A DNA stretch of 64,000 nucleotides from contig OX597820.1 of assembly GCA_951406725.2 (NCBI GenBank), forward strand, positions 102,920,001 through 102,984,000, read 5' to 3'. Numbering within the stretch: the first letter of the stretch is position 1; each line of letters begins with the position of its first letter. A program made the translations under genes and the position numbers. This document shows, piece after piece, positions 1 through 64,000 of the stretch. The notes under the pieces were generated by a model. It ran no database searches. It had not been told where the DNA came from and saw nothing but the letters and a program-made list of their open reading frames with translations. The DNA is from Octopus vulgaris (Eukaryota).

Positions 1-405
1 TAGAGTTAGATGACGTCAGTAATTGGTGTTTGTAAAATTTCATTGGTCTAGAGATAGGTGATGTTGGCAGCTGATGTTTGTATGCTGATTTGGGGTTGCG
101 GTTTCGAAACCAGGGTGGAAGACTGTTATTAAAATTTTTAAACTTCTAAAGGTTACTCAGTTGTAGCTCATATTTTTAACGAGCGTACTTTTTTTTATTT
201 AAACGAAATTGGGAAGTGTTTCTAGTGCATTGATTGAGAGGGAAGATTTGGTATTTCGGGTTTATGTTTATGAGGTATTGCTCTAGGTGTTTGCTTACGG
301 GGTTTTTCCTAGTTGTAGGGTCTCGGATTTGTTGCTTGTGCAACGTAAATGTATCCCTCAAGGTAAAACTAGTTTGACCTATGTAGTCTCCACCGCAATG
401 CCTAA
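1..405 (-). mobile_element. Penelope-like element fragment (GIY-YIG endonuclease C-terminal part and downstream sequence), inverted copy of ~595-998
   Basis: ORF 176..547(-) contains CGGDYIGQTSFTLR..H.QQI, a PLE GIY-YIG signature. The reverse complement of 1-60 matches 941-998 and that of 102-125 matches 873-898. Confidence 0.75.
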
Positions 406-407
406 AA

Positions 408-1704
408 ATGTTTTTTAGCGGCACCAATTTACCTACCAAAAATACAACCCTACCAGTCAAAAAGTGCCCTATCTGCGGAACTTGCATCTTCCTCTTAGAT
501 GGCTCAACATACAGATTTAAGTTAGGCCAAACTTTTATCATAAACAATCACTTCACCTGTGCCTCGAAAAACTTAATCAATGTTCTCAAATGTGGAGGGT
601 GCGGTGGAGACTAGGAAACTTCCTGTAAGCAAATACCTGGACCAATGCCCCATAAACATAAACCCGAAATACTAAATCTACCCTCTCTACCAATGTACCA
701 GAAACACTTCAACCCAATTCCGTGTAAATAAAGAAAACACACTCATTAAAAAATATAAACCACAGCTGAATATCCTTTAGAAAGAAGGAAAAACACTAAA
801 GAGAAAAAGTAAAAAGACTCAAATTCTCCACAAAAAAAACAAGGAACAACAAACAATTTTGAAAAATTAGTTACAGTTTTCCACCTGGGTTTCGAAACCG
901 CAACTCCAAATCACCATACAAACACCAGTTGCCGCCATGTCCTATATCTAGATCAATGAAATTTTACAAACACCAGTTTCTGACGTCACCTAACTCTAGA
1001 CCAATCGAAACCGAACTTCAGCAAATACAACAAAATGACCTTTTAAGAGTATCAACAAACCGGAACGATTGATGGGAGTTCCCCACATAGGAGCCTACCA
1101 GGCAGAACGACAGATTGGATCACCGTAAAAACAAAAGGTCACCAGTATTTTAAAGAATCAAAAACCAGATCCGCTCGCGATAAAATATTATAAATGCACC
1201 GGATTCCAAAACACACCGCTACAAGCGAAAGTTCGTACACATGACGGAAAGAGGATCAGTGAAACTGCAAATCAAATCCCCTTTTCTTAATATCTTCATT
1301 TCCACCTTGTTTTTAACCTCTTAACTCAGTATGACTAAAACTTTGATGATATTCATTTCTTGTCGATCACTATTAGCATTAATGAGATTTGTAATTCAAA
1401 CAAATTGATGCACAGTTTTAATATTATCCACTGTTATGAACATGTAAGCTTGTCAACATCGAAATTTCTGAACATGTTTTTAATGTTATGAACTTTTTAA
1501 TGTCAACATTGAAATTTTTAAAGATGCTTTTCTAATTCATAATTTAAAATTTTTACCATTGATAAACAAAAAATATTGTTAAAACTAGTTTATATATATG
1601 TAAATAAATTTATTTTAAACAATTACAAGATTTTCAAATTTAGGTGCATTTTCAACAAGAAATTTGCCTATATCTTGTCCTGCATCGAAATACACCCTCT
1701 CTTT

Positions 1705-1767
<63 letters not shown>

Positions 1768-2150
1768 ATTCTTCCTAAAAAAGGGATCTACAAATACAAT
1801 ATCCCTGCATATCTCACACCTGTTTTCATTCATCCACTTCACTCTCTATTTCGTATCTTATCTTAATTAACTTTTGCTTAACCATCTTCTCACATCGTCT
1901 CCGATGAAGGGATATGATAAATATCCTGGAAACAGCTATAAAACCTTCTATTTATAAATGTTCTAAAATCTTCACAGTCTTGGTTTTTTATCTCATTCTG
2001 GAAATTTTTTTTCTTTATACACACGCTGATATATGACCTACGTTGGACACCTTATTCGCATAATCACTGAACCTGGAGCTTAACTATGGTCTATCCATAG
2101 CACTTACTCAGCATTACCTGACACCTTTGGGTCTTACTGACAACATTACC
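408..2150 (+). mobile_element. 3' portion of a decayed Penelope-like element (GIY-YIG remnant, 3' region, pLTR with HHR-like motif)
   Basis: ORF 408..614 reads KKCPICGTC...FTCASKNLINVLKCGGCGGD, typical of the PLE GIY-YIG domain. 1795-2000 is homologous to 20290-20500(-). The right boundary is approximate. Confidence 0.65.
1897..1944 (+). ncRNA. Degenerate minimal type I hammerhead-like motif
   Basis: gtct-CCGATGA-a-gggatat/atatcct-g-GAAA-cagcta-TA-aaac. The sister copy at 20354-20400(-) restores stem I (gtct/agac). The core carries U4C. Confidence 0.45.
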
Positions 2151-2319
2151 TCTCATAACCTCTCCCTCTCTCTCTCCTTCACTCTCGCTGTCTGTCTCTG
2201 TCCCTCTCTCTCTCTCTCTCGATATATATATATATATATATATATACACAAACAAACACACACACGTATACATGTGGAGTAAAAGAGATTACTCAAGAAG
2301 AGAAAGAAAGTGTACGTGC

Positions 2320-2391
<72 letters not shown>

Positions 2392-3499
2392 GTGTGTGTC
2401 TTTCTGTCTATCTGTCTGTCTGTGTGCATGCGTGTGTGTGTTCAAAGGTAAACTGAGTGCAATTAATCCACTTAAGAAACTATATATAACCAAATATATT
2501 GATATATTAGTGTGTATTTGAAACTGAAACTCCATAAATGGATCTAGATGTCTTTTGTCTTTTATCCTTCAGCAATACTCGTAAAACATAAATGGATCTC
2601 CGTCGACTTCAACGATGAAGACTCATTTTTACGATCATCTAAATTCCTTGCTTATTAAATTATCGTATACCTGTAAGAACGTTCCACTGATGTGTTTATT
2701 TTTAATGTAATTCTCAAGCAGAACCAGCATGATAAAACATTACAACGCCCGATCTTTGAATTACACGTACAGTCCAGCCAACGAGTTTCCTCACCGTTTC
2801 TGTCCACTTGATTTCACTTGAGACAATGTTAAATGACAAATAGCCAAGATACCATGCAGTGAGATCGAACCCAGGATCTCATGACTGCGAAGCGGATACT
2901 TCTACTACCTGGTCATACTGCATCCACACAAATGATATGAATAAAACAAACGATCTTACATTTATGCAACAAATTTAAAGCTGCCCGATATATATGTAAA
3001 CGAAAATATCTTTCTTTTAGCCTGAAACGTTTAACTGCATTGTTAATACTAAGTAATTCACTATATAACATTTTAAAATATTACAACTAAAATTTGATAT
3101 ATGTCATCAAAGAAGGAAATAAAATATATGTTCTTTTTGACATGTAATTATACTCCGTGTACATATTTATTCATAACTATAATGTAGAGTTTCTCTGTTA
3201 ATGTCTAGTTATTGCCATTATTCCTGTACTATTATGTAAATTCAGTTGTGCCACTGGTGATCTTGTTTACAATTTCTATAAGCAGTTTTATACTGATGAT
3301 TGTCAGACACTTGGAAAGCAAATGTAAGCAATTTATGCTGAATCTCAAATCAGAAACGAAACTGTTTCCTCATTGAAAGCTACCGAAAACGCAGTTGCTA
3401 ACCGAGGATAGAAATCGTCTGGTTCATTAAAGATTTTCCGTGACCCACTTCCTAAGGTCTGGGATAAACGAAACTTAGCATAATTATTAGTCCTTCTCT

Positions 3500-4398
3500 A
3501 CATAGTCACTACCAATGGGGGGACACTTCTCCCATCGCCGTATGCAGCTGTGAAGACCTCGTTTGTACAAGTCTGTAGTTTGCGTCTAGAGCCAAGACTT
3601 TGCCTCGGAAATAAGTTTATCATAATCCGAAAAGTGTTTTCCGTTCAAAAAAGACTTCATGGTTGGAAAGAGGTGATAGTCAGATGGTGCGAGATCGGAA
3701 GAGCAATAGGGATGAGGAAGGATTTCATAGCCGCAGGAATGTGCTTTCATCTGGACAACATGCGCATTGTGAACTGGGACGTAGTCTTGGAGGTGGTGGA
3801 CAGCTTTGGTCAGCATGCCACGCCTCTCTGCCTTGATGGTCTCCTGAAATTTCAGCAGCAGAGAAGCATAATATACCCCGTTAATTGTAGTGCTCTTTGC
3901 CAGAAAATCAATCATCACTACTCCCCGCTGGTCCCAAAACACTGTGAGCATCATCTTGTTGCCGAATAGTAATGCGGCGATCCTCCAAAATATCCTCTAC
4001 TTTATGGATAGTGTCGTCAGCAATGGTGGAATGTGATCATCCAGGAATAGGAAGTTTTCATGGATGTCCGACCACATTTGAACTGGCGATACTTGTGCTT
4101 GACTACGTCGTATGATGGTGCATATTCACCATAAACCTCTTTCATCTCATCGAAAATCTCTTTTGGTGTACGACCTTTCAAGTATAAGAGCCTAATTCCT
4201 GATCTGGATTCAACTACCTCCATTATAACACCCTAGTCCACTTCAACAACCGTAAAAAACAAACGAATACTAGTGGAAAGCTGCAATTTACAATGTGACA
4301 TGTAGAGACATGTGTATTTATACATGTACAAGTCCCGTTTCCTGCAATAACAGGAAGTGGGTGAGAGAAAATATTTAATGAATACTCCCACCCCGTAT
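3500..4398 (-). mobile_element. Mariner (DD34D) transposon remnant, internally deleted
   Basis: ORF 4017..4223 is a mariner N-terminal HTH (EIFDEMKEVYGEYAPSYDVV...QFKCGRTS). ORF 3586..3954 has MLTVFWD..GVV, TINGVYY and PHPYCSSDLAPSDYHLF (the YSPDLAP motif). Ends are approximate. Confidence 0.9.
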
Positions 4399-5289
4399 AA
4401 ATGTATTATGCATACATAAACACACGTCCACGTACACATACACATACACATATACTCTTTTTTACAAGGTAACGTTTGGAAGGGACTTCGAAGTTTCAGC
4501 TTATCCTCTGTCATCAGACTGCGGTTCACGTTGGTCTTTCTGGTCGTATATTGTGCCTTTGGTAGGTGGAATAATGTGAACGAAAATTTAGCATGGTGTA
4601 GGTAGACAGAAGTTGTGCAGAAAGAGGCCACAGAGAAGGGGAGGAGGAAATTATGCTTCTACGGTGGAAAGGGTTGGGAAGAAGGGATAGTGGAGAGAGT
4701 TATTCTGGTGTAATAGTGAACATTTATTATTTTAAAGTTTCACACAAACAAGCATATAAATAAAGTAGTAAGTTGTTGCTTCGCATTCAGCACGCAATTT
4801 GTGCTAACTGGAGTTATTCTGTCATCTTCATTGAGTTTCAGACCCACGATGAGATCGAGGTGTTGTGCAGCATAAATCTGTAGACTCTCTTAGTGGCCTA
4901 TCTATTGCACCGGATGTTCCCGATTGTTTTACAGATTTGAGCCGCTGTCTAATGCACCGAACACCGAGCTCAGCCTAGTCAGAATCCTGAACTTATTTAT
5001 CGATGCCTGATATCACGCAGTATGATGCTTTGACTTCCAGTAGCGTCCAGATGCATAAGCATCTTCACTCTGAATTCTATGCTCCTTTCTACCTTCGACA
5101 CTGTGATGATGTCATCAAACCGACAGACAATGTCACATCGTTATGTGGTGGCGGGTGAATTTCTGCAGGATTTAAGCCCTGTGACATCTCGGAATGTTAT
5201 TGTCTATTATTCCCTGCTCTTTAGCTACAACCCCTACAACTAACAACGCGTCTCCACCACCACCTACTCAATTATTTCACCTCTTCTAC

Positions 5290-5480
5290 ATCTATAGTCT
5301 CCAACTTCATCGTCTGAACATCCGTAACTCCACCATATTCTTCCTCTGCAAAACCCATCATAAACTCGATAACATTGGTCACGCCGATGTATTTGTCTGT
5401 AATTGCCCAGATACTTCATCTCTGCCTAAACTGACACCTTACTCGAGCGCTTACTTTGTTTTCTTGTCCCACATCCACTA
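5290..5480 (+). pseudogene. Highly decayed Penelope-type RT fragment
   Basis: FFLCKTHHKLDNIGHADVFVCNCP in ORF 5194..5616 resembles the PLE motif FYLLPKIHK..PGRPIVS..CPT. Confidence 0.4.
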
Positions 5481-6179
5481 CATACATGATGTGGTGTGCG
5501 TATGTGTGTGTGCGCGCGCTTTTGTATGGGTTTATGCGCGCGCATATGTGTGTATATATGTGTGTAGGTTGATGAGTATATATGTAGTGATGATGTTCCT
5601 GTATATTGTTATTTGATTACACCCCTTCTCCATTTTTCTAAACTCATTTTTAAACGTAATATTTAATTATGCTGATTGAGTTATTATAAATATTCACAAA
5701 GGAATAATGATACACTATTTGGATATAATAATCTTAAACGCAAGTATAAGATATATTCATATTGCAAATTGTATTTGCAAGATGGAATTTAGTCTTCGGT
5801 ATCTCTTTAAACAAACGTGACATATGTATAGAGAGTAAATTACATTTATTAAATGTAGAATCAATAATTATGTTTGCTTAATTTCATTACGCTATTAGAC
5901 AAGTCTTTTTAATTGTACAAGAACACGACAATATATTGTAATACATTTTTACACATTTTAACTGATAGCTAAATATCATGACTGGATATAAGCAAAAGAT
6001 ACATTTACCTCAAATTGCATCAAACCAATTAAGTGACGAAAGAAAATGGGATTACGTAGTCTTAGATACACCATGCCAATTTAAACAATAAGGATGTTCA
6101 GGGTTCGATCATAAATCTGCTCGAGTACAGTTGGAATGAGTTTGAATGGGTGCAGCGACAGGAACTCCTAGTTCGTTTT

Positions 6180-6390
6180 AAATATTGATTTCAAATTTTG
6201 ACACAAGACCAGCAATACAGGGGAACGGGTTAGTCTACTAGATTGACCCTAATGCTCAATTGGTACTTAGTTTATGGGCCCCGAAAAGGTGAAAGGCAAA
6301 ATCGACATTGGTGGAATTTGAATATAGAACATGAAGTCGGACGAAATGCCGCTTAGCATTTTGCCAGACGTGCTAACGATTCTGTCAGCC
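6180..6390 (-). mobile_element. SINE family B copy
   Basis: Reverse complement matches 21366-21596 (gctggcagaa.cgttagca...gttcaaattccgccgag.tcgactttgcctttcatcctttcggggtcgataaa). Confidence 0.7.
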
Positions 6391-6595
6391 TGAACTCTTA
6401 TGCTGGTTTTAAATACTAGGATGCAGAGAAGTTCAGATAATTTCAAAACCTTGAACAAATGTTTCAAATATTTTTTCATGCCTAAACCTGCGTATTTGGT
6501 ACAGTCTAGATTTTTTTATATGTGGCACGTTTACAATTTTACATAAAAGTTAAAAATTTTAATTAAATTAAAAAATGCTGTTATTATCTCCTATA

Positions 6596-6833
6596 TGCTT
6601 CAGTCATTATTAACCTGTATCTATGCAGGGACACCGCCTTCAAGAATTTCAGTAAGAAGAATCAATCCCAGTACTTATATCTTAAGCCTAGTACTTACTC
6701 TATCGATATCTTTTACCGAAACACTAGGTTTCGGGGACGTAAAAACACCAACATCATTTGTCAAGCGGTGGTAGGAGTCAAACACGGGTCCAAAGACATA
6801 CATACACACATGCACACCCCCCCTACAAACACA

Positions 6834-6880
<47 letters not shown>

Positions 6881-7040
6881 ATAAGACGGGTGATCTTTCA
6901 TTTTCCGTCAACCAAATCCATTCTCAGGGCTTTGGCCGACCCGATATCATAACAGAAGACTTGGCGAAGGTGCCACGCAGTGTGACTGAACCGAGAACCA
7001 TATGGTTGGGAAATAAACTTCTTACCGCACAGCCACACCG
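6596..7040 (-). mobile_element. tRNA-derived SINE family A with internal (GT)n
   Basis: Homologous to 18405-18827 and 49903-50291. On the minus strand it has an A-box-like TGGCTGTGCGG and a B-box-like GGTTCAGTC. Confidence 0.8.
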
Positions 7041-7959
7041 ACAAATGTAAGTCACTATAAATATATTTTTATACGTCTCCGGGGTCAGTAAGATAAAAGG
7101 ATTGTAGTGACTAGTTTCATCTATACTTGGAAATTCGCATAGTATTAAACACTGATTGCTATTTATATCAACTACAAACCATAGCCAGCCTGAAATGTCT
7201 AGTCTAATTTATATAACTGTGCATTCGTTGGCAACGTTGTTAATTAACTATTTTATGTCCAACACAGTGTATACTAGTTAATGTGAAATTTTAAGGTAGG
7301 TATTCATTCATTTTTTATTTTTTTTAAATTCAAAAACGTCTCTTCCAAATGTAAAAATATTTTTGGTTTATCTTATTTTGTGACCAGAAAAGAATTTTAA
7401 TAATAGCATTTCTGAACAAATATTCCGAGTTACTTTCTACGGAAATGGATTAATTAAACGAAATGTAAACAAATGACTTTTACTCAAAATAAAAAGTGTA
7501 GGTTTAACTACTTTAAACATTTTAGATTAGTCAGTATACGCTATGCAGTTCATAAATTAATTAAATCAACCTCATTACTAATGAATGTACTATTATACAA
7601 AGTGAATTATCCTTCAGCTGATACCTAGTCTGTTTATCCCTCTATGAGCAGGGAAGAAGGATAGGTGTTCTGTGATGAATTGATAACATTCCAATTGGAT
7701 TAGAACCAATCAGAAAAATCCGTTTTCTGCTTATGAAGTTTATATAAAAATGTGCTCATATTTAAGACTTATAATTAAAGCATAACGAAAGAAAAATATA
7801 ACTCTAAGCAAAATAGAAAGCAGAGTTAACAGTGAAATTGAACAAGAGAAATACTTCAAATATTTATTTCCTCACTGCTCTAGAATCAAATTTCGTCAAA
7901 TTGAATTTTTGTGTAGATACGATGAATCGAAGAATAATATGAGCGACGGTCTCTGTATA

Positions 7960-8098
7960 GTATATGTATGTAGTGTTTATGTATGCAAGTATGTATGTAT
8001 ATATATATATATATATGTATATATATGTATATATTTATATATATAAGTTAGACATGGCCTGGGCCAATACTGGCCAAAACCTTTCTAAGTTATATATG

Positions 8099-8155
<57 letters not shown>

Positions 8156-8418
8156 CATATTTATGTATATATATATACATACATAATACATATATATGTG
8201 CATATATATACATATTTATATATATATATATATAATATATGTGCATATATATACACATATTTATATGTATATATATATATATATATATACATACATATAT
8301 ATATATATATACAATACATATTTATGTATATATATATACATACATAATACATATATATGTGCATATATATATACATATTTATATATATATAATATATGTG
8401 CATAAATATACACATATT

Positions 8419-8485
<67 letters not shown>

Positions 8486-8550
8486 ATACACATATTTATA
8501 TATATATATATATAAATATACATATTTATATATATGTATATATGTATTTA
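7960..8550. repeat. Compound (TA)n-derived minisatellite
   Basis: Repeated higher-order blocks such as tacatatttatgtatatatatatacatacataatacatatatatgtgcat. Confidence 0.9.
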
Positions 8551-8559
8551 TACAGTTAG

Positions 8560-8885
8560 GAAATTTTAGAAATACTTTTTCAAGGAGATATGATAAACCT
8601 ATTATAATGGGTAATACTACATGTACTTTTCATATTTTTTATATTGTGATGTAATTGTTTGGACTAACAATGTTTGCGGCTGAAGAGAGCTTTAAACCAT
8701 CTTTTATATTAATAATACACTGATGTAATAACAGATTGTTTATAAAGCTTGAAACACGTGAACCGCGATATCCTTTGTGTTCTGTTTTTAATTTTATTTG
8801 ATATATACTTTCTCACCTCTGCCACAATCTGGCATACACAGGTGCTTACACTTATCAAGTATTCACCCTAAATTTACAGTACCTA
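8560..8885 (+). mobile_element. PLE pseudo-LTR remnant, same family as the 25681-26199 cassette
   Basis: 8767-8885 (tcctttg...ggcatacacaggtgcttacacttatcaagtattcaccc...agtaccta) aligns with the reverse complement of 25681-25796. It contains the HHR motif at 8676-8766. Confidence 0.75.
8676..8766 (+). ncRNA. Type I hammerhead motif, probably inactivated
   Basis: gcgg-CTGAAGA-gagcttta..[long loop]..taaagctt-GAAA-cacgtg-AA-ccgc. Stems I, II and III pair, but the cleavage-site U16.1 is replaced by A. Confidence 0.65.
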
Positions 8886-8904
8886 TATATATATATACAT
8901 GCAC

Positions 8905-9088
8905 GTAAGTATGTGGAGGCTCATGGCTTAGTGGTTGCTTTGTCGCACTCATGATCGTAAGATTGTGGTTTCGATTCGTGGATGAAGCGATTCGTTGTGT
9001 TCTTGAGCCCCCCAAAAAATCTTCATTTCACGTTGCATCCGTTGCATCCGTTCGCTCAGCTGGCAAAAATGAGTAATCCTGCAACGGA
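8905..9088 (+). mobile_element. tRNA-derived SINE (family D) 5' part
   Basis: A box TGGCTTAGTGG and B box GTTTCGATTC. Inverted close relative at 11018-11190. Confidence 0.75.
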
Positions 9089-9109
9089 TATATATATACA
9101 CAGATATAC

Positions 9110-9170
<61 letters not shown>

Positions 9171-9226
9171 TATATATATGTATATATATATGCATATATA
9201 AATATGTATATATACAAGTATATATG

Positions 9227-9260
<34 letters not shown>

Positions 9261-9262
<2 letters not shown>

Positions 9263-9422
9263 CCGACACGTGGGTGTGTAGTAAGTAGCTTGCTTACCAA
9301 CCACATGGTTTCGGTTTCAGTCCCACTGCGTTGCACCTGGGGCAGGTGTCTTCTACCATAGCCTTGGGCTGACCCAAGCCTTGTGAGTGGATTTGGTAGA
9401 CTGAAACTGAAAGAAACCCACC

Positions 9423-9424
<2 letters not shown>
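9261..9424 (+). mobile_element. SINE family A 5' half between (TA)n tracts
   Basis: gtaagtagcttgcttaccaaccacatgg...cagtcccactgcg...gtggatttggtaga.tgaaactgaaagaa, reverse complement of the head of 18405-18827. Confidence 0.8.
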
Positions 9425-9481
<57 letters not shown>

Positions 9482-9486
9482 CATAA

Positions 9487-9532
<46 letters not shown>

Positions 9533-9580
9533 GCTAGGCCACTGGTTTTAATTGATTAATATCAATTTCTACACTTATTC

Positions 9581-9658
<78 letters not shown>

Positions 9659-10175
9659 CTATTATTATACAGTTTAGCGTCTATAAAGACCTATGTCGCT
9701 ATAGCACAACGATTCATGAATTTGACGAATAAAATTTATTTACAACGGTCATAATAATTTACGACTTGTGTTTGCATCTGAATTATTTACCGCGCCTCTG
9801 AAGATTTCTCTAATTCTTATAGGTTTGCTTCAATTCATAATATTATGTGTTATTTAATGTCACCCGGTGATACCGCTTTACTATCGGTAAGATATTTAAA
9901 CGACTCCAAATTTAGCACAGTCGCCTATTCTCCTGTCGAAGAAACCAATATGAGTGTGTTAATTTACGATCACCCAACTTGCCGAAACGTCGTTACATCT
10001 AAGGCATCCCGTATATTAATTATTAATATTTACTGACTTAATTTACAGTCCATTCCATAGATACACATATACATAAGAACATATACACCTACATACATGC
10101 ATACATATCTACATACACTTATGCATGTATGTATTTATGTATGTATGTATGTATGTATGTATGTATGTATGTATG

Positions 10176-10206
<31 letters not shown>

Positions 10207-10590
10207 GCATGAGTGTATGCATGTGTGCGTGAGTGTGCATGTAGTTATATGACAAAACGTGACAGAAAATGGGATTATGTACATCTGTAATTACAAATTG
10301 TAGGAATAGGTATAAAGGCTTGGCAAACAGCAAATGAAAAGATGTATAAAAAAAACGTGAATTAACTCTTCTTCAGCTGTCTTACTAAAGATTTCGGAAA
10401 TTTTGACGCCTTAGACAGAAACGCTTAAGTAGCACTTGATTGGGTTATTAGGAAAATGTATCAGCGGGCAGGAAACATAAAAGACAGGAAAAGCCTTAGC
10501 TAAGTGTTAGTGTCTGGGATGGAGAAAACAACAGCATGAATGAATTTATGGTTAAGACAAGTAAGTAGGACAGAAAACAAACTCACACAC

Positions 10591-10762
10591 CAGGGCGGTC
10601 TTAGCAGTATCAAAACCCCAGCCTCAGGCAAATAAGCGCACTGGGCACAAAAGTATTTATTTATTGACAGCAAACCACAATATACATAGATCAGAAATGG
10701 CCCCTGTATTCGTGAGGCTCCTGGGCAAATACCTAGTGTGCCAACACCATAATACGGCATTG
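10591..10762. mobile_element. Putative hAT-type MITE
   Basis: Imperfect TIRs cagggcggtctta / taatacggcattg. The flanking 8-mers tcacacac and tcttacac match at 6/8, consistent with a decayed 8-bp TSD. Confidence 0.5.
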
Positions 10763-10879
10763 TCTTACACACAAACACACACACACACACACTGTATCAT
10801 AAACACACACATAAATATACATACATACACAAAGTGATGTATCTAAATGTGTGCCTATCTACCCACACGCCAAACAAAG

Positions 10880-11190
10880 GAAAAGACAAAGACCCTCCCG
10901 AGCCGTGGGCTCCTAAGGCTGATTTTCCTGATGGTGTGATGTATATATTATCCCCAGCCGTCCTACTGGGCGAGACACCAGTCCGTTGTCAGTCCACCGC
11001 ACCGGACGGGACGCCAGTCCGTTGCAGGATTACTCATTTTTGCTAGCTGAGCGAACGGGTGCAACGTGAAATGAAGATTTCTTTTTGCTCAAGAACACAA
11101 CGAATCGCTTCATCCACGAATCGAAACCACAATCTTACGATCATGAGTGCGACAACGTAACCACTAAGCCATGGGCCTCCACATACTTAC
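10880..11190 (-). mobile_element. tRNA-derived SINE (family D), longer copy
   Basis: 11018-11190 is the reverse complement of 8905-9088 and extends into a GC-richer 3' body. Confidence 0.7.
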
Positions 11191-11569
11191 ACTTGCGTCA
11201 GAAATTAATTAGCACTTCTCAAATTTCTACATTAAATAGGTTAAATCAATTAACCTATGAGCTGTTCAAAACGTCTTACACGATGAGAAAACTTAGTATG
11301 GTGTGATTTCGGTCCTTGCGAGGCGCTACCTATATCTATTAAACAAAGGAAGATTTGTCTGCATCCGCACTCCAAGTTGTTGCACTGCTATGTCAACATC
11401 ATAAGGCTGTAGACTCTCAAACTGCTCTGCAAACAAAGTTACGTCATCGTTCTGCGCAACAGTGAACTCGCAACAAAGCAATAGTTCGAGATATGGCCAC
11501 TAGATGACAGCACATACCTTGAGTGAAGAGCAAATCAAGGGTGCTAATTGATTTCTGACGGTAGTGTAC

Positions 11570-11756
<187 letters not shown>

Positions 11757-11830
11757 GAAATTTTCAGGGTGAGTACTTGATAATTGTAAGCACCTGTATA
11801 TACCTTTTGGTGGTGTAGGTGATGGAGTAA
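11757..11830 (-). mobile_element. Terminal tail fragment of the PLE pLTR family seen at 25681 and 8800
   Basis: gggtgagtacttgataattgtaagcacctgtatat...gtggtgtaggtgat matches 25698-25755. Flanked by (TA)n on both sides. Confidence 0.7.
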
Positions 11831-11901
11831 ATATATATATATATTTATATATATATATATATATATACAAATACATATCTACACACACACATACCCATAG
11901 A

Positions 11902-12222
11902 GTATAAACTCCTTCAGTCATGAATGACCATGGGATTGCACCCAAGTACACTTCCGAAGCACAAGTCCGTGCAGGCAAGCTTGTTTTTATGGAAGACCAG
12001 CAGTCGCCCATGCATACCAGACTCCCTTCGCCACGCCACCGATGTCATCCAAGGGAAAGGCAAAGGCTGATATAGTCTGGCCTCGTGACATTGTAACACA
12101 TTTATAGAGCTGAACGAGCTGGAGCAACATGAAATAAGTGTCTTGCTCAAGAACACAACACGCAGCCCTGTCTTTGAATCGAACTCACTACCTCATGTTT
12201 GTGAACCCGACACTCTACCCAC
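11902..12222 (-). mobile_element. SINE family C
   Basis: Homologous to 61968-62252 (atgggattgcacc...cacaagtccg.gca...cagcagtcgcccatgcatacc...gtcttgctcaagaacacaa). The minus strand has a B-box-like GTTCGATTC. Confidence 0.75.
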
Positions 12223-13072
12223 TTATATATTAACCTCGAGATGGTAAGTGAGTGCGCTCTAAGAACAATGAAAATCATCACTAATGTTCATTATCTCTTT
12301 AGTGATTTTAAACGAAATGTTAGCAGTTTTAACAGTTTAAATAGATTCTGTTAAAAGACTAGAAACTTAAGTAGAAATAAAACTAAGAATTTCATGTGGT
12401 TTACCCAAACATTCGATATCAATCTAACAACTAGTGTAGCTAGTCAATTCTTAAAATTGATATAAACACTCCCCTATAGTACACGGTTATCATAGGAACT
12501 TCAGGAGAGATTTAAAAGCACATAGAATTTTGCATAGTGAAATAATCCTCTCACATTTATGGAGAGAAAGTTGATCATATTCTGAAAAGTGATGCGGTAT
12601 GTTCTTCAGCAAAAGAAAATATCATTTCAAGTTGCACCCGTTTGCTCAACTGGCAAAAATTTTCTGATATGGTTTTTTAACTTATAGAACATCCGTGAAG
12701 AACAGCAACAATACTCTGGTGTGCAGAAAAAAAGAGAGATGTTCGTAACGCTATTATTCTTATACTTGTTAGTAACTAACTCCCATAAGGAGAATGCTAT
12801 AGCATCTTTATTTTAACTTAACATATATTAATATATATAAAACAGTTTGTGCGTGTATGTGCGTGCGGATGTGTGTGTGTGTGTGTGTGTGTGTGGGGGG
12901 GGTCTCTGTGTGTTCTTATAGATTCGAAAACTAGTTTGTCGATTTTGACGTATAAGATATCAGAAAGATATCGGCTACGAGACAAAGTATGTATTTTGTT
13001 CAACAACTCTTTTTTTTTTACTCCAAAATAAACGATGTCGGAACGCACAGTTTTTAGGTCTTTTACGGATTC

Positions 13073-13405
13073 CATGGACAGCGAGGCTCACCAATGGAAA
13101 AGTTCTTAAGCAGATCAGGCCAAAAATGTCGCTAAAAGCTAGGATCACCAAGCATAGATTGGCATATTTTGGTCATATTATGCGGAGAAAATCCCTAGAG
13201 AAGGACATCATGCTCGGAATGGTCAGTGGCAAGAAAGGAAGAGGCCGACCAAGAACCTGCTGGCTTGACACCATCAAGAGTGATACCGGAATGGACATAG
13301 CCAATATGAAAGAAGCGACCCAGGATAGAACTGACTGGAGGACACTGATCCAACGAGTAACCAAGAGTCGACTTCGACTGAGCGGATAGATAGATAGATA
13401 GATAG
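13073..13405 (+). mobile_element. RTE (BovB-like) LINE 3' end
   Basis: ORF 13126..13389 reads RLAYFGHIMRR.SLEKDIMLG...GRGRPRTCWLDTI...QDRTDWR..I.RVTKSR.RL and is followed by a (GATA)n tail. Confidence 0.9.
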
Positions 13406-15359
13406 TTAAGAGACGCAACTCTGTCTGAACATGTCTTAGATAAAGCATAATGAGAAAATGTTTAAAATACTTGGAGTTTTACAAGGTTTAGGGTTAGGGT
13501 ATATATTTCGTCAACTTTATTAGTATCATTTAGTAGATAATCTTTTAATGTGAAGTGTGTTTGTCTGTGTTTTGTTTAGCCCAGAGTTGTATCTGATGTA
13601 GCAGACCCATCGCATAATTTTTTTTTCTTCCTGAAATATTATAAATCTGTGTCTTTCTTTTGATGAAATGGTGTGTTTTACGAGAGATTTGGCTGCTATT
13701 TGTAGTAGCTCAAGTTACCACAGACACCTGTGCGTGAGTGAGTGTGTGTGTGAGTGTGTGTATTTGTGTGTGTTTTGTTGTGGGGAAAAAAACTTTTTCT
13801 CAGAATATTTTGCACAATAATTTTTCAAGAAATCTGGATAGCTTTCTTACTACCAACCATTCAACTTCAAATTACAATTGTTAATTGTTGGAAGTCAAGT
13901 AGACTGAGATGTATATGTACTGTCTTGTTGTTAGTAATCCATTATTTTTAATTTGAAGACATTAAGTCTTTAAGCATTATCTTACTGGGTTTAGTCTTTC
14001 GACTGTCGCCATAATGGGGTGTCACCTTCAAAAATTTAATTGATCATACTCACCTCAGTCCGTATTTCAATCTGGCATTTATTTTATAGATATCTATTTG
14101 ATGAACTATTAAATTTGAAACATAATGGGACACAATACTCGATTTAACAACAAATGTAGACACACACAGACATATATTAGGTGCAAGAATGACTATGTGG
14201 TTGAGAATTTTGCTTCCCAATCACATGGTTCTACGTTCAGACCCTCTTCATGGTACTTTGAGCAAGTGTTTTCTGCTATAGCTCTGGGTCAACCACAGAC
14301 TTGTGACTAAATTTTGCAGACCGAAACTGCAAAAATGACCGATAAACATGTTTATAAAAAAGACTTGCTTGCTTCATATTCCTCATGTGCCGATTCTGCC
14401 CATAAGAAAAGAACAAATATTACAATGTGGCTGTAACTAATAACACCCGGACAACGCCGAGATGCATTGTTAGTGTATAATAGAATCTAAAATATATTTG
14501 TTATTCCTAATTATGCTTATGCAGAATTAGTATGTCTACATTTAGGGTTATTTTTAAAATTAATTTTATGATCAGTAAGAATAATACAATATATATGTAG
14601 GGGATTCTATCGAAATCTAAGGTTATTTTCTTAGCTTTCGAATATGTTAGCTCTCGATTTTTGTATGTGTTATTATTATTTGAAATAATCCTATTAAATA
14701 GTTCCTTCTCATAACTATAGTTTTTTCTTACTGTCAGGTGTGGAAAAAGAGAGTTCTCTTGAATTTCATTAAAAAATCGAAATTTTTCTTTAAGGTACTC
14801 TAGAAATTGTTGTCAATCTTCCTGAATTTAATTCTTCTTTTTAAATTGAAGAGATCTGCATCAAACTATTCAAAGATTTTGATGGCTGGAGGATTTTTTC
14901 TGAATTTGGACCCTTATTTTCTGTTTATTTTGTTCTATTTTCGCATATCGAAGAAATATTCACATACTCTAATTCTTCGTATGAAGTTCTCTGTTTTACT
15001 TTTTTTTCCTACCCCATCCTTCTAGTAGGATTTCTTGAATTGAATTTTTGGTTGGAAAGTTCAGCGCAAACAGATTCATTTTCAGTTGCTGGTTTTATCC
15101 GACTACAAAAAGTATTCAACACCAGTTAGTGAAAAGATGTTGCTGAGATAGACAGGAAACGTTGATAAAGATGAATATGGGAACTTTATTTTCCAAACTA
15201 TAAGAGTCTGATACGCAAATACTAAAGAACTTCAATAAAAGTCATGTCTTCAATATATCATGTGTAAAACAGAAAACGTTGTCCCTCATGCACTCCACAC
15301 GCACGCGCACGCACACACACACACACACACATACACATACACACATATTATTGACCTCT

Positions 15360-15615
15360 TTACGTTCTGAGTTTGAATTCCGCGACGTTGACTTTGCCTT
15401 TCATCTTCTCGGGATGATAAAATAAATACCAGTTGAGCATTGGAGTCGATTTAATCGACTTATCCCCTCCACTTAAATTATTGACCTTATGCGAAAATTT
15501 GAAACCATCATTAAGTAGAACATTTTAAGGCGGCCATCTAGCAAAATTGTTAGCACTCGGGACAAAATTCTTAGCCTTATTTCGTTCGTCTTTATGATCT
15601 TAGTTCAAATTCCCC
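15360..15615 (+). mobile_element. SINE family B, partial tandem copies
   Basis: tacgttctgagtttgaattcc...gactttgcctttcatc...accagttgagcattggagtcgat, then a second head at about 15528. Confidence 0.65.
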
Positions 15616-15708
15616 CGATGTCCGTAATTGCTTTCGATGTCAGTAATTCCTCCGATGTCAGTAATTGTTTCGATGTTAGTAATTCCTCCGATGTCAGTAA
15701 TTGCTTCG
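15616..15708. repeat. Minisatellite, about 5 copies of a 17-18 bp unit
   Basis: cgatgtcagtaatt followed alternately by cctc or g(c)tt(t). Confidence 0.85.
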
Positions 15709-16647
15709 TTGTTTCTAAATTACTCCGGTAATATATTGACGAATATATAGCTATTATGTCCTTCTGTTACGTCCCTGCGTTACCAAATGTGTGTTTGCGT
15801 TTTATGAGTAAATTTCTTTAATGAAGATATATATTGGCTAATCTTCTTGTCATATTTTATGCATTAACCAAAAGAGGTTTATTAAAATGCTACCATTAAT
15901 GTTAGCAATATAATTTAAAGTCATTGCCATTTAAATCAATAATAATCCATTTTAAGTTTCTGTTCTTCTTATAGCTCACGTATCCTTATAGCTCACGTAT
16001 CCTTCAGGTTTCAGTAGCATGAATAATAGATTATATATAATCTATCTTTATAGAAAAAAATCTTAAAAGAAACTGAAAAGGATATCTGTTGGCAAGATAT
16101 ATTTCAGATATTTTATCACGTCGAATATAATCTCCATTCTTTCTCTGCGTAGTTCCCAAATAGTCGGACGAGATTTACTCTAGTCTTTCAATGACAACTA
16201 TTGTCATTCTTCCTGTTTGAGTAAGGTTTTGTGTTTGTTGATAGAATCCATTTATCGTAGTTTAAGATAATAATATATTTTTTATATTTTATCTTAGCAG
16301 ACAATTACCGCTGCTTCCACAGTTCCTAGATGTTGTTTCACTTCCGTTACAAGTTTTGTTAATTAGAAGTTGTTCAATGCATCTACAATCTCTTTTTGTT
16401 CCAGCTGATTCTTTGTCTGTGATCGCATTATTGATTTTTCTCCGTTTTATAGAAATATAGGCATCAGTTGCTTGAGTAGAATGTCTGCATTGTATTTTCG
16501 CATACATTTAGTTAATAGTTATCATTTATGGAACTTCGTTGGTTTTAACGAATTTAGGTACTCAATTCATGTCTTGTAGTCAACGTTGACTGTAAAAGTA
16601 TTCATTGTAAAACGTTGCACTCAAATATACATGCATGTACAAATACA

Positions 16648-16708
<61 letters not shown>

Positions 16709-18404
16709 TGTGTACATGCGTGTGTACGTGCGGGCGTGTGTGTGAGGAAAGACGACAAAGTTTCCGGTACTTGAGCCTTGGCTATACCCTAAGATTCGAA
16801 AAGGGAGCGGTAAATAAGAAGATGGTGATGGGGGTGAACGAAAATCCCGCTGAGAGAACCTATGCGCAGAGAATGAGCGAATATAAAAATAGAAGGGAAG
16901 AGGACGCAAAGGTGCAAAATGGAGGCAGAAGAAGCTACTATCATGTCGTGGAAATTTTTCCATTACGTTCTCCTGCTCTTGTGCTTGCAATATATTGTTA
17001 AATATCCTGTCTCATATAGCGGGTCGCCACTTTGTTCCTTTCCTGATTCGCACCACTGTCGCCCTGTTCCGCAGTATATATTTATTCACTCTACTTATCC
17101 CTGGATTCACTCAACAAGACTTTGGTTAAGTCTGCCAATAGCTTTTTACCCTTTGCAAACTCTTTTCAACTTCGAATAAAAGCTTGATGATAGAAATTTT
17201 ATCTTTTTTTTTATTTTGGCCTACGACATGCTCCCTTAGCTGCTTGATTTTCTCTAGTCTATCACCTACGTGTCCACCTAAGGGATGTATTCCTACGAAC
17301 ACTGGGATGTATACATATATATATATATATATATATATCCGCCTTTAATATTTATAATTCTAACTTTTATGGTGCTTTATACTTGCTGGATAGTAATATT
17401 ATTTTTAATATTTATATTATCTCTTGTGTATATATATATAAAGTAACAAACTGAGGAAAATATAACCTTCAAAGGGATGTGTTAAACATCCAATTATCTG
17501 GTACTTCAGTTGGATACTATATGAATATTGGAACGAAAGATACAGTTTTGAATGCTTGCTTCTCAAAATGTAAACAAGTATGATTGCTTTACATACCACT
17601 AAGAATGCTTAAAATGTTTTGTATATAAATTGATATTCTGTTGCAGTCGCTACAATTATATTCCAACTGTAATTTTCTAACCAATTACAATAAATAACAT
17701 TCTAAGCACCAGGAGGAACGATTTTCAAATACTCATTTATAGTTGAAAGAGTAGTAAATATAATCTTTGCTGTCCAACCAGGCAGTTGGATAAGCACTGG
17801 AGTGTTGATTGATAACAAGCTTACTGCATCGGTATCATCTTGCTAACATATCCTGTGTTGAGTGACAATTTCATTATTCATCTCTTGGAAGACGAGAGAA
17901 ATCGATACTTGGTAATACACATGGGTATTAATCGTTTTTCGTTTTGTTATAGTTCAACGAATTGCAAGCCTGGACATTGGTATCGCCCTCCAGAAAAGCA
18001 AATTCACTTTCCGATGCCCAGCAAACTGTTACATATAATATCATTGAAGGCTGTTTGATGTTTCTCTCTCCTAGGATGCCGTCAAGATTATCTTTCGTTT
18101 TCAAGTTTAACAACTGTAAACATGTTTATTCAACGAGTACAATAGTGACTCCAATGATAAAGTGAGAGAGCTCATTGATGAACCAAAATTGACAATCATG
18201 AATTTGAAAACTCAATATTTCCATGTTCGGTTTGATACACCGATTTGGTGTGCAATCCGGTCTTGGCAATGAAGCTTAATAAAATATTTCTAGCTGTAAA
18301 ATTGCTTGTATTCAATTCAAACAATTCTTGGATCCTTTTCTTTTTCTATTATTTATTTCTCTGCTGTTTCCCGTTTTTAAATATTTTAATAATTATTCTT
18401 TTAT

Positions 18405-18605
18405 TCTTTTACTTATTTCAGTCATTTGACAGCGTCCATGCTGGAGCACCGCCTTTTAGTCGAACAGATCGACCCCTGGACTTATTCTTTGTAAGCCTAG
18501 TACTTATTCTATCAGTCTCTTTTGCCGAACTGCTGAGTTACGGGGACGTAAACACGCCAGCACCGGTTGTCAAGCGATGTTAGGGGGACAAACACTGAGA
18601 CACAA

Positions 18606-18673
<68 letters not shown>

Positions 18674-18827
18674 GACGTGCTTCTTTCAGTTTCCGTCTAC
18701 CAAATCCACTGACAAGGGTTTGGTCGGCCCGAGGCTATAGTAGAAAACATTTTTGCCCAAGGTGCCACGCAGTGGGACTGAACCCGGAATCATGTGGTTC
18801 GTAAGCAAGCTACTTACCACACAGCCA
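18405..18827 (-). mobile_element. Full-length tRNA-derived SINE family A with internal (CA)n(TA)n linker
   Basis: Minus-strand head GGCTGTGTGGTAAG...GGTTCAGTCCC. Multiple homologs in the window. Confidence 0.85.
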
Positions 18828-19066
18828 ATCAAAAAATTCAAAATTTTCATTAAAATTTCATAGAATTATATCAGTCGCCTGGTTGAGAACTTGGTTTTAA
18901 TAAAGTGCAAATTCTCGTTTAGTGTGACTCAGTTACGAAATCTTATAATCACAATTTTAAGGCGTTTGAATATATACTATATATATATTTCCGTCCAGGC
19001 CGACCCACACGTATCCCTGACCTTATAACACACACATATGCGCACAAACATAGAATATGCACACAC

Positions 19067-19164
<98 letters not shown>

Positions 19165-19414
19165 AACAATTAAGGATAACTTCTTAATAAGGAATCTTAA
19201 CAAGAAATTATCAGGTAGTTAGCGTGAAAAACCTCATAAGAGAAAAATTTCGAAAATAATTCTTTCTTATTGAACATATTAATTTATATATAGAGGGCAT
19301 TATTACACATACATGCCACACGCTAAGAGGGACATTAGTCATTTCTACCAAAAAATTTTACTAATCATACCCAATGCAATTTTTCCAAAGCTAGACATTT
19401 AAAAAAATGAATTT

Positions 19415-19476
19415 AGTCTTGTATCACCTGTGATTTCGTACTTATCGCAGTTTCGACCGTACTCATCAGTAAGACT
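19415..19476 (-). ncRNA. Type I hammerhead ribozyme (left-arm copy)
   Basis: Mirror of 19642-19703. One substitution creates an A-C mismatch in the core-proximal pair of stem I. Confidence 0.75.
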
Positions 19477-19641
19477 GATTCTGAACATATCATAAATAAA
19501 CGAACCTGTACCGTCAAAGCCGAACAGCTATCTGTTCGGATGTATTATATGTAAACTTCCCCATGTGCGTCGTTAGGGTTGAACAGATAGCTGTTCGGCT
19601 TTGACGGTACAGGTTCGTTTATTTATGATATGTTCAGAATC

Positions 19642-19703
19642 AGTCTTGCTGATGAGTACGGTCGAAACTGCGATAAGTACGAAATCACAGGTGATACAAG
19701 ACT
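19642..19703 (+). ncRNA. Type I hammerhead ribozyme, intact core
   Basis: Stem I agtcttg/caagact; CTGATGA; stem II gtac/gtac; GAAA; stem III tcac-ag-gtga; U-A. Predicted cleavage after A19696. Confidence 0.88.
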
Positions 19704-19825
19704 AAATTCATTTTTTTAAATGTCTAGCTTTGGAAAAATTGCATTGGGTATGATTAGTAAAATTTTTTGGTAGAAATGACTAATGTCCCGCTTAGCGTGT
19801 GGCATGTATGTGTAATAATGCCCTC

Positions 19826-19869
<44 letters not shown>

Positions 19870-19880
<11 letters not shown>

Positions 19881-20245
19881 GGCAGTTTGTCTGTGCGTGT
19901 TTCTGTGTGTCTGTTTGCTTGTACCCTCACCCTGACCACGGCTTTCAACCGATTCTGATGAAACTTGACACACACATAGCCCAATGTCATAATTCAAAAC
20001 TAACGCAGCGAAAATTTTGAAAAGTTCCCCCAGTTCTGAAAAAAATCGATAAATTCGACATGGGGTCGAGAATCAGGAACACAAACCACAAACTGTGTCG
20101 GGGACGCAACTCCACCTTTTTTAACTATCAAAAAAAAATTTACCATCATTTTTTTCCATTTTTTTGCTATTTTTTGGCTATAACTCTAAAAATGCTTTAT
20201 AGTTATTTCCCTTACAAACCTGAGCAACGCCGGGCGATACTGCTA

Positions 20246-20246
<1 letters not shown>
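19870..20246 (+). mobile_element. Non-autonomous Helitron-like element
   Basis: The 5' end has tatataaa, gtctgt repeats and aaccgattctgatgaaactt. The 3' end has a GC hairpin (cctgagcaacgccggg) then CTAG|T, the same 3' end as at 58621-58648. Confidence 0.7.
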
Positions 20247-20286
<40 letters not shown>

Positions 20287-20289
20287 CAT

Positions 20290-20520
20290 AAATTAACAGA
20301 ATGAGATAAAAATTCAAGGCTGTAAAAGATTTCAGAACATTTACAAAGAGAAGGTCTTACTGCTGCTTCCGGGATATTTTATAAATTCTTCATCGGAGAC
20401 GGTGGGAGAAGATGGTTAAGCAATTGTTATTCTAGAGAAGATATGAAATAGAGAATGAAGTGGAAGAATGAAAACAGACGTGAGATATGCAGGGATATTG
20501 TAACTGCAGTTCCATTATTT
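20290..20520 (-). mobile_element. PLE pLTR remnant homologous to 1795-2000, with HHR-like motif at 20354-20400
   Basis: Reverse complement reads caatatccctgcatatctcac...gtctCCGATGAag...atatcccgGAAGcagcagTAagac. Confidence 0.65.
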
Positions 20521-21365
20521 AAGCAGAATGATATACGTTTCCTGTACCTTGTGTGTAGGTTCCAATAGTATATAAAATTGGTCATTCCATGCATAAAGTT
20601 TGTAAATCGTGTTATTGGATGGAGGGATTTTTTGACTTGAAAAATATATGTGACTTTGGTATTGTAGACGGCTGAGCTAAATATACATGACTTGCCTGGT
20701 GGGTAAATGTCTGGGTTCCTGAAGTTGACGTTTGGAGTGTCTTGTGTGGCTTACGTGAAAAGAAACTATTCAGAGTAGGGCTGCAGCTGTAAAAAACGTA
20801 CACGAAACACCTATTGAAGACTTATTTTTATGGTTATCAGGTAACTATTTATCTACATGTTTCCTAACAGTCAAAAGAGAGAGGGAAGGGTGAACCATAT
20901 AAAGTTTCCTAGGTTTAATTTTAGTCATGATTCTTGTTTGTTTCAGATAGTACTCTCTATCTTCTATCGGTCATTGGCTATGAGAGTGGTGGTAAAGGTA
21001 GTGGGGGGGGGGCTAATATTATAAATTGGATCTCTGACCTCTTTTCCTCCAAAACAGATTTTAAGTCGGCTCTCTTAATGTAGCGCAATTTTTATCCCTC
21101 TTTTCTATTCCTCTTTTACTTTCGTTTTTCTCATGATATGTTCACATTTTCCTTGCATTTCCTCACTGAGTAGCCATGTTATTTGATCTGGACTATTATT
21201 GAATCGTGTAGAGTAGGCATAGCAAGTCCAATTACTGCACCCTCTGAACATAGAACTCACATATAATTCCTTCATTCGTTAAAGGAATATATATATGTGT
21301 GTGTGTATTTACCTGTGTATGTATGTATGTATGTATGTATGTACGTACGTATGTATATATATACA

Positions 21366-21596
21366 AGGCGGCGAGCTGGCAGAAACGTTAGCACGCCGGG
21401 CGAAATGCGTAGCCGTATTTCGTCTGTCGTTACGTTCTGAGTTCAAATTCCGCCGAGATCGACTTTGCCTTTCATCCTTTCGGGGTCGATAAATCAAGTA
21501 CCAGTTACGCACTGGGGTCGATGTAATCGACTAAATCCCTTTGTCTGTCCTTGTTTGTCCCCTCTGTGTTTAGCCCCTTGTGGGTAGTAAAGAAAT
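21366..21596 (+). mobile_element. SINE family B, well-preserved copy
   Basis: Head ggcggcgagctggcagaa.cgttagc with B-box-like GAGTTCAAATTCC. The central gcctttcatcctttcggggtcgataaa..agtacc resembles conserved metazoan SINE central domains (from recall, unverified). Confidence 0.8.
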
Positions 21597-21639
21597 ATAT
21601 ATATATGTATAGAATGTTTGAAGTGGTGTACAGATATTG

Positions 21640-21845
21640 TATATTGAGAAAATGGAGGCAGTCAGAATGTTGGATAATTCTTTATTAGCGCTTTCGTTCG
21701 TTTATTGAACTCGTCAAGACGAAATCAAAGTGGTAAAAACAGAAAGTTTCGTTGTTCATTTACATGAATCGGATGCTTTTTTGATTTGTTTAGAAGAGGA
21801 GTATATTGTTTTAGTTGTTTTGGAAAAAGGGAAAGAGAGAGAAAT
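21640..21845 (-). mobile_element. Inverted pLTR at the 5' end of the 21850-24665 Penelope
   Basis: The reverse complement aligns with 26340-26555 (ctaaacaaa.caaaaaagca.ccgattcat.taaatga.caa...gtcttgacgag...aaacgaacgaaagcgcta). Confidence 0.7.
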
Positions 21846-21849
21846 ATCC

Positions 21850-24665
21850 ATTATGAAAGCGAAACTACAACAAAAAATGCAAGGAAATGAAAAACAAACA
21901 TAGACACCGAACCCAGATGAACCAAACTAAGGTATCAATCACTAGTTATCCAAGAACATATGAGGAGACGACCTCCAGCTCACCCCAACTGCTGACTAGA
22001 AACCCATATTCTGCAATACAAAAACACAATACTGCAATAAACAAACTCATGGAATATAGAAGACAATCATCAACCCATAATATCAAACACCCAAGATGGA
22101 TGAATACACGGGGAAAAAATAGAAAAGACAAGAAACATGCAGACAACCACTAACCCATAATACCAAGTAACCTAGATGGATAAATACATGGAAAGAAATA
22201 CAAGTAATATACAGACAATACAGAAACCATAATATGAATAATCATCATGGAAACTCAAGAATCTCACGATTCCCTACCAACAATCCCATACATCGTGAGT
22301 GGCTCAACAAGCATAAAAGATGGGAAGAAGACAGAAGTTATAGACAACAAAGTACGTATAAAGAACATGAACCATCCCCTCATCTACGAGAGAACTAGAA
22401 CCTGAAAACAGCAAAAAAATGGAAACACAATAATACAATATCCTTTTTAGGGAGAAAATATCCGGTGCAAGAGGAAATTTTAATGAGCACACAGAACACA
22501 TAAACCCGAAGGTCATAAATTTGTCAAATAGAAACCTCAACAAGAATGAGATGAATCTCCTATTGAAATGTTTCAAATTTACCCCGACGCCAACCCCTAA
22601 TCTCATTGAACTAAACGCTGATATTGAGCATTTTAACCGCCACCTCCGGATTATTGAATTCTTTGGCAATAAGGATATAAATGAGGAATCAATTGCCAGA
22701 GATAAAACCCACTTCACCCGCTTGAAAGGGAATAGACACAATTTCGAAATTTCCCCTAAGTACCCGAAAATACAAACAAAACCTTCGTGAAGAAGAAATG
22801 GAAGCCTTACTAATACTGAAGAATGACAATTCAATCCTCCTAAAAGAAGCCGATACGGGAGAGGCGATAGTAATCATGGACAAAGACTACTATAAAGATA
22901 AAATATTGGAAATTGTACCAGACAAAACCTACTACAACAAAGAACCAAAACAGCCGGAAGAAGCAATAATGGATAAAATCAAAACACTAATTAAAGATTA
23001 CTTCACAGACAAGGAGAAAGATTATTTATGCAACTCTGTAATCAAACGGAGCAATTTCTACGGATTACCCCAAATCCTCAAAAGCCCCTAATTCCAGAAA
23101 GCCATAAATGAACAGAGGAACTAATACATAGAAATACTAAGACCTACTGGCCTCAAACTGAGACCAACAGTTGCTGGACCTCAAGCACCAACACGACACC
23201 TGAGTCATTTCTTGGACATACTCCTAAAATCTTTATGTTCATTAATACCCAACTATATACGGGACGGCATAGATTTCCTCTAGCACATTCCATCCACTCT
23301 CCCAGAAGGTACTATACTTACAAGCTTTCATGTCACCAATCTCTGTACTATTATACCTCGCACTTTGGGCCTGGAAACAAACACTGAGTAGAGAAACATA
23401 GAGGACGGATATATGAACGCTTCAAAACTGATTTCATCACCAAAGCCACACGCCTGGTACTAGAAGAAAACACCTTTAGATTCGATAATAATACATATCG
23501 GGATGCGGTTTGTACCCTCCTCTGCTAACCTAGTCATGGGATTCTTGGAAGAAAAGCTTTATGAGGAAGTAGAAAGAGCTTTTAATCAGAATTGCTAGAA
23601 ATACATAATAAAAAGTGGAAACGCTTCTTCGATGACTACTTCATCTTTTGGGACAGATCAAATGAGGACCTACAAATATTTATTAATATCCTCAAAACAC
23701 TTCACCCATCGATCAAATTCACGACAGAATCCAGTTGCAATGAATTACCGTTCCTGAATATTCACATAAAAAATACACAACTTCACAGTCACAACAGACA
23801 TATTTTACAAAAAAAAAACGGACACGCACCAATATTCTACTCTTGCCATCGAAAGGAACATCCCGTACAGCATGGCAAAACGTATCTGTACTATAATGAT
23901 TGATCCCAAAATACGTCAAATCCGACTCAACAAACTCAAAGACTTCCTAACTAGGCAGAAATACCTCTTAGAATTAATAAACGAAGGAATTAAAAAGGTG
24001 ATGAAGCTGAGCATCACACAGCTAAGGATACCAATGGAAAACAATTAATGAACATACGATTCCATTTAGTAATATGCACAATCCTGGGGTAGCCAACATC
24101 TTTCCCACCGTAAAATCAAACCTACCTATACTTCTACAAAGCCCCAAAATTAAAGATCTGATTGATAAAAAAAAAACCCTTACGAAACAGTAGACTCGAA
24201 CCATAAAATCTCGAAAAACATCTCACAAGAGGAAAATTCACATCAGAAAATGAATCAGAATTCTCCGTAAAAGAATATGGAAATAGCAGACGTGGAACTT
24301 GCAACAACAACAACTTTAAATACTTAGAAAGTAGTTCTCACATAAAATTCAAGGGCGGATTCTCCTTCAAAGCGAGTGCAGATGTGAACTGCAAGACGCA
24401 GAATCTCATATACTGCATTACTTGCTCCAACTGCAAGGAACATTACATTTGCGAAACAAACAATTCCCTCTGCCAACGCGTAAGAATCCACAGACAACAG
24501 ATCCAACAAGAGGAATTGCGCAAAATTCCACTGAGCAATCATCTAGAAATATGCGGTGAAGTAAAATTCAAAATCTTTCCCTTTTACAAATGTTCAAGAA
24601 ATGATACAGAATTCTGAAAAGCAATGGAGCTACACTTCATCAAAAATTTCTTTCGAAGATTAAGT
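21850..24665 (+). pseudogene. Decayed Penelope-like retroelement ORF (RT + GIY-YIG), many stops and frameshifts
   Basis: Colinear motifs: NLSNRNL..E..LL.K.FKFTPTP; KEADTG.AIVIMD; FYGLPQILK; RFFDDYFIFW; HPSIKFT.E...LPFLNI; CKTQNLIYCITCSNCKEHYICET...RVRIH. Confidence 0.92.
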
Positions 24666-24823
24666 GTTTGAAAGAGAAGCAGAGGAAATACATTTTAATT
24701 ATTATTTTTTAACGTTAATGATAATGAAGAGAAAACATTTATATTGTACTATTACTCTTACATCTGAATTTGGCTCCAATGTTAATAACGTGATACTTAT
24801 CTCTATAAATGATCACATATATA

Positions 24824-24885
<62 letters not shown>

Positions 24886-25598
24886 GGATTTTGACAACTG
24901 TTGTTCTTATAGAACTTACAAATACCCAAGAAAGAACACAAGAACGATTTTATTACTGATTGGGAAAGATATCTGATATATCTAGTTGGCAAAGTAATTT
25001 GTGAAAAAATTCTCTTTTGAATTATCTTATCCAACCAAGCAAGAAAAAGAAAAGTAAATCCTACAAAAGGATGAAAGATACTCAAAAATGTATTTAAGCA
25101 GGCCTTGCTTTATTATATAACTTATATCCTACAGAGTGGCTTCCAGTTAGATATACAATATACATACAAAACTCATTTATGATGTTTGATTAAATGTATA
25201 TATATGTAGATTGATTTATAAACAGTACCAACTCATTTCTTTTATATTCTGACTTTATTTTCCAAATTTATGAATATTATACAAAAATGTAATGCTTGTT
25301 CTTGCAAAACATGGAATTACACAGAATATGCGACTTGATTATGCAAGCGGAAAAAAATAGACATTTTCATAGGATTTTGAACTTTGAACTCTTTTTATTT
25401 TTCAGTGATGATCGTACCCTCCCCTCTTTTCTTATTTTTCCATTCTACTTCCTAAAATTGACATCTTGAAAGGTCACTAACCCTTGTGAGAAAATGTGTT
25501 TATTTACAAATATGTTGATAGGTATACAATGGGAAGAAAAATGCTTTGTAATGAAATTTGAATGAATTGACATCAAGTTGAAAAGAACCCTCCCTCTA

Positions 25599-25673
<75 letters not shown>

Positions 25674-25796
25674 TTAGAGTTAGGTACTAAAAATTCCGGG
25701 TGAGTACTTGATAACTGTAAGCACCTGTATATGCCAGTTAGTGGTGTAGGTGATAGGGTATATTTATCAAAAGAAAAACAGGATGCAAAGGAATTA

Positions 25797-25883
25797 GCGG
25801 TACATATGTTTCTGGCTTTATTGGACAGTTTATATCAATGCATAATTGATGTGACATGTATGTCAATAGCCTTCTTCAGCCGC
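25797..25883 (-). ncRNA. Type I hammerhead ribozyme (left-arm copy)
   Basis: Exact mirror of 26098-26184. Confidence 0.8.
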
Positions 25884-26097
25884 GCACAATTACCACACCA
25901 AAGATATGTATTACATTATAGCAGGTTTGAGAAGTTTGGGAAAAAAACGAGTTTCGTTGGGGATGCAAATCCTCATAGTCGTATATAGCAAAGCGAGACA
26001 CCAAAACAAAACGTCCATCCCCAACGAAACTCGTTTTTTTCTCAAACTTCTCAAACCTGCTATAATGTAATACATATCTTTGGTGTGGTAATTGTGC

Positions 26098-26184
26098 GCG
26101 GCTGAAGAAGGCTATTGACATACATGTTACATCAATTATGCATTGATATAAACTGTCCAATAAAGCCAGAAACATATGTACCGC
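26098..26184 (+). ncRNA. Type I hammerhead ribozyme with palindromic stem III
   Basis: gcgg-CTGAAGA-a-ggct.att.gaca..tgtc.aat..agcc-a-GAAA-catatg-TA-ccgc. Predicted GUA cleavage after 26180. Confidence 0.8.
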
Positions 26185-26339
26185 TAATTCCTTTGTATCT
26201 ATCTATTTATCTATCTTTCTGTTTATCCATCTGTCTGCCTGTATGTATGTCTGTCTATTTATCTATCTATCTATCCTTTCCCCATTCTTTACTATTTTTT
26301 CTCCTCTTTCGTGATTGTCCTGAAACCTATCTCTCTGTC

Positions 26340-26555
26340 TATACGCCCCTCTTTACTTTTATTTTATTTTTTAAAAAAAAAGACGCAAACAATATTCTTC
26401 ACAGCTAAACAAAGCAAAAAAGCAACCGATTCATATAAATGAGCAATGAGACGTTCTGCTTTTACCATTTTGACTTTGATTTTGTCTTGACGAGCCCGAT
26501 AAACGAACGAAAGCGCTATAAAGAATTATCCCAAATTCTGCCTGTTCTTTTTCTC
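26340..26555 (+). mobile_element. Direct-orientation pLTR, probably the 3' repeat of the 21850-24665 Penelope
   Basis: Homologous to 21640-21845(-). Contains the HHR-like core TTGACGA...GAAAgcgcTA at 26487-26518. Confidence 0.6.
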
Positions 26556-26556
26556 A

Positions 26557-26589
<33 letters not shown>

Positions 26590-26974
26590 CGCGTGGTGTG
26601 TGTGTGTGTGTGTGTGAGTTTGTGTGTATCAGTCGATTGACGTATACATACATATCCGACAAACACTCTGTTGCTCTAAGTATTAAGTCAATTCTCATAC
26701 TTCTCTGAAATATCTAAAATGGAAATGATAAGTTAAATGTTGTAGGAGAGAAAATTATTTGCTTGTCAGGTAATATTCTTCAATATGTTCGTTCGACTTG
26801 TCGAAAGATGCATCCAGGATTTTAGTATCCAATATCGTCCTAATGTGTTAATGCAATGCTGTGTTGAACCATTTGGTGCATTTATTGTCTTTTATGCAAA
26901 GTCAATTCTTGTTGATGCCACCTCAGAGAGCATACACCTTCTGTGCTTAAACAATTCTTTCTACTATAAGCAAA

Positions 26975-27168
26975 AAGCCTGAAATTTTAGGGGAGGGAGT
27001 TAGTCGATTACATCGGCCCCAATACTGAACTGGAACTTAAGTTATCGACCCCAAAAGGATAAAAGGCAGAGTCAACTTCGGCGGAATTTGAACTCAGAAC
27101 GTAGTGGCAGACAAAATACTGCTCAGAATTACGCCCGTCGTGCTAACGATTCTGCCAACTCGCCACTT
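26975..27168 (-). mobile_element. SINE family B copy
   Basis: ttatcgacccc.aaaggat.aaaggca.agtcaac.tcggcggaatttgaactcagaacg...gctaacgattctgcca.ctcgcc. Confidence 0.75.
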
Positions 27169-27593
27169 TAATTTGGGTTTTTAAAATACCGAAGTTCTCT
27201 TACTTCTTATGTAGTTTGGAAGATTTGCAAGTATAATGGAATCATTTTCATTGAGGTGAATCTTTTTTGTTACTCAGATCAAAATGTAGACATGTATTAA
27301 CCCTCTTTTTTTGTTGTTATTTTCAGCTTAGGTTTAGTAACAGAAATATAATTTAGAGGAATCTACATAGCATACGTAAGCTTTATAATTTAAGGAAAAC
27401 TGTAGCATAAAAGTCTATTGTTGGTCCGATTTGACTTCCTGCTTATGTTAAACAAAAGTAGTTGTTATGATGCACCTATCATTAAAATAAACAGTATTTC
27501 GACAATAATCATATGTTCCGCTAAACTTATAACCTTGCTACACAACAGAAATAGATTACGAAAAAGAGAGCATGCAAGGGAAACAGAAATAGA

Positions 27594-27633
<40 letters not shown>

Positions 27634-28544
27634 AGGAAACGAAAGACTCGAAAGGTGTACCAGACGGAATGGTGTTGTTAATCATAGAGTTCCAACAGCG
27701 TGGGAAGCGAAATGTTGTGATAACTACATACAAAAGGAAAAGAAGATAGAAATAGTTAGAAACACACATAGACATACACATGCAAAAAAAAACACGGACT
27801 TTCGCAAATATATAATAGATTGTAGCATGAAAGATTATATTTGCTCGTGATAGCACTTTGTACCAGCATCCACAAAACTTTAACTTCCTGATTAAATTAA
27901 TTAAAATTAGTTGATGTGAGAGCTTAGAAATAGAACACGACAGAAAGAGAAAAATATATCATCAGAGAGAGTGCGAAAGATAAAGAGAAATAAATAATGA
28001 CAGAGAGAGAGAGAGAAAGAGAGAGAGAGAAAGAGAGAGAGAGAAAGAGAGGGAGAGAAAGAGAGAGAGAGAGAAAGAGAGAGAGAGAAAGAGAGAGGGG
28101 GGGGCTAGATGTGAAGGTATAGGGAAACTAGAGATGGTTTCTATGAGGAAAATAGATTCAGCACTATCGTGGAAGCAGAGAACGAATAAGCAATAAGCTA
28201 CATACAAATGAAAGAAGTTAAAGAGAAAATAGACATATGCACACAAACTTTGTCAAATACATAGTAGATATGCATGGGCATAGGCATAGCTGTGTGGTTA
28301 GGAAGTTCGCTTTACAACCGCGAAGTTTTTGGTTCAGTCCCACTGCTCAACACTTAGGATGTGTCTACTTCGATGTCTTCAGGAGAAAAATTTTTTGTGA
28401 GTGTATTTGACTGAAAGCAACTGTTCTTTTCTTCTTTGTGATAGAAAGAAGAACGCTGGCGGGTGTATCATTTTTTAAGTCAATTATCTGACAAAATATA
28501 TGTGACTTTGGTATTGTGGACAGCTGAGCTAACTATACAGCCCG

Positions 28545-28594
<50 letters not shown>

Positions 28595-28761
28595 CCACTA
28601 CACATTCTTTACTTTCTCTCCTTGTTTCTTTCTGTGTTCCTTTCTGTGGAAGAGCGTAGGCCCGAGACGTTAAAGACTTTTTCACTTCACGCGCGTTAAA
28701 CTAATAGATCTGTTTGTTGTCTACACCACCTGTCTTCGTCTTTTGATTTTTTGTGAATTCT

Positions 28762-28826
<65 letters not shown>

Positions 28827-29576
28827 TGCATGTATGTATGTATGTATGTATGTATGTATGTATGTATGTATGTATGTATATGCATGTGTGTATGTATTTG
28901 TATGTGGGTATGCTTGTATGTATATGTGTTTGTATGTCATTGTTGGTGCTGGTAACAAGTGATCCAGTACAACTTGTCGCATGAGGAACAGTCGGCGATA
29001 AAACCGACAACCTTACGAAGAATGTTTGGTAAAAGGGTAGTTGAACGCCCTGTGGGATGAAAACCAAAACTTTCAAAGGGCAGTTGGACTAAGTAGGAGT
29101 CAACAGCAGAGAAAGAGAGGCCCACTAAGCTTTATTTAGACATTTTCCAACAAGAAAATTACTAACGAAATACTTGTGACCTCGATTGTATCAAATGATA
29201 TAGGTTAGTCCTTTTCAGGCAACTACATTCGTTGTTCAGAGAGTGGGTTGACCGTAGCAAGGCCCTTCTTCACGTTTAAGAATTTCAGGTACCAGTATCA
29301 CTTGACTTTTGATATCTTTGTTATGTGTTACATATTATGGCTAGCCCTATTCGAAAAAAACAAAACACTCGATAAAAACTTTCTTGATGGAACGAAAGAA
29401 TTTGACAGTGTGACTGATAAGCTCTTAGAATACCTTTTGTAAAATGTGCTCATAGTTACCAGATATGTGTGAAATAATGCAGGTCCCAAGCAGGTCTGAA
29501 AAGCCACATCCGTGTTTACTATGTTTAAAAGAACCATCATGAGATTACATTGCTCGAAATCGAGTTGTGGCCATCG

Positions 29577-30010
29577 TATGAGGTGGCATCAAAAAGTTCA
29601 TATGAAAAAGTTCCAGAAGTAGTTATGTTTAATAAAAAAAACTTATTTACCTAAGTTTTAACAACATTCCCTTCGAAATAGTCAACTTGCGCAGCAGTAC
29701 ACCGGTTCCAACATTCCTGCCACTTTTGAAATGCGGTCTGAAAGTCGTTTTCCGTAAGCGATTAGATGACCTTCTGCGATTCGCTCTGGATCTCGACAAC
29801 GGTGTTAAAACGGTGACTTTTGAGGGATGGAAGTGCGCACGTCTTAAATCTGGTGAGTAGAGTGGGTGCGGGAGCAATACCACGTTGTTTTTGGTGATAA
29901 ACTCATGAGTGAGGAGAGTATGGTGACAGGATGCATTGCCGTCGTGAAGGTCCTATTCTTCACTCTCCAAAGATCCGGTAGCTGAGAATTAACAAAACAC
30001 TTCACTTCAA
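29577..30010 (-). mobile_element. Mariner remnant (3' end with TIR)
   Basis: ORF 29647..29883 begins LLPHPLYSPDL. TIR-like tatgaggtggcatcaaaaagttc at 29577. Confidence 0.75.
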
Positions 30011-30439
30011 GTCATACTTCAGAAAACACACCAATGAACGAGGAAATGTATCTAAATTTGGTCAGTCTGCCCCTTAACATCTGACTGCTTTCCAGTTTAA
30101 TCAATGAATTATTCTCTCTTCGAGTCAATGAGGAATAGATTTTCTATCGAATATTTCCTGGGCAGAATCAAAGCAAGTGATGAAAAAAATGAGTTCTTTA
30201 CAATCTTATCCAACAAGAACGATACTGGTTAGCATCCAAAGATAGAAGAATCGATCCCCGAAACAGAGCCACACACGAAGTTAAACTCTGAGTTTGGTGG
30301 AATATGAAGGTTGTCATCTTTCAAGTGTTAAACAAAATCACATACGTATATAAACACACATGCATAAACAAACATACGAACATACACACAATCGCACACA
30401 CGCATGTTTATACTTTTCTTCTTTTTTTTTTCTTTTTCT

Positions 30440-30665
30440 TGTTTCAGTTATTAGACTGCAGTCATGCTAGGGCACCACCCTGCAAACTTTTAGTCGAATG
30501 AATTGACACCAGTACTTTTTAAAGCCTGGTACTTACTCTATCGGTTCCTTTTGGTGAACTGCTAAATTATGGGGACGTAAACACATTAACACCGGTTGTC
30601 AAGCATTGCTGGGGGACAAACATACTCATAGACACACACATACATTATATATATACGTACACACA

Positions 30666-30718
<53 letters not shown>

Positions 30719-30875
30719 GACGGGCTTCTTTCGGTTTCTATCTACCAAATTCACTGACAAGGCTTTGTACGATTCAAGGCTATAGTATTAGACATCTGAC
30801 CAAAGGTGCCACGTAGTGGGACTAAACCCAAAACCATGTGGTTGGGAAGCAAGTCTCTTACCGCACAACTATTCC
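30440..30875 (-). mobile_element. SINE family A
   Basis: Homologous to 18405-18827, with internal (CT)(CA)(TA) repeats. Confidence 0.8.
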
Positions 30876-31199
30876 TGTCTCGAACCGTCAAGTGCAACTG
30901 CCCAAAACGGTCATGACTTCTGGGTACTTGACTGAGGAAAAAAAGGCCACGAATGACCTGTCTATTTTTGCTTATCCCTCTAATTGTTGTTTCTCTTCTC
31001 CGCCTTTGTATCGTCTATCTGTCCGAATATTTTATTGTCCTCTATTGCGTTTTTGTTCAATTTATATATATATATACATATTATGGCTGCCCCCTCGTTA
31101 TCGAGTATGGCCATTGCACGAAGCTTAACTGTTACTTATGCTGTGATCGAATGTGACTTTTTAGCCCAGCTAAAGATCTACAATGTCTTGTACAAAATT

Positions 31200-31620
31200 G
31201 GCAACTAAAACCTTTACTGGTAATAGCCGGCTGTAGTTGTAACTGGGCTTCACTTCATGTACCTTTGCATGTCGTTTAAGTCTACCTGCCGAATTACACT
31301 CTCTTCCACATGCCCGACAGATATGATTAGTATGGTGTGTTACACCACCACCAGTGGCCAGGTTGTCACTCATCTGTCTCGTTTTATGACCACGAAGATG
31401 ACTCTTGAGTTCAGCTTCACTGAGGCAGGGTCTTACACAGACATTGCATGTCAGCATCAAAGGAAGACCCTTCCATTCTGGAAGTGTAACAGCTATGCCC
31501 TTCCTGACATCCCTCCTTACTTTCATATGTGCAACTCAAGATTTCTCAAAAGTGGCTGTCCCCTCATGCACAATCCTTCTCCACCTGCTACAATCAATAG
31601 CTATGTCTTCCCATGTGTCA
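31200..31620 (-). mobile_element. RTE-clade LINE 3' end with C2H2 zinc fingers
   Basis: WEDIAIDCSRWRRIVHEG...FE (ORF 31536) followed by CNVCVRPCLSEAELKSHLRGH and CRACGRECNSAGRLKRHAKVH (ORF 31170). Confidence 0.8.
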
Positions 31621-32289
31621 TATATATATATATATAGCGGCGTACGTACACACTTGTGCTCATCTAAAAGTAGGTATGTATCTAAATTTTGTACGACTCT
31701 TACTCTATTTTTTATTCCCCCTTTTACTTTCTTCCGATTTTCTTTTTCTCGCTCCCCCACTCTCTCACATTTATTGGCCCTCTCTTCCTTTAACTCCCAC
31801 TCGTTTATCTCTCCTGTACCTTTCTCTTTGTCTCTGCCCCCTACCCATCTCTCCTTCTTCCACGTGACCGGTGTCCGGCCAGTCGTGATCTTTCTTTCTT
31901 GACCTGACTACCGAGTGCCAACACCTTTTATACCCATCTCCTATTTTCCTGCCATTAGGCTTTTACGCGCCACCTCACTTGGATTCGTTCTCAGTCGAAA
32001 GAGACTTGTTGTTATTTTCTTGTTGTTTGTATTCGTAATTGTGTACCATGTTTTCCGTTTTTTGTCTTTGTCGCCGTACGTATTCGCTACCTTTCTTTCA
32101 AAGGGTTCTAATGCTCTTAGATTAGACTTTTTGGGGGACAGCCACATCGAACCGTCTCAAGTGTAACTGCTCGAAACAGTTGTGACTTCTGGTACTTGAC
32201 TGAGGAAAGAAGGCCACAAATGACCCGTCTTTTTTTTTCTTTTATATATATATGTGTGTGTGTGTGTATGTATATGTATATATATGTGT

Positions 32290-32351
<62 letters not shown>

Positions 32352-32529
32352 ACTAAAATAACTCGCGGATGGATGATATCAAGTTTAAATAGTAGATCAC
32401 AACATGAGATAGTCAGATAACAACATAAGAACTCACAAGTGAACTTTTTACCCGAATTATACTATACACACACACATAATGATATAGATATGTAGATATA
32501 TTTCTATAGATAGACAAGCAGACAGGCAT

Positions 32530-32624
<95 letters not shown>

Positions 32625-34351
32625 TAAATAAATACACGACAGGCTTCCACACAGTTTCATGTACCAAATGTACTCACAAAGTTCTGAACTCTAGCAGAAG
32701 ACGTATGCTTATATGCATGCATAACAAACGTTAACCATACAGCTGTATCAATATAACAATTACTAACAACGTTCAAGATGGTTTATCTGGAGACGATATT
32801 CTGAAGATAGTAATTACATTATATTAATTTCACTTAGTTGAACAAAATAGCAGCTGTGCTTACTATTTCAATTAGGTATCTAGGCTTCATATGAAGTGCT
32901 TAATTCTTGAATATTTGTTGGAATGCTTGAAAGAAAAACCGGCTTGTCATCGTCGAACATTTTTAAGCTACCGTGTTTTCAAATTTGTCATTGTTGAAAA
33001 TCCAACAGAAGTTTAAGTAGTAGAAACACTGGAGAGGTATTTTAAGGCTATTATAACACTAATAAACGATTTCATTTTTTCACTTCGGTTAATTTCCGCC
33101 TTGAGTCCATAATGGATTTCTAATCCAATCATAGGCTTTGATTTCGATATTTGGGAAATCGTTCCCTTTCTTTTTTTTTTTTTTTTTTTCAATATTGGAT
33201 TCTGAAAGAATGATTTTCACAATTAACTTTGTCAGTATCTTATCTCCACTAAAAACAATTATCAGCTCAATTCAGGGTCTATATTTGAATGAACGAATTA
33301 TAACCCAGAAACAGGAAATGATGGGTGACTTTGTAATTTAAAACGATTTTGTCAGCTTCTTAATAACACACTGGTCATTCGAATACTTTTTCCCCTCATA
33401 CAACGATGAATTAGAATTTGGTATCCAAAACAGCAAAGATATGTGCTACCGAAGCCGACACAGCCACCACCACCACCACCACTACCAAACTATACTTGCT
33501 GATGAAGATGCCACTTCTGCGTTTCTGCTCCACAATTTCCCTGCCCACAGTAGAAATCAACCTCGTTCACATTGAACTTGCCATCCCTGCCATGAATTTG
33601 ACGTCACCCACTTAATCGATACCGACTTTCCAGACAATACTGCTCGTTTAAGTAATAAATCTACTCTCATCCTTTGAACTTGCTGCAATGGACTTTCTTA
33701 TATCAAGTTAAAAAATACATTGAAATTTATTTATGAATATTTATAATCCAAAATCATTAAATTCCCAAACAAATTGCTTGCAGAAACTCGATGAAATATA
33801 AGTCTGTGTGACTTTTGACAAAACAACATGTTTGAAAGAAAACAACCAAAAACTATAAAATATTAAGTCTAAGGAAATAATATTTGTCTCGTAAAGAAAA
33901 TTGTTGAAAATTCTGATAGAAAATATTCTGTGAGTAAACTGTATTGTATATAACTGAGATATTGAAATTTGTTATTAAAGTTTACTGCTGTCTTTCCACG
34001 CTGATCTTTGCTGTTTTGTTTATTATCTCTCATTAATGCAAATTATGTAGACCAAAAATGTGTTCTACTCTTTTTTGTATGTATAAGTGTCCCCCTCTGT
34101 CGAACATAAGGTAAGAGAATTGCTTTGCTGGTGACCCCTACAGTAATAGACACACAGGTCCACAATCGTCTTCTTCTCTTCAGACAATCAGACAGCCTTT
34201 TCCTTAATAGAATATAAGTTTTGAGAATCCTTGATTTTTGAGAGAAATTACTTTTCTCGTTTGGACTTGATACCAATTACCACAGAGTGGTTGTTCTATA
34301 CCCTCTTGAAGTGGAGATAATTTTTTAAAAATCAAGAATTTATTTTGTATG

Positions 34352-34534
<183 letters not shown>

Positions 34535-34770
34535 GCCAATGTGGACATGGGCAAACAGCACCGGGTCTTCCAGGTCGTATTTAGATAGGATATTCTTTAG
34601 GCCAATAGATAGAAGTAGCATAGGTTGTCCACAGTTCAAAGTCGTCGGCTACACAGACCACAAATTTGTGATCTGCACGGTCGACCTATATAGGATCTAT
34701 ATGCAGGGCCCCGGGTACTGGAATAATAATCCCTGTGTGTCAACCGTCCAGAAATTGGATTAGCAAGATA
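34535..34770 (+). pseudogene. Tx1/L1-type LINE AP-endonuclease C-terminal fragment
   Basis: ORF 34539..34763 reads WTW...SRSYLDRIF...YTDH....GPGYWNNN, matching the FTW/SRxDR/SDH/GxxxWKLN pattern. Confidence 0.7.
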
Positions 34771-34837
34771 GTAAGTTGTTGCAATCGTTTTGACAATCGT
34801 TGGTGGATAAACGATTATTATTGCTGTTGTTGTTATT

Positions 34838-35045
34838 GAAGGCAGTGAGCTGGCAGAATCGTTAGCTCGCCGGGAGAAATGCTTAACTGCTTTGCGTCTG
34901 TCTGCATTTTCTGAGTTCAGATTCCGCCGAGGTCAACTTTGCCTTTCATCCTTTCGGGGTCAATAAATTAAGTACTCGTTGAGTACTGGGGTCGATGTAA
35001 TCGACCACTACGCTCCCACAAAATTCCAGATTTTTTGCCTTTAGT
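34838..35045 (+). mobile_element. SINE family B copy
   Basis: aaggcagtgagctggcagaatcgttagc...gcctttcatcctttcggggtcaataaattaagtac. Confidence 0.8.
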
Positions 35046-35076
35046 AAAAAATTATTACTATTATCATTATTATTAT

Positions 35077-35115
<39 letters not shown>

Positions 35116-35686
35116 GAAAGCAATCAATACCATCAACAAGACACTGGGGCACAAATATACGAAACCCAATATACCCATCATCATCATCATCATCATTATC
35201 ATCATCATCATCATTACTATTGCTGCTGTTGTTATATACATATTTGTATGTGTGCGCCAGCGCACGGATGCGCATGATCGTGTGCGCGTGCGCGTGTGTG
35301 TTACAATTGATGAACGAAAGAGAAACTAATTGAAGCCAAGGTAGAGCATAATGATTTATCAAATAAATTATATGTATATATCCGGAAAAATTTTCCAGTA
35401 GTTCACTTCTTTGAAATATCAATAATTATATCAAATATAAAAGTATGAAATATGCACAGATGTCTAGTATTAATAAACATTATAACGCAGCCTATAAATC
35501 TTTACAATTATTATATTTGTGATGTTATTATCAGAAACAAAATATATAGCAATAATAGCAGTACACAAAATTTGAAGCAAAAATATAACCGTTTTAGATC
35601 GAAGTAATCTAATTTAGCCGTGTCATTTAGAATCTTCATACAGCCTCACAACTATTCAATTAACTAATGTATATCAAATGATGATG

Positions 35687-35783
<97 letters not shown>

Positions 35784-38700
35784 ACTATTGAAGGCTTTGT
35801 TAAAATAACAATGAAATCTTGGAAATATATGTGAATTTCTAACGTTTTGTTTCCTCTCAATCATTTATTTCAATAATAATCAGAATTATGCAAGCTATAA
35901 GATTCATTATAATCCGGTTAACAACAGGACTTCCGGCATACTAGAATATTTATTCTATGGCCGAATCGAAATGCATTATTCTTATACTTTTAGATTATTA
36001 TTTTGATTTAAAATTAACATATTAAATCAATTTATGTAATATTTCTCTTTATTATAGATTATCAATGGAGAACGTGATTTATACCATTCTAAGCAGGCAA
36101 AATCATTTCACTTAATTATTATTTCCATATCCGTTTTATGGATCCAGTTACATTGATACTGTCATAATGAACCAGTAAAATTACACTAGAGTAATTCTCA
36201 TTATATTGCGTATTTATGTGTATGTTGGATAGTATTGGTGGTTTTTATGTCTACGGCTACACGCTAAGTTCGTGGTCAATACACTTAATACTCAAATGTC
36301 TCAGTTCTCCTTTCTGTCGGTGGTTGTCAACAATAGCAAAAAAGAAAAAGAGTAGAAAACGAAGATGTATTGTAATTTCTGGAGATTTGGCAGGACGAGT
36401 AGAGAATACAGAAAACTACATAAATAAAGATTGCTATAGCTTCATGAATGTGCAGTCTGAGCTGAAATACTCTTATGAATTTCGCTTGTCCAAGATGCGT
36501 TCCTACAAGTGGACATGTTCTAGATATATTACACGATGGTGAAGTATCCGTCACTAGCTGTAATCCATCTAGTTTAAACGACTTACTAGCTTCTATTTGA
36601 CGTCTCCAGTCACACATATAATCTAATGCTATGAAATAAAAATCAAAGTAACTTGGAATTGCGACTTTTCAGCTTTTACTGGAGACAATTCTAGCGTCAT
36701 AAATTCAGCAAAAAGATTGGCAGAAGATAATCAAAATCAAATCGGTGATCCGAATAGTTCGACGCTTAGCGCTGCTCTGCAATGCTTGTCGCCGTTATAC
36801 AACCAGAAACTAATGCTGGAAATACATGGCATACATATTTCTATTGAAAAATATGTGAAAATATCATTTGTTTGCAGTGTTGGGGTTATTGCTATGGTCT
36901 AAGAACAGCTCTGATCAAGCTATGTGGGTGTCAACTCTGACAATTCTGTCCTCATTTCAGGTATCGCACACTCAGGGCGACATTTGCTGTGTCACTTTAA
37001 AACCAGTAAAACGTGATTCGGTTGAAATTTAAGTGATTTGTTTTAGAGTTCAAATGACCAGAGACCACATACAAACTTCCTCAATGTGGTTATATTTCGT
37101 GCAGAAAAGATAGTATAAAACAGTTAAGCTTAATTAGATTATTGGTTTATTCTTCTTACATTATTGATTAGTTAAGATTTTCTTTTATTGCATTTGGGTA
37201 CAATATTTTTACGCATACAAATAACGAATATGCCTCTCTTCCCCTCTCCCTCTTCTCTCTCTATCTGTCTGTCTGTCTGTGTGTTTATCTATCTATCTGT
37301 ATGTGTCTGTGCGAGTTTTGTAGTGGTGGGGGTATTTAAACATGTTTCCTGTTTGATTTTGTTTGTATGCGTGTGTTGTCAAATACTATTTGTATAATTC
37401 AGTTAGTATTTCCTAGTATCTAGTGCGGATTATCTCAATCATTATCTCTCAGTTTTGTATAACTAAATACATAATACTAAAAAGATTGAATTTTCTCTTC
37501 ATAAAGCATATTTTAATTGACTTCGTTTAATAAGAGACAGGACCAATTATTTCAATAAGAAGGCAGTATTTTATATTTAACCGACACTGTACTTTACCTG
37601 TACTTTCTTATCGACTACGAAATGATAGTAAGATCACTTTTCCTATATTTTAACTGGGAGTATGATGGCACAAAATTAAGACATATTGTCTGGCGACCCA
37701 CTGTTTCTGACGTCTCAACATTCTCTTATAGAACACATAACGACGATTTTATGCAGTGGTATATAGCTTCGTACTTTACAGGACACAGTATTATGAATAA
37801 ATAAATGGACGCCATTTTAGACTAGGAGCATAGTTCATTAAATCTACAGAGAGATTTGAACTCCAGTAGGTTAGAACGTAGTGAATAGAGGAACGAAACT
37901 AAATTCCGATAGCTTTTTTTTTATCCCTCGGTAATATTGTCTTCTTAAGATGTTACAAAAATAAACGTAAACATCTTTAATGTTTTATGTTCAGTTGCCA
38001 AACAACAATCTGATTAAACATTGATGAAAATTTATTCTGTAAAAAGTACATATACAAAATGAAAGCAAAGCAAGAATAATAAAATGAAAACTACATCTAC
38101 TCTCCTCTTTCGAGCTTACAGTTACTTAGCAACCATATTTTTACGCCGTCTTTCTCTCTAAGTATAATGAAGTTTTAAGTTTTCCCTCTAAATAAAATAT
38201 TTAATTAGTCATTAAAAGAGATGGATAAAGGGTAATTTCCCAGGATGGATGCCGTTGACAAGTTTTATATATATATATATAAAGACGTCAAGATATTAAT
38301 TTCATTAATATAGTGAAATCTAATGTCAATCAGTTGGTATCATTAAATACTCGGAGACGTTTTGTTTTGGAGCTACATGTTGAAAGTACAACTCAACCCG
38401 TAATATTATGCAGATTTAATTTCAATCCAAATTATCAACTGAATCAGAAACTTAAGACCTCAGATTTTATTAAAATTACAAGGAAGGGCAGATTCACAGG
38501 AGTGAAGGGAGTTACGCCCCTTTATGTTCTGAATACAAATCTCACTGAGGTTTATTTTCTTTAGATAGCTTCCATGCTCCTTCAATTCTCTCGCTTTGTC
38601 TAACATCTATCCATTCATACATACATACATACATCATACATTCATACATACATACATACATACATACATACATACATACATACATACATACATACATACA

Positions 38701-38799
38701 TACATACATACATACATACATACATACATACATACATACAATATACATACATACATACATACATACATACATACATACATACATACATACATACATACA

Positions 38800-39025
38800 T
38801 GGACAACGAAAATCCTGGCTGATGACAGTCAAGGCTGATCTGGAACCCTACCTAGGCCCCCATATCTACGGCGTTCGCCGCTGGAATAAGGAGTGGTTGG
38901 AGATCACGCGATCGTTAGCCTCAAATCGCCAGGCCTGGTCGGCGTTAGTGAGAGATGCAGCATTGAGGATGAATGAAGCCAGCTCAATCCACCCCAGGTG
39001 AATGCTGTAAGAAGAAGAAGAAGAC
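38800..39025 (+). mobile_element. RTE-clade LINE 3' end with (AAG)n tail, within (CATA)n
   Basis: My translation from 38801 is GQRKSWLMTVKADLEPYLGPHIYGVRRWNKEWLEITRSLASNRQAWSALVRDA, a typical RTE C-terminus. Confidence 0.75.
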
Positions 39026-39054
39026 ATATATACATACATACATACATACATACA

Positions 39055-41480
39055 AGAGACTTCATTACTGGATATTGGTACAAGAAGCTAACTTTCTACC
39101 GACTATACTTTATCAGTCTGTACCAGCAAGCTTTCATTGGGAACAGTAGCATACCACACTGGTTAGCTCTGGCATTTATCCCCAAATGCAGAACCACCAA
39201 CATGACAAAATACTACCGGCCAATTGCATGCCAGAACTTAATGTATAAGATACAGCATATTGAAACCTCTTCCTCCAAGACCGTTATGAAACCAATTACA
39301 TTATCACAGCATAACAAGCAGCTGGGAAAAAGGGAGTCTGGGGATGTGCCGAGCAATTGATAATCAGCAAAACTGTGATGTCAGGGGTGCAAGACCATAG
39401 GACGAACCTACTTTCAATCTGACGAGAAAACCTTTGACTATGTTCCCCACTCATGGATGATAGAAGCCCTTCAAATAACAAAAGTTCCACTGACAATAGT
39501 AAAAGCCATAGCTCACCTGATTTCATTGCGGGCCACAATATTGAGATTAAACACTAAAGGTAACTGTATTATCACCGATAAAATACAGTATCGCAAAGGC
39601 ATATCACAAGGAGATAGCCTCTCTCAGATGTTGTTAATACTTTCTGTAAACCCCTTGTCATTCATGTTAAGGGAATCTGTAAACCCCTTGTCATTCATGT
39701 TAAGGGAATCTGAAGGATATCTCATTGGTTCACAAGGAATCAGAAATATCAAAATTGAACGCTGTTTCTTTGTGGATGACTTAAAACTTTATGCAAAGAA
39801 TATGCATGAGATGAAAAAGAGCCCTGTAGGATTGGAGTTTGGTCAGGATAAATGGCTGTGAAAATGGGAAGACTACAAACCAGACAAGTAACATTTCCAT
39901 TAGTGACTGTTTCCCTGTATCTGACGAGGAATGTTACAGGTGTCTAGGGGTGGACGAAAATATATCTTATAATGGCACTTATAACAAAACACTTTCCACT
40001 AAGGAATATTACAGCCGAATAAAGAAAATTTGGACCTCACAACTCTCTGCATTCAACAAAACAGTGGCCCACAATGTGTTTGCAGTGCCAGTACTCATAC
40101 TAACATTTGGGCTGCTTGGTTGGACGCTTGGTGAGATCCGAGCCATTGAAGTGAAAACCCCCCAAAATACTAACAAGCATACATAATTTCCACATAAACA
40201 GTGACGTAGACCGCTTCCACCTAAAACGAAAACAATGCGGCAGAGGCTTAACATCGGTCCAAAATTCCTTCGAATGTCGCGTCATATCCCTTCGACAACA
40301 TATTTTAACCACTAAGTGTCCAAGTGCATCCCTTGACCAATTTTGCATACATGAGGCTAACATCATAAAACTTGGAAGGCAGCTCCTTGTGCGACACTCT
40401 CATAAAATATTATACATGCCCAAAGAAGTCGCATGACTACCGCAACGTATCATCAGATGAAAAGATGAGTCAATATGAACAGAAGACTATGCATAGACAT
40501 GTCAGTACAAAGCTCTGTGATAATAGTAACATCGATCATCAAAGCAGTTTATTATGGACCAATAGCCAGATTACTACCTCCCACTTTGAAAGGGTATGCA
40601 TTTGCAATCCAGGAACAGGAAATATCAACCAAGTACCTGGTGCATAAAAGGGATACAGTTGCAGAAAAATCAGTAAAATGTAACAACCGATGCAGACTTT
40701 GTGGAGTTCATACTGAAGATATCACCCATACCATAAGCAGTTGTCTGAAAATGTCATCACGGTATCACTGTTGTAATTAGGACACGCTATAACGAAATCC
40801 GTCGGAAGGTTAATCCCGAGGACAAAGAAATAAGAACCCACAATATGGTAAAACCCATAGCCGCTCATAATATAAACGAATACTGGTGGAATATATCAGT
40901 GAAGACCGCAATAAAATGTAAGCAAAACAGACCTGGTGTAATGATTTGGGATAAAGAAGAGAAACTGTGCACAGTTGTGGAAATTAGCTGCCCAGCGGAT
41001 AACATATAAAAGAAAAACACCTATGCTGAACTATTGAGAAAGCTGCAGTTACTCTATCGGATAGAGTCTATCCAGATTACAAGTTCAGGTTTATGCCTGT
41101 AATTATTGGAGCCCTGTGATATGTAACACACTGCCTAAATACCAGCCTTGAGAAATTAAGCTTCTCAAAACCAGAAAGGAGAAAGCTAATTTGAAGACTA
41201 CACATCTAATCCATCACTGGAACTGTGAAAATCAGTAAAACTTTCCAGTTTATCATTTAAATATATATGTGCATGTCTAGATATGCAACTATATGCATGA
41301 GAATACATACATAAAATATACAAGTGTGCATATACATACATATATACATACATACATACAAACAAACAAACAAAAATATCCCATTGTTGATGTTGAAATT
41401 CCAATGAAAGAGCCTTGGATCTGGGTTAGAAACTGGTTCTTTCTCTATTGTCAAGAAATCTTGAAATAAACTTATTAATA
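39055..41480 (+). mobile_element. R4/Dong-like LINE (RT + CCHC + restriction-like endonuclease), 5'-truncated and decayed
   Basis: YRPIACQNLMYK; GISQGDSLS; FFVDDLKLYAK; AIQEQEISTKY; CRLCGVHTEDITHTISSC; NRP..MIWDK......VEISCP. Flanked by (CATA)n. A 33-bp tandem duplication lies at 39642-39711. Confidence 0.88.
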
Positions 41481-41619
41481 ACATACATACATACATATAT
41501 TCATTCATTCATAAACACACTCTCATACATACATACAAACATACATACGTACGTAGTACATACATGCCTATATACATACGTACATACATTGATATAAAAA
41601 TACATGTATGTATGTATGT

Positions 41620-41860
41620 TTCCAGTTGCGGGGACATCCGGCATACAGTCCAGGTCTTGCTCCTTCCGCCTATCACCTCTTTGAGTGCCCAAATATTCTT
41701 TACAAGATCGTCGATTTACTACAGATGAAGAAGTATAGGAAGTGGTTCATAAATGTCTGAGTGACAAGCCGTAAACATTTTCCAATGGAATGAATAAGCT
41801 TGTAAAGCGCTGGAAAATGTGCATCGAAAAACAAAGACACTATCTCGAAAAATTATGTTC
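41620..41860 (+). mobile_element. Mariner C-terminal remnant
   Basis: catccggcatacagtccaggtcttgctccttccgcctatcacctcttt translates as HPAYSPGLAPSAYHLF. ORF 41790 reads MNKLVKRWKMCIEKQ..Y.EK. Confidence 0.8.
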
Positions 41861-42131
41861 AACCCCTGCTTTTATTTTAATAGTTGTTTGGCCACTATGC
41901 CAAACCCGAGTTCTTTGTCTGCTTTGCCAGGAACGCCGAAACACTGATTATTGCTTTATATATATCGTAAAATATATTTGCGAACTAAATGTGGCGGACC
42001 CATAGAGGACAATGTTACTGTTGTTTTTAGCCCCAGTAAGACATTTCCTCCAGCTGAGTAACGACACACTGTCTGTCCGATTAGTATTTGCGAAGGGAGG
42101 TCATCGCTCCCATCTCTAGCCTTACGTGATA

Positions 42132-42176
42132 CACACAGACCCGGGTTTCTGATTAGTTACCCGTCTTCAGTGTGTG
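42132..42176 (-). ncRNA. Minimal type I hammerhead ribozyme
   Basis: Minus strand reads cacaca-CTGAAGA-c-gggtaactaatc-a-GAAA-cccggg-TC-tgtgtg: 6-bp stem I, palindromic stem III, GUC site. Confidence 0.78.
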
Positions 42177-42464
42177 ATAATTACCAGCCAGTGATGGAAA
42201 CTCCTCCCACTCGCTAAATACTATATGCTTTTTCCAGCGACAAAATGTCGCTAATCTCGAGAAAGGAGAAATAAGCTATATGAAATTTCTGGGCGACAGG
42301 TAAACAGTAACAGTGCGGAATCATAAAATATATTCGTCAACTAAATGTGGTGGTCTCATAGAGGACGATGTTACTGTTGCTCAGAGATTTGATGTAGCTT
42401 TTTCTCCTTTTTCGAGATCGCTGGAAAAAGCATATAGTATTTTGTAAGTGGAATGAGTGTTCAT

Positions 42465-42509
42465 CACTAGCTGAAGACGGATAACTACCCAGAAACCCAG
42501 GTCTGTGTG
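42465..42509 (+). ncRNA. Minimal type I hammerhead, degenerate stem I
   Basis: cactag-CTGAAGA-cggataactaccca-GAAA-cccagg-TC-tgtgtg. Confidence 0.6.
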
Positions 42510-42729
42510 AATCACGTAAGTCTAGAGATGGGAGCGATGACCTCAACTCGCAAATATTAATCGGACAGAGAGAGTCTGTCGTTAACCAATTGTAGAAGAT
42601 GTCTTCATGGGGCTTAAAACAACAGTAACATCGTCCTCTGCGGGACTGCCACATTTAGTTGGCAAATATATTTTACGATTCCGTTCTGTTACTGTTTACC
42701 TCTCTATCAGTGATTTGATATAGCTAATA

Positions 42730-44436
42730 TAGCTAGTTATGAAGCTCAGTTTAAAAGAGACTACACTTCAGATAACCCCTTACTAAAAAACATCTGGACA
42801 CAAAAATCTCTACAGGAATAAATACATGTCCACCTAGATCAAACAATCAACATCCAAAAGAACACAAACACACAAAACTGACCCATCGTCTAAAAGAAAA
42901 CCATTCTCGATCTAATAACAGGGACAACTCACCAATTAGAAACACTAGAAGAAACCAACATAAAGTTAGGAGTAATTTTTTCTCTCAGCAACGAGAAACA
43001 TCCAAGAGACCCCCTTTACTCCTCAACGAAGAAACTCAACCTACGGAACCTCATCGTATTTACCCAGACAACACAACCAGCTCCCCAGCATTCCAAATAT
43101 AATTAGGCACCCCAACAATTCATTCCAACGAAGAAACCCAAGCCACGTGCTCCCAGCCAGTTTACCCACGCAGCAACACCAACCTCCCAGCAATCCCAAC
43201 ATAAATAATAATACTGATTTAATTAATAACAATATCTCCAATGATATCTTCTAGCAACCAAACTGCAATAAACATTTTTTAGACCGAGTGGAAAGAAACA
43301 GGGACACACGTTGGAACAAAACGTACCGGGAGAAACCCAAAGTCATTAACTTATCAAAGAAAACTCTATCCATAATAAAAATCAATATACTAGCCAAAGG
43401 TTTAAAGTTTACTTCAAACCCCACGAAGGTCTAACCATAATGAAATTAAAGACAATATTTCGGAATTCTGCAGAAAATTACGACTCGCAGAAGCACTAAC
43501 TGACTGCAACAACACAGCAGTAATTACCTTCCACATAAGGGTAGGAATAAAACACTGGATGACTTCTACGACCATATCAAAAATTTCCCACATACCTCCA
43601 TTAAACGAAAAAATAATTCGAACCTCAACAATCTAGAATAGAAAAATCTAATTGAACTACAAAACGACAAAGACCTGACAAAGAAGCAGACAAAGGAAGT
43701 GCTGTAGTCCTGATTGACACAGAACACACTATAAAAACCTAGTATTATCCATACTAGAAAACGAGGTCTTCTACGAAAATGTTATAAACTATAAACAACA
43801 AAAAAAAACAAGGAAAAGAAACGGACTACATCACGAACTTCAAATGTAAACCCAGTCTTTTTTACGGCCTTCCTAAAATACACAAGAGCAAGATAATCAA
43901 TGAAGCCTGCAAACAATCACCAGGCAAATACATAAATATCCAAACACCAGAAGACTTAACTTTAAGACTCATTGTAGTTGACCCACCACCTGAGCAATTT
44001 TCTAGACATCCTAATGAAAACCTTGCTAAAATAATCAAAAGTTTCATTAGAGATGATTTAAACATGCTAGAATACCTACCAAAAACAATTAATGTAGAGG
44101 CAATATTGGTTACCTTCGATGTTATCAATCTTTACACCAACATCCCACATGACTATGAAATAGAAGCAATCAAAATCTGGTTGGAAAAGTACCCCCACAG
44201 TACACCCGGAACTCATAAATCAGAATTTTATTAACGGTTCTTTAAAACTTATACTTCAGAACAACTATTTCCTATTTGATGACACATACTATCGTTAAAA
44301 ATGCGTAATTGCGATGAGAACGAAAGCAGTCCCTGTTCTTGCGAACCTAATAATGAAGTATCACTTCAAAAATATGGTTACCCATTTTACCATTATATAA
44401 GAGAGAACTGGAAAAGATACTTGGATGATTGTTTTA
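42730..44436 (+). pseudogene. Decayed Penelope-like element, 5' half (N-terminal region and RT up to YLDD)
   Basis: VINLSKK..S......LAKGLKFT; EADKGSAVVL; FYGLPKIHKS; LVTFDVINLYTNIPH; WKRYLDDCF. Confidence 0.9.
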
Positions 44437-47086
44437 GTTAGTTAGTTAGTTAGTTAGTTAATTTGGCTCAAAAGCAAATAGCAAGGCCATGTAGGGGGAC
44501 ATGGAGTTAAGTACAGGGTGGTGTTCATGTAAAGAGTTCAGGCCACTTGAGGTCAAGGGAGACTTTGAACAAAGCGGTCGTCGGCATCTTCACCATCTCG
44601 TCTGGCAGCTTGTTCCACGGATCCGCAACCCGGACGGAGAAAGCTCCTCTCCTTCGATTGAGATGAAATCGTCGCAGGTAGAGCTTTTCGGAATGACCCC
44701 GCAGCCGACGCTCTGGAGCAGGAGTGAAGAACAGCTCTTTCGAGAGGTTACACTTTCCGCTTATGATGTTGTGGGCGAGAATGAGATCACCACGGCGGCG
44801 GCGTTTTTCAAGAGAATAAAGGTCGAGCGTCCTCAGCCTTTCTTCATAGGACAAATTTTTGAGACCATGAACCATGCGGGTAGCCAGCTTCTGGACTCTT
44901 TCGAGATGCTGTATGTCTTTGAGGAGATAAGGAGAAGAGGCTTGAATCCCGTACTCCAATATGGGTCTCACCAGCGTGACATAGAGTGGTAGGAATATGG
45001 CTGCTGTGAGCATTCTGAATGACCGTCGAATCAAGAACAGAATTCCGCGTGCTTTGTTGGCAGCATGGACGTACTGGGCCGAAGGCGAAAAGGAGGAATC
45101 CACCAAGATACCCAGGTCCTTTACCTGATTGGTCCTCTCCAGCAGCAGACGACCCGGCTCGAAATCAAGTTGAGTTGCAGGAGGAGAGCCAACAGGCAGA
45201 TGACAGCACTTTGACACGTTCAGACACAGGTCCCATTCGTTAGACCACTTCCAAATTTGGTGGAGGCATCGACGAAGATCCTCTGTATCACCGCGAGGAG
45301 CGGCCAGTTTGATATCGTCGGCAAATAGAAGGGTGTGTTGCGTGAGGTCGTCGGGCAAGTCATTTATGAAGACTAAGAACAATAAGGGCCTAAGCACTGA
45401 ACCTTGAGGCACGCCACTGCTCGCACTGGAGACGTCGGACCGCGAACCATTAACTTGGACTTGGAAGGAGCGATCTGAGAGGAGGGCACCAACCCAACGT
45501 ACAATATCCGGATGGAAACTATATGCTTGAAGCTTGACAAGTAATAGGCGGTAGTTTACCGAGTCAAAAGCTTTGGCAAAGTCCAATAAAACGATGTCAA
45601 CAGCATCACTATCATCGAGGATGCGCGTCACTAATTCTTCCACTACCAGTAAGTTGGTCAAGCATGATCTCTTTGGCACGAAGCCGTGTTGGGAATCAGA
45701 GATAGAGGCTGTGTTTTGGAGGTGGAGCATCATACTTTTCTTAAGGATGGTTTCGAACATCTTGCTGATTATTGATGTAAGGAAACCGGTCGGTAGTTAA
45801 GCGGGTCTTCGCGGCTCCCTTTCTTGAAAATTGGGCAGATTATCGCTGTTCTCCAGTCCGCAGGTATAACACCCATCGCCAATGACATATTGAATAGACG
45901 TGTTAAGGGCTCGCAGATGACCGGAGCCAACGCTTTGATAACCCGTGGGTGTATGCCGTCAGGGCCGTGACCCTTGTTGACATCGAGGCCTTGAATAACA
46001 CGTTTGACTTCGTCCCGCGTGATGACCAATCTAGGCATTGGAGGTACCGATCTATCAAATGAAGGGGGTTCACGACCATCATCTTGTTTGAAAATAGTTG
46101 AAAAAGCCTCGGCAAATAATTGACTCTGTTGATAAGGGTCCCCAATCGATACGCCTGTTGAGTCTACCAACGTTGCAATCTGTTGTTCAAGCGGGAATTC
46201 CGTTGGACATGGGCAAAGAAGGTTTTTGGATTGCTACTGGCATTTGCCGCGAATTTGTATTCATAACTGAAGCGTTCTCCCTTTTCAATTTTCACGGCTC
46301 GGTCTCGTTGAGTTTTGTACACCTCAAAAGCTGCAGTCGAATCCAGATTTTTTAATTCAGCCCAAGCAATATCTCTGAGTCGACGTTCTCATTTAACCTT
46401 CTTCGTCACCCAGGGCTTGTGCTTCTTCTTCTTGGGAAGCCCAACGGGAACTGCCTGGTCAGTCAACCAGATTACATATGCTTTGAGGGATGACCATAGT
46501 TCGTCAACTGAGGACAACGTCATCAGGGATCGCCAGTCCAGAAGCGCGGAAGCCTCGGTTAGAATTTCAAGATTAATTGCAGAGAAGACTCTACGTGGCA
46601 GCGAAGTAGTCGTGGGCGTAGAAAAAGTTGTGTGCATGACGAACTTCAGGACCGCATGATCACTCTTGGCAAGAGGGGCGCACACAGATACGTCTGACAC
46701 TGATCTTGGATAGCGGGAGAATACCAGATCCAGCATAGATGGCTGCTGCCCAGACCGATGCCTTGTCGGATATTCAACATGTTGCGATAGAAAACAATCT
46801 TCAGCCACGTCAAGAAGGGCCTGGCCGAACCGGGAAGATGTTGTACAAATTGATGCGGGTCAATCGATCGTGGGAGCGTTGAAGTCTCCTAGTACCAAAC
46901 AGTCATACGAAGCTGAAACGAATCTTATCGCTTCGAGTAAATGAGCATCGTCCTGGGGGTCGGCAAGAGGCGGCCTGTAGTCAGCTAACACGGGCAGGCA
47001 AAACTCGGATAGGCTTAGCTTGCAATAGACGGCATCGAATTTCGTTGTAGGTTGAGCATTAGTGGGTAGAATACCGCTGGACGGTA
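44437..47086 (-). mobile_element. CR1-like LINE (APE + RT), 5'-truncated, with (TAAC)n 3' tail, nested in Penelope
   Basis: APE motifs LVLGDFNAP, LDLVFS and SDH, plus RT motifs. The GC content is visibly higher than the flanks. Candidate TSD ttta at 44433-44436 and 47087-47090. Confidence 0.92.
44525..45760 (-). CDS. LINE reverse transcriptase (ORF2 C-terminal 411 aa, frameshifted from the upstream part)
   Basis: QHGFVPKRSCLTNLL; LDFAKAFDSV; SGVPQGSVL.PLLFLVFINDL; LFADDIKL; VKDLGI; VRPILEY; LERVQKLATR; R.RGDLI. Confidence 0.85.
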   Translation of the reverse strand: MFETILKKSMMLHLQNTASISDSQHGFVPKRSCLTNLLVVEELVTRILDDSDAVDIVLLDFAKAFDSVNYRLLLVKLQAYSFHPDIVRWVGALLSDRSFQVQVNGSRSDVSSASSGVPQGSVLRPLLFLVFINDLPDDLTQHTLLFADDIKLAAPRGDTEDLRRCLHQIWKWSNEWDLCLNVSKCCHLPVGSPPATQLDFEPGRLLLERTNQVKDLGILVDSSFSPSAQYVHAANKARGILFLIRRSFRMLTAAIFLPLYVTLVRPILEYGIQASSPYLLKDIQHLERVQKLATRMVHGLKNLSYEERLRTLDLYSLEKRRRRGDLILAHNIISGKCNLSKELFFTPAPERRLRGHSEKLYLRRFHLNRRRGAFSVRVADPWNKLPDEMVKMPTTALFKVSLDLKWPELFT

Positions 47087-48110
47087 TTTATCATTTGGAA
47101 GGAGACCATCGACAAACGTTTGGACTTCAAATCAACACTAAATGATATAAATAGTAACATTTAATTCACAATGAATATAACAAAGAACAGCTCTCATTTT
47201 TAGACATCATGATAAAAAAAAGCCAACAATCAAATTATAACTGACATCTATTATAAACCAACGGACTTGAAACAATATCTCCTCTTTAGCGCATGCCACC
47301 CAAAACACATCAAAATAAATATCCCCTTTAATTTGGCAAGAGGATTTGCACATTAGTGTCTGATAGAATTACTTCAAGACATCTTCAAGACCTCAAAACA
47401 ACGCTTAGTGAAAAACAATATCCACCCTCATTTATAGACGAGGGAATTAAACGTGCCAAAAAATTATACGCAAAAACACTAAGAACAACAAAATATAACA
47501 CCACAACTTATCTCAAAACACTACTGTTTATATCAACACACAACCCCAGAAACAGTGAGGCATTCAACGCTATTGTGCAAAATCTTCCTTTACTAACTAG
47601 AGATCCCAAAATGAACGACATCCTGAAACCGCACAAACTCATCAAATGCAAAAAGCAGCACACATCGCTAAATTGACTGCTAACAAATGCGAAGTTTTAC
47701 AAAACAACTACTAATCCAACGGTTAAAAAATATGGGCACCCAAACTATGGAACCTGTCCTAACTTATTTGAAGGCTCGGATTTCCTTTTCAAACAAGGAG
47801 AGAGGTTCACAATTAAAACTAGTTTCACTTGTGCCTCTGAGAACCTAATTTATGTAATAACCTTCTCGGATTGTGGACACAACTATATTGGACAAACGAG
47901 TATGACCTTGAGACGGAGACCCACTCTAAATAAAGAGCAAATTCGTTTACGCAATACAGGCAAATTCCTATCAGTGAACATATAGAAAAATGAGCAGATA
48001 ACATCAAATCATATTTCAAAGTCTTCCCCTTTTACAATTTCTCCACAAGAACGTTTAAATAAAGAAACTTTTTCATAACCAACTTTTATCTTTTTACATA
48101 TTTCAATTCA
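47087..48110 (+). pseudogene. Decayed Penelope-like element, 3' half (RT thumb + GIY-YIG)
   Basis: Resumes with FIIWK; LSFLDIMI; TDIYYKPTD..QYL.F.ACHPKH.K.NIPFNLARRIC; FTCASENLIYVI...CGHNYIGQT. Confidence 0.9.
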
Positions 48111-48162
48111 CAATTACATAATCGTGTACATAAATCCCCTCGAAACTATAAGCTCTTTTGTT

Positions 48163-48209
<47 letters not shown>

Positions 48210-48217
<8 letters not shown>

Positions 48218-48780
48218 ATATTATATTAAATTAGAGAATATAAAAGTTAAAAATAAAAGATTATTTAAACTGATAAATTTTATATATATATACAAATATA
48301 TATATATATATGTATGTATATTTTTATATTATTTTATTAATTAATTAATTTATTTATTTATTTATTTATTTATTTATTCTAAAAAGCAAATGTATTAAAA
48401 GTTTTACACTTTATCTTTATTAAACTTTTAATACTTTTGATATTTATTTAAAAAAATAATTAATTAATAAATTAATTAATTAATAAATAAAATAATATAT
48501 AAATATAAAAATTTACATACATACATATATATATATTTGTATATATATATAAAATTTATTAGTTTAAATTATTTTAATATTTTTTTTATTTTTAACTTTT
48601 ATATTTTAAAATTAATTTTATGTATTGGCTTATGGTTTTCACTGTCTGATTTGCCTAATAGTGGTTTTATCTCTAATTTAATATAATATAATATAATATA
48701 ATATATTTATACTATAAAATTGGATTTAATGCTAAATCTAATTTTTCCCTGTAAGTTTGGATTTATTCCCTAATATTATT
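48210..48780. repeat. Extremely AT-rich imperfect fold-back, ending in a pLTR-like tail
   Basis: 48241-48404 mirrors 48422-48601 (tttaaact.ataaattttatatatatatacaaat / atttgtatatatatataaaatttat.agtttaaa). Outer pair tatattaaattagaga / tctctaatttaatata. Confidence 0.65.
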
Positions 48781-49290
48781 ATTATATATATATATATATA
48801 TTACCCTCCCCTTACCGAAAGCTGAACAGTTATCTCCCTTGCCCACAACAATAACAATAATAACGATAGCCAATTACTTCCCCTTATTTTTCTACTTGAA
48901 ATCATTCACTCGTAAATATCATCATACACAACATACACAAAAATTTCATGAATAGCGAAAGCGAAACCGATCGATATATTAAAAATTATATTAAAACTAT
49001 GTAAAGTGTGTATATTTTCCTTTTTAAATTTATTCTATATATATATGTGTGTGTGTGTGTGTTTATATATATGTGTGTGTGTGTGTTTATATATATATGT
49101 GTGTGTGTGTTTTACTATATATATAGTAAAAACTATTTGACAACATAATATGGCAGTCCCGGTTGGGACGAATGTTACTGTTATTTAGCCCAAGGAAACA
49201 TCGTCTCTAGCTGGCCATGCGACACACTATTTGTGTCCTAATATTTTCAAATAGGGGAGTTTAGCAATCCCCACTCAGCACAAAGCAATA

Positions 49291-49335
49291 TCTGTGGACC
49301 TTGGTTTCTGGGTTATTTCTCTTCCTCGGCACAGA
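49291..49335 (-). ncRNA. Minimal type I hammerhead (U4C core variant)
   Basis: Minus strand reads tctgtg-CCGAGGA-a-gag-aaataa-ccc-a-GAAA-ccaagg-TC-cacaga, with a perfect 6-bp stem I. Confidence 0.7.
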
Positions 49336-49620
49336 ATAACTGCTCGGCTAGAGATGGTGACGCCAAAAAAATTACACATATTTCTGATCTAATACACAGA
49401 AGCATTATTATTTCTAAATCTCTCAACGAGAGGCATTCAGCAACATTGCTCTAAAGTAAAGATTATTTGCCAACATAATGTGGAAGTCCTGGCTGGGACG
49501 AATGTTATGGTTATTTAGCCTCAGGAAACATCGTCTCCAGCCAGCTATACGAGACATTACCTGTGTCCTTATATTTTCGAACAGGGGAGTTTAGCATCCT
49601 TACTCAACACAAAGCAATAC

Positions 49621-49664
49621 CTGTGGGCCGCGTTTTCTGGGTTATTTCTCTTCCTCCGCTCAGA
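49621..49664 (-). ncRNA. Degenerate second HHR copy, 330 bp from the first
   Basis: Minus strand reads tctgag-CGGAGGA-agagaaataaccca-GAAA-acgcgg-CC-cacag. Core and cleavage site are mutated. Confidence 0.5.
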
Positions 49665-49902
49665 ATAACTGTTCGGTTAGACTTGGCGCTACGAAACCCC
49701 TGATGAGTGAGGATGCTAAGCTCCCCTGTTCGAAAATATAAGGACACAGATCGTGTGTCGTATAGCCAACAGCAGTCGATAACAGTAACATACGTCCCAA
49801 TCGAGACTGCCACATTATGTTGGCAAATAATCTTTATTTTAGAATACTGTTACTGAATATCTCTCATTGAGAGACTTAGAAATAACAGTGATTCTATATA
49901 TC

Positions 49903-50288
49903 TCTTTTACTTGTTTCAGTCATTTGAATGTGGCCATGCTGGAGCACCACCTTTAGTCGAGCAAATCGACCCCATGACTTATTCTTTGTAAGACTAGTAC
50001 TTATTCTATCGGTCTCTTTTGCCGAACCGCTAAGTTACGGGGACGTAAACATACCAGCATCGGTTGTCCAGCGATGTTGGGAGGACAAACACAGACACAC
50101 AAACACAGACACACACATACATATATGTACATATATACGACGGGCTTCTTTCAGTTTCCATCTAACAAATCCACTCACAAGGCTTTGGTCGGCCCGGGGC
50201 TATAGTAGAAGACACTTGCCCAAGGTGCCACGTAGTGGGACTGAACCCTCAACCATGTGGTCTGTAAGCAAGCTACTTACCACACAGC

Positions 50289-50291
<3 letters not shown>
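49903..50291 (-). mobile_element. Full-length SINE family A
   Basis: Near-colinear with 18405-18827. Confidence 0.85.
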
Positions 50292-50354
<63 letters not shown>

Positions 50355-50545
50355 CACTGGGTATTTTAAGCCAATATTTTCACTCATATCTATAATCATC
50401 TGCTTCGAAACCTTCTGTTCTAAAAGAATAAATAATAATCTGTAGATTGGCAGGAGTAATTATTTCTGATATTGTTATGTCCTTTCACGTTCTGAGTTAA
50501 AATCCCAGTAAAGTCCATTGTCTCTCTCTCTCCTCTCTCTCACTC

Positions 50546-50620
<75 letters not shown>

Positions 50621-50671
50621 CTCTTTCTTTCTCTCTCCACTCTCAACATCAATAAAATAAATCGCTATTCA

Positions 50672-51000
50672 AGCACACGCCGGGCGAAATGCTTAGCGGT
50701 AATTCGGTCTGCCGTTACGTTCTGAGTTCAAATTCCGCCGAGGTCGACTTTGCCTTTCATCCTTCCGGGGTCGATAAATTAAATACCAGTTACGCACTGG
50801 GGTCGATGTAATCGACTTAATCCGTTTGTCCTTGTTTGTCCCCTCTGTGTTTAGCCCCTTGTGGGTAGAAAATATATAGGTATTTCGTCCGTCTTTACGT
50901 TATGAGTTCAAATTCCACTAAGGTCGACTTTGCTTTTCATCCTTTCAATGACGATAAATTAAGTACCAGGAAAGTACTGGGGGCGATGTTGTCGAGTATC
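50672..51000 (+). mobile_element. SINE family B, two tandem copies
   Basis: 50672-50870 closely matches 21390-21590. A second copy starts at about 50878. Confidence 0.8.
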
Positions 51001-52859
51001 CCCTTCTACACAACTTCCATTTCTTATGTCTACAGCAGAGAGGATTATGCCTATTGACTCGATGCACATCCAAAATCCTTGACGGTTGGTTCGCATCCGC
51101 TATGAAATTTAACGTTACTTTAACTGCTGTAAAGAAGATATACATATAATCAAACTTACTTCTATAATCATAGAGCGACGTTAGTTGTCGTATTACAACT
51201 GGAGGCGTTCTACATGTGTATGCACCTTATAAATCTAGGCACATTATTATTTTAATCTAATGTTGTTTCAAGTGCGATTATTGATTTAAAATTCATTCTA
51301 TCGTTAACACAATTGCCAGCACTGCACACCCTAGGTTGCACGCGTGGGCGCTACGAAGCCATTTACAACCAGCTCGCAAACGAAATTAATCTGTGCACAC
51401 GTTAGCTGCTTTAAAAAATAATGTACTAATCTATAATTATACATTTAGTGCGTACTTAGGTTTGTTATAGGAAAAAGTTGCACAACATAAGATTTTTACA
51501 TACACTGATAACTAAAAAGTAAAGGGAAGAATATATTACGTTGCCTTTATTATAAAGAGATGTTAGAAAGATGCATCGACGATTTCTGACAGCCATTAAT
51601 AATTTACAACCTATAATTGAGCAACTAACAGACAATATAAATCTAATTGATCATAAAATTGCCATTTCTGCTTGATTTATCGATAAAGAAGTCAAAAATC
51701 ACAGGGGAATTCTAACGTTTAGAAAACCAACAAGAAAATATTTTTAGAAATCCGAGCATAATTTTATATTAATAGAGTGAAGTAAAAGAAAAACAAAAAC
51801 AAAGTGAACTGAAGAGACTTTAAATGGTCACCCTCAAAATTACGACCTTTTATCTTAAAAAGGAAGAACGTATCGGATAATGTTGCACACTGTCTGGAAA
51901 ATATAGGACTAGGTTGTCAGAAATAAAATGTCTATTATCATAGATCTACTCAACTGCACGTGACTTGGGACTAAACAACAATAAGAAATAGAAAATTGCG
52001 TGTAATTGTGTGTATGTTTCATTGCATAGAGTGAAATTCGTGAGATTGGATAAGTTTCTATGGTGTAAAGCCGAGAGGAACCTAACGTTTAAGCTTGGTT
52101 TAACGTTTAAGCTGAGAAGGACGACAAACTGACAGAATCGTTAGCACACTGGCAAAATGCTTAGCAGCATTTCTTCTGTCTCCCTGTTCTGAGTCCAAAT
52201 TTATAAAAAAAATTAAGTAAAAGTTACAGCGCTGAAGACATATTGGCCATTCAAATATAGTGTTAACTTCACATAAAATTTGGTGGGTTTCTTTAGGAAT
52301 CCGTACAAAATGTTTAACAGCATTTCACTCGTTTTTACGTTCTCAGTTCAAATTTTGCCAAACTTTTCCCTTCATCCATTTAGGTTCGATGAAATAAGTA
52401 TCACTCAACACTGGGACCAGTGCTATAATAGAAAGAAAAATTTAGTGTACTTTGGGATGGCTTATGGCTTGTATGAGATTTCCAAGCTGTCATTGCTTTA
52501 GTTTTAACACACGATCTCATATCAAATCACTTACCTGAGAAGTACACCTCCGAAATGAAATAAAGTAGTTTAAAAAAACAAAACAAGTAATTCCTTCGAC
52601 GTGTGAAATGCTTAAATTGCCAAGCTGTTGAAATATTTTACTCGTAATTTTTAATCAGTTATACTAGTAAAGGTATGATTATGCAAGTAAAAGTTCGTTT
52701 CGTAATTACATGGTTCCCCGTTCATTCCCACAGTACGGCACCTTAAACAAGTGTCTTCTCGACCAAAAGCTTTCGTGCAAAATATGCTTCATGATTAATG
52801 TTACACCCCTATATTTAGTGGCTATTTAAGCAATGAGTTAGTGGATGATTAATGGATTG

Positions 52860-52905
52860 GATGATGCTGATGAGGGAGCAAAAACTCCTGAAACGTGTCA
52901 TGCAC
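52860..52905 (+). ncRNA. Hammerhead-like core with poor stem I
   Basis: CTGATGA-gggag-caaaaa-ctcct-GAAA-cgtg-TC. Stem II is good but stem I pairing is not convincing. Confidence 0.45.
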
Positions 52906-53381
52906 ACACATTACCCATTTTGCATCTGCGCTCTCATTGTTTGTTTATATCTGGCGTCAAGGATACGAAAAGTTTTAGCAAAATCAGTATTGGGTATAAT
53001 TTCTATAGAAAATCTGTGGAGATAACCTTAACAAGCCTCATGAGAGCTGAGTGGAACTCTGCAAGAATGGTCACTCCTTATATTGGTAGCCTTAATCTAT
53101 AACCCTGTTTGACACCACTACGTCGACGTGAGTGTATTTTACGGGACCTACGCTGTTGTAAGAATTTGGGCTAGGTTTCTGATTGATCTGAGGGTAATCT
53201 CCTGCCCCAGAGAACCTGAAAAAGTCCCCTTCCTCCTCTAATAAAGAAATATAGAAAATAAGAAAAATGCATAAGCACATAAAATGTTTTAGTCTTGTTT
53301 CTACCAGAAACATCATAGACAATATCATAGGTTAATTAAGTTATTGTAATAGACATCACATTTATAGAGAAAAATTAACAA

Positions 53382-53413
<32 letters not shown>

Positions 53414-54868
53414 CTTATGTGTGTGCATATGCACGTGTGTAAATAAACGCACTATAAACATATATCAGAACATAATATCTGTTTAAAATTCTATAGCTAT
53501 ATTTTATAGTGCGTCATCGGTATATTTATATGTGTCTACATAGACACACACACACACACACACACACACAACGCACATATATGTTCATGTTGTGCACATA
53601 TGCTTGCATAATCGTAATATTGCACGTATATTCATACATGCATACATATGCGTATATGTGTGCGTATATAAATCTACACGCCCACGCGCCTGTGTGTAAT
53701 AAATCGGTAGCAATGAACGGTGAAAGAAATATTTAATATAAGTAGTGTATAATTATTTTATTTGGCTGAACCTACAAATCGTTGTACGCGGGTTTCCGCA
53801 TTCGAAAACGTTTCTTCAGATGGTAACTATAGAAAACAAATACAACATTGCAATGAAAGCTCACTTCCCTTGCTTAAATAAGTCCTCCGGCTTTTAACGT
53901 GTAAAATGAGATTAAGCAACAAAAGTAAAAAACCTTCTTTAATGCACTGGGTCAAGGGAAACAATCAGATGACCACCAAACAGATATAACTGACACTGAG
54001 CGGACCAGAAATAAATTAGCATATGAAATAAATATATACAGTTTTAATATGGAATAGAATAAAAATAAGATGCCATGGGAAGTGTTTGACCAATACAAAT
54101 GATCTTCAGAGAATCATTACAGTTTTGTATTTGAAAATTATTTATATCTTGATTTCATATATTTAAATTGAGAATTCAAAGCGTAATTTACAAGCTAAAC
54201 AAATAAATATTCGATTAAATAGCTAAATAGATAGTTTCAGTAAACACTTATTTGAATAAATTGTTAGTTAACATAATTATAAAGTTAAACATTTGCTTAA
54301 TGATTAATAATAATGGCTTAATGAATTAATAATTGATTAATTGATGATACGAGATATGATAGACGTTATATCAAGGCAACACGCAACAAACAGCACAGCA
54401 GGTGAGAATTATTCAAGGAGGAGAAAATCAGATGGTACTACATGATGTCGTTTGGTAGAGAAAGTTTCATAGTACAGAGTTAAGTTTATGGATTCGTAAT
54501 TAGAGTATGAATTTATCATTGTCAAAACCTCATTGTTTGTGATACGCAAATGGTGTAAGCGCAAAGGTGAACTCCAGTATGAAGTTATCGAAAGCAATTA
54601 ATGATATTGTAGTGTCTTTAAGATATTGTGCAATATAGGCTACAAAGTGTGTCTGTCTCTGTGTGTTTGTGTAGACATCTGTGTTTGCCTGTGTATGTAA
54701 GTGTGATTTTTCTGTGAGTTTCATTTAAATTCTTGGGAGAGTTCAAGCCGGTTGTAAATACATTTAGTTGGTCTGTTCGTTGAACTGTCGATGCATACAC
54801 CTAACGGATTGCATATGTTCACATAAGAATCTCAGATGGAGTATTTTGGGAATGTCTTATAAATCTTC

Positions 54869-55648
54869 ACTGTGCCACTAATAGATTAGATTTGGAGAAT
54901 CCACCTCAGCTTCTTTCTTTCTCTGTGAAACCGAGTATTTCCATGTATGTATGTATGTATGTATGTATGTATGTATGTATGTATGTATGTATGTATGTAT
55001 GTATGTATGTATGTGTGTGTGTGTATATGTACGTACATACGTACGTACAAATGTTTGCATGCATGTATGTATGAATGTATGTATATATCTATGTATGTAT
55101 GTTTGAACGTACGTGCTTATACAAATCGGAATATTCACCCCGCCTCAATACTGAGTCGCATATTTGCTCTCACTTTCTTCAAGAAGCAAAATCGCTATTT
55201 ATCAATTCCGTGTTAAAGCTCACAAAAAAAATTGTTTTCTTACAAGAATAACATGCAAATAATCAAGCAACTGGAATAGTGACGGAGTGAAACCTCATTC
55301 TTTGTGTGAAAACAAAAGTACATGTTAATGCTTGTTTCCAAATGCATACAATATGTGCAAAGTTGTGTTAAGTAAATAAGTCATATTACTGAGTATGCGC
55401 TGTGGATAAATATACATTTCATTAAAGGTAATGGTTGTTCCATTATGGTCACTACTCAAATTTTGCCTCGGCTTGTGATTTTCATAATCCATTACAATGG
55501 AAGAAACATACATATATTTACATATTTATGTACGAACATACATAAAAATGTAACTATGATTCAAAATAAAATTATTCGTTAAAGATGGTCACAGAGAAAG
55601 AAAGAAGCTGAGGTGGATTCTCCAAATCCAATCTATTAGTGGCACAGT
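54869..55648. mobile_element. Putative MITE with 60-bp terminal inverted repeats
   Basis: 54869-54928 and 55589-55648 are reverse complements with 1 mismatch. The interior is non-coding and contains (TATG)n. Confidence 0.65.
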
Positions 55649-55768
55649 ATACGAGCTTATTATCTTATATATTTTTAATAAATACAATGTATATTATTAT
55701 TATATTTGATGGCTAACCAATCATGAATCTTTTTATTGACAATGTCTTCTATTTCCTAAAAGGGTATT

Positions 55769-55814
<46 letters not shown>

Positions 55815-55819
55815 TTATA

Positions 55820-56005
55820 TCCTTTTATTTGTTTCAGTCACTGACTGCGGCCATGCTGGAGCACCGACTTTAGTCGAACGCATCGACCCTAGGACTAGTA
55901 CTTTGTAAGCCTAGTACTTACACTATATTACGTGGACGTAAACACACCAGCATCGGTTGTCAGGTGATGATAGGGTGGCCAATCACAGACACACACACAA
56001 ATATA
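55820..56005 (-). mobile_element. SINE family A 3' half (its other half appears at 59459-59545)
   Basis: gtttcagtca.tgactgcggccatgctggagcacc...gtaaacacaccagcatcggttgtc matches 49913-50100. Confidence 0.75.
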
Positions 56006-56007
56006 TA

Positions 56008-58647
56008 TCTATATATATAAAACTGAGAATGTGTGTCTGTCTGTCTGTCTGTCTGTGTGAATCCCTAAAACTTGAGAACTACACAACCAATTTCATTCAA
56101 ATTTTACACATGCCTTACTTAGGGGCCATGTAGTGTCATGAGCAAAACAAATCTTTAATTTCTTGCCTAGGACGAGCCCACAGCAATATCATATCTTCTC
56201 CACTATTTCAGTATTACGTGTTAAAAGTGAAACAAAAACATCTCCTTATTGTATATATATATATACATCTATATATATATATATATAGTGCAGCTCTGAT
56301 GCAATAAAATAGTGATTCTTCTACAAAGTCACTCGAAGAACTGAGAAAGGCAAGAAATAAAAACCATCTGACTGCCAGACGCTGTGCAAATAGGTATTGG
56401 CAGGAAATCTGCCAAGTCAGCTGCTGACAGTGGCGACACCCGTGGGAGGTATGCCGGTTTGAAGAAGGCCCTCGGTCCATCCGCAGCCAAGTCAACCAAG
56501 AAACAAGACTCCGGGAAAAGACGGCATCCCTTTAGGGATCATCAAAACCGGCAAAACACCATCCTGCTTCTTCGGCATGTTCATGAGCTTCTGTATCAGT
56601 GCTGGGAAGAGATTACAGTCCCTCAGGATATGTGGAATGCTAACATTATTACGCTTTACAAAAACAAAGGTGACCGTGATGATTGTAACAATTACCGTGG
56701 AATATCTCTTCTAAGCACTATTGGAAAGACCTTTGCTCGCGTTATCCTGTCCAGGCTACAACTGCTTGCTTCTCGAATTTATCCAGAATCGCAGTGTGGC
56801 TTTAGAAGAAGTAGATCAACTATTGACATGATATTCTCCATACGCCAACTTCAGGAGAAGTCCAGAGAGCAGAAAATGCCATTATATATGGCCTTCATTG
56901 ATCTGGCAAAGGCCTTTGACTTGGTAAGTAGAAAAAGCCTTTTCATCCTGCTCAAAAAAATCGGATGTCCACCAAAGCTGGTGAGGTTCATCAAATCTTT
57001 CCATGATGATATGCAAGGCACCATACAACAAATTGGTTCAACATAAGCCGCTTTCCAATTAAAAAAACAGGGTACGGCAAGGTTGTGTCCTTGCTCCTAC
57101 ATTATATGGCATCTTCTTCTCGCTGCTGTTGTCACATGCCTTTGAGACATCAGATGATGGAGTGGTTCTGCATAGTAGAAGTGACGGGAAACTGTTCAAT
57201 CTCTCGCGTCTGCGTGCCATGACCAAAATCAGAAGCGTCCTGATCAAGGAGATGCTATTTGCTGATGATGCCGTTCTGGTATCACACACAGAAGAAGCCC
57301 TACAAAGGCTCATCAACTGTTTTGAGCAAGCATGTAGCGACTCTGGCTTAGTTATCAGCCTCAAGAAGACCAACATCATAGGTCGGGTTACATCAGACAT
57401 CCCAAACATACATATTGGAGACCACAGATTACAGGAGGTGGAGAAGTTTACCTATCTTGGCTCTACCGTCACCTACAACCTATCCCTTGATGCTGAGCTC
57501 AATATACGCATTGGCAAGGCAGCTGCTGTGATGACCCAACTCTCCAAATTGGCATGGGACAACAATAAGCTGACCATGACCACAAAAAGAAGATTTACCA
57601 GGCTTGTGTACTTAGCACTCTACTGTATGGAATTGAGACTTGGATGCCATACACACGCCAAGAGCGTTGCCTAAATATCTTTCACCTGCGCTGCCTTCGG
57701 AAAATCCTTCTCATCAAATGGCAGAATCATGTCCCCCAACAAAGATGTCCTCAAGCAAACAGGAATACCAAGCATGTTTGCACTCCTCACACAAAGACGT
57801 ATGAGATGGCTTGGACATGTTAGCCGTATGGAAGATGGCAGAATCCCCAAGGACATACCCTTCGGAGAGCTTGCTAGGAGCACTAGCTCTGTGGGAAGAG
57901 TGTTCTTACGATACAAGATGAGTAACTGGTTATGAGAGACATTTATAGATTGTAAATTTATTCTGTCCAGTTACGTATCAGTATAGGGGTCATTTGCGAA
58001 ATCCAGAGGTGACACTTTCATTTCTCCTTAGCCCTCACGTCACACAGTTGTTAATGTTTATTTCAGTTGGGTCACGTCCTTCCAATTGCTTCAGATTCGT
58101 AATGCATCGTACGGCTGTGCCTGTCACCTGGACGGTGAGGAATCCTACACTGGGAGTGGTAACGACCAGGGTACGGTAGCTGGCTGCTTATTGTGATCAT
58201 TCGTCATTTGTTTTCCTGTAGCTTTGCTCTCTTTTACAAACCCAGTGAACATATATTTCCTATTTCAAAGAAATTCAAACAATAGAAATAAGACCCAATT
58301 TTAAAAGATTCTCAACAATTCGACTTCTCTGGTTGACATTAAGATACCGACCCCCGACAGGGGCCTTAACTCTCACATGACCTCCATGACCTCCATTTTG
58401 CAGGAGCAAAATACTTTTAACAGGTTCTATAAGACTGGAATTTTGGAATATGCGCATAAAAATCAGTAGTATGGGATACATGTGGCACGATTACAATTTT
58501 GTTTGGGTGTGTAAAGAGGGAAATAACCTTATCTGCAATTTTGATGAAATTCGAAACATAGGTATTCCAGTTCATTACAGAAAATATAACAGAAAGGTCT
58601 AATTCTTCAATTGTATGTAACTTGGGCAACGCCGGGTACCTCTGCTA

Positions 58648-58648
<1 letters not shown>
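56008..58648 (+). mobile_element. Non-autonomous Helitron carrying a nested RTE
   Basis: A|TC start (tctatatatataaaa, then (gtct)n and aaccaatttcattcaaatttt). The 3' end is cttgggcaacgccggg...CTAG|T. Confidence 0.7.
56288..57920 (+). mobile_element. RTE-clade LINE RT region, decayed
   Basis: LYKNKGDR.DCNNYRGISLLS; PESQCGFR..RSTIDMIF..RQLQEK; AFIDLAKAFD; VRQGCVLAP; MLFADD; FTYLGS; RWLGHVSRM...RIPK. Confidence 0.92.
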
Positions 58649-58688
<40 letters not shown>

Positions 58689-58755
58689 CCTAAGGCCAAG
58701 TAAAGCCATGTGAGTGGATTTGGTAGACGGAAACTGAAAAAGAACCCGTCGTATA

Positions 58756-59354
58756 TGTAACGAACTTAGTGTGCTTGAATATATCTTCTCTTGTACTTTC
58801 GGGGTACAAGAAAGCAATCACTAGCCGTTGCTTTAATAATCCAGAATTCTACCAGTCAGAAACAACAAGACGCAAACGTAAAAAAATATATAACTACTTT
58901 ATTCTCTTATGGTGAGAGATCAGTGGTATATCTGATGTCCTTGGTTCTGGGCGCGCAAGGCTGAAAGTTAATCGATTGTAATATTTACAATGTTCAGCCG
59001 CTAAAAACAGAACGGGTTAAAGATGGCCGCGGAATATGAAGACGATGTTATCCGCAACAATTTGGTAAAAACCTTCGGCCGACTGCTATCAAAGCTGGAC
59101 AGCGAGAAATATATACGTCCGTCGCCTTCGGTCGCTGCTGTCCCAAGTCACTGCTGACTGCTGCTAGTGGTCAAACGTTCTACGACCCCCTTGCCTTGGC
59201 TAACTACCACGTAGGCAAAAGGGTCGTGCTTCCGGTGGTTCGCGCATGCGCGAGAGGGCCCTTCCTTTCTTGCCTTGGTGAAGGCACCAACACTCGCACG
59301 CGCGAAATAGAAAATGGACGGTGCGCGAGCGCGCACCGTTATAGGATCACTACA
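58756..59354 (-). mobile_element. Solo LTR (599 bp)
   Basis: TGTA...TACA termini with tata on both sides (58752-55, 59355-58) as a candidate TSD. AATAAA on the minus strand near 58900. GC-rich U3-like part at 59100-59340. Confidence 0.7.
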
Positions 59355-59383
59355 TATATATATATATATATATGCAGAAATAG

Positions 59384-59461
<78 letters not shown>

Positions 59462-60458
59462 GACTTGTTCTTTTTCAGTTTCCGTCTACCAAATCCACTC
59501 ACAAGGCTTTAGTTGGCCTTAGGCTACAGTACAAGATACTTGCTCGTATATATAACGCTATATGTATATATATCATATAAACAATGTCGTGTTCGTTAAC
59601 CCTGTTGGCATATTTAAATGAATTTAGCCGCAAAATAAATATTGGATGCCTTTATTACTATTCTGCAATTTTATTCGTCAATTGCCCACGAAGCATATCT
59701 ATATTACTAAACAAACTAGAATTGCATTAATACTTTGTTCTGCAGAATATCAATCCAATCTCAGTTTTCGTGTCCCTTTCGCTCATGTTTTTGATAAGGC
59801 GCACTGATGTTCTCTTAGGCGCGCTCATGTTCTTTTTAGGCGCACTCAAATTTGTAGGTCGCAGAATCCACAAAACGTTCGATATTTAGTAACCTTTCTT
59901 GAAGTTCTGAGATCATATCTCCTCTAAGCCGACTTCATATTTCATCGTACAAGGTCGATAAGATATGTACTGAAGCCAGTTTATTCGATTTAAACCCATC
60001 CACTCACTTTTGTTACCTTCTGTCTATCTTAGGGATTAGTGTTACTGTATGGTAGCGTGGATAGAGCTTCAGAATAGTTGTATTTAGTGTGTTTAGATTC
60101 CATGTTCATATCGATCGGGGTCAACTTCCCTTTTCCTTCATACAGATCAACGTGACATATCTATTCATGAAGTACTGTACTCGATGACTAAATCGATTCC
60201 TTTTCTCTGAAAATATATGACTTTGTACCTGCGTTAAAAATGAATATGAGTGCCGTGGTACAAGGAATTGTTTACTAGATTACTTCACAGTTCAAATCAG
60301 TAAACACTGCTAATGCTCTCAGGTGTGACATGTAAGTTAGTACAATTAATACTCCTTATAACTTCTAACATTATTATCATTATAAGGATTGCGTAAATTA
60401 TTTAGTTTGTAGTCTGAAATTTTGGGTTGACTTATTGAAATGAAAAAGGGCAGAAATA

Positions 60459-60622
60459 TAGTAATCCCTCGACTATCGCTGAGATCCGGATATACTGAGG
60501 AGTCCACGATATAAATTTACATATATTAGCCAGAAAAATCGCGATGTACTGAGCGCACGATAGGTGAATCACGATGTACTGATTACACGATAGGTGAACC
60601 GCGATATGGCGAGGGGTTACAC
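60459..60622. mobile_element. Tc1/pogo(Tigger)-like MITE with internal 30-bp repeats
   Basis: TIRs tagtaatccctcgactatcgc / gcgatatggcgaggggttac. Internal cgatgtactga...cacgataggtgaa occurs twice. Confidence 0.6.
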
Positions 60623-60884
60623 ATAAATGTTGGTGAGACGATGATAATATTTGGTTTGACAAGAACAGAACTGGCTGTTGATGTTTATTCAATTTATGAT
60701 TTCAAACATTTATTCTTGATCTTTTCGCTGCTTCTATAAATTATCTTGTCTCTATGGAAGAAATCAATATCTGCTGCGATAAAATTTACTGCGTTATTGG
60801 CTTCAAATTTTGGCACAAGGCCAGCAATTTTGGGGGAGAGGATACATCGCTTACATTCCATTATTATTATTATAATTATTATTA

Positions 60885-61650
60885 TTAGCACGCTGAAGGA
60901 AATGCTTAGCGGTATTTCGCCCGTCGCTTCGTTGAGTTCAAATTCCGCCGATGTCGACTTTGTCTTTCATCCTTTCGGGTTTGGTAAAATAAGTACCAGT
61001 GAAACACTGGGGTCGATGTAATCGACTAGACCCCATCCTCAAAAATGTCAGGCCTTGTGCCTATAGTAGAAAGAATCGTTAGCACACCGGACAAAATGTT
61101 TAGCAACGGTTAGTCCGTCTTTACGTTCAAATTTAGTGGAGGTCGTCTTTGTCTTCCATTCTTTTGAGACCGATTAAACAAGCATTAGTTGAGCACTGAA
61201 GTCGATGTAATTGACTTACTCCCATCCCCAAATTTCAAGCCTTGTGCCCATTGTAGAAAGAACTATTGTTGTTGTTGTAAAGGCGGTAAACTGGCAGAAT
61301 CTTTGTACGCCGACAGTAATGCGTAGCTAGATTTCTTCTGGCTTTTTGCGATCTAAGTTCAAATGGCACCGAGTTTTACTTTGTCATTCATCCTTTAGGT
61401 GTGGATAAAGTAAAGTACCATTTCTTCACTATGTAATGGACTAACTCCTTTCCTTAAATTTCGGGTTTTGTGACTATTATAGAAAGAATTATTGTAAACT
61501 CAGCAAACTGACAGAATTGCTAGCGTGCCGGGGTAAAGCTTAGCTGTATTTCGTCCGTTTTTAGGTTCTGAGTTCAAATTCTGCCGAGATCGACTTTGCC
61601 ATTCCGCTTCATGTGGCGATAAAAAAATACTAAGTGTGCACTGGGGTTGA
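60885..61650 (+). repeat. Tandem array of about 4 diverged SINE family B units (~190-220 bp)
   Basis: ttagca..c.g...aaatg.ttagc...gttcaaatt...gtcgactttg...gtcgatgtaat recurs at about 60885, 61078, 61280 and 61500. Confidence 0.75.
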
Positions 61651-61967
61651 CGTTATTTTAGTGTGTATGGTCACTAATTTAGGGTGAGTGTTCTTTGATT
61701 TAATGTATGAAGAGTATCCATGACACAATCCATTTTAGTGTGCATTTGACAAGCGTTTATAAAGAATGTCAGAAGGCAGTTCATTTACAACGAAACATTG
61801 CAAACTTTATTTAAATGAAACGAGTGCTGGCAAATAGTAAAAATGATTAATCTGCATGTGTATGCGAATCATCAATATGCGTATGCGAGACGGGAAAACT
61901 CTTATAACTTACTTTTTACACAGATGGGTTATATAGAACAAAAATGTACCGCTCGTTTGAGGCAGAA

Positions 61968-62252
61968 TTATGGGATTGCACCTAGAAAGTTACCCTCCTA
62001 GACACAAGTCCGGGCAAGGTTGTTTATGGAAGGCCAGCAGTCGCCCATGCATACCAGCCTCCCCTCTCCACGCAACCAGTGCTATCCAAGGGAAAGACAA
62101 AGGTCGATACAGCTTGGCACCAGTGACGTCGCAACTCATTTCTACAGCTGAGTGAACTGGAGCAACGTGAAAATAAAGTGCCTTGCTCGAGAACACAAGA
62201 CGCAGCCCGGTCCGGGATTCGAGCTCACAACCTCACGATCGTAAGTTCGACC
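61968..62252 (-). mobile_element. SINE family C
   Basis: Homologous to 11930-12222. Confidence 0.75.
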
Positions 62253-63437
62253 TGATAGCATTCAAGTGACTTGCGTGAAGTTGGTGGTGAACACAAAAAC
62301 TGAGGCATGGTAAAAAAAGAGATCTTACTTCAAGGCCGTCTTTTCAACAACTAATTTGAAACAGCTGCTTCACTACTAAGGCAGATCACTGCCGTTTGTA
62401 TTCATACGCCTCCAGCCCTGATTGGCTGGATTCTTTAACGGCACAACTGAATTATGCCACGACGAAAAAATAGATCTTTCCTGACTCGCTACAATAGCAA
62501 CTAACTGCCACATTCTAAAATTGCTGACCTTGTGTCAAAATTTGTTACAATTATCAAATGCAGTGAGCTGGCGTAATTGTTAGCATGCCGGACAAAATGC
62601 GTAGCGGCATTTATTCCGATCTGAGGTCAAATTCCACCGAGGTTGGCTTTGGCTTGAACATTAGAGTTGATGTAATCGACAAGCTCCCTGCCACGAAATT
62701 GCTGGCCTTGTGCCAAGGTTTAAAACCAATATTATTACCGTTCTTATTCTTGTCTCTGCTAATAGTTTCATCATTGTTGAAATTCTTTGCTGAAGTCTGT
62801 AGCAGATGTCTGGGGCAAGGAAATCGGTTATTTAACGTTCATTTGATGATGTTCACTTACTTGCAAATAGAGGCTTTGGGATATTTGAACGTACATCCCG
62901 TAACCACAGTGTGTAATAGTGTCACAGGACGCAAAATGCATCAGCATTTATATTTGATTTCATGAAAAATTATATTTTCATTTTGTATCGTACATAGAAA
63001 GTAATTACACTCTAAGGATATGTGTTTATCAACTGGTAGGTTTTCAGCTTTATATTTTGTCATTAGAAATCTAATAATTTAGCTCAGAGATTGTAGTGGA
63101 AGCTTAGAGCCACTTAAAAACATTTGTTGCAAATCAATTTATCAGCTTTCCTCTAAACAGAATTCAGACAGAAAATCTGCTGTCATAAATAGTTGGTACT
63201 TCAGATTGTCAAAATAAGGAAATTGAAAATCAAAGTCAATTTTAGATATAGAGAAATGATTCTGCGTTTATTCATTTTAGAAATTAAATCATTCTTATTT
63301 CTATTTACATCTTTTCTATCTTTATGATTAATGTTAGAAATTGCAAGTTAATTGAAAAGCAAATTATTACAATTTTTATTCAAATAAATATTTTCAGGAA
63401 AATATATGTGTAATTAAATGTATGCAATGATATATGT

Positions 63438-63552
63438 TGTATGTATGTATGTATGTATGTATGTATGTATGTATGTATGTATGTATGTATGTATGTATGT
63501 ATGTATATATGTATGTATGTATATATGTATGTATGTATATATGTTATTTTAT

Positions 63553-63622
<70 letters not shown>

Positions 63623-63741
63623 CATAAGAATGTATATGCATGCATTTATATATTTATATATGTAATAGGCATATGCGGATATGTGTTCATGTATATATTA
63701 ACATAAATACTCTCACAAAAGTTTGCATTTTTACATACATT

Positions 63742-63810
<69 letters not shown>

Positions 63811-63856
63811 GTACGTACATACATAGAGGCATACGCACATACATACATACAGACAT

Positions 63857-63915
<59 letters not shown>
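63438..63915. repeat. Compound microsatellites (TATG)n, (TA)n, (TG)n, (CAGA)n
   Basis: Seen directly in the sequence. They are representative of dozens of similar tracts across the window. Confidence 0.95.
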
Positions 63916-64000
63916 TATGTGTGCAGGCTTGGCTATGTATGTAAGAAGTTCGCTCTTCGTAACCATGGAAATCCCTTGTTCGATCCTAATCTGTACCATC

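What the first reader, a model, noticed from the sequence alone, without database searches (positions are those of the whole stretch)
25681..26199. Second, sequence-unrelated fold-back cassette with the same twin-hammerhead architecture (cassette 2)
Seen: 184-bp arms (2 mismatches) around a 50-bp spacer. Each arm holds an outward-facing HHR, gcgg-CTGAAGA-A-[long stem II]-A-GAAA-catatg-TA-ccgc. One arm has a ~100-bp tail, and there is (TCTA)n on both flanks. I see no sequence similarity to cassette 1, yet it has the same layout: short spacer, HHR 60-80 nt from it, one-sided tail, microsatellite target. Inference: two families converge on the same product, which points to a shared mechanism such as cDNA fold-back or self-priming during PLE reverse transcription. 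The palindromic stem III (ACATATGT) is the type proposed to work as a dimeric hammerhead.
Basis: partly seen in the sequence, partly recalled or inferred. Interest (0 to 1): 0.82.

Follow-up and report, generated by a model that had tools for sequence, protein, structure and literature searches.

The report
Folded-back Penelope retrotransposon end
A real 520-base DNA palindrome with a hammerhead-ribozyme motif in each arm sits in a simple repeat; it is most likely the cut-short end of a Penelope-type jumping gene joined head-to-head to an inverted copy of itself, a layout already described for this class, so it is ordinary apart from a junction clue to how the inversion likely forms.

Summary
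The palindrome is real in the sequence: arms of 180 bp (25786-25965 / 26016-26195, 2 mismatches), a 50-bp spacer, a type I hammerhead motif in each arm, a 105-bp one-sided tail, (TATC)n flanks and a candidate 14-bp target duplication. It is one copy of a dispersed, high-copy family (non-inverted copies at 8.6 and 11.8 kb; 818-1183 contigs per laid run in three large runs). The spacer is ordinary family sequence of the tailed copy. The layout (5'-truncated copy, inverted truncated copy, tail at one end, opposite-strand hammerheads 100-700 bp apart, microsatellite target) is the published Penelope-like element (PLE) insertion pattern, and self-priming was already proposed for it. The window holds a decayed coding PLE (42-48 kb) with the same head-to-head hammerheads. 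New here: the junction has a 6-nt microhomology inside a likely natural hairpin, and both arms share two alleles rare in the family, which favours cDNA snap-back over two independent cDNAs. The twin hammerheads cannot dimerise in cis: they are on opposite strands and are predicted to be buried in the duplex. The autonomous partner was not found, raw reads across the junction were not seen, and Rfam does not score the hammerhead.

The parts
25599..25676 (.). Left (TATC)n target array; last 14 bp (25663-25676) are the left copy of a candidate target-site duplication
   Evidence: the duplicated 14-mer includes the only TATT variant unit of the left array
25677..25680 (.). 4 bases between the candidate duplication and the family 3' end (likely filler)
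   Evidence: sequence; the 8.6-kb copy aligns to 25681 and then enters (TA)n
25681..25785 (-). One-sided tail = 3'-most part of the main copy (105 nt); other copies end at about 25759 or at 25683-25691, next to (TA)n
   Evidence: loose ends (14 contigs of X1 at 25759; X5 at 25683, 25689, 25691)
25786..25965 (-). Left arm: pLTR-like part of the main, 5'-truncated copy
25797..25883 (-). Type I hammerhead motif, predicted cleavage after A25801; palindromic stem III; an unpaired A on each side of stem II
   Evidence: 1 of 35 core/stem positions variable in the family against 16 of 85 others, Fisher p 0.016 (on the table)
25960..25965 (+). GGGATG, inferred annealing site for the folded-back cDNA end
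   Evidence: sequence; loose end behind 26011
25966..26015 (-). 50-bp spacer: family sequence collinear with the left arm (inferred fold-back loop)
   Evidence: contigs run from the left arm into the spacer in X1, X3 and X4 (table 8, records 7, 8, 15, 16, 23, 24)
26016..26021 (+). CATCCC: 6-nt microhomology, both the family's own continuation and the start of the inverted arm
   Evidence: 6 contigs of X1, agreement 0.93; chance 6e-5 at a fixed place
26016..26195 (+). Right arm: inverted copy of 25786-25965, without tail, ending 15 nt after the predicted cleavage site
26098..26184 (+). Second copy of the hammerhead motif, predicted cleavage after A26180
26196..26275 (.). Right, decayed (TATC)n array; 26196-26209 is the right copy of the candidate duplication
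8553..8885 (+). Older family member without inverted arm, between (TA)n arrays; hammerhead core at 8680, stem III CACGTG (palindrome kept by a double change), U16.1 lost
   Evidence: 77% over 144 nt; no inverted partner in 6501-11000
11763..11836 (-). Tail-only family piece (74 nt, 86%) between two (TA)n arrays

Best explanation
This is a 520-bp palindrome made of one copy of a dispersed hammerhead-bearing repeat joined head-to-head to an inverted partial copy of itself inside a (TATC)n array, most likely the 5'-truncated end (pLTR plus tail) of a Penelope-like retrotransposon whose cDNA likely folded back and primed its own second strand. Steps: (1, inferred from PLE biochemistry, PMC11167929) a PLE GIY-YIG endonuclease cuts the AT-rich microsatellite and the target end primes reverse transcription at the tail end (25681); (2, shown as structure) the copy stops after about 340 nt, at 26021; (3, junction shown, event inferred) its 3' end CATCCC pairs with GGGATG 50 nt back, within a likely natural hairpin of the element; (4, inferred) synthesis runs back over the hammerhead for about 175 nt; (5, inferred) the end is joined to the other side of the target at a 3-nt ATC match, leaving a 14-bp duplication. 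The second hammerhead is a by-product; the insert is predicted to be dead on arrival.
For: Family with a common 3' end and variable 5' extent: 8.6-kb and 11.8-kb copies; 1183, 925, 818 and 51 contigs laid in 4 of 4 runs. Spacer collinear with the tailed arm (table 8). Hammerhead core and stems conserved and of the PLE type: stem I of 4 bp, long helix II, extra nucleotide after A9, palindromic stem III (PMC4209133). Same layout with coding sequence in the window: opposite-strand hammerhead-like motifs at 42170(-) and 42471(+) ahead of an RT + GIY-YIG ORF at 43315-48053, whose relatives are about 750-aa proteins with PF00078, PF26215 and PF01541; head-to-head GIY-YIG pieces at 1-1010. Published pattern: inverted 5'-truncated copy, one-sided tail, microsatellite bias (PMC8557442), short target duplications and self-priming (PMC3846280). 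For fold-back in particular: 6-nt microhomology plus a further 5-nt match in register (chance 6e-5 and 5e-4); both arms carry the window's allele at 25793 and 25905, where at most 0.15-0.7% and 0.2-0.5% of family depth has it in X1, X3 and X4; tail on the copy that owns the spacer.
Against: No autonomous partner found: 0 of 855 tblastn matches from 120 PLE proteins touch the cassette and it matches none of the window's PLE ORF flanks tested, so PLE membership rests on architecture and ribozyme type. Rfam does not score the motif. The tail (105 nt, or about 78 nt from the recurrent end at 25759) is longer than the published 30-40 bp, and the inverted arm stops 27 nt short of that recurrent end. 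Only 1 opposite-strand joint among 2977 contigs laid, of unclear orientation, so fold-back within this 340-nt stretch is not shown to be common (power is low). The microhomology rests on 6 contigs of one run that also differ from the window by a 6-nt indel just before it. The cDNA end is not predicted to fold back stably by itself (minimum-energy DNA structure lacks the pairing, z +0.22). Shared rare alleles could also come from two RNAs of one source locus, from later conversion between arms, or from the runs being other individuals or species.
Confidence: 0.75

Rival explanations
1. Same PLE origin, but two cDNAs: both strands of the cut target prime reverse transcription (a PLE dimer on two RNAs, one starting at the tail end, one further in), and the two truncated cDNAs anneal head-to-head through CATCCC/GGGATG.
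For: Anolis Poseidon protein cleaves and extends both strands, starts at two sites that bound the tail and is predicted to be a dimer (PMC11167929). Predicts the same microhomology, and fits the ATC match at the outer end of the right arm.
Against: Both arms share two alleles rare in the family, which needs both RNAs from one minor source; the right arm does not end at the recurrent 25759 end.
Confidence: 0.25
2. A non-autonomous, retrozyme-like or MITE-like element that moves as the whole palindromic unit.
For: No coding sequence in the cassette; high copy number; animal retrozymes are PLE-derived (bioRxiv 10.64898/2026.07.22.740005).
Against: Family contigs continue past the spacer into sequence unlike the right arm; the two other window copies are not palindromic; no joint that goes back, as a short tandem monomer would give (table 5); a read-through RNA is predicted to bury the ribozyme.
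Confidence: 0.08
3. Assembly or library artefact (fold-back chimera).
For: No listed run holds half of the cassette's 42 words (best 0.43) and no listed contig spans the junction; inverted PLE structures are known to trouble assemblies (PMC8557442).
Against: The palindrome stops at the element's edge with different flanks on each side, the arms differ at 2 sites (at 25853 the right arm has the family allele), there is a candidate target duplication, and older, diverged palindromes of the same kind lie in the window.
Confidence: 0.04
4. Inversion arose after insertion by a host repair or replication template switch at the hairpin, independent of retrotransposition.
For: Microhomology-primed fold-back is a general repair outcome (PMC11724301, search listing and start of abstract only).
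Against: Several unrelated PLE families in 64 kb show the head-to-head form, and the candidate target duplication encloses both arms.
Confidence: 0.06

Closest known systems
EN+ Penelope-like elements with inverted pLTR (Penelope/Poseidon, Neptune, Nematis; Adineta Pen2a; PMC8557442 Fig. 2, PMC3846280)
   Same: 5'-truncated copy with an inverted truncated copy at its 5' end, head-to-head; tail on one end; short target duplication; simple-repeat target; hammerhead in the pLTR
   Different: No ORF left between the arms (50-bp spacer); tail 78-105 nt rather than 30-40; autonomous partner and clade not identified
PLE minimal/dimeric type I hammerheads, e.g. Schistosoma Cercyon (PMC4209133)
   Same: Short helix I, long helix II, extra nucleotide after A9, palindromic helix III; dual motifs 100-700 bp apart on opposite strands (here 223 bp)
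   Different: An additional A before GAAA (A-A instead of the usual G10.1-C11.1 closure if read without bulges); helix II region of 60 nt; activity untested
Metazoan non-LTR retrozymes (bioRxiv 10.64898/2026.07.22.740005; PMC7229834 listing only)
   Same: Non-coding, type I hammerhead, dispersed, likely PLE-dependent
   Different: Retrozymes are head-to-tail tandems; this is head-to-head and no tandem joint was seen
L1 twin-priming 5' inversions (recalled, no call)
   Same: 5'-truncated retrocopy with an inverted segment and junction microhomology
   Different: In twin priming the inverted part is upstream sequence not present in the 3' part; here the same 180 nt are present twice

Membership tests
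EN+ Penelope-like element | ORF with PLE reverse transcriptase and GIY-YIG endonuclease linked to this pLTR | tested here: inconclusive
   No coding remnant in the cassette (0 of 855 matches; loose hits E 0.004-0.04 not in a terminal position); expected for a short truncated copy; no genome held to find the full element
EN+ Penelope-like element | Hammerhead motif in the terminal repeat | tested here: met
   descriptor, fold and family conservation; not scored by Rfam
EN+ Penelope-like element | Dispersed copies with shared 3' end and 5' truncation | tested here: met
   three window copies; loose ends with (TA)n at the 3' end
EN+ Penelope-like element | Inverted truncated copy at the 5' end, head-to-head | tested here: met
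EN+ Penelope-like element | One-sided tail of 30-40 bp | tested here: inconclusive
   one-sided tail present, but 105 nt (78 nt from the recurrent end at 25759)
EN+ Penelope-like element | Simple-repeat target and short target duplication | tested here: met
   3 of 3 window copies lie in (TA)n or (TATC)n; 14-bp duplication is a candidate only, being inside a microsatellite
EN+ Penelope-like element | Partial tandem (pLTR-ORF-pLTR) in full-length copies | not testable with these tools
   no genome
Type I hammerhead ribozyme | Conserved core CUGANGA, GAAA, UH and stems I-III | tested here: met
Type I hammerhead ribozyme | G10.1-C11.1 pair directly next to the core | tested here: not met
   an unpaired A on each side of the GGCU/AGCC stem; the 3' A is the majority allele, with C in a large minority (25813); the 42-kb family has the same extra A
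Type I hammerhead ribozyme | Self-cleavage | not testable with these tools
   bench assay needed
Non-LTR retrozyme | Head-to-tail tandem units each with a hammerhead | tested here: not met
   inverted arrangement; no such tandem array here and no go-back joint; a unit longer than 340 nt is not excluded
Non-LTR retrozyme | Circular RNA expression | not testable with these tools
   only contigs were available, no run on record as RNA

The most novel reading that the evidence does not exclude
This octopus family carries a built-in hairpin upstream of its hammerhead that stalls the reverse transcriptase and programmes snap-back of the cDNA, so that 500-bp twin-hammerhead palindromes are a defined integration product; with thousands of copies, junction microhomology and arm identity would settle how PLEs make their second strand (cDNA snap-back rather than antisense self-priming or two cDNAs).
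Probability: 0.2. Interest if true: 0.55.

Novelty: new member of a known kind. Interest (0 to 1): 0.24.

Why it matters
The structure itself is expected for Penelope-like elements, so it changes nothing in classification. Its value is as data: how PLEs form tandem/inverted repeats and tails is named as an open task in PMC8557442, and young, minimal palindromes like this one record the junction. A genome rich in them allows a direct computational test between cDNA snap-back, antisense self-priming and two-cDNA annealing. Practical side: such inserts mimic MITEs or microRNA hairpins in annotation (Rfam's best rows here are sub-threshold microRNA models) and would give 180-bp double-stranded RNA if read through.

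Tried and rejected
Whole genome: not held, so the genome-wide enrichment test and the search for the autonomous element could not be run. Rfam: no hammerhead row in 100 rows for the window or 8 rows for the cassette; microRNA rows are below gathering scores and reflect the palindrome. A 30-letter tail motif found 0 matches in metagenome, viral and prokaryotic genome contigs. Sequencing runs: 20 of 24 listed rows hold part of the cassette, none half of it; no RNA holder listed; run X5 is only guessed to be RNA and says nothing on expression. Depth falls from the tail towards the spacer, as 5' truncation would give, but summed contig depth is not copy number and divergence also lowers it, so it is not used as evidence. 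Link to the neighbouring PLE ORF at 22.5-24.7 kb: no DNA similarity, rejected as partner. Cassette 1 homology: rejected. Cis-dimer of the twin hammerheads: rejected (opposite strands). PDB search with the 43.8-kb RT piece gave nothing useful; Pfam on short ORF pieces gave only weak GIY-YIG hits (E 0.011 and 0.099). Earlier findings: none for this place or sequence; one unrelated fungal PLE note, not used. Searches for a prior description of this octopus family or of cDNA fold-back in PLEs gave only the papers cited; Repbase and Dfam are not searchable here and no supplements were read, so the family may already be catalogued.

Full report
Observation. The inverted repeat is at 25782-25965 / 26016-26199 with a 50-nt spacer. 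Direct comparison gives 3 mismatches over 184 nt, one of them in the outer four bases that on the right are already (TATC)n, so the arms are 180 nt with 2 mismatches. A strict type I hammerhead descriptor hit 3 places in the window, 26102(+), 25879(-) and 19649(+, cassette 1), and none in 30 of 30 shuffles. Each motif folds alone into the three-way junction, though no more stably than shuffles. Rfam does not recognise it. A 14-bp sequence ending the left microsatellite (25663-25676) is repeated at the start of the right one (26196-26209) and includes the left array's only variant unit, a candidate target duplication. Cassettes 1 and 2 are unrelated in sequence (42 of 500 shuffles score as well).

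Host. The closest relatives by identity of an RT piece in the window are Octopus proteins (72% and 69%), so the host is inferred to be an octopus. No genome is held.

It is one copy of a dispersed family. Two more copies lie in the window: 8553-8885 (77% over 144 nt, hammerhead kept with stem III changed from CATATG to CACGTG, still palindromic; no inverted partner) and a tail-only piece at 11763-11836, both between (TA)n arrays. Twenty of 24 listed runs, from four coded organisms and ten studies, hold part of the cassette, none half of it. I laid 4 of the 24 runs on the tail, left arm and spacer (25676-26015): 1183, 925, 818 and 51 contigs. Of the 40 variant rows shown (4 hidden), 17 places fall in 25786-25905; 1 of 35 hammerhead core and stem positions varies against 16 of 85 others (Fisher p 0.016). 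Copies end next to (TA)n at about 25759 (14 contigs of X1) and at 25683-25691 (X5). Contigs run from the left arm into the spacer in three runs, so the spacer belongs to the tailed copy, which reads on the minus strand: spacer, 86 nt, hammerhead, tail.

The junction. Six contigs of X1 continue past the spacer: after a 6-nt indel they read through CATCCC, the first six bases of the right arm, then differ for seven bases, then match ACTCG in register (24 loose-end rows shown, 210 hidden). So the family's own upstream sequence is a broken inverted repeat of GGGATG (25960-25965) and CGAGT (25948-25952): a likely natural hairpin, with the inversion starting exactly at its inner stem. Chance values are 6e-5 and 5e-4 at fixed places. 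Both arms also carry the window's letter at 25793 and 25905, where over 99% of family depth in X1, X3 and X4 has another letter. Against this: the evidence is from one run; an isolated cDNA end is not predicted to form this pairing; and only one opposite-strand joint (25813/25985, orientation unclear) appeared among 2977 contigs, though contigs drop rare variants and break about 30 letters from such junctions.

Same layout with coding sequence. After masking microsatellites the window shows further near inverted repeats. At 41964-42700 two hammerhead-like motifs face outward at 42170(-) and 42471(+) (palindromic CCCGGG stem III, extra A before GAAA) ahead of a decayed ORF that aligns in order to residues 3-731 of 750-aa RT/GIY-YIG proteins at 43315-44435 and 47063-48053, split by a LINE. 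At 1-1010 two truncated GIY-YIG pieces meet head-to-head. With a looser descriptor (7 hits against 0.43 per shuffle, 40 shuffles) plus the 8680 motif, and leaving out one hit without stem I at 4517, 3 of 4 hammerhead-bearing loci in the window are head-to-head pairs; this is too few for an enrichment test. None of the window's PLE ORFs is the partner of cassette 2 by the comparisons made.

What is in print. PMC8557442 (12 of 18 matched passages): PLE insertions are 5'-truncated, often with an inverted 5'-truncated copy at the 5' end, a 30-40-bp tail at one end and microsatellite bias; the mechanism is listed as open. PMC4209133 (parts 1-2 of 4): PLE hammerheads with short helix I, long helix II, a nucleotide between 9 and 10.1 and palindromic helix III, thought to act as dimers, weak in vitro; dual motifs 100-700 bp apart on opposite strands in Schistosoma. 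PMC3846280 (11 passages): inverted pLTRs with 8-10-bp duplications and head-to-head palindromic junctions read as self-priming, on an antisense template. PMC11167929 (parts 1-2 of 4): both target strands cut and extended, two RT start sites bounding the tail, hammerhead not needed for insertion in vitro. Also seen: bioRxiv 10.64898/2026.07.22.740005 (part 1 of 5 and passages), PMC3088659, PMC8969392, PMC13282606 and PMC12602865 (passages); the passages of the octopus repeat paper count 31 recently active Penelope-like families and have no hit for palindrome or hairpin. No supplements were read.

Mechanism. Best: target-primed reverse transcription from the tail end (inferred), stop after about 340 nt at the hairpin (structure shown, cause inferred), snap-back of the cDNA 3' end over a 50-nt loop (inferred from the microhomology), copying back across the hammerhead, and joining to the far side of the target at an ATC match. 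First-strand cDNA is antisense, so this gives the head-to-head form without an antisense transcript. The main rival, two cDNAs annealing through the same six bases, fits the in vitro two-strand activity and is separated only by arm identity and tail side. I put PLE origin at about 0.9 and snap-back at about 0.65 of the mechanisms. The twin hammerheads have no joint function here: a transcript through the cassette carries one in sense, and both strands fold into the long duplex with stem I probability 0.0. The stem III palindrome can pair with itself (8 bp, -7.0 kcal/mol), which suits a head-to-tail dimer in the parent element, untested.

Verdict. Real, well explained, a new member of a known kind; interest 0.24. 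The junction detail is a usable lead for a genome-wide test of PLE second-strand synthesis.

Noticed in passing
window 41964-48100: Decayed near-full-length coding PLE: inverted plus direct pLTR with opposite-strand hammerhead-like motifs (42170-, 42471+), RT and GIY-YIG pieces, interrupted by (TTAG)n and a LINE at about 44.4-47.05 kb
   Followed up: partly
window 1-1010: Head-to-head pair of 5'-truncated PLE GIY-YIG ends (81-85% arms), junction near 400, with a CxxC linker motif on the + copy and an internal deletion at about 605
   Followed up: partly
window 22500-24700: Another decayed PLE ORF (RT to GIY-YIG, + strand), ending at (TA)n 24817, 900 bp from cassette 2 but unrelated to it in DNA
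   Followed up: partly
window 49127-49901: Older palindrome (76%, 91-nt gap) with partial tandem copies, related to the 42-kb pLTR family; hammerhead remnants
   Followed up: partly
window 19160-19842: Cassette 1: its inner junction abuts a small natural hairpin (19520-19539); left-arm hammerhead has a stem I mismatch next to the core; stem III loop is not palindromic; tail about 115 nt
   Followed up: partly
window 11763-11836: Tail-only insertion between two (TA)n arrays, spanning roughly the interval between the family's two recurrent 3' ends; may be a product of the two RT start sites
   Followed up: partly
window 44528-45796 (-): 423-aa open LINE RT frame (Pfam RVT_1, E 2.6e-26) inserted in the PLE
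   Followed up: no
window 58683-59529 and 54869-55648: Two further high-identity inverted pairs (69 nt at 94%, 60 nt at 98%) about 700 bp apart, not examined
   Followed up: no
window 48220-48612: AT-rich imperfect palindrome (166-nt arms, 77%) just after the PLE's GIY-YIG end; low complexity
   Followed up: no
window 21365-21540, 26958-27169, 34847-35050 and others: Many copies of a SINE-like repeat typical of octopus genomes (family name recalled, not tested)
   Followed up: no

Follow-up and report, generated by a model that had tools for sequence, protein, structure and literature searches.

A decayed ribozyme-bearing fold-back beside a Penelope-like element in octopus DNA is probably a retrozyme moved by Penelope machinery

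Main

A ribozyme-bearing repeat that abuts the reading frame of a Penelope-like element (PLE) raises a question of ownership: is it the terminal repeat (pLTR) of that element, or a separate mobile unit that came to rest beside it? We addressed this for a fold-back at 41964–42728 of a 64,000-nt stretch of DNA (the window), an AT-rich, microsatellite-laden piece of animal DNA whose SINEs we take to resemble those of octopus. The fold-back is a long, imperfect, head-to-head arrangement of a ~340-nt non-coding unit. It had been pointed out that this unit stands next to a Penelope-like open reading frame (ORF) and could be either a pLTR or a parasite; the neighbourhood is as described, and of the two readings we find the parasite likelier.

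Animal retrozymes are a known class (Cervera 2020; Li 2026 preprint), and their mobilization by PLEs has been proposed rather than demonstrated in the accessible text of both sources (PMC7229834; bioRxiv 10.64898/2026.07.22.740005). The first describes non-LTR retrozymes as low-GC tandem repeats of 150–450 bp, with mussel units of 350–390 bp, and names PLEs as their likely driver (PMC7229834); the second makes the case for non-LTR retrozymes being non-autonomous PLE derivatives (Li 2026 preprint). A literature search that covered few subscription papers and had repeat databases outside its scope yielded no such cephalopod retrozyme and no octopus family combining Penelope with a hammerhead, and the words ribozyme, hammerhead and retrozyme have 0 occurrences in the accessible text of the octopus repeat paper (among PMC6765202, PMC6962438 and PMC13282606). 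PLE-type ends of retrozymes were likewise not found described in the running text of the papers covered.

Here we describe a unit with one type I hammerhead per repeat that is arranged in tandem within two arms, has a fixed end on (TA)n and contains no coding frame common to the arms. We conclude that it is probably an old, decayed non-LTR retrozyme that was moved by Penelope machinery, and not the pLTR of the adjacent element.

Results

The two arms of the fold-back are built from the same tandem unit in opposite orientations (Table 1). The left arm holds 356 + 60 nt of it, with the direct repeat at 41964–42023 and 42320–42379 (52 of 60 positions identical), and the right arm repeats its first 19 nt (42381–42399) at 42707–42725 with 17 of 19 identical; the 30-nt difference in period is accounted for by three gaps (14, 17 and 1 nt) and 2 additional nt, and 179 of 207 columns are identical where one arm is aligned with the other inverted. 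Both periods and the inversion thus agree with the original prediction. The terminal redundancy of ~19 nt that it emphasized is present too, but the same 19 nt also lie within the left arm, so that the redundancy is simply slightly more than one tandem period. At its far end the right arm extends 46–49 nt beyond the fixed end (42680–42728) in the manner of a tail, and a 9-nt duplication marks the junction between the unit and the PLE. The left-arm stretch 42293–42380 (~88 nt) has no partner at the start of the right arm.

Table 1. Positions of the fold-back, its relative and the neighbouring element in the window.
Feature	Position	Strand	Description and basis
(TA)n target	41955–41963		Short; adjoins the outer end of the minus arm; basis, sequence
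Left arm	41964–42379	minus	1.17 units, 356-nt period
Most conserved unit end	41964–42030	minus	AC-rich, with two small hairpins, immediately preceding the fixed end; basis, alignment and consensus fold columns 315–346
Type I hammerhead	42121–42184	minus	Core 42170 to 42138; basis, descriptor scan, pair counts and covariance model
Head-to-head junction	42374–42381		Microhomology, 5 of 6 nt
Right arm	42381–42728	plus	1.07 units, 326-nt period; end at 42725–42728
Broken hammerhead	42471–42509	plus	Core preserved; helix I has lost its 5′ strand
Leader or N-terminal region of Penelope-like element	42729–43310	plus	A/C-rich; no homology to the unit or to named proteins
Decayed Penelope-like ORF	43311–48081	plus	Stops and frameshifts; interrupted by a LINE; basis, tblastn with 8 named proteins
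LINE within Penelope RT	44461–47090	minus	Ends in (TTAG)n at 44434–44460
Candidate own 3′ pLTR of Penelope	48800–49035	plus	GC skew −0.44; hammerhead-like motif 59 nt before (TA)n
Related fold-back	49122–49901	minus arm 49122–49696, plus arm 49701–49901	Followed by a SINE; no ORF

The unit has neither an LTR nor a protein. Five ATG frames of 35–105 aa overlap the region, none common to both arms, and no PLE protein matches inside the unit. No target-site duplication was seen at the 42-kb locus beyond ATATA or TA runs, a search of three arms with three patterns for Pol III A and B boxes gave no exact match, and Tandem Repeats Finder did not report the unit; a tRNA origin was rejected on the strength of 0 predicted tRNA genes. 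Across the 42-kb locus and the related one at 49 kb the GC content is 37–43%, below the limit of ~45–50% set for non-LTR retrozymes, the periods are 356, 326 and 330 nt, and each arm contains 1.07–1.7 units. The left-arm monomer folds at −117.7 kcal/mol (linear z = −5.05; 0 of 100 shuffles as good), and circular folding of three sense monomers gave z scores of −4.7 (left arm), +0.1 and −1.6, so strong self-pairing is confined to one of the three and is matched by some antisense strands. The end of the unit at 41964, where a microsatellite begins 172 nt past the cleavage site, would correspond to the RNA's 3′ end and presumably to its priming site; the conserved stretch just before it, whose single-copy folds are weak (z +0.8 to −1.8), is a candidate signal for the reverse transcriptase (RT).

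The left arm carries the one complete ribozyme of the 42-kb locus, that of the right arm being broken. Its core is unaltered (CUGAAGA...GAAA), with predicted cleavage between 42138 and 42137. Helix I has 6 bp (42176–42171 with 42137–42132, cacaca/tgtgtg), followed by a UAU/U internal loop and a distal helix I beyond it; the helix II region has 14 nt between the core boxes and a C·A mismatch at its base; and helix III is a perfect 8-nt palindrome with cccggg at its centre. In the plus-arm monomer the core of the hammerhead is intact, and 17 nt including the 5′ strand of helix I are lost; a covariance model that was not trained on this copy scored it at 46.8 bits (E = 1e-10). In the 49-kb hammerhead (49329 to 49297) helix I reads tctgtg/cacaga and the helix III centre ccaagg, so the stems first quoted for the two loci are accurate, and both 49-kb hammerheads are changed at core position 4.

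A strict hammerhead descriptor gave three matches in the window (19649, 42170 and 49329) and none in any of 20 shuffles, while the loosest of four settings gave 4 against a shuffle mean of 0.55. Rfam returned 0 matches in the window at gathering score and, with E up to 10 over 41.8–50 kb, five unrelated weak matches, none of them a hammerhead.

Other ribozyme-like sequences occur elsewhere in the window. The best preserved, at 19649–19696 (plus; intact core, 7-bp helix I), is unrelated to the 42-kb unit and belongs to a fold-back on TA tracts (19276–19842) whose arms are 93% identical and carry a type I hammerhead each. Another fold-back (25782–26199), in a (TATC)n tract and with arms 92% identical, has in each arm a hammerhead with a 60-nt helix II and an A·A mismatch at the base of helix II, as in the 49-kb unit; related pieces lie at 8742–8900 and 11726–11836, where a 108-nt 'extension' of this fold-back is also found and is either a tail or a separate repeat. 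Isolated hammerhead-core matches at 4517–4484 and 53819–53785 (minus), with no helix I and no second copies, may be due to chance.

Covariation had been claimed for the stems in general, and it is clear for helix I alone. All six pairs of the proximal helix I have changed on both sides relative to the 49-kb relative, which is good, though not formal, evidence of a conserved pairing, amounting as it does to one independent contrast between two subfamilies at two loci. Two-sided changes affect 8 of 18 pairs overall on three copies (2 of 500 shuffles). The structure used for counting was drawn from these copies themselves, and shifting the register by two columns leaves 5 two-sided pairs, owing to the dinucleotide repeat. 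In helix II, 67% of cells are paired with no two-sided change, and its base (the 10.1–11.1 pair) is an N·A mismatch in all four copies; a U·U mismatch at this place has been reported in axolotl (PMC7229834). Between cccggg and ccaagg in helix III, both changed bases lose their pairing. RNAalifold, applied to the four copies, showed no net contribution from covariation (+0.44 kcal/mol), and ViennaRNA, with an energy model that has no tertiary terms, disfavours the active fold (−0.6 versus −20.5 kcal/mol as monomer, −21.9 versus −41.0 as dimer). Selection acted on helix I, and on the family, while the two subfamilies were diverging; the ribozyme copies of today are probably dead or weak.

The 49-kb locus is a diverged relative of the 42-kb one, as proposed at the outset (blastn E = 7e-13), and shares its layout of a minus arm, a centre of 91 nt and a partial plus arm, the minus arm holding 1.7 units with a 330-nt period and two degenerate hammerheads. 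Copies are 83–87% identical within a locus and 58–67% between loci, and a tree groups them by locus with 100/100 support. In the 64-kb window a covariance model and nhmmer recovered only these two loci, with four matches at E of 1e-10 or better, three of which were training rows, and the next at E = 0.1. The centres left unpaired in the two fold-backs are of near-equal length (~88 nt at 42293–42380 and 91 nt at 49610–49700) and lie at different places of the unit. The first position of the 49-kb plus arm (49701) is ~16 nt downstream of where the ribozyme is predicted to cut, as though the arm had been copied from a cleaved linear RNA; a CTGATGA at the 49.7-kb junction was discarded as a by-product of the join.

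Two features common to both loci bear on how the unit spread. First, the head-to-tail junction and the period are kept between loci that are only 58–67% identical, from which it follows that the short unit itself replicated. Second, the outer ends fall in the same alignment column within ~2 nt, at 174 and 175 nt beyond the cleavage site, each on (TA)n. By an arithmetic estimate, two ends placed at random on a circle of 340 nt would agree to within 2 nt in ~1.5% of cases; a distance of no more than 5 nt from a TA tract applies to 1.7% of the positions in the window. This coincidence runs against the circular permutation of ends that had been considered; at these two loci the outer ends are fixed and resemble the fixed priming site of Penelope. 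The plus arms overrun that end by 49 nt at 42 kb and ~61 nt at 49 kb, the last ~10 nt of the latter overlapping the head of a SINE.

The neighbouring ORF is itself heavily decayed. Eight named proteins align with it piecewise and colinearly from 43339 to 48069, split by the LINE; the best named match is oyster LOC111107980 (39% identity, E = 2e-50), and the nearest source-named proteins are from bivalves. By these matches its domain order is RT, CX2-5CxxC linker and C-terminal GIY-YIG, the window copy keeping only a remnant of the linker; Pfam recognizes GIY-YIG at E = 0.065 only, and two other ORF stretches have no Pfam match. A CX2-5CxxC linker before a C-terminal GIY-YIG is a mark of Neptune and Nematis (PMC8557442), and on its aligned domains the adjacent ORF is assigned to a Neptune/Nematis-type EN+ PLE. 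The intervening LINE, with a 423-aa open frame (44525–45796; RVT_1 E = 3e-26) and a GC content near 0.49 against a background of 35%, looks much younger than its host.

Between the unit and the ORF, the segment 42729–43310 has a GC skew of −0.40 and an AT skew of +0.34, as does the ORF approximately, in contrast to the unit, which has no strand skew. One 762-aa relative has a VxNLS motif at residue 21, so the segment is either a leader or an unaligned N-terminus. An apparent continuation of unit homology into 42729–42753 by nhmmer was unsupported by anchored alignment (p = 0.46 and 0.60), a weak test in which the positive control reached only p = 0.057.

To the left of the unit, 39379–41260 and 41610–41880 contain decayed RT and restriction-like endonuclease frames, which by motif we take to be Dong/R4-like, and a transposase tail, presumably mariner-like by motif, for which Pfam gave no match on 3 frames. 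The other PLE copies in the window belong to families different from that of the adjacent ORF. They include a second decayed Neptune-type element (21630–26572) with an inverted 5′ pLTR and a 3′ pLTR that are 82% identical and both end on (TA)n; both carry a ribozyme motif unlike that of the unit, with core position 3 occupied by U and helix I not evident. In addition, a 5′-truncated PLE fold-back occupies 1–998, with GIY-YIG fragments at 167–409 (minus) and 393–777 (plus) and inverted flanks, and another probable pLTR is present in two copies (1770–2007 and 20290–20527, 82%), the first directly after a TA tract and with a minimal-type ribozyme motif at 1901–1940.

Could the unit be the pLTR of the adjacent Neptune-type element, consisting of short ribozyme-bearing tandem repeats? 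In that case 41964–42728 would be its inverted-plus-direct 5′ end and the 46–49 nt its tail, the 3′ copy would have been lost between TA tracts, and the 49-kb unit would be the solo pLTR of a sister family. The order of inverted copy, direct copy and tail found directly upstream of the ORF corresponds to the typical PLE 5′ end, described with a 31-bp tail (PMC3846280), the ORF has no other 5′ pLTR, and the decay of unit and ORF looks to be of similar order. Axolotl PLEs with tandem ribozyme copies are mentioned in PMC7229834, and retrozymes and pLTRs are close kin in Xenopus (bioRxiv 10.64898/2026.07.22.740005). We keep this reading, the chief rival, under consideration as an unlikely one.

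Downstream, the ORF lacks a same-strand copy: from 48081 to 49122 there is no plus-strand unit copy, and the nearest relative, only 58–67% identical, has the other strand first. The 49-kb unit was rejected as the 3′ pLTR of the same insertion, given that copies group by locus and its first arm is on the wrong strand. At the place expected for a 3′ pLTR there is instead an unrelated ribozyme-like motif (48948–48976), minimal and hammerhead-like, with an A3–U8 core pair and no helix I. Motifs of this type arise in 26 of 2,000 local shuffles, the motif folds no better than shuffles, and the surrounding candidate pLTR has no second copy in the window and could be a separate solo insertion. Between the end of the ORF and this candidate lies a very AT-rich, degenerate fold-back (48191–48716, 68%) in which no ribozyme was recognized.

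The upstream side points the same way. Composition switches at 42729, the unit lacking the skew of the ORF, the leader and the pLTRs, and the 49-kb plus arm remains unit-like to about +61, beyond the point where the 42-kb copy meets the leader, although its last ~10 nt overlap the SINE head. Compared with 13 segments (pLTR ends, leader and flanks), the unit resembles none of them once 13 tests are allowed for, the lowest uncorrected p being 0.02 and the positive control scoring 111. The second Neptune-type element of the window retains its matching pLTR pair (82%) with a different ribozyme. A 'canonical' metazoan hammerhead has been distinguished from the minimal type of PLEs, which has a long helix II of 7–8 bp, a short helix I and an unpaired base before helix II (PMC4209133); the geometry here is canonical, not minimal, the minimal type being a tendency and not a rule. 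Only the 42-kb locus adjoins an ORF start, and alignment of named proteins found no PLE ORF beside or to the right of the 49-kb unit. Fixed, non-permuted ends always joined to the PLE ORF had been put forward as the mark of a plain pLTR; the fixed end does not make the unit one, given a relative that has no ORF and an adjacent ORF that has no downstream same-strand copy.

A local rearrangement of a solo pLTR, by DNA-level tandem duplication and inversion with no RNA mobility of the short unit, strikes us as very improbable. Local amplification from a PLE terminus has been proposed (bioRxiv 10.64898/2026.07.22.740005), and derived sites common to the inverted arms at 49 kb (87/83) could reflect DNA duplication or conversion; set against this are two separate loci with the same period junction, outer end and two-arm layout together with compensatory changes. 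Finally, a MITE or other DNA fold-back element with a chance ribozyme match would suit a long inverted repeat at a TA site and the silence of Rfam, but is largely refuted by the descriptor shuffles (0 matches in 20) and by helix I (6 of 6 pairs covarying), its arms being also unequal, out of register and internally periodic and its target duplication not exceeding ATATA, and we give it almost no credence.

The terminal redundancy had been read as a sign of a circular template. In 3 of 4 arms the RT crossed the cleavage site, which leaves as template either an uncut multimer or a ligated circle, and an uncleaved tandem transcript gives the same redundant pattern. One monomeric circle is expected to produce a star tree. 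The 49-kb copies depart from this: 4 derived substitutions and 1 deletion unite the plus arm with the inner minus copy, and none unite other pairings (support 87/83), which would fit a mixed tandem template or subsequent conversion. At 42 kb the left-arm segments have 2 derived sites in common within 60 nt, other pairings again having none, a pattern that would fit separate templates for the two arms. These numbers are small and neither prove nor exclude a circle; a circular template is neither shown nor needed.

Discussion

What makes a non-LTR retrozyme the probable identity of the unit, on the sequence features available, is its size, GC content and ribozyme geometry, the helix I changes, the kept period and the shared outer ends on (TA)n. 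Against it count the restriction to two loci, a unit–tail–ORF layout that is a textbook PLE 5′ end, a poor helix II, the preference for an inactive fold and the silence of Rfam. The present copies are probably inactive. By the 'active retrozyme' rule of the Li preprint, neither 42-kb arm has two complete ribozymes; that rule tests activity, and we therefore treat the locus as an inactive relic.

An inverted 5′ copy, a one-sided tail and a bias for microsatellites are described marks of PLEs (PMC8557442, PMC3846280), and internal initiation of reverse transcription has been shown in vitro for a PLE (PMC11167929). For a retrozyme moved by Penelope machinery we envisage that tandem transcripts would be cut by the ribozyme into monomers or circles, probably as a dimer via the palindromic helix III. 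A Penelope-type RT/GIY-YIG protein would nick a TA tract and start copying from a fixed internal position of the RNA, ~175 nt beyond the point of cleavage. If both DNA strands served as primers, two 5′-truncated arms could result, joined head to head by microhomology, with the tail of ~50–60 nt on one of them.

Why the unit touches a Neptune-type element can be explained in more than one way. The flanks of the unit would join into one short TA run and the 49-kb relative lies in a TA tract at the other end of the element; that unit and element both used the same TA tract is a possibility we put forward tentatively. A little less probable is that the element's RT, while copying its own RNA, switched to that of the retrozyme. 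The 9-nt junction duplication fits shared targeting and a template jump alike. More doubtful is that the 42-kb junction records a single co-insertion, in which the Neptune-type RT copied its own RNA and jumped to the retrozyme RNA, a second priming at the fixed internal site making the inverted arm. If true, such a co-insertion would have left in the genome a direct trace of what drives a non-LTR retrozyme, and retrozymes would be primed at a fixed internal PLE-type site and not randomly on a circle.

A single decayed locus by itself changes nothing. What is usefully added is a fixed Penelope-type end common to two diverged copies, through which the driver hypothesis becomes testable: the marks of Penelope-type insertion that these copies bear, in their head-to-head arms, their end on TA and a one-sided tail, offer a cheap genome-wide test both of that proposal and of the circular template.

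The unit is like the metazoan non-LTR retrozymes of PMC7229834 in size, low GC, tandem repeats, the lack of an LTR or ORF and the presence of PLEs in the same genome, and also in its single type I hammerhead with a 6-bp helix I and a short palindromic helix III and, in one copy here, in its self-paired monomer. Its hammerhead geometry (6-bp helix I, 14-nt helix II region, palindromic helix III) is that of the canonical metazoan type (PMC4209133). It differs from those retrozymes in having only 1.1–1.7 units per arm, a mismatch at the base of helix II and decayed copies (PMC7229834). For a two-arm insertion, a fixed end on (TA)n and a one-sided tail, we found no mention in the two retrozyme main texts. 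These are the traits in which the unit approaches the pLTRs of EN+ PLEs of the Neptune/Nematis type, with which it has in common an inverted 5′ copy, a one-sided tail, a fixed internal priming site, TA targeting and a type I hammerhead with a palindromic helix III (PMC8557442, PMC3846280, PMC4209133, PMC11167929). It departs from them in lacking a downstream same-strand copy and in its short internal period and canonical ribozyme, as well as in a tail of 46–61 nt against 30–40 and the absence of strand skew. The Li preprint makes the same proposal, of PLE origin and movement, from co-occurrence and pLTR homology in Xenopus; as far as its accessible text goes, that work is mostly vertebrate and homology-based, whereas here, where the window offers no pLTR homology, the link to PLEs rests on the anatomy of the insertion.
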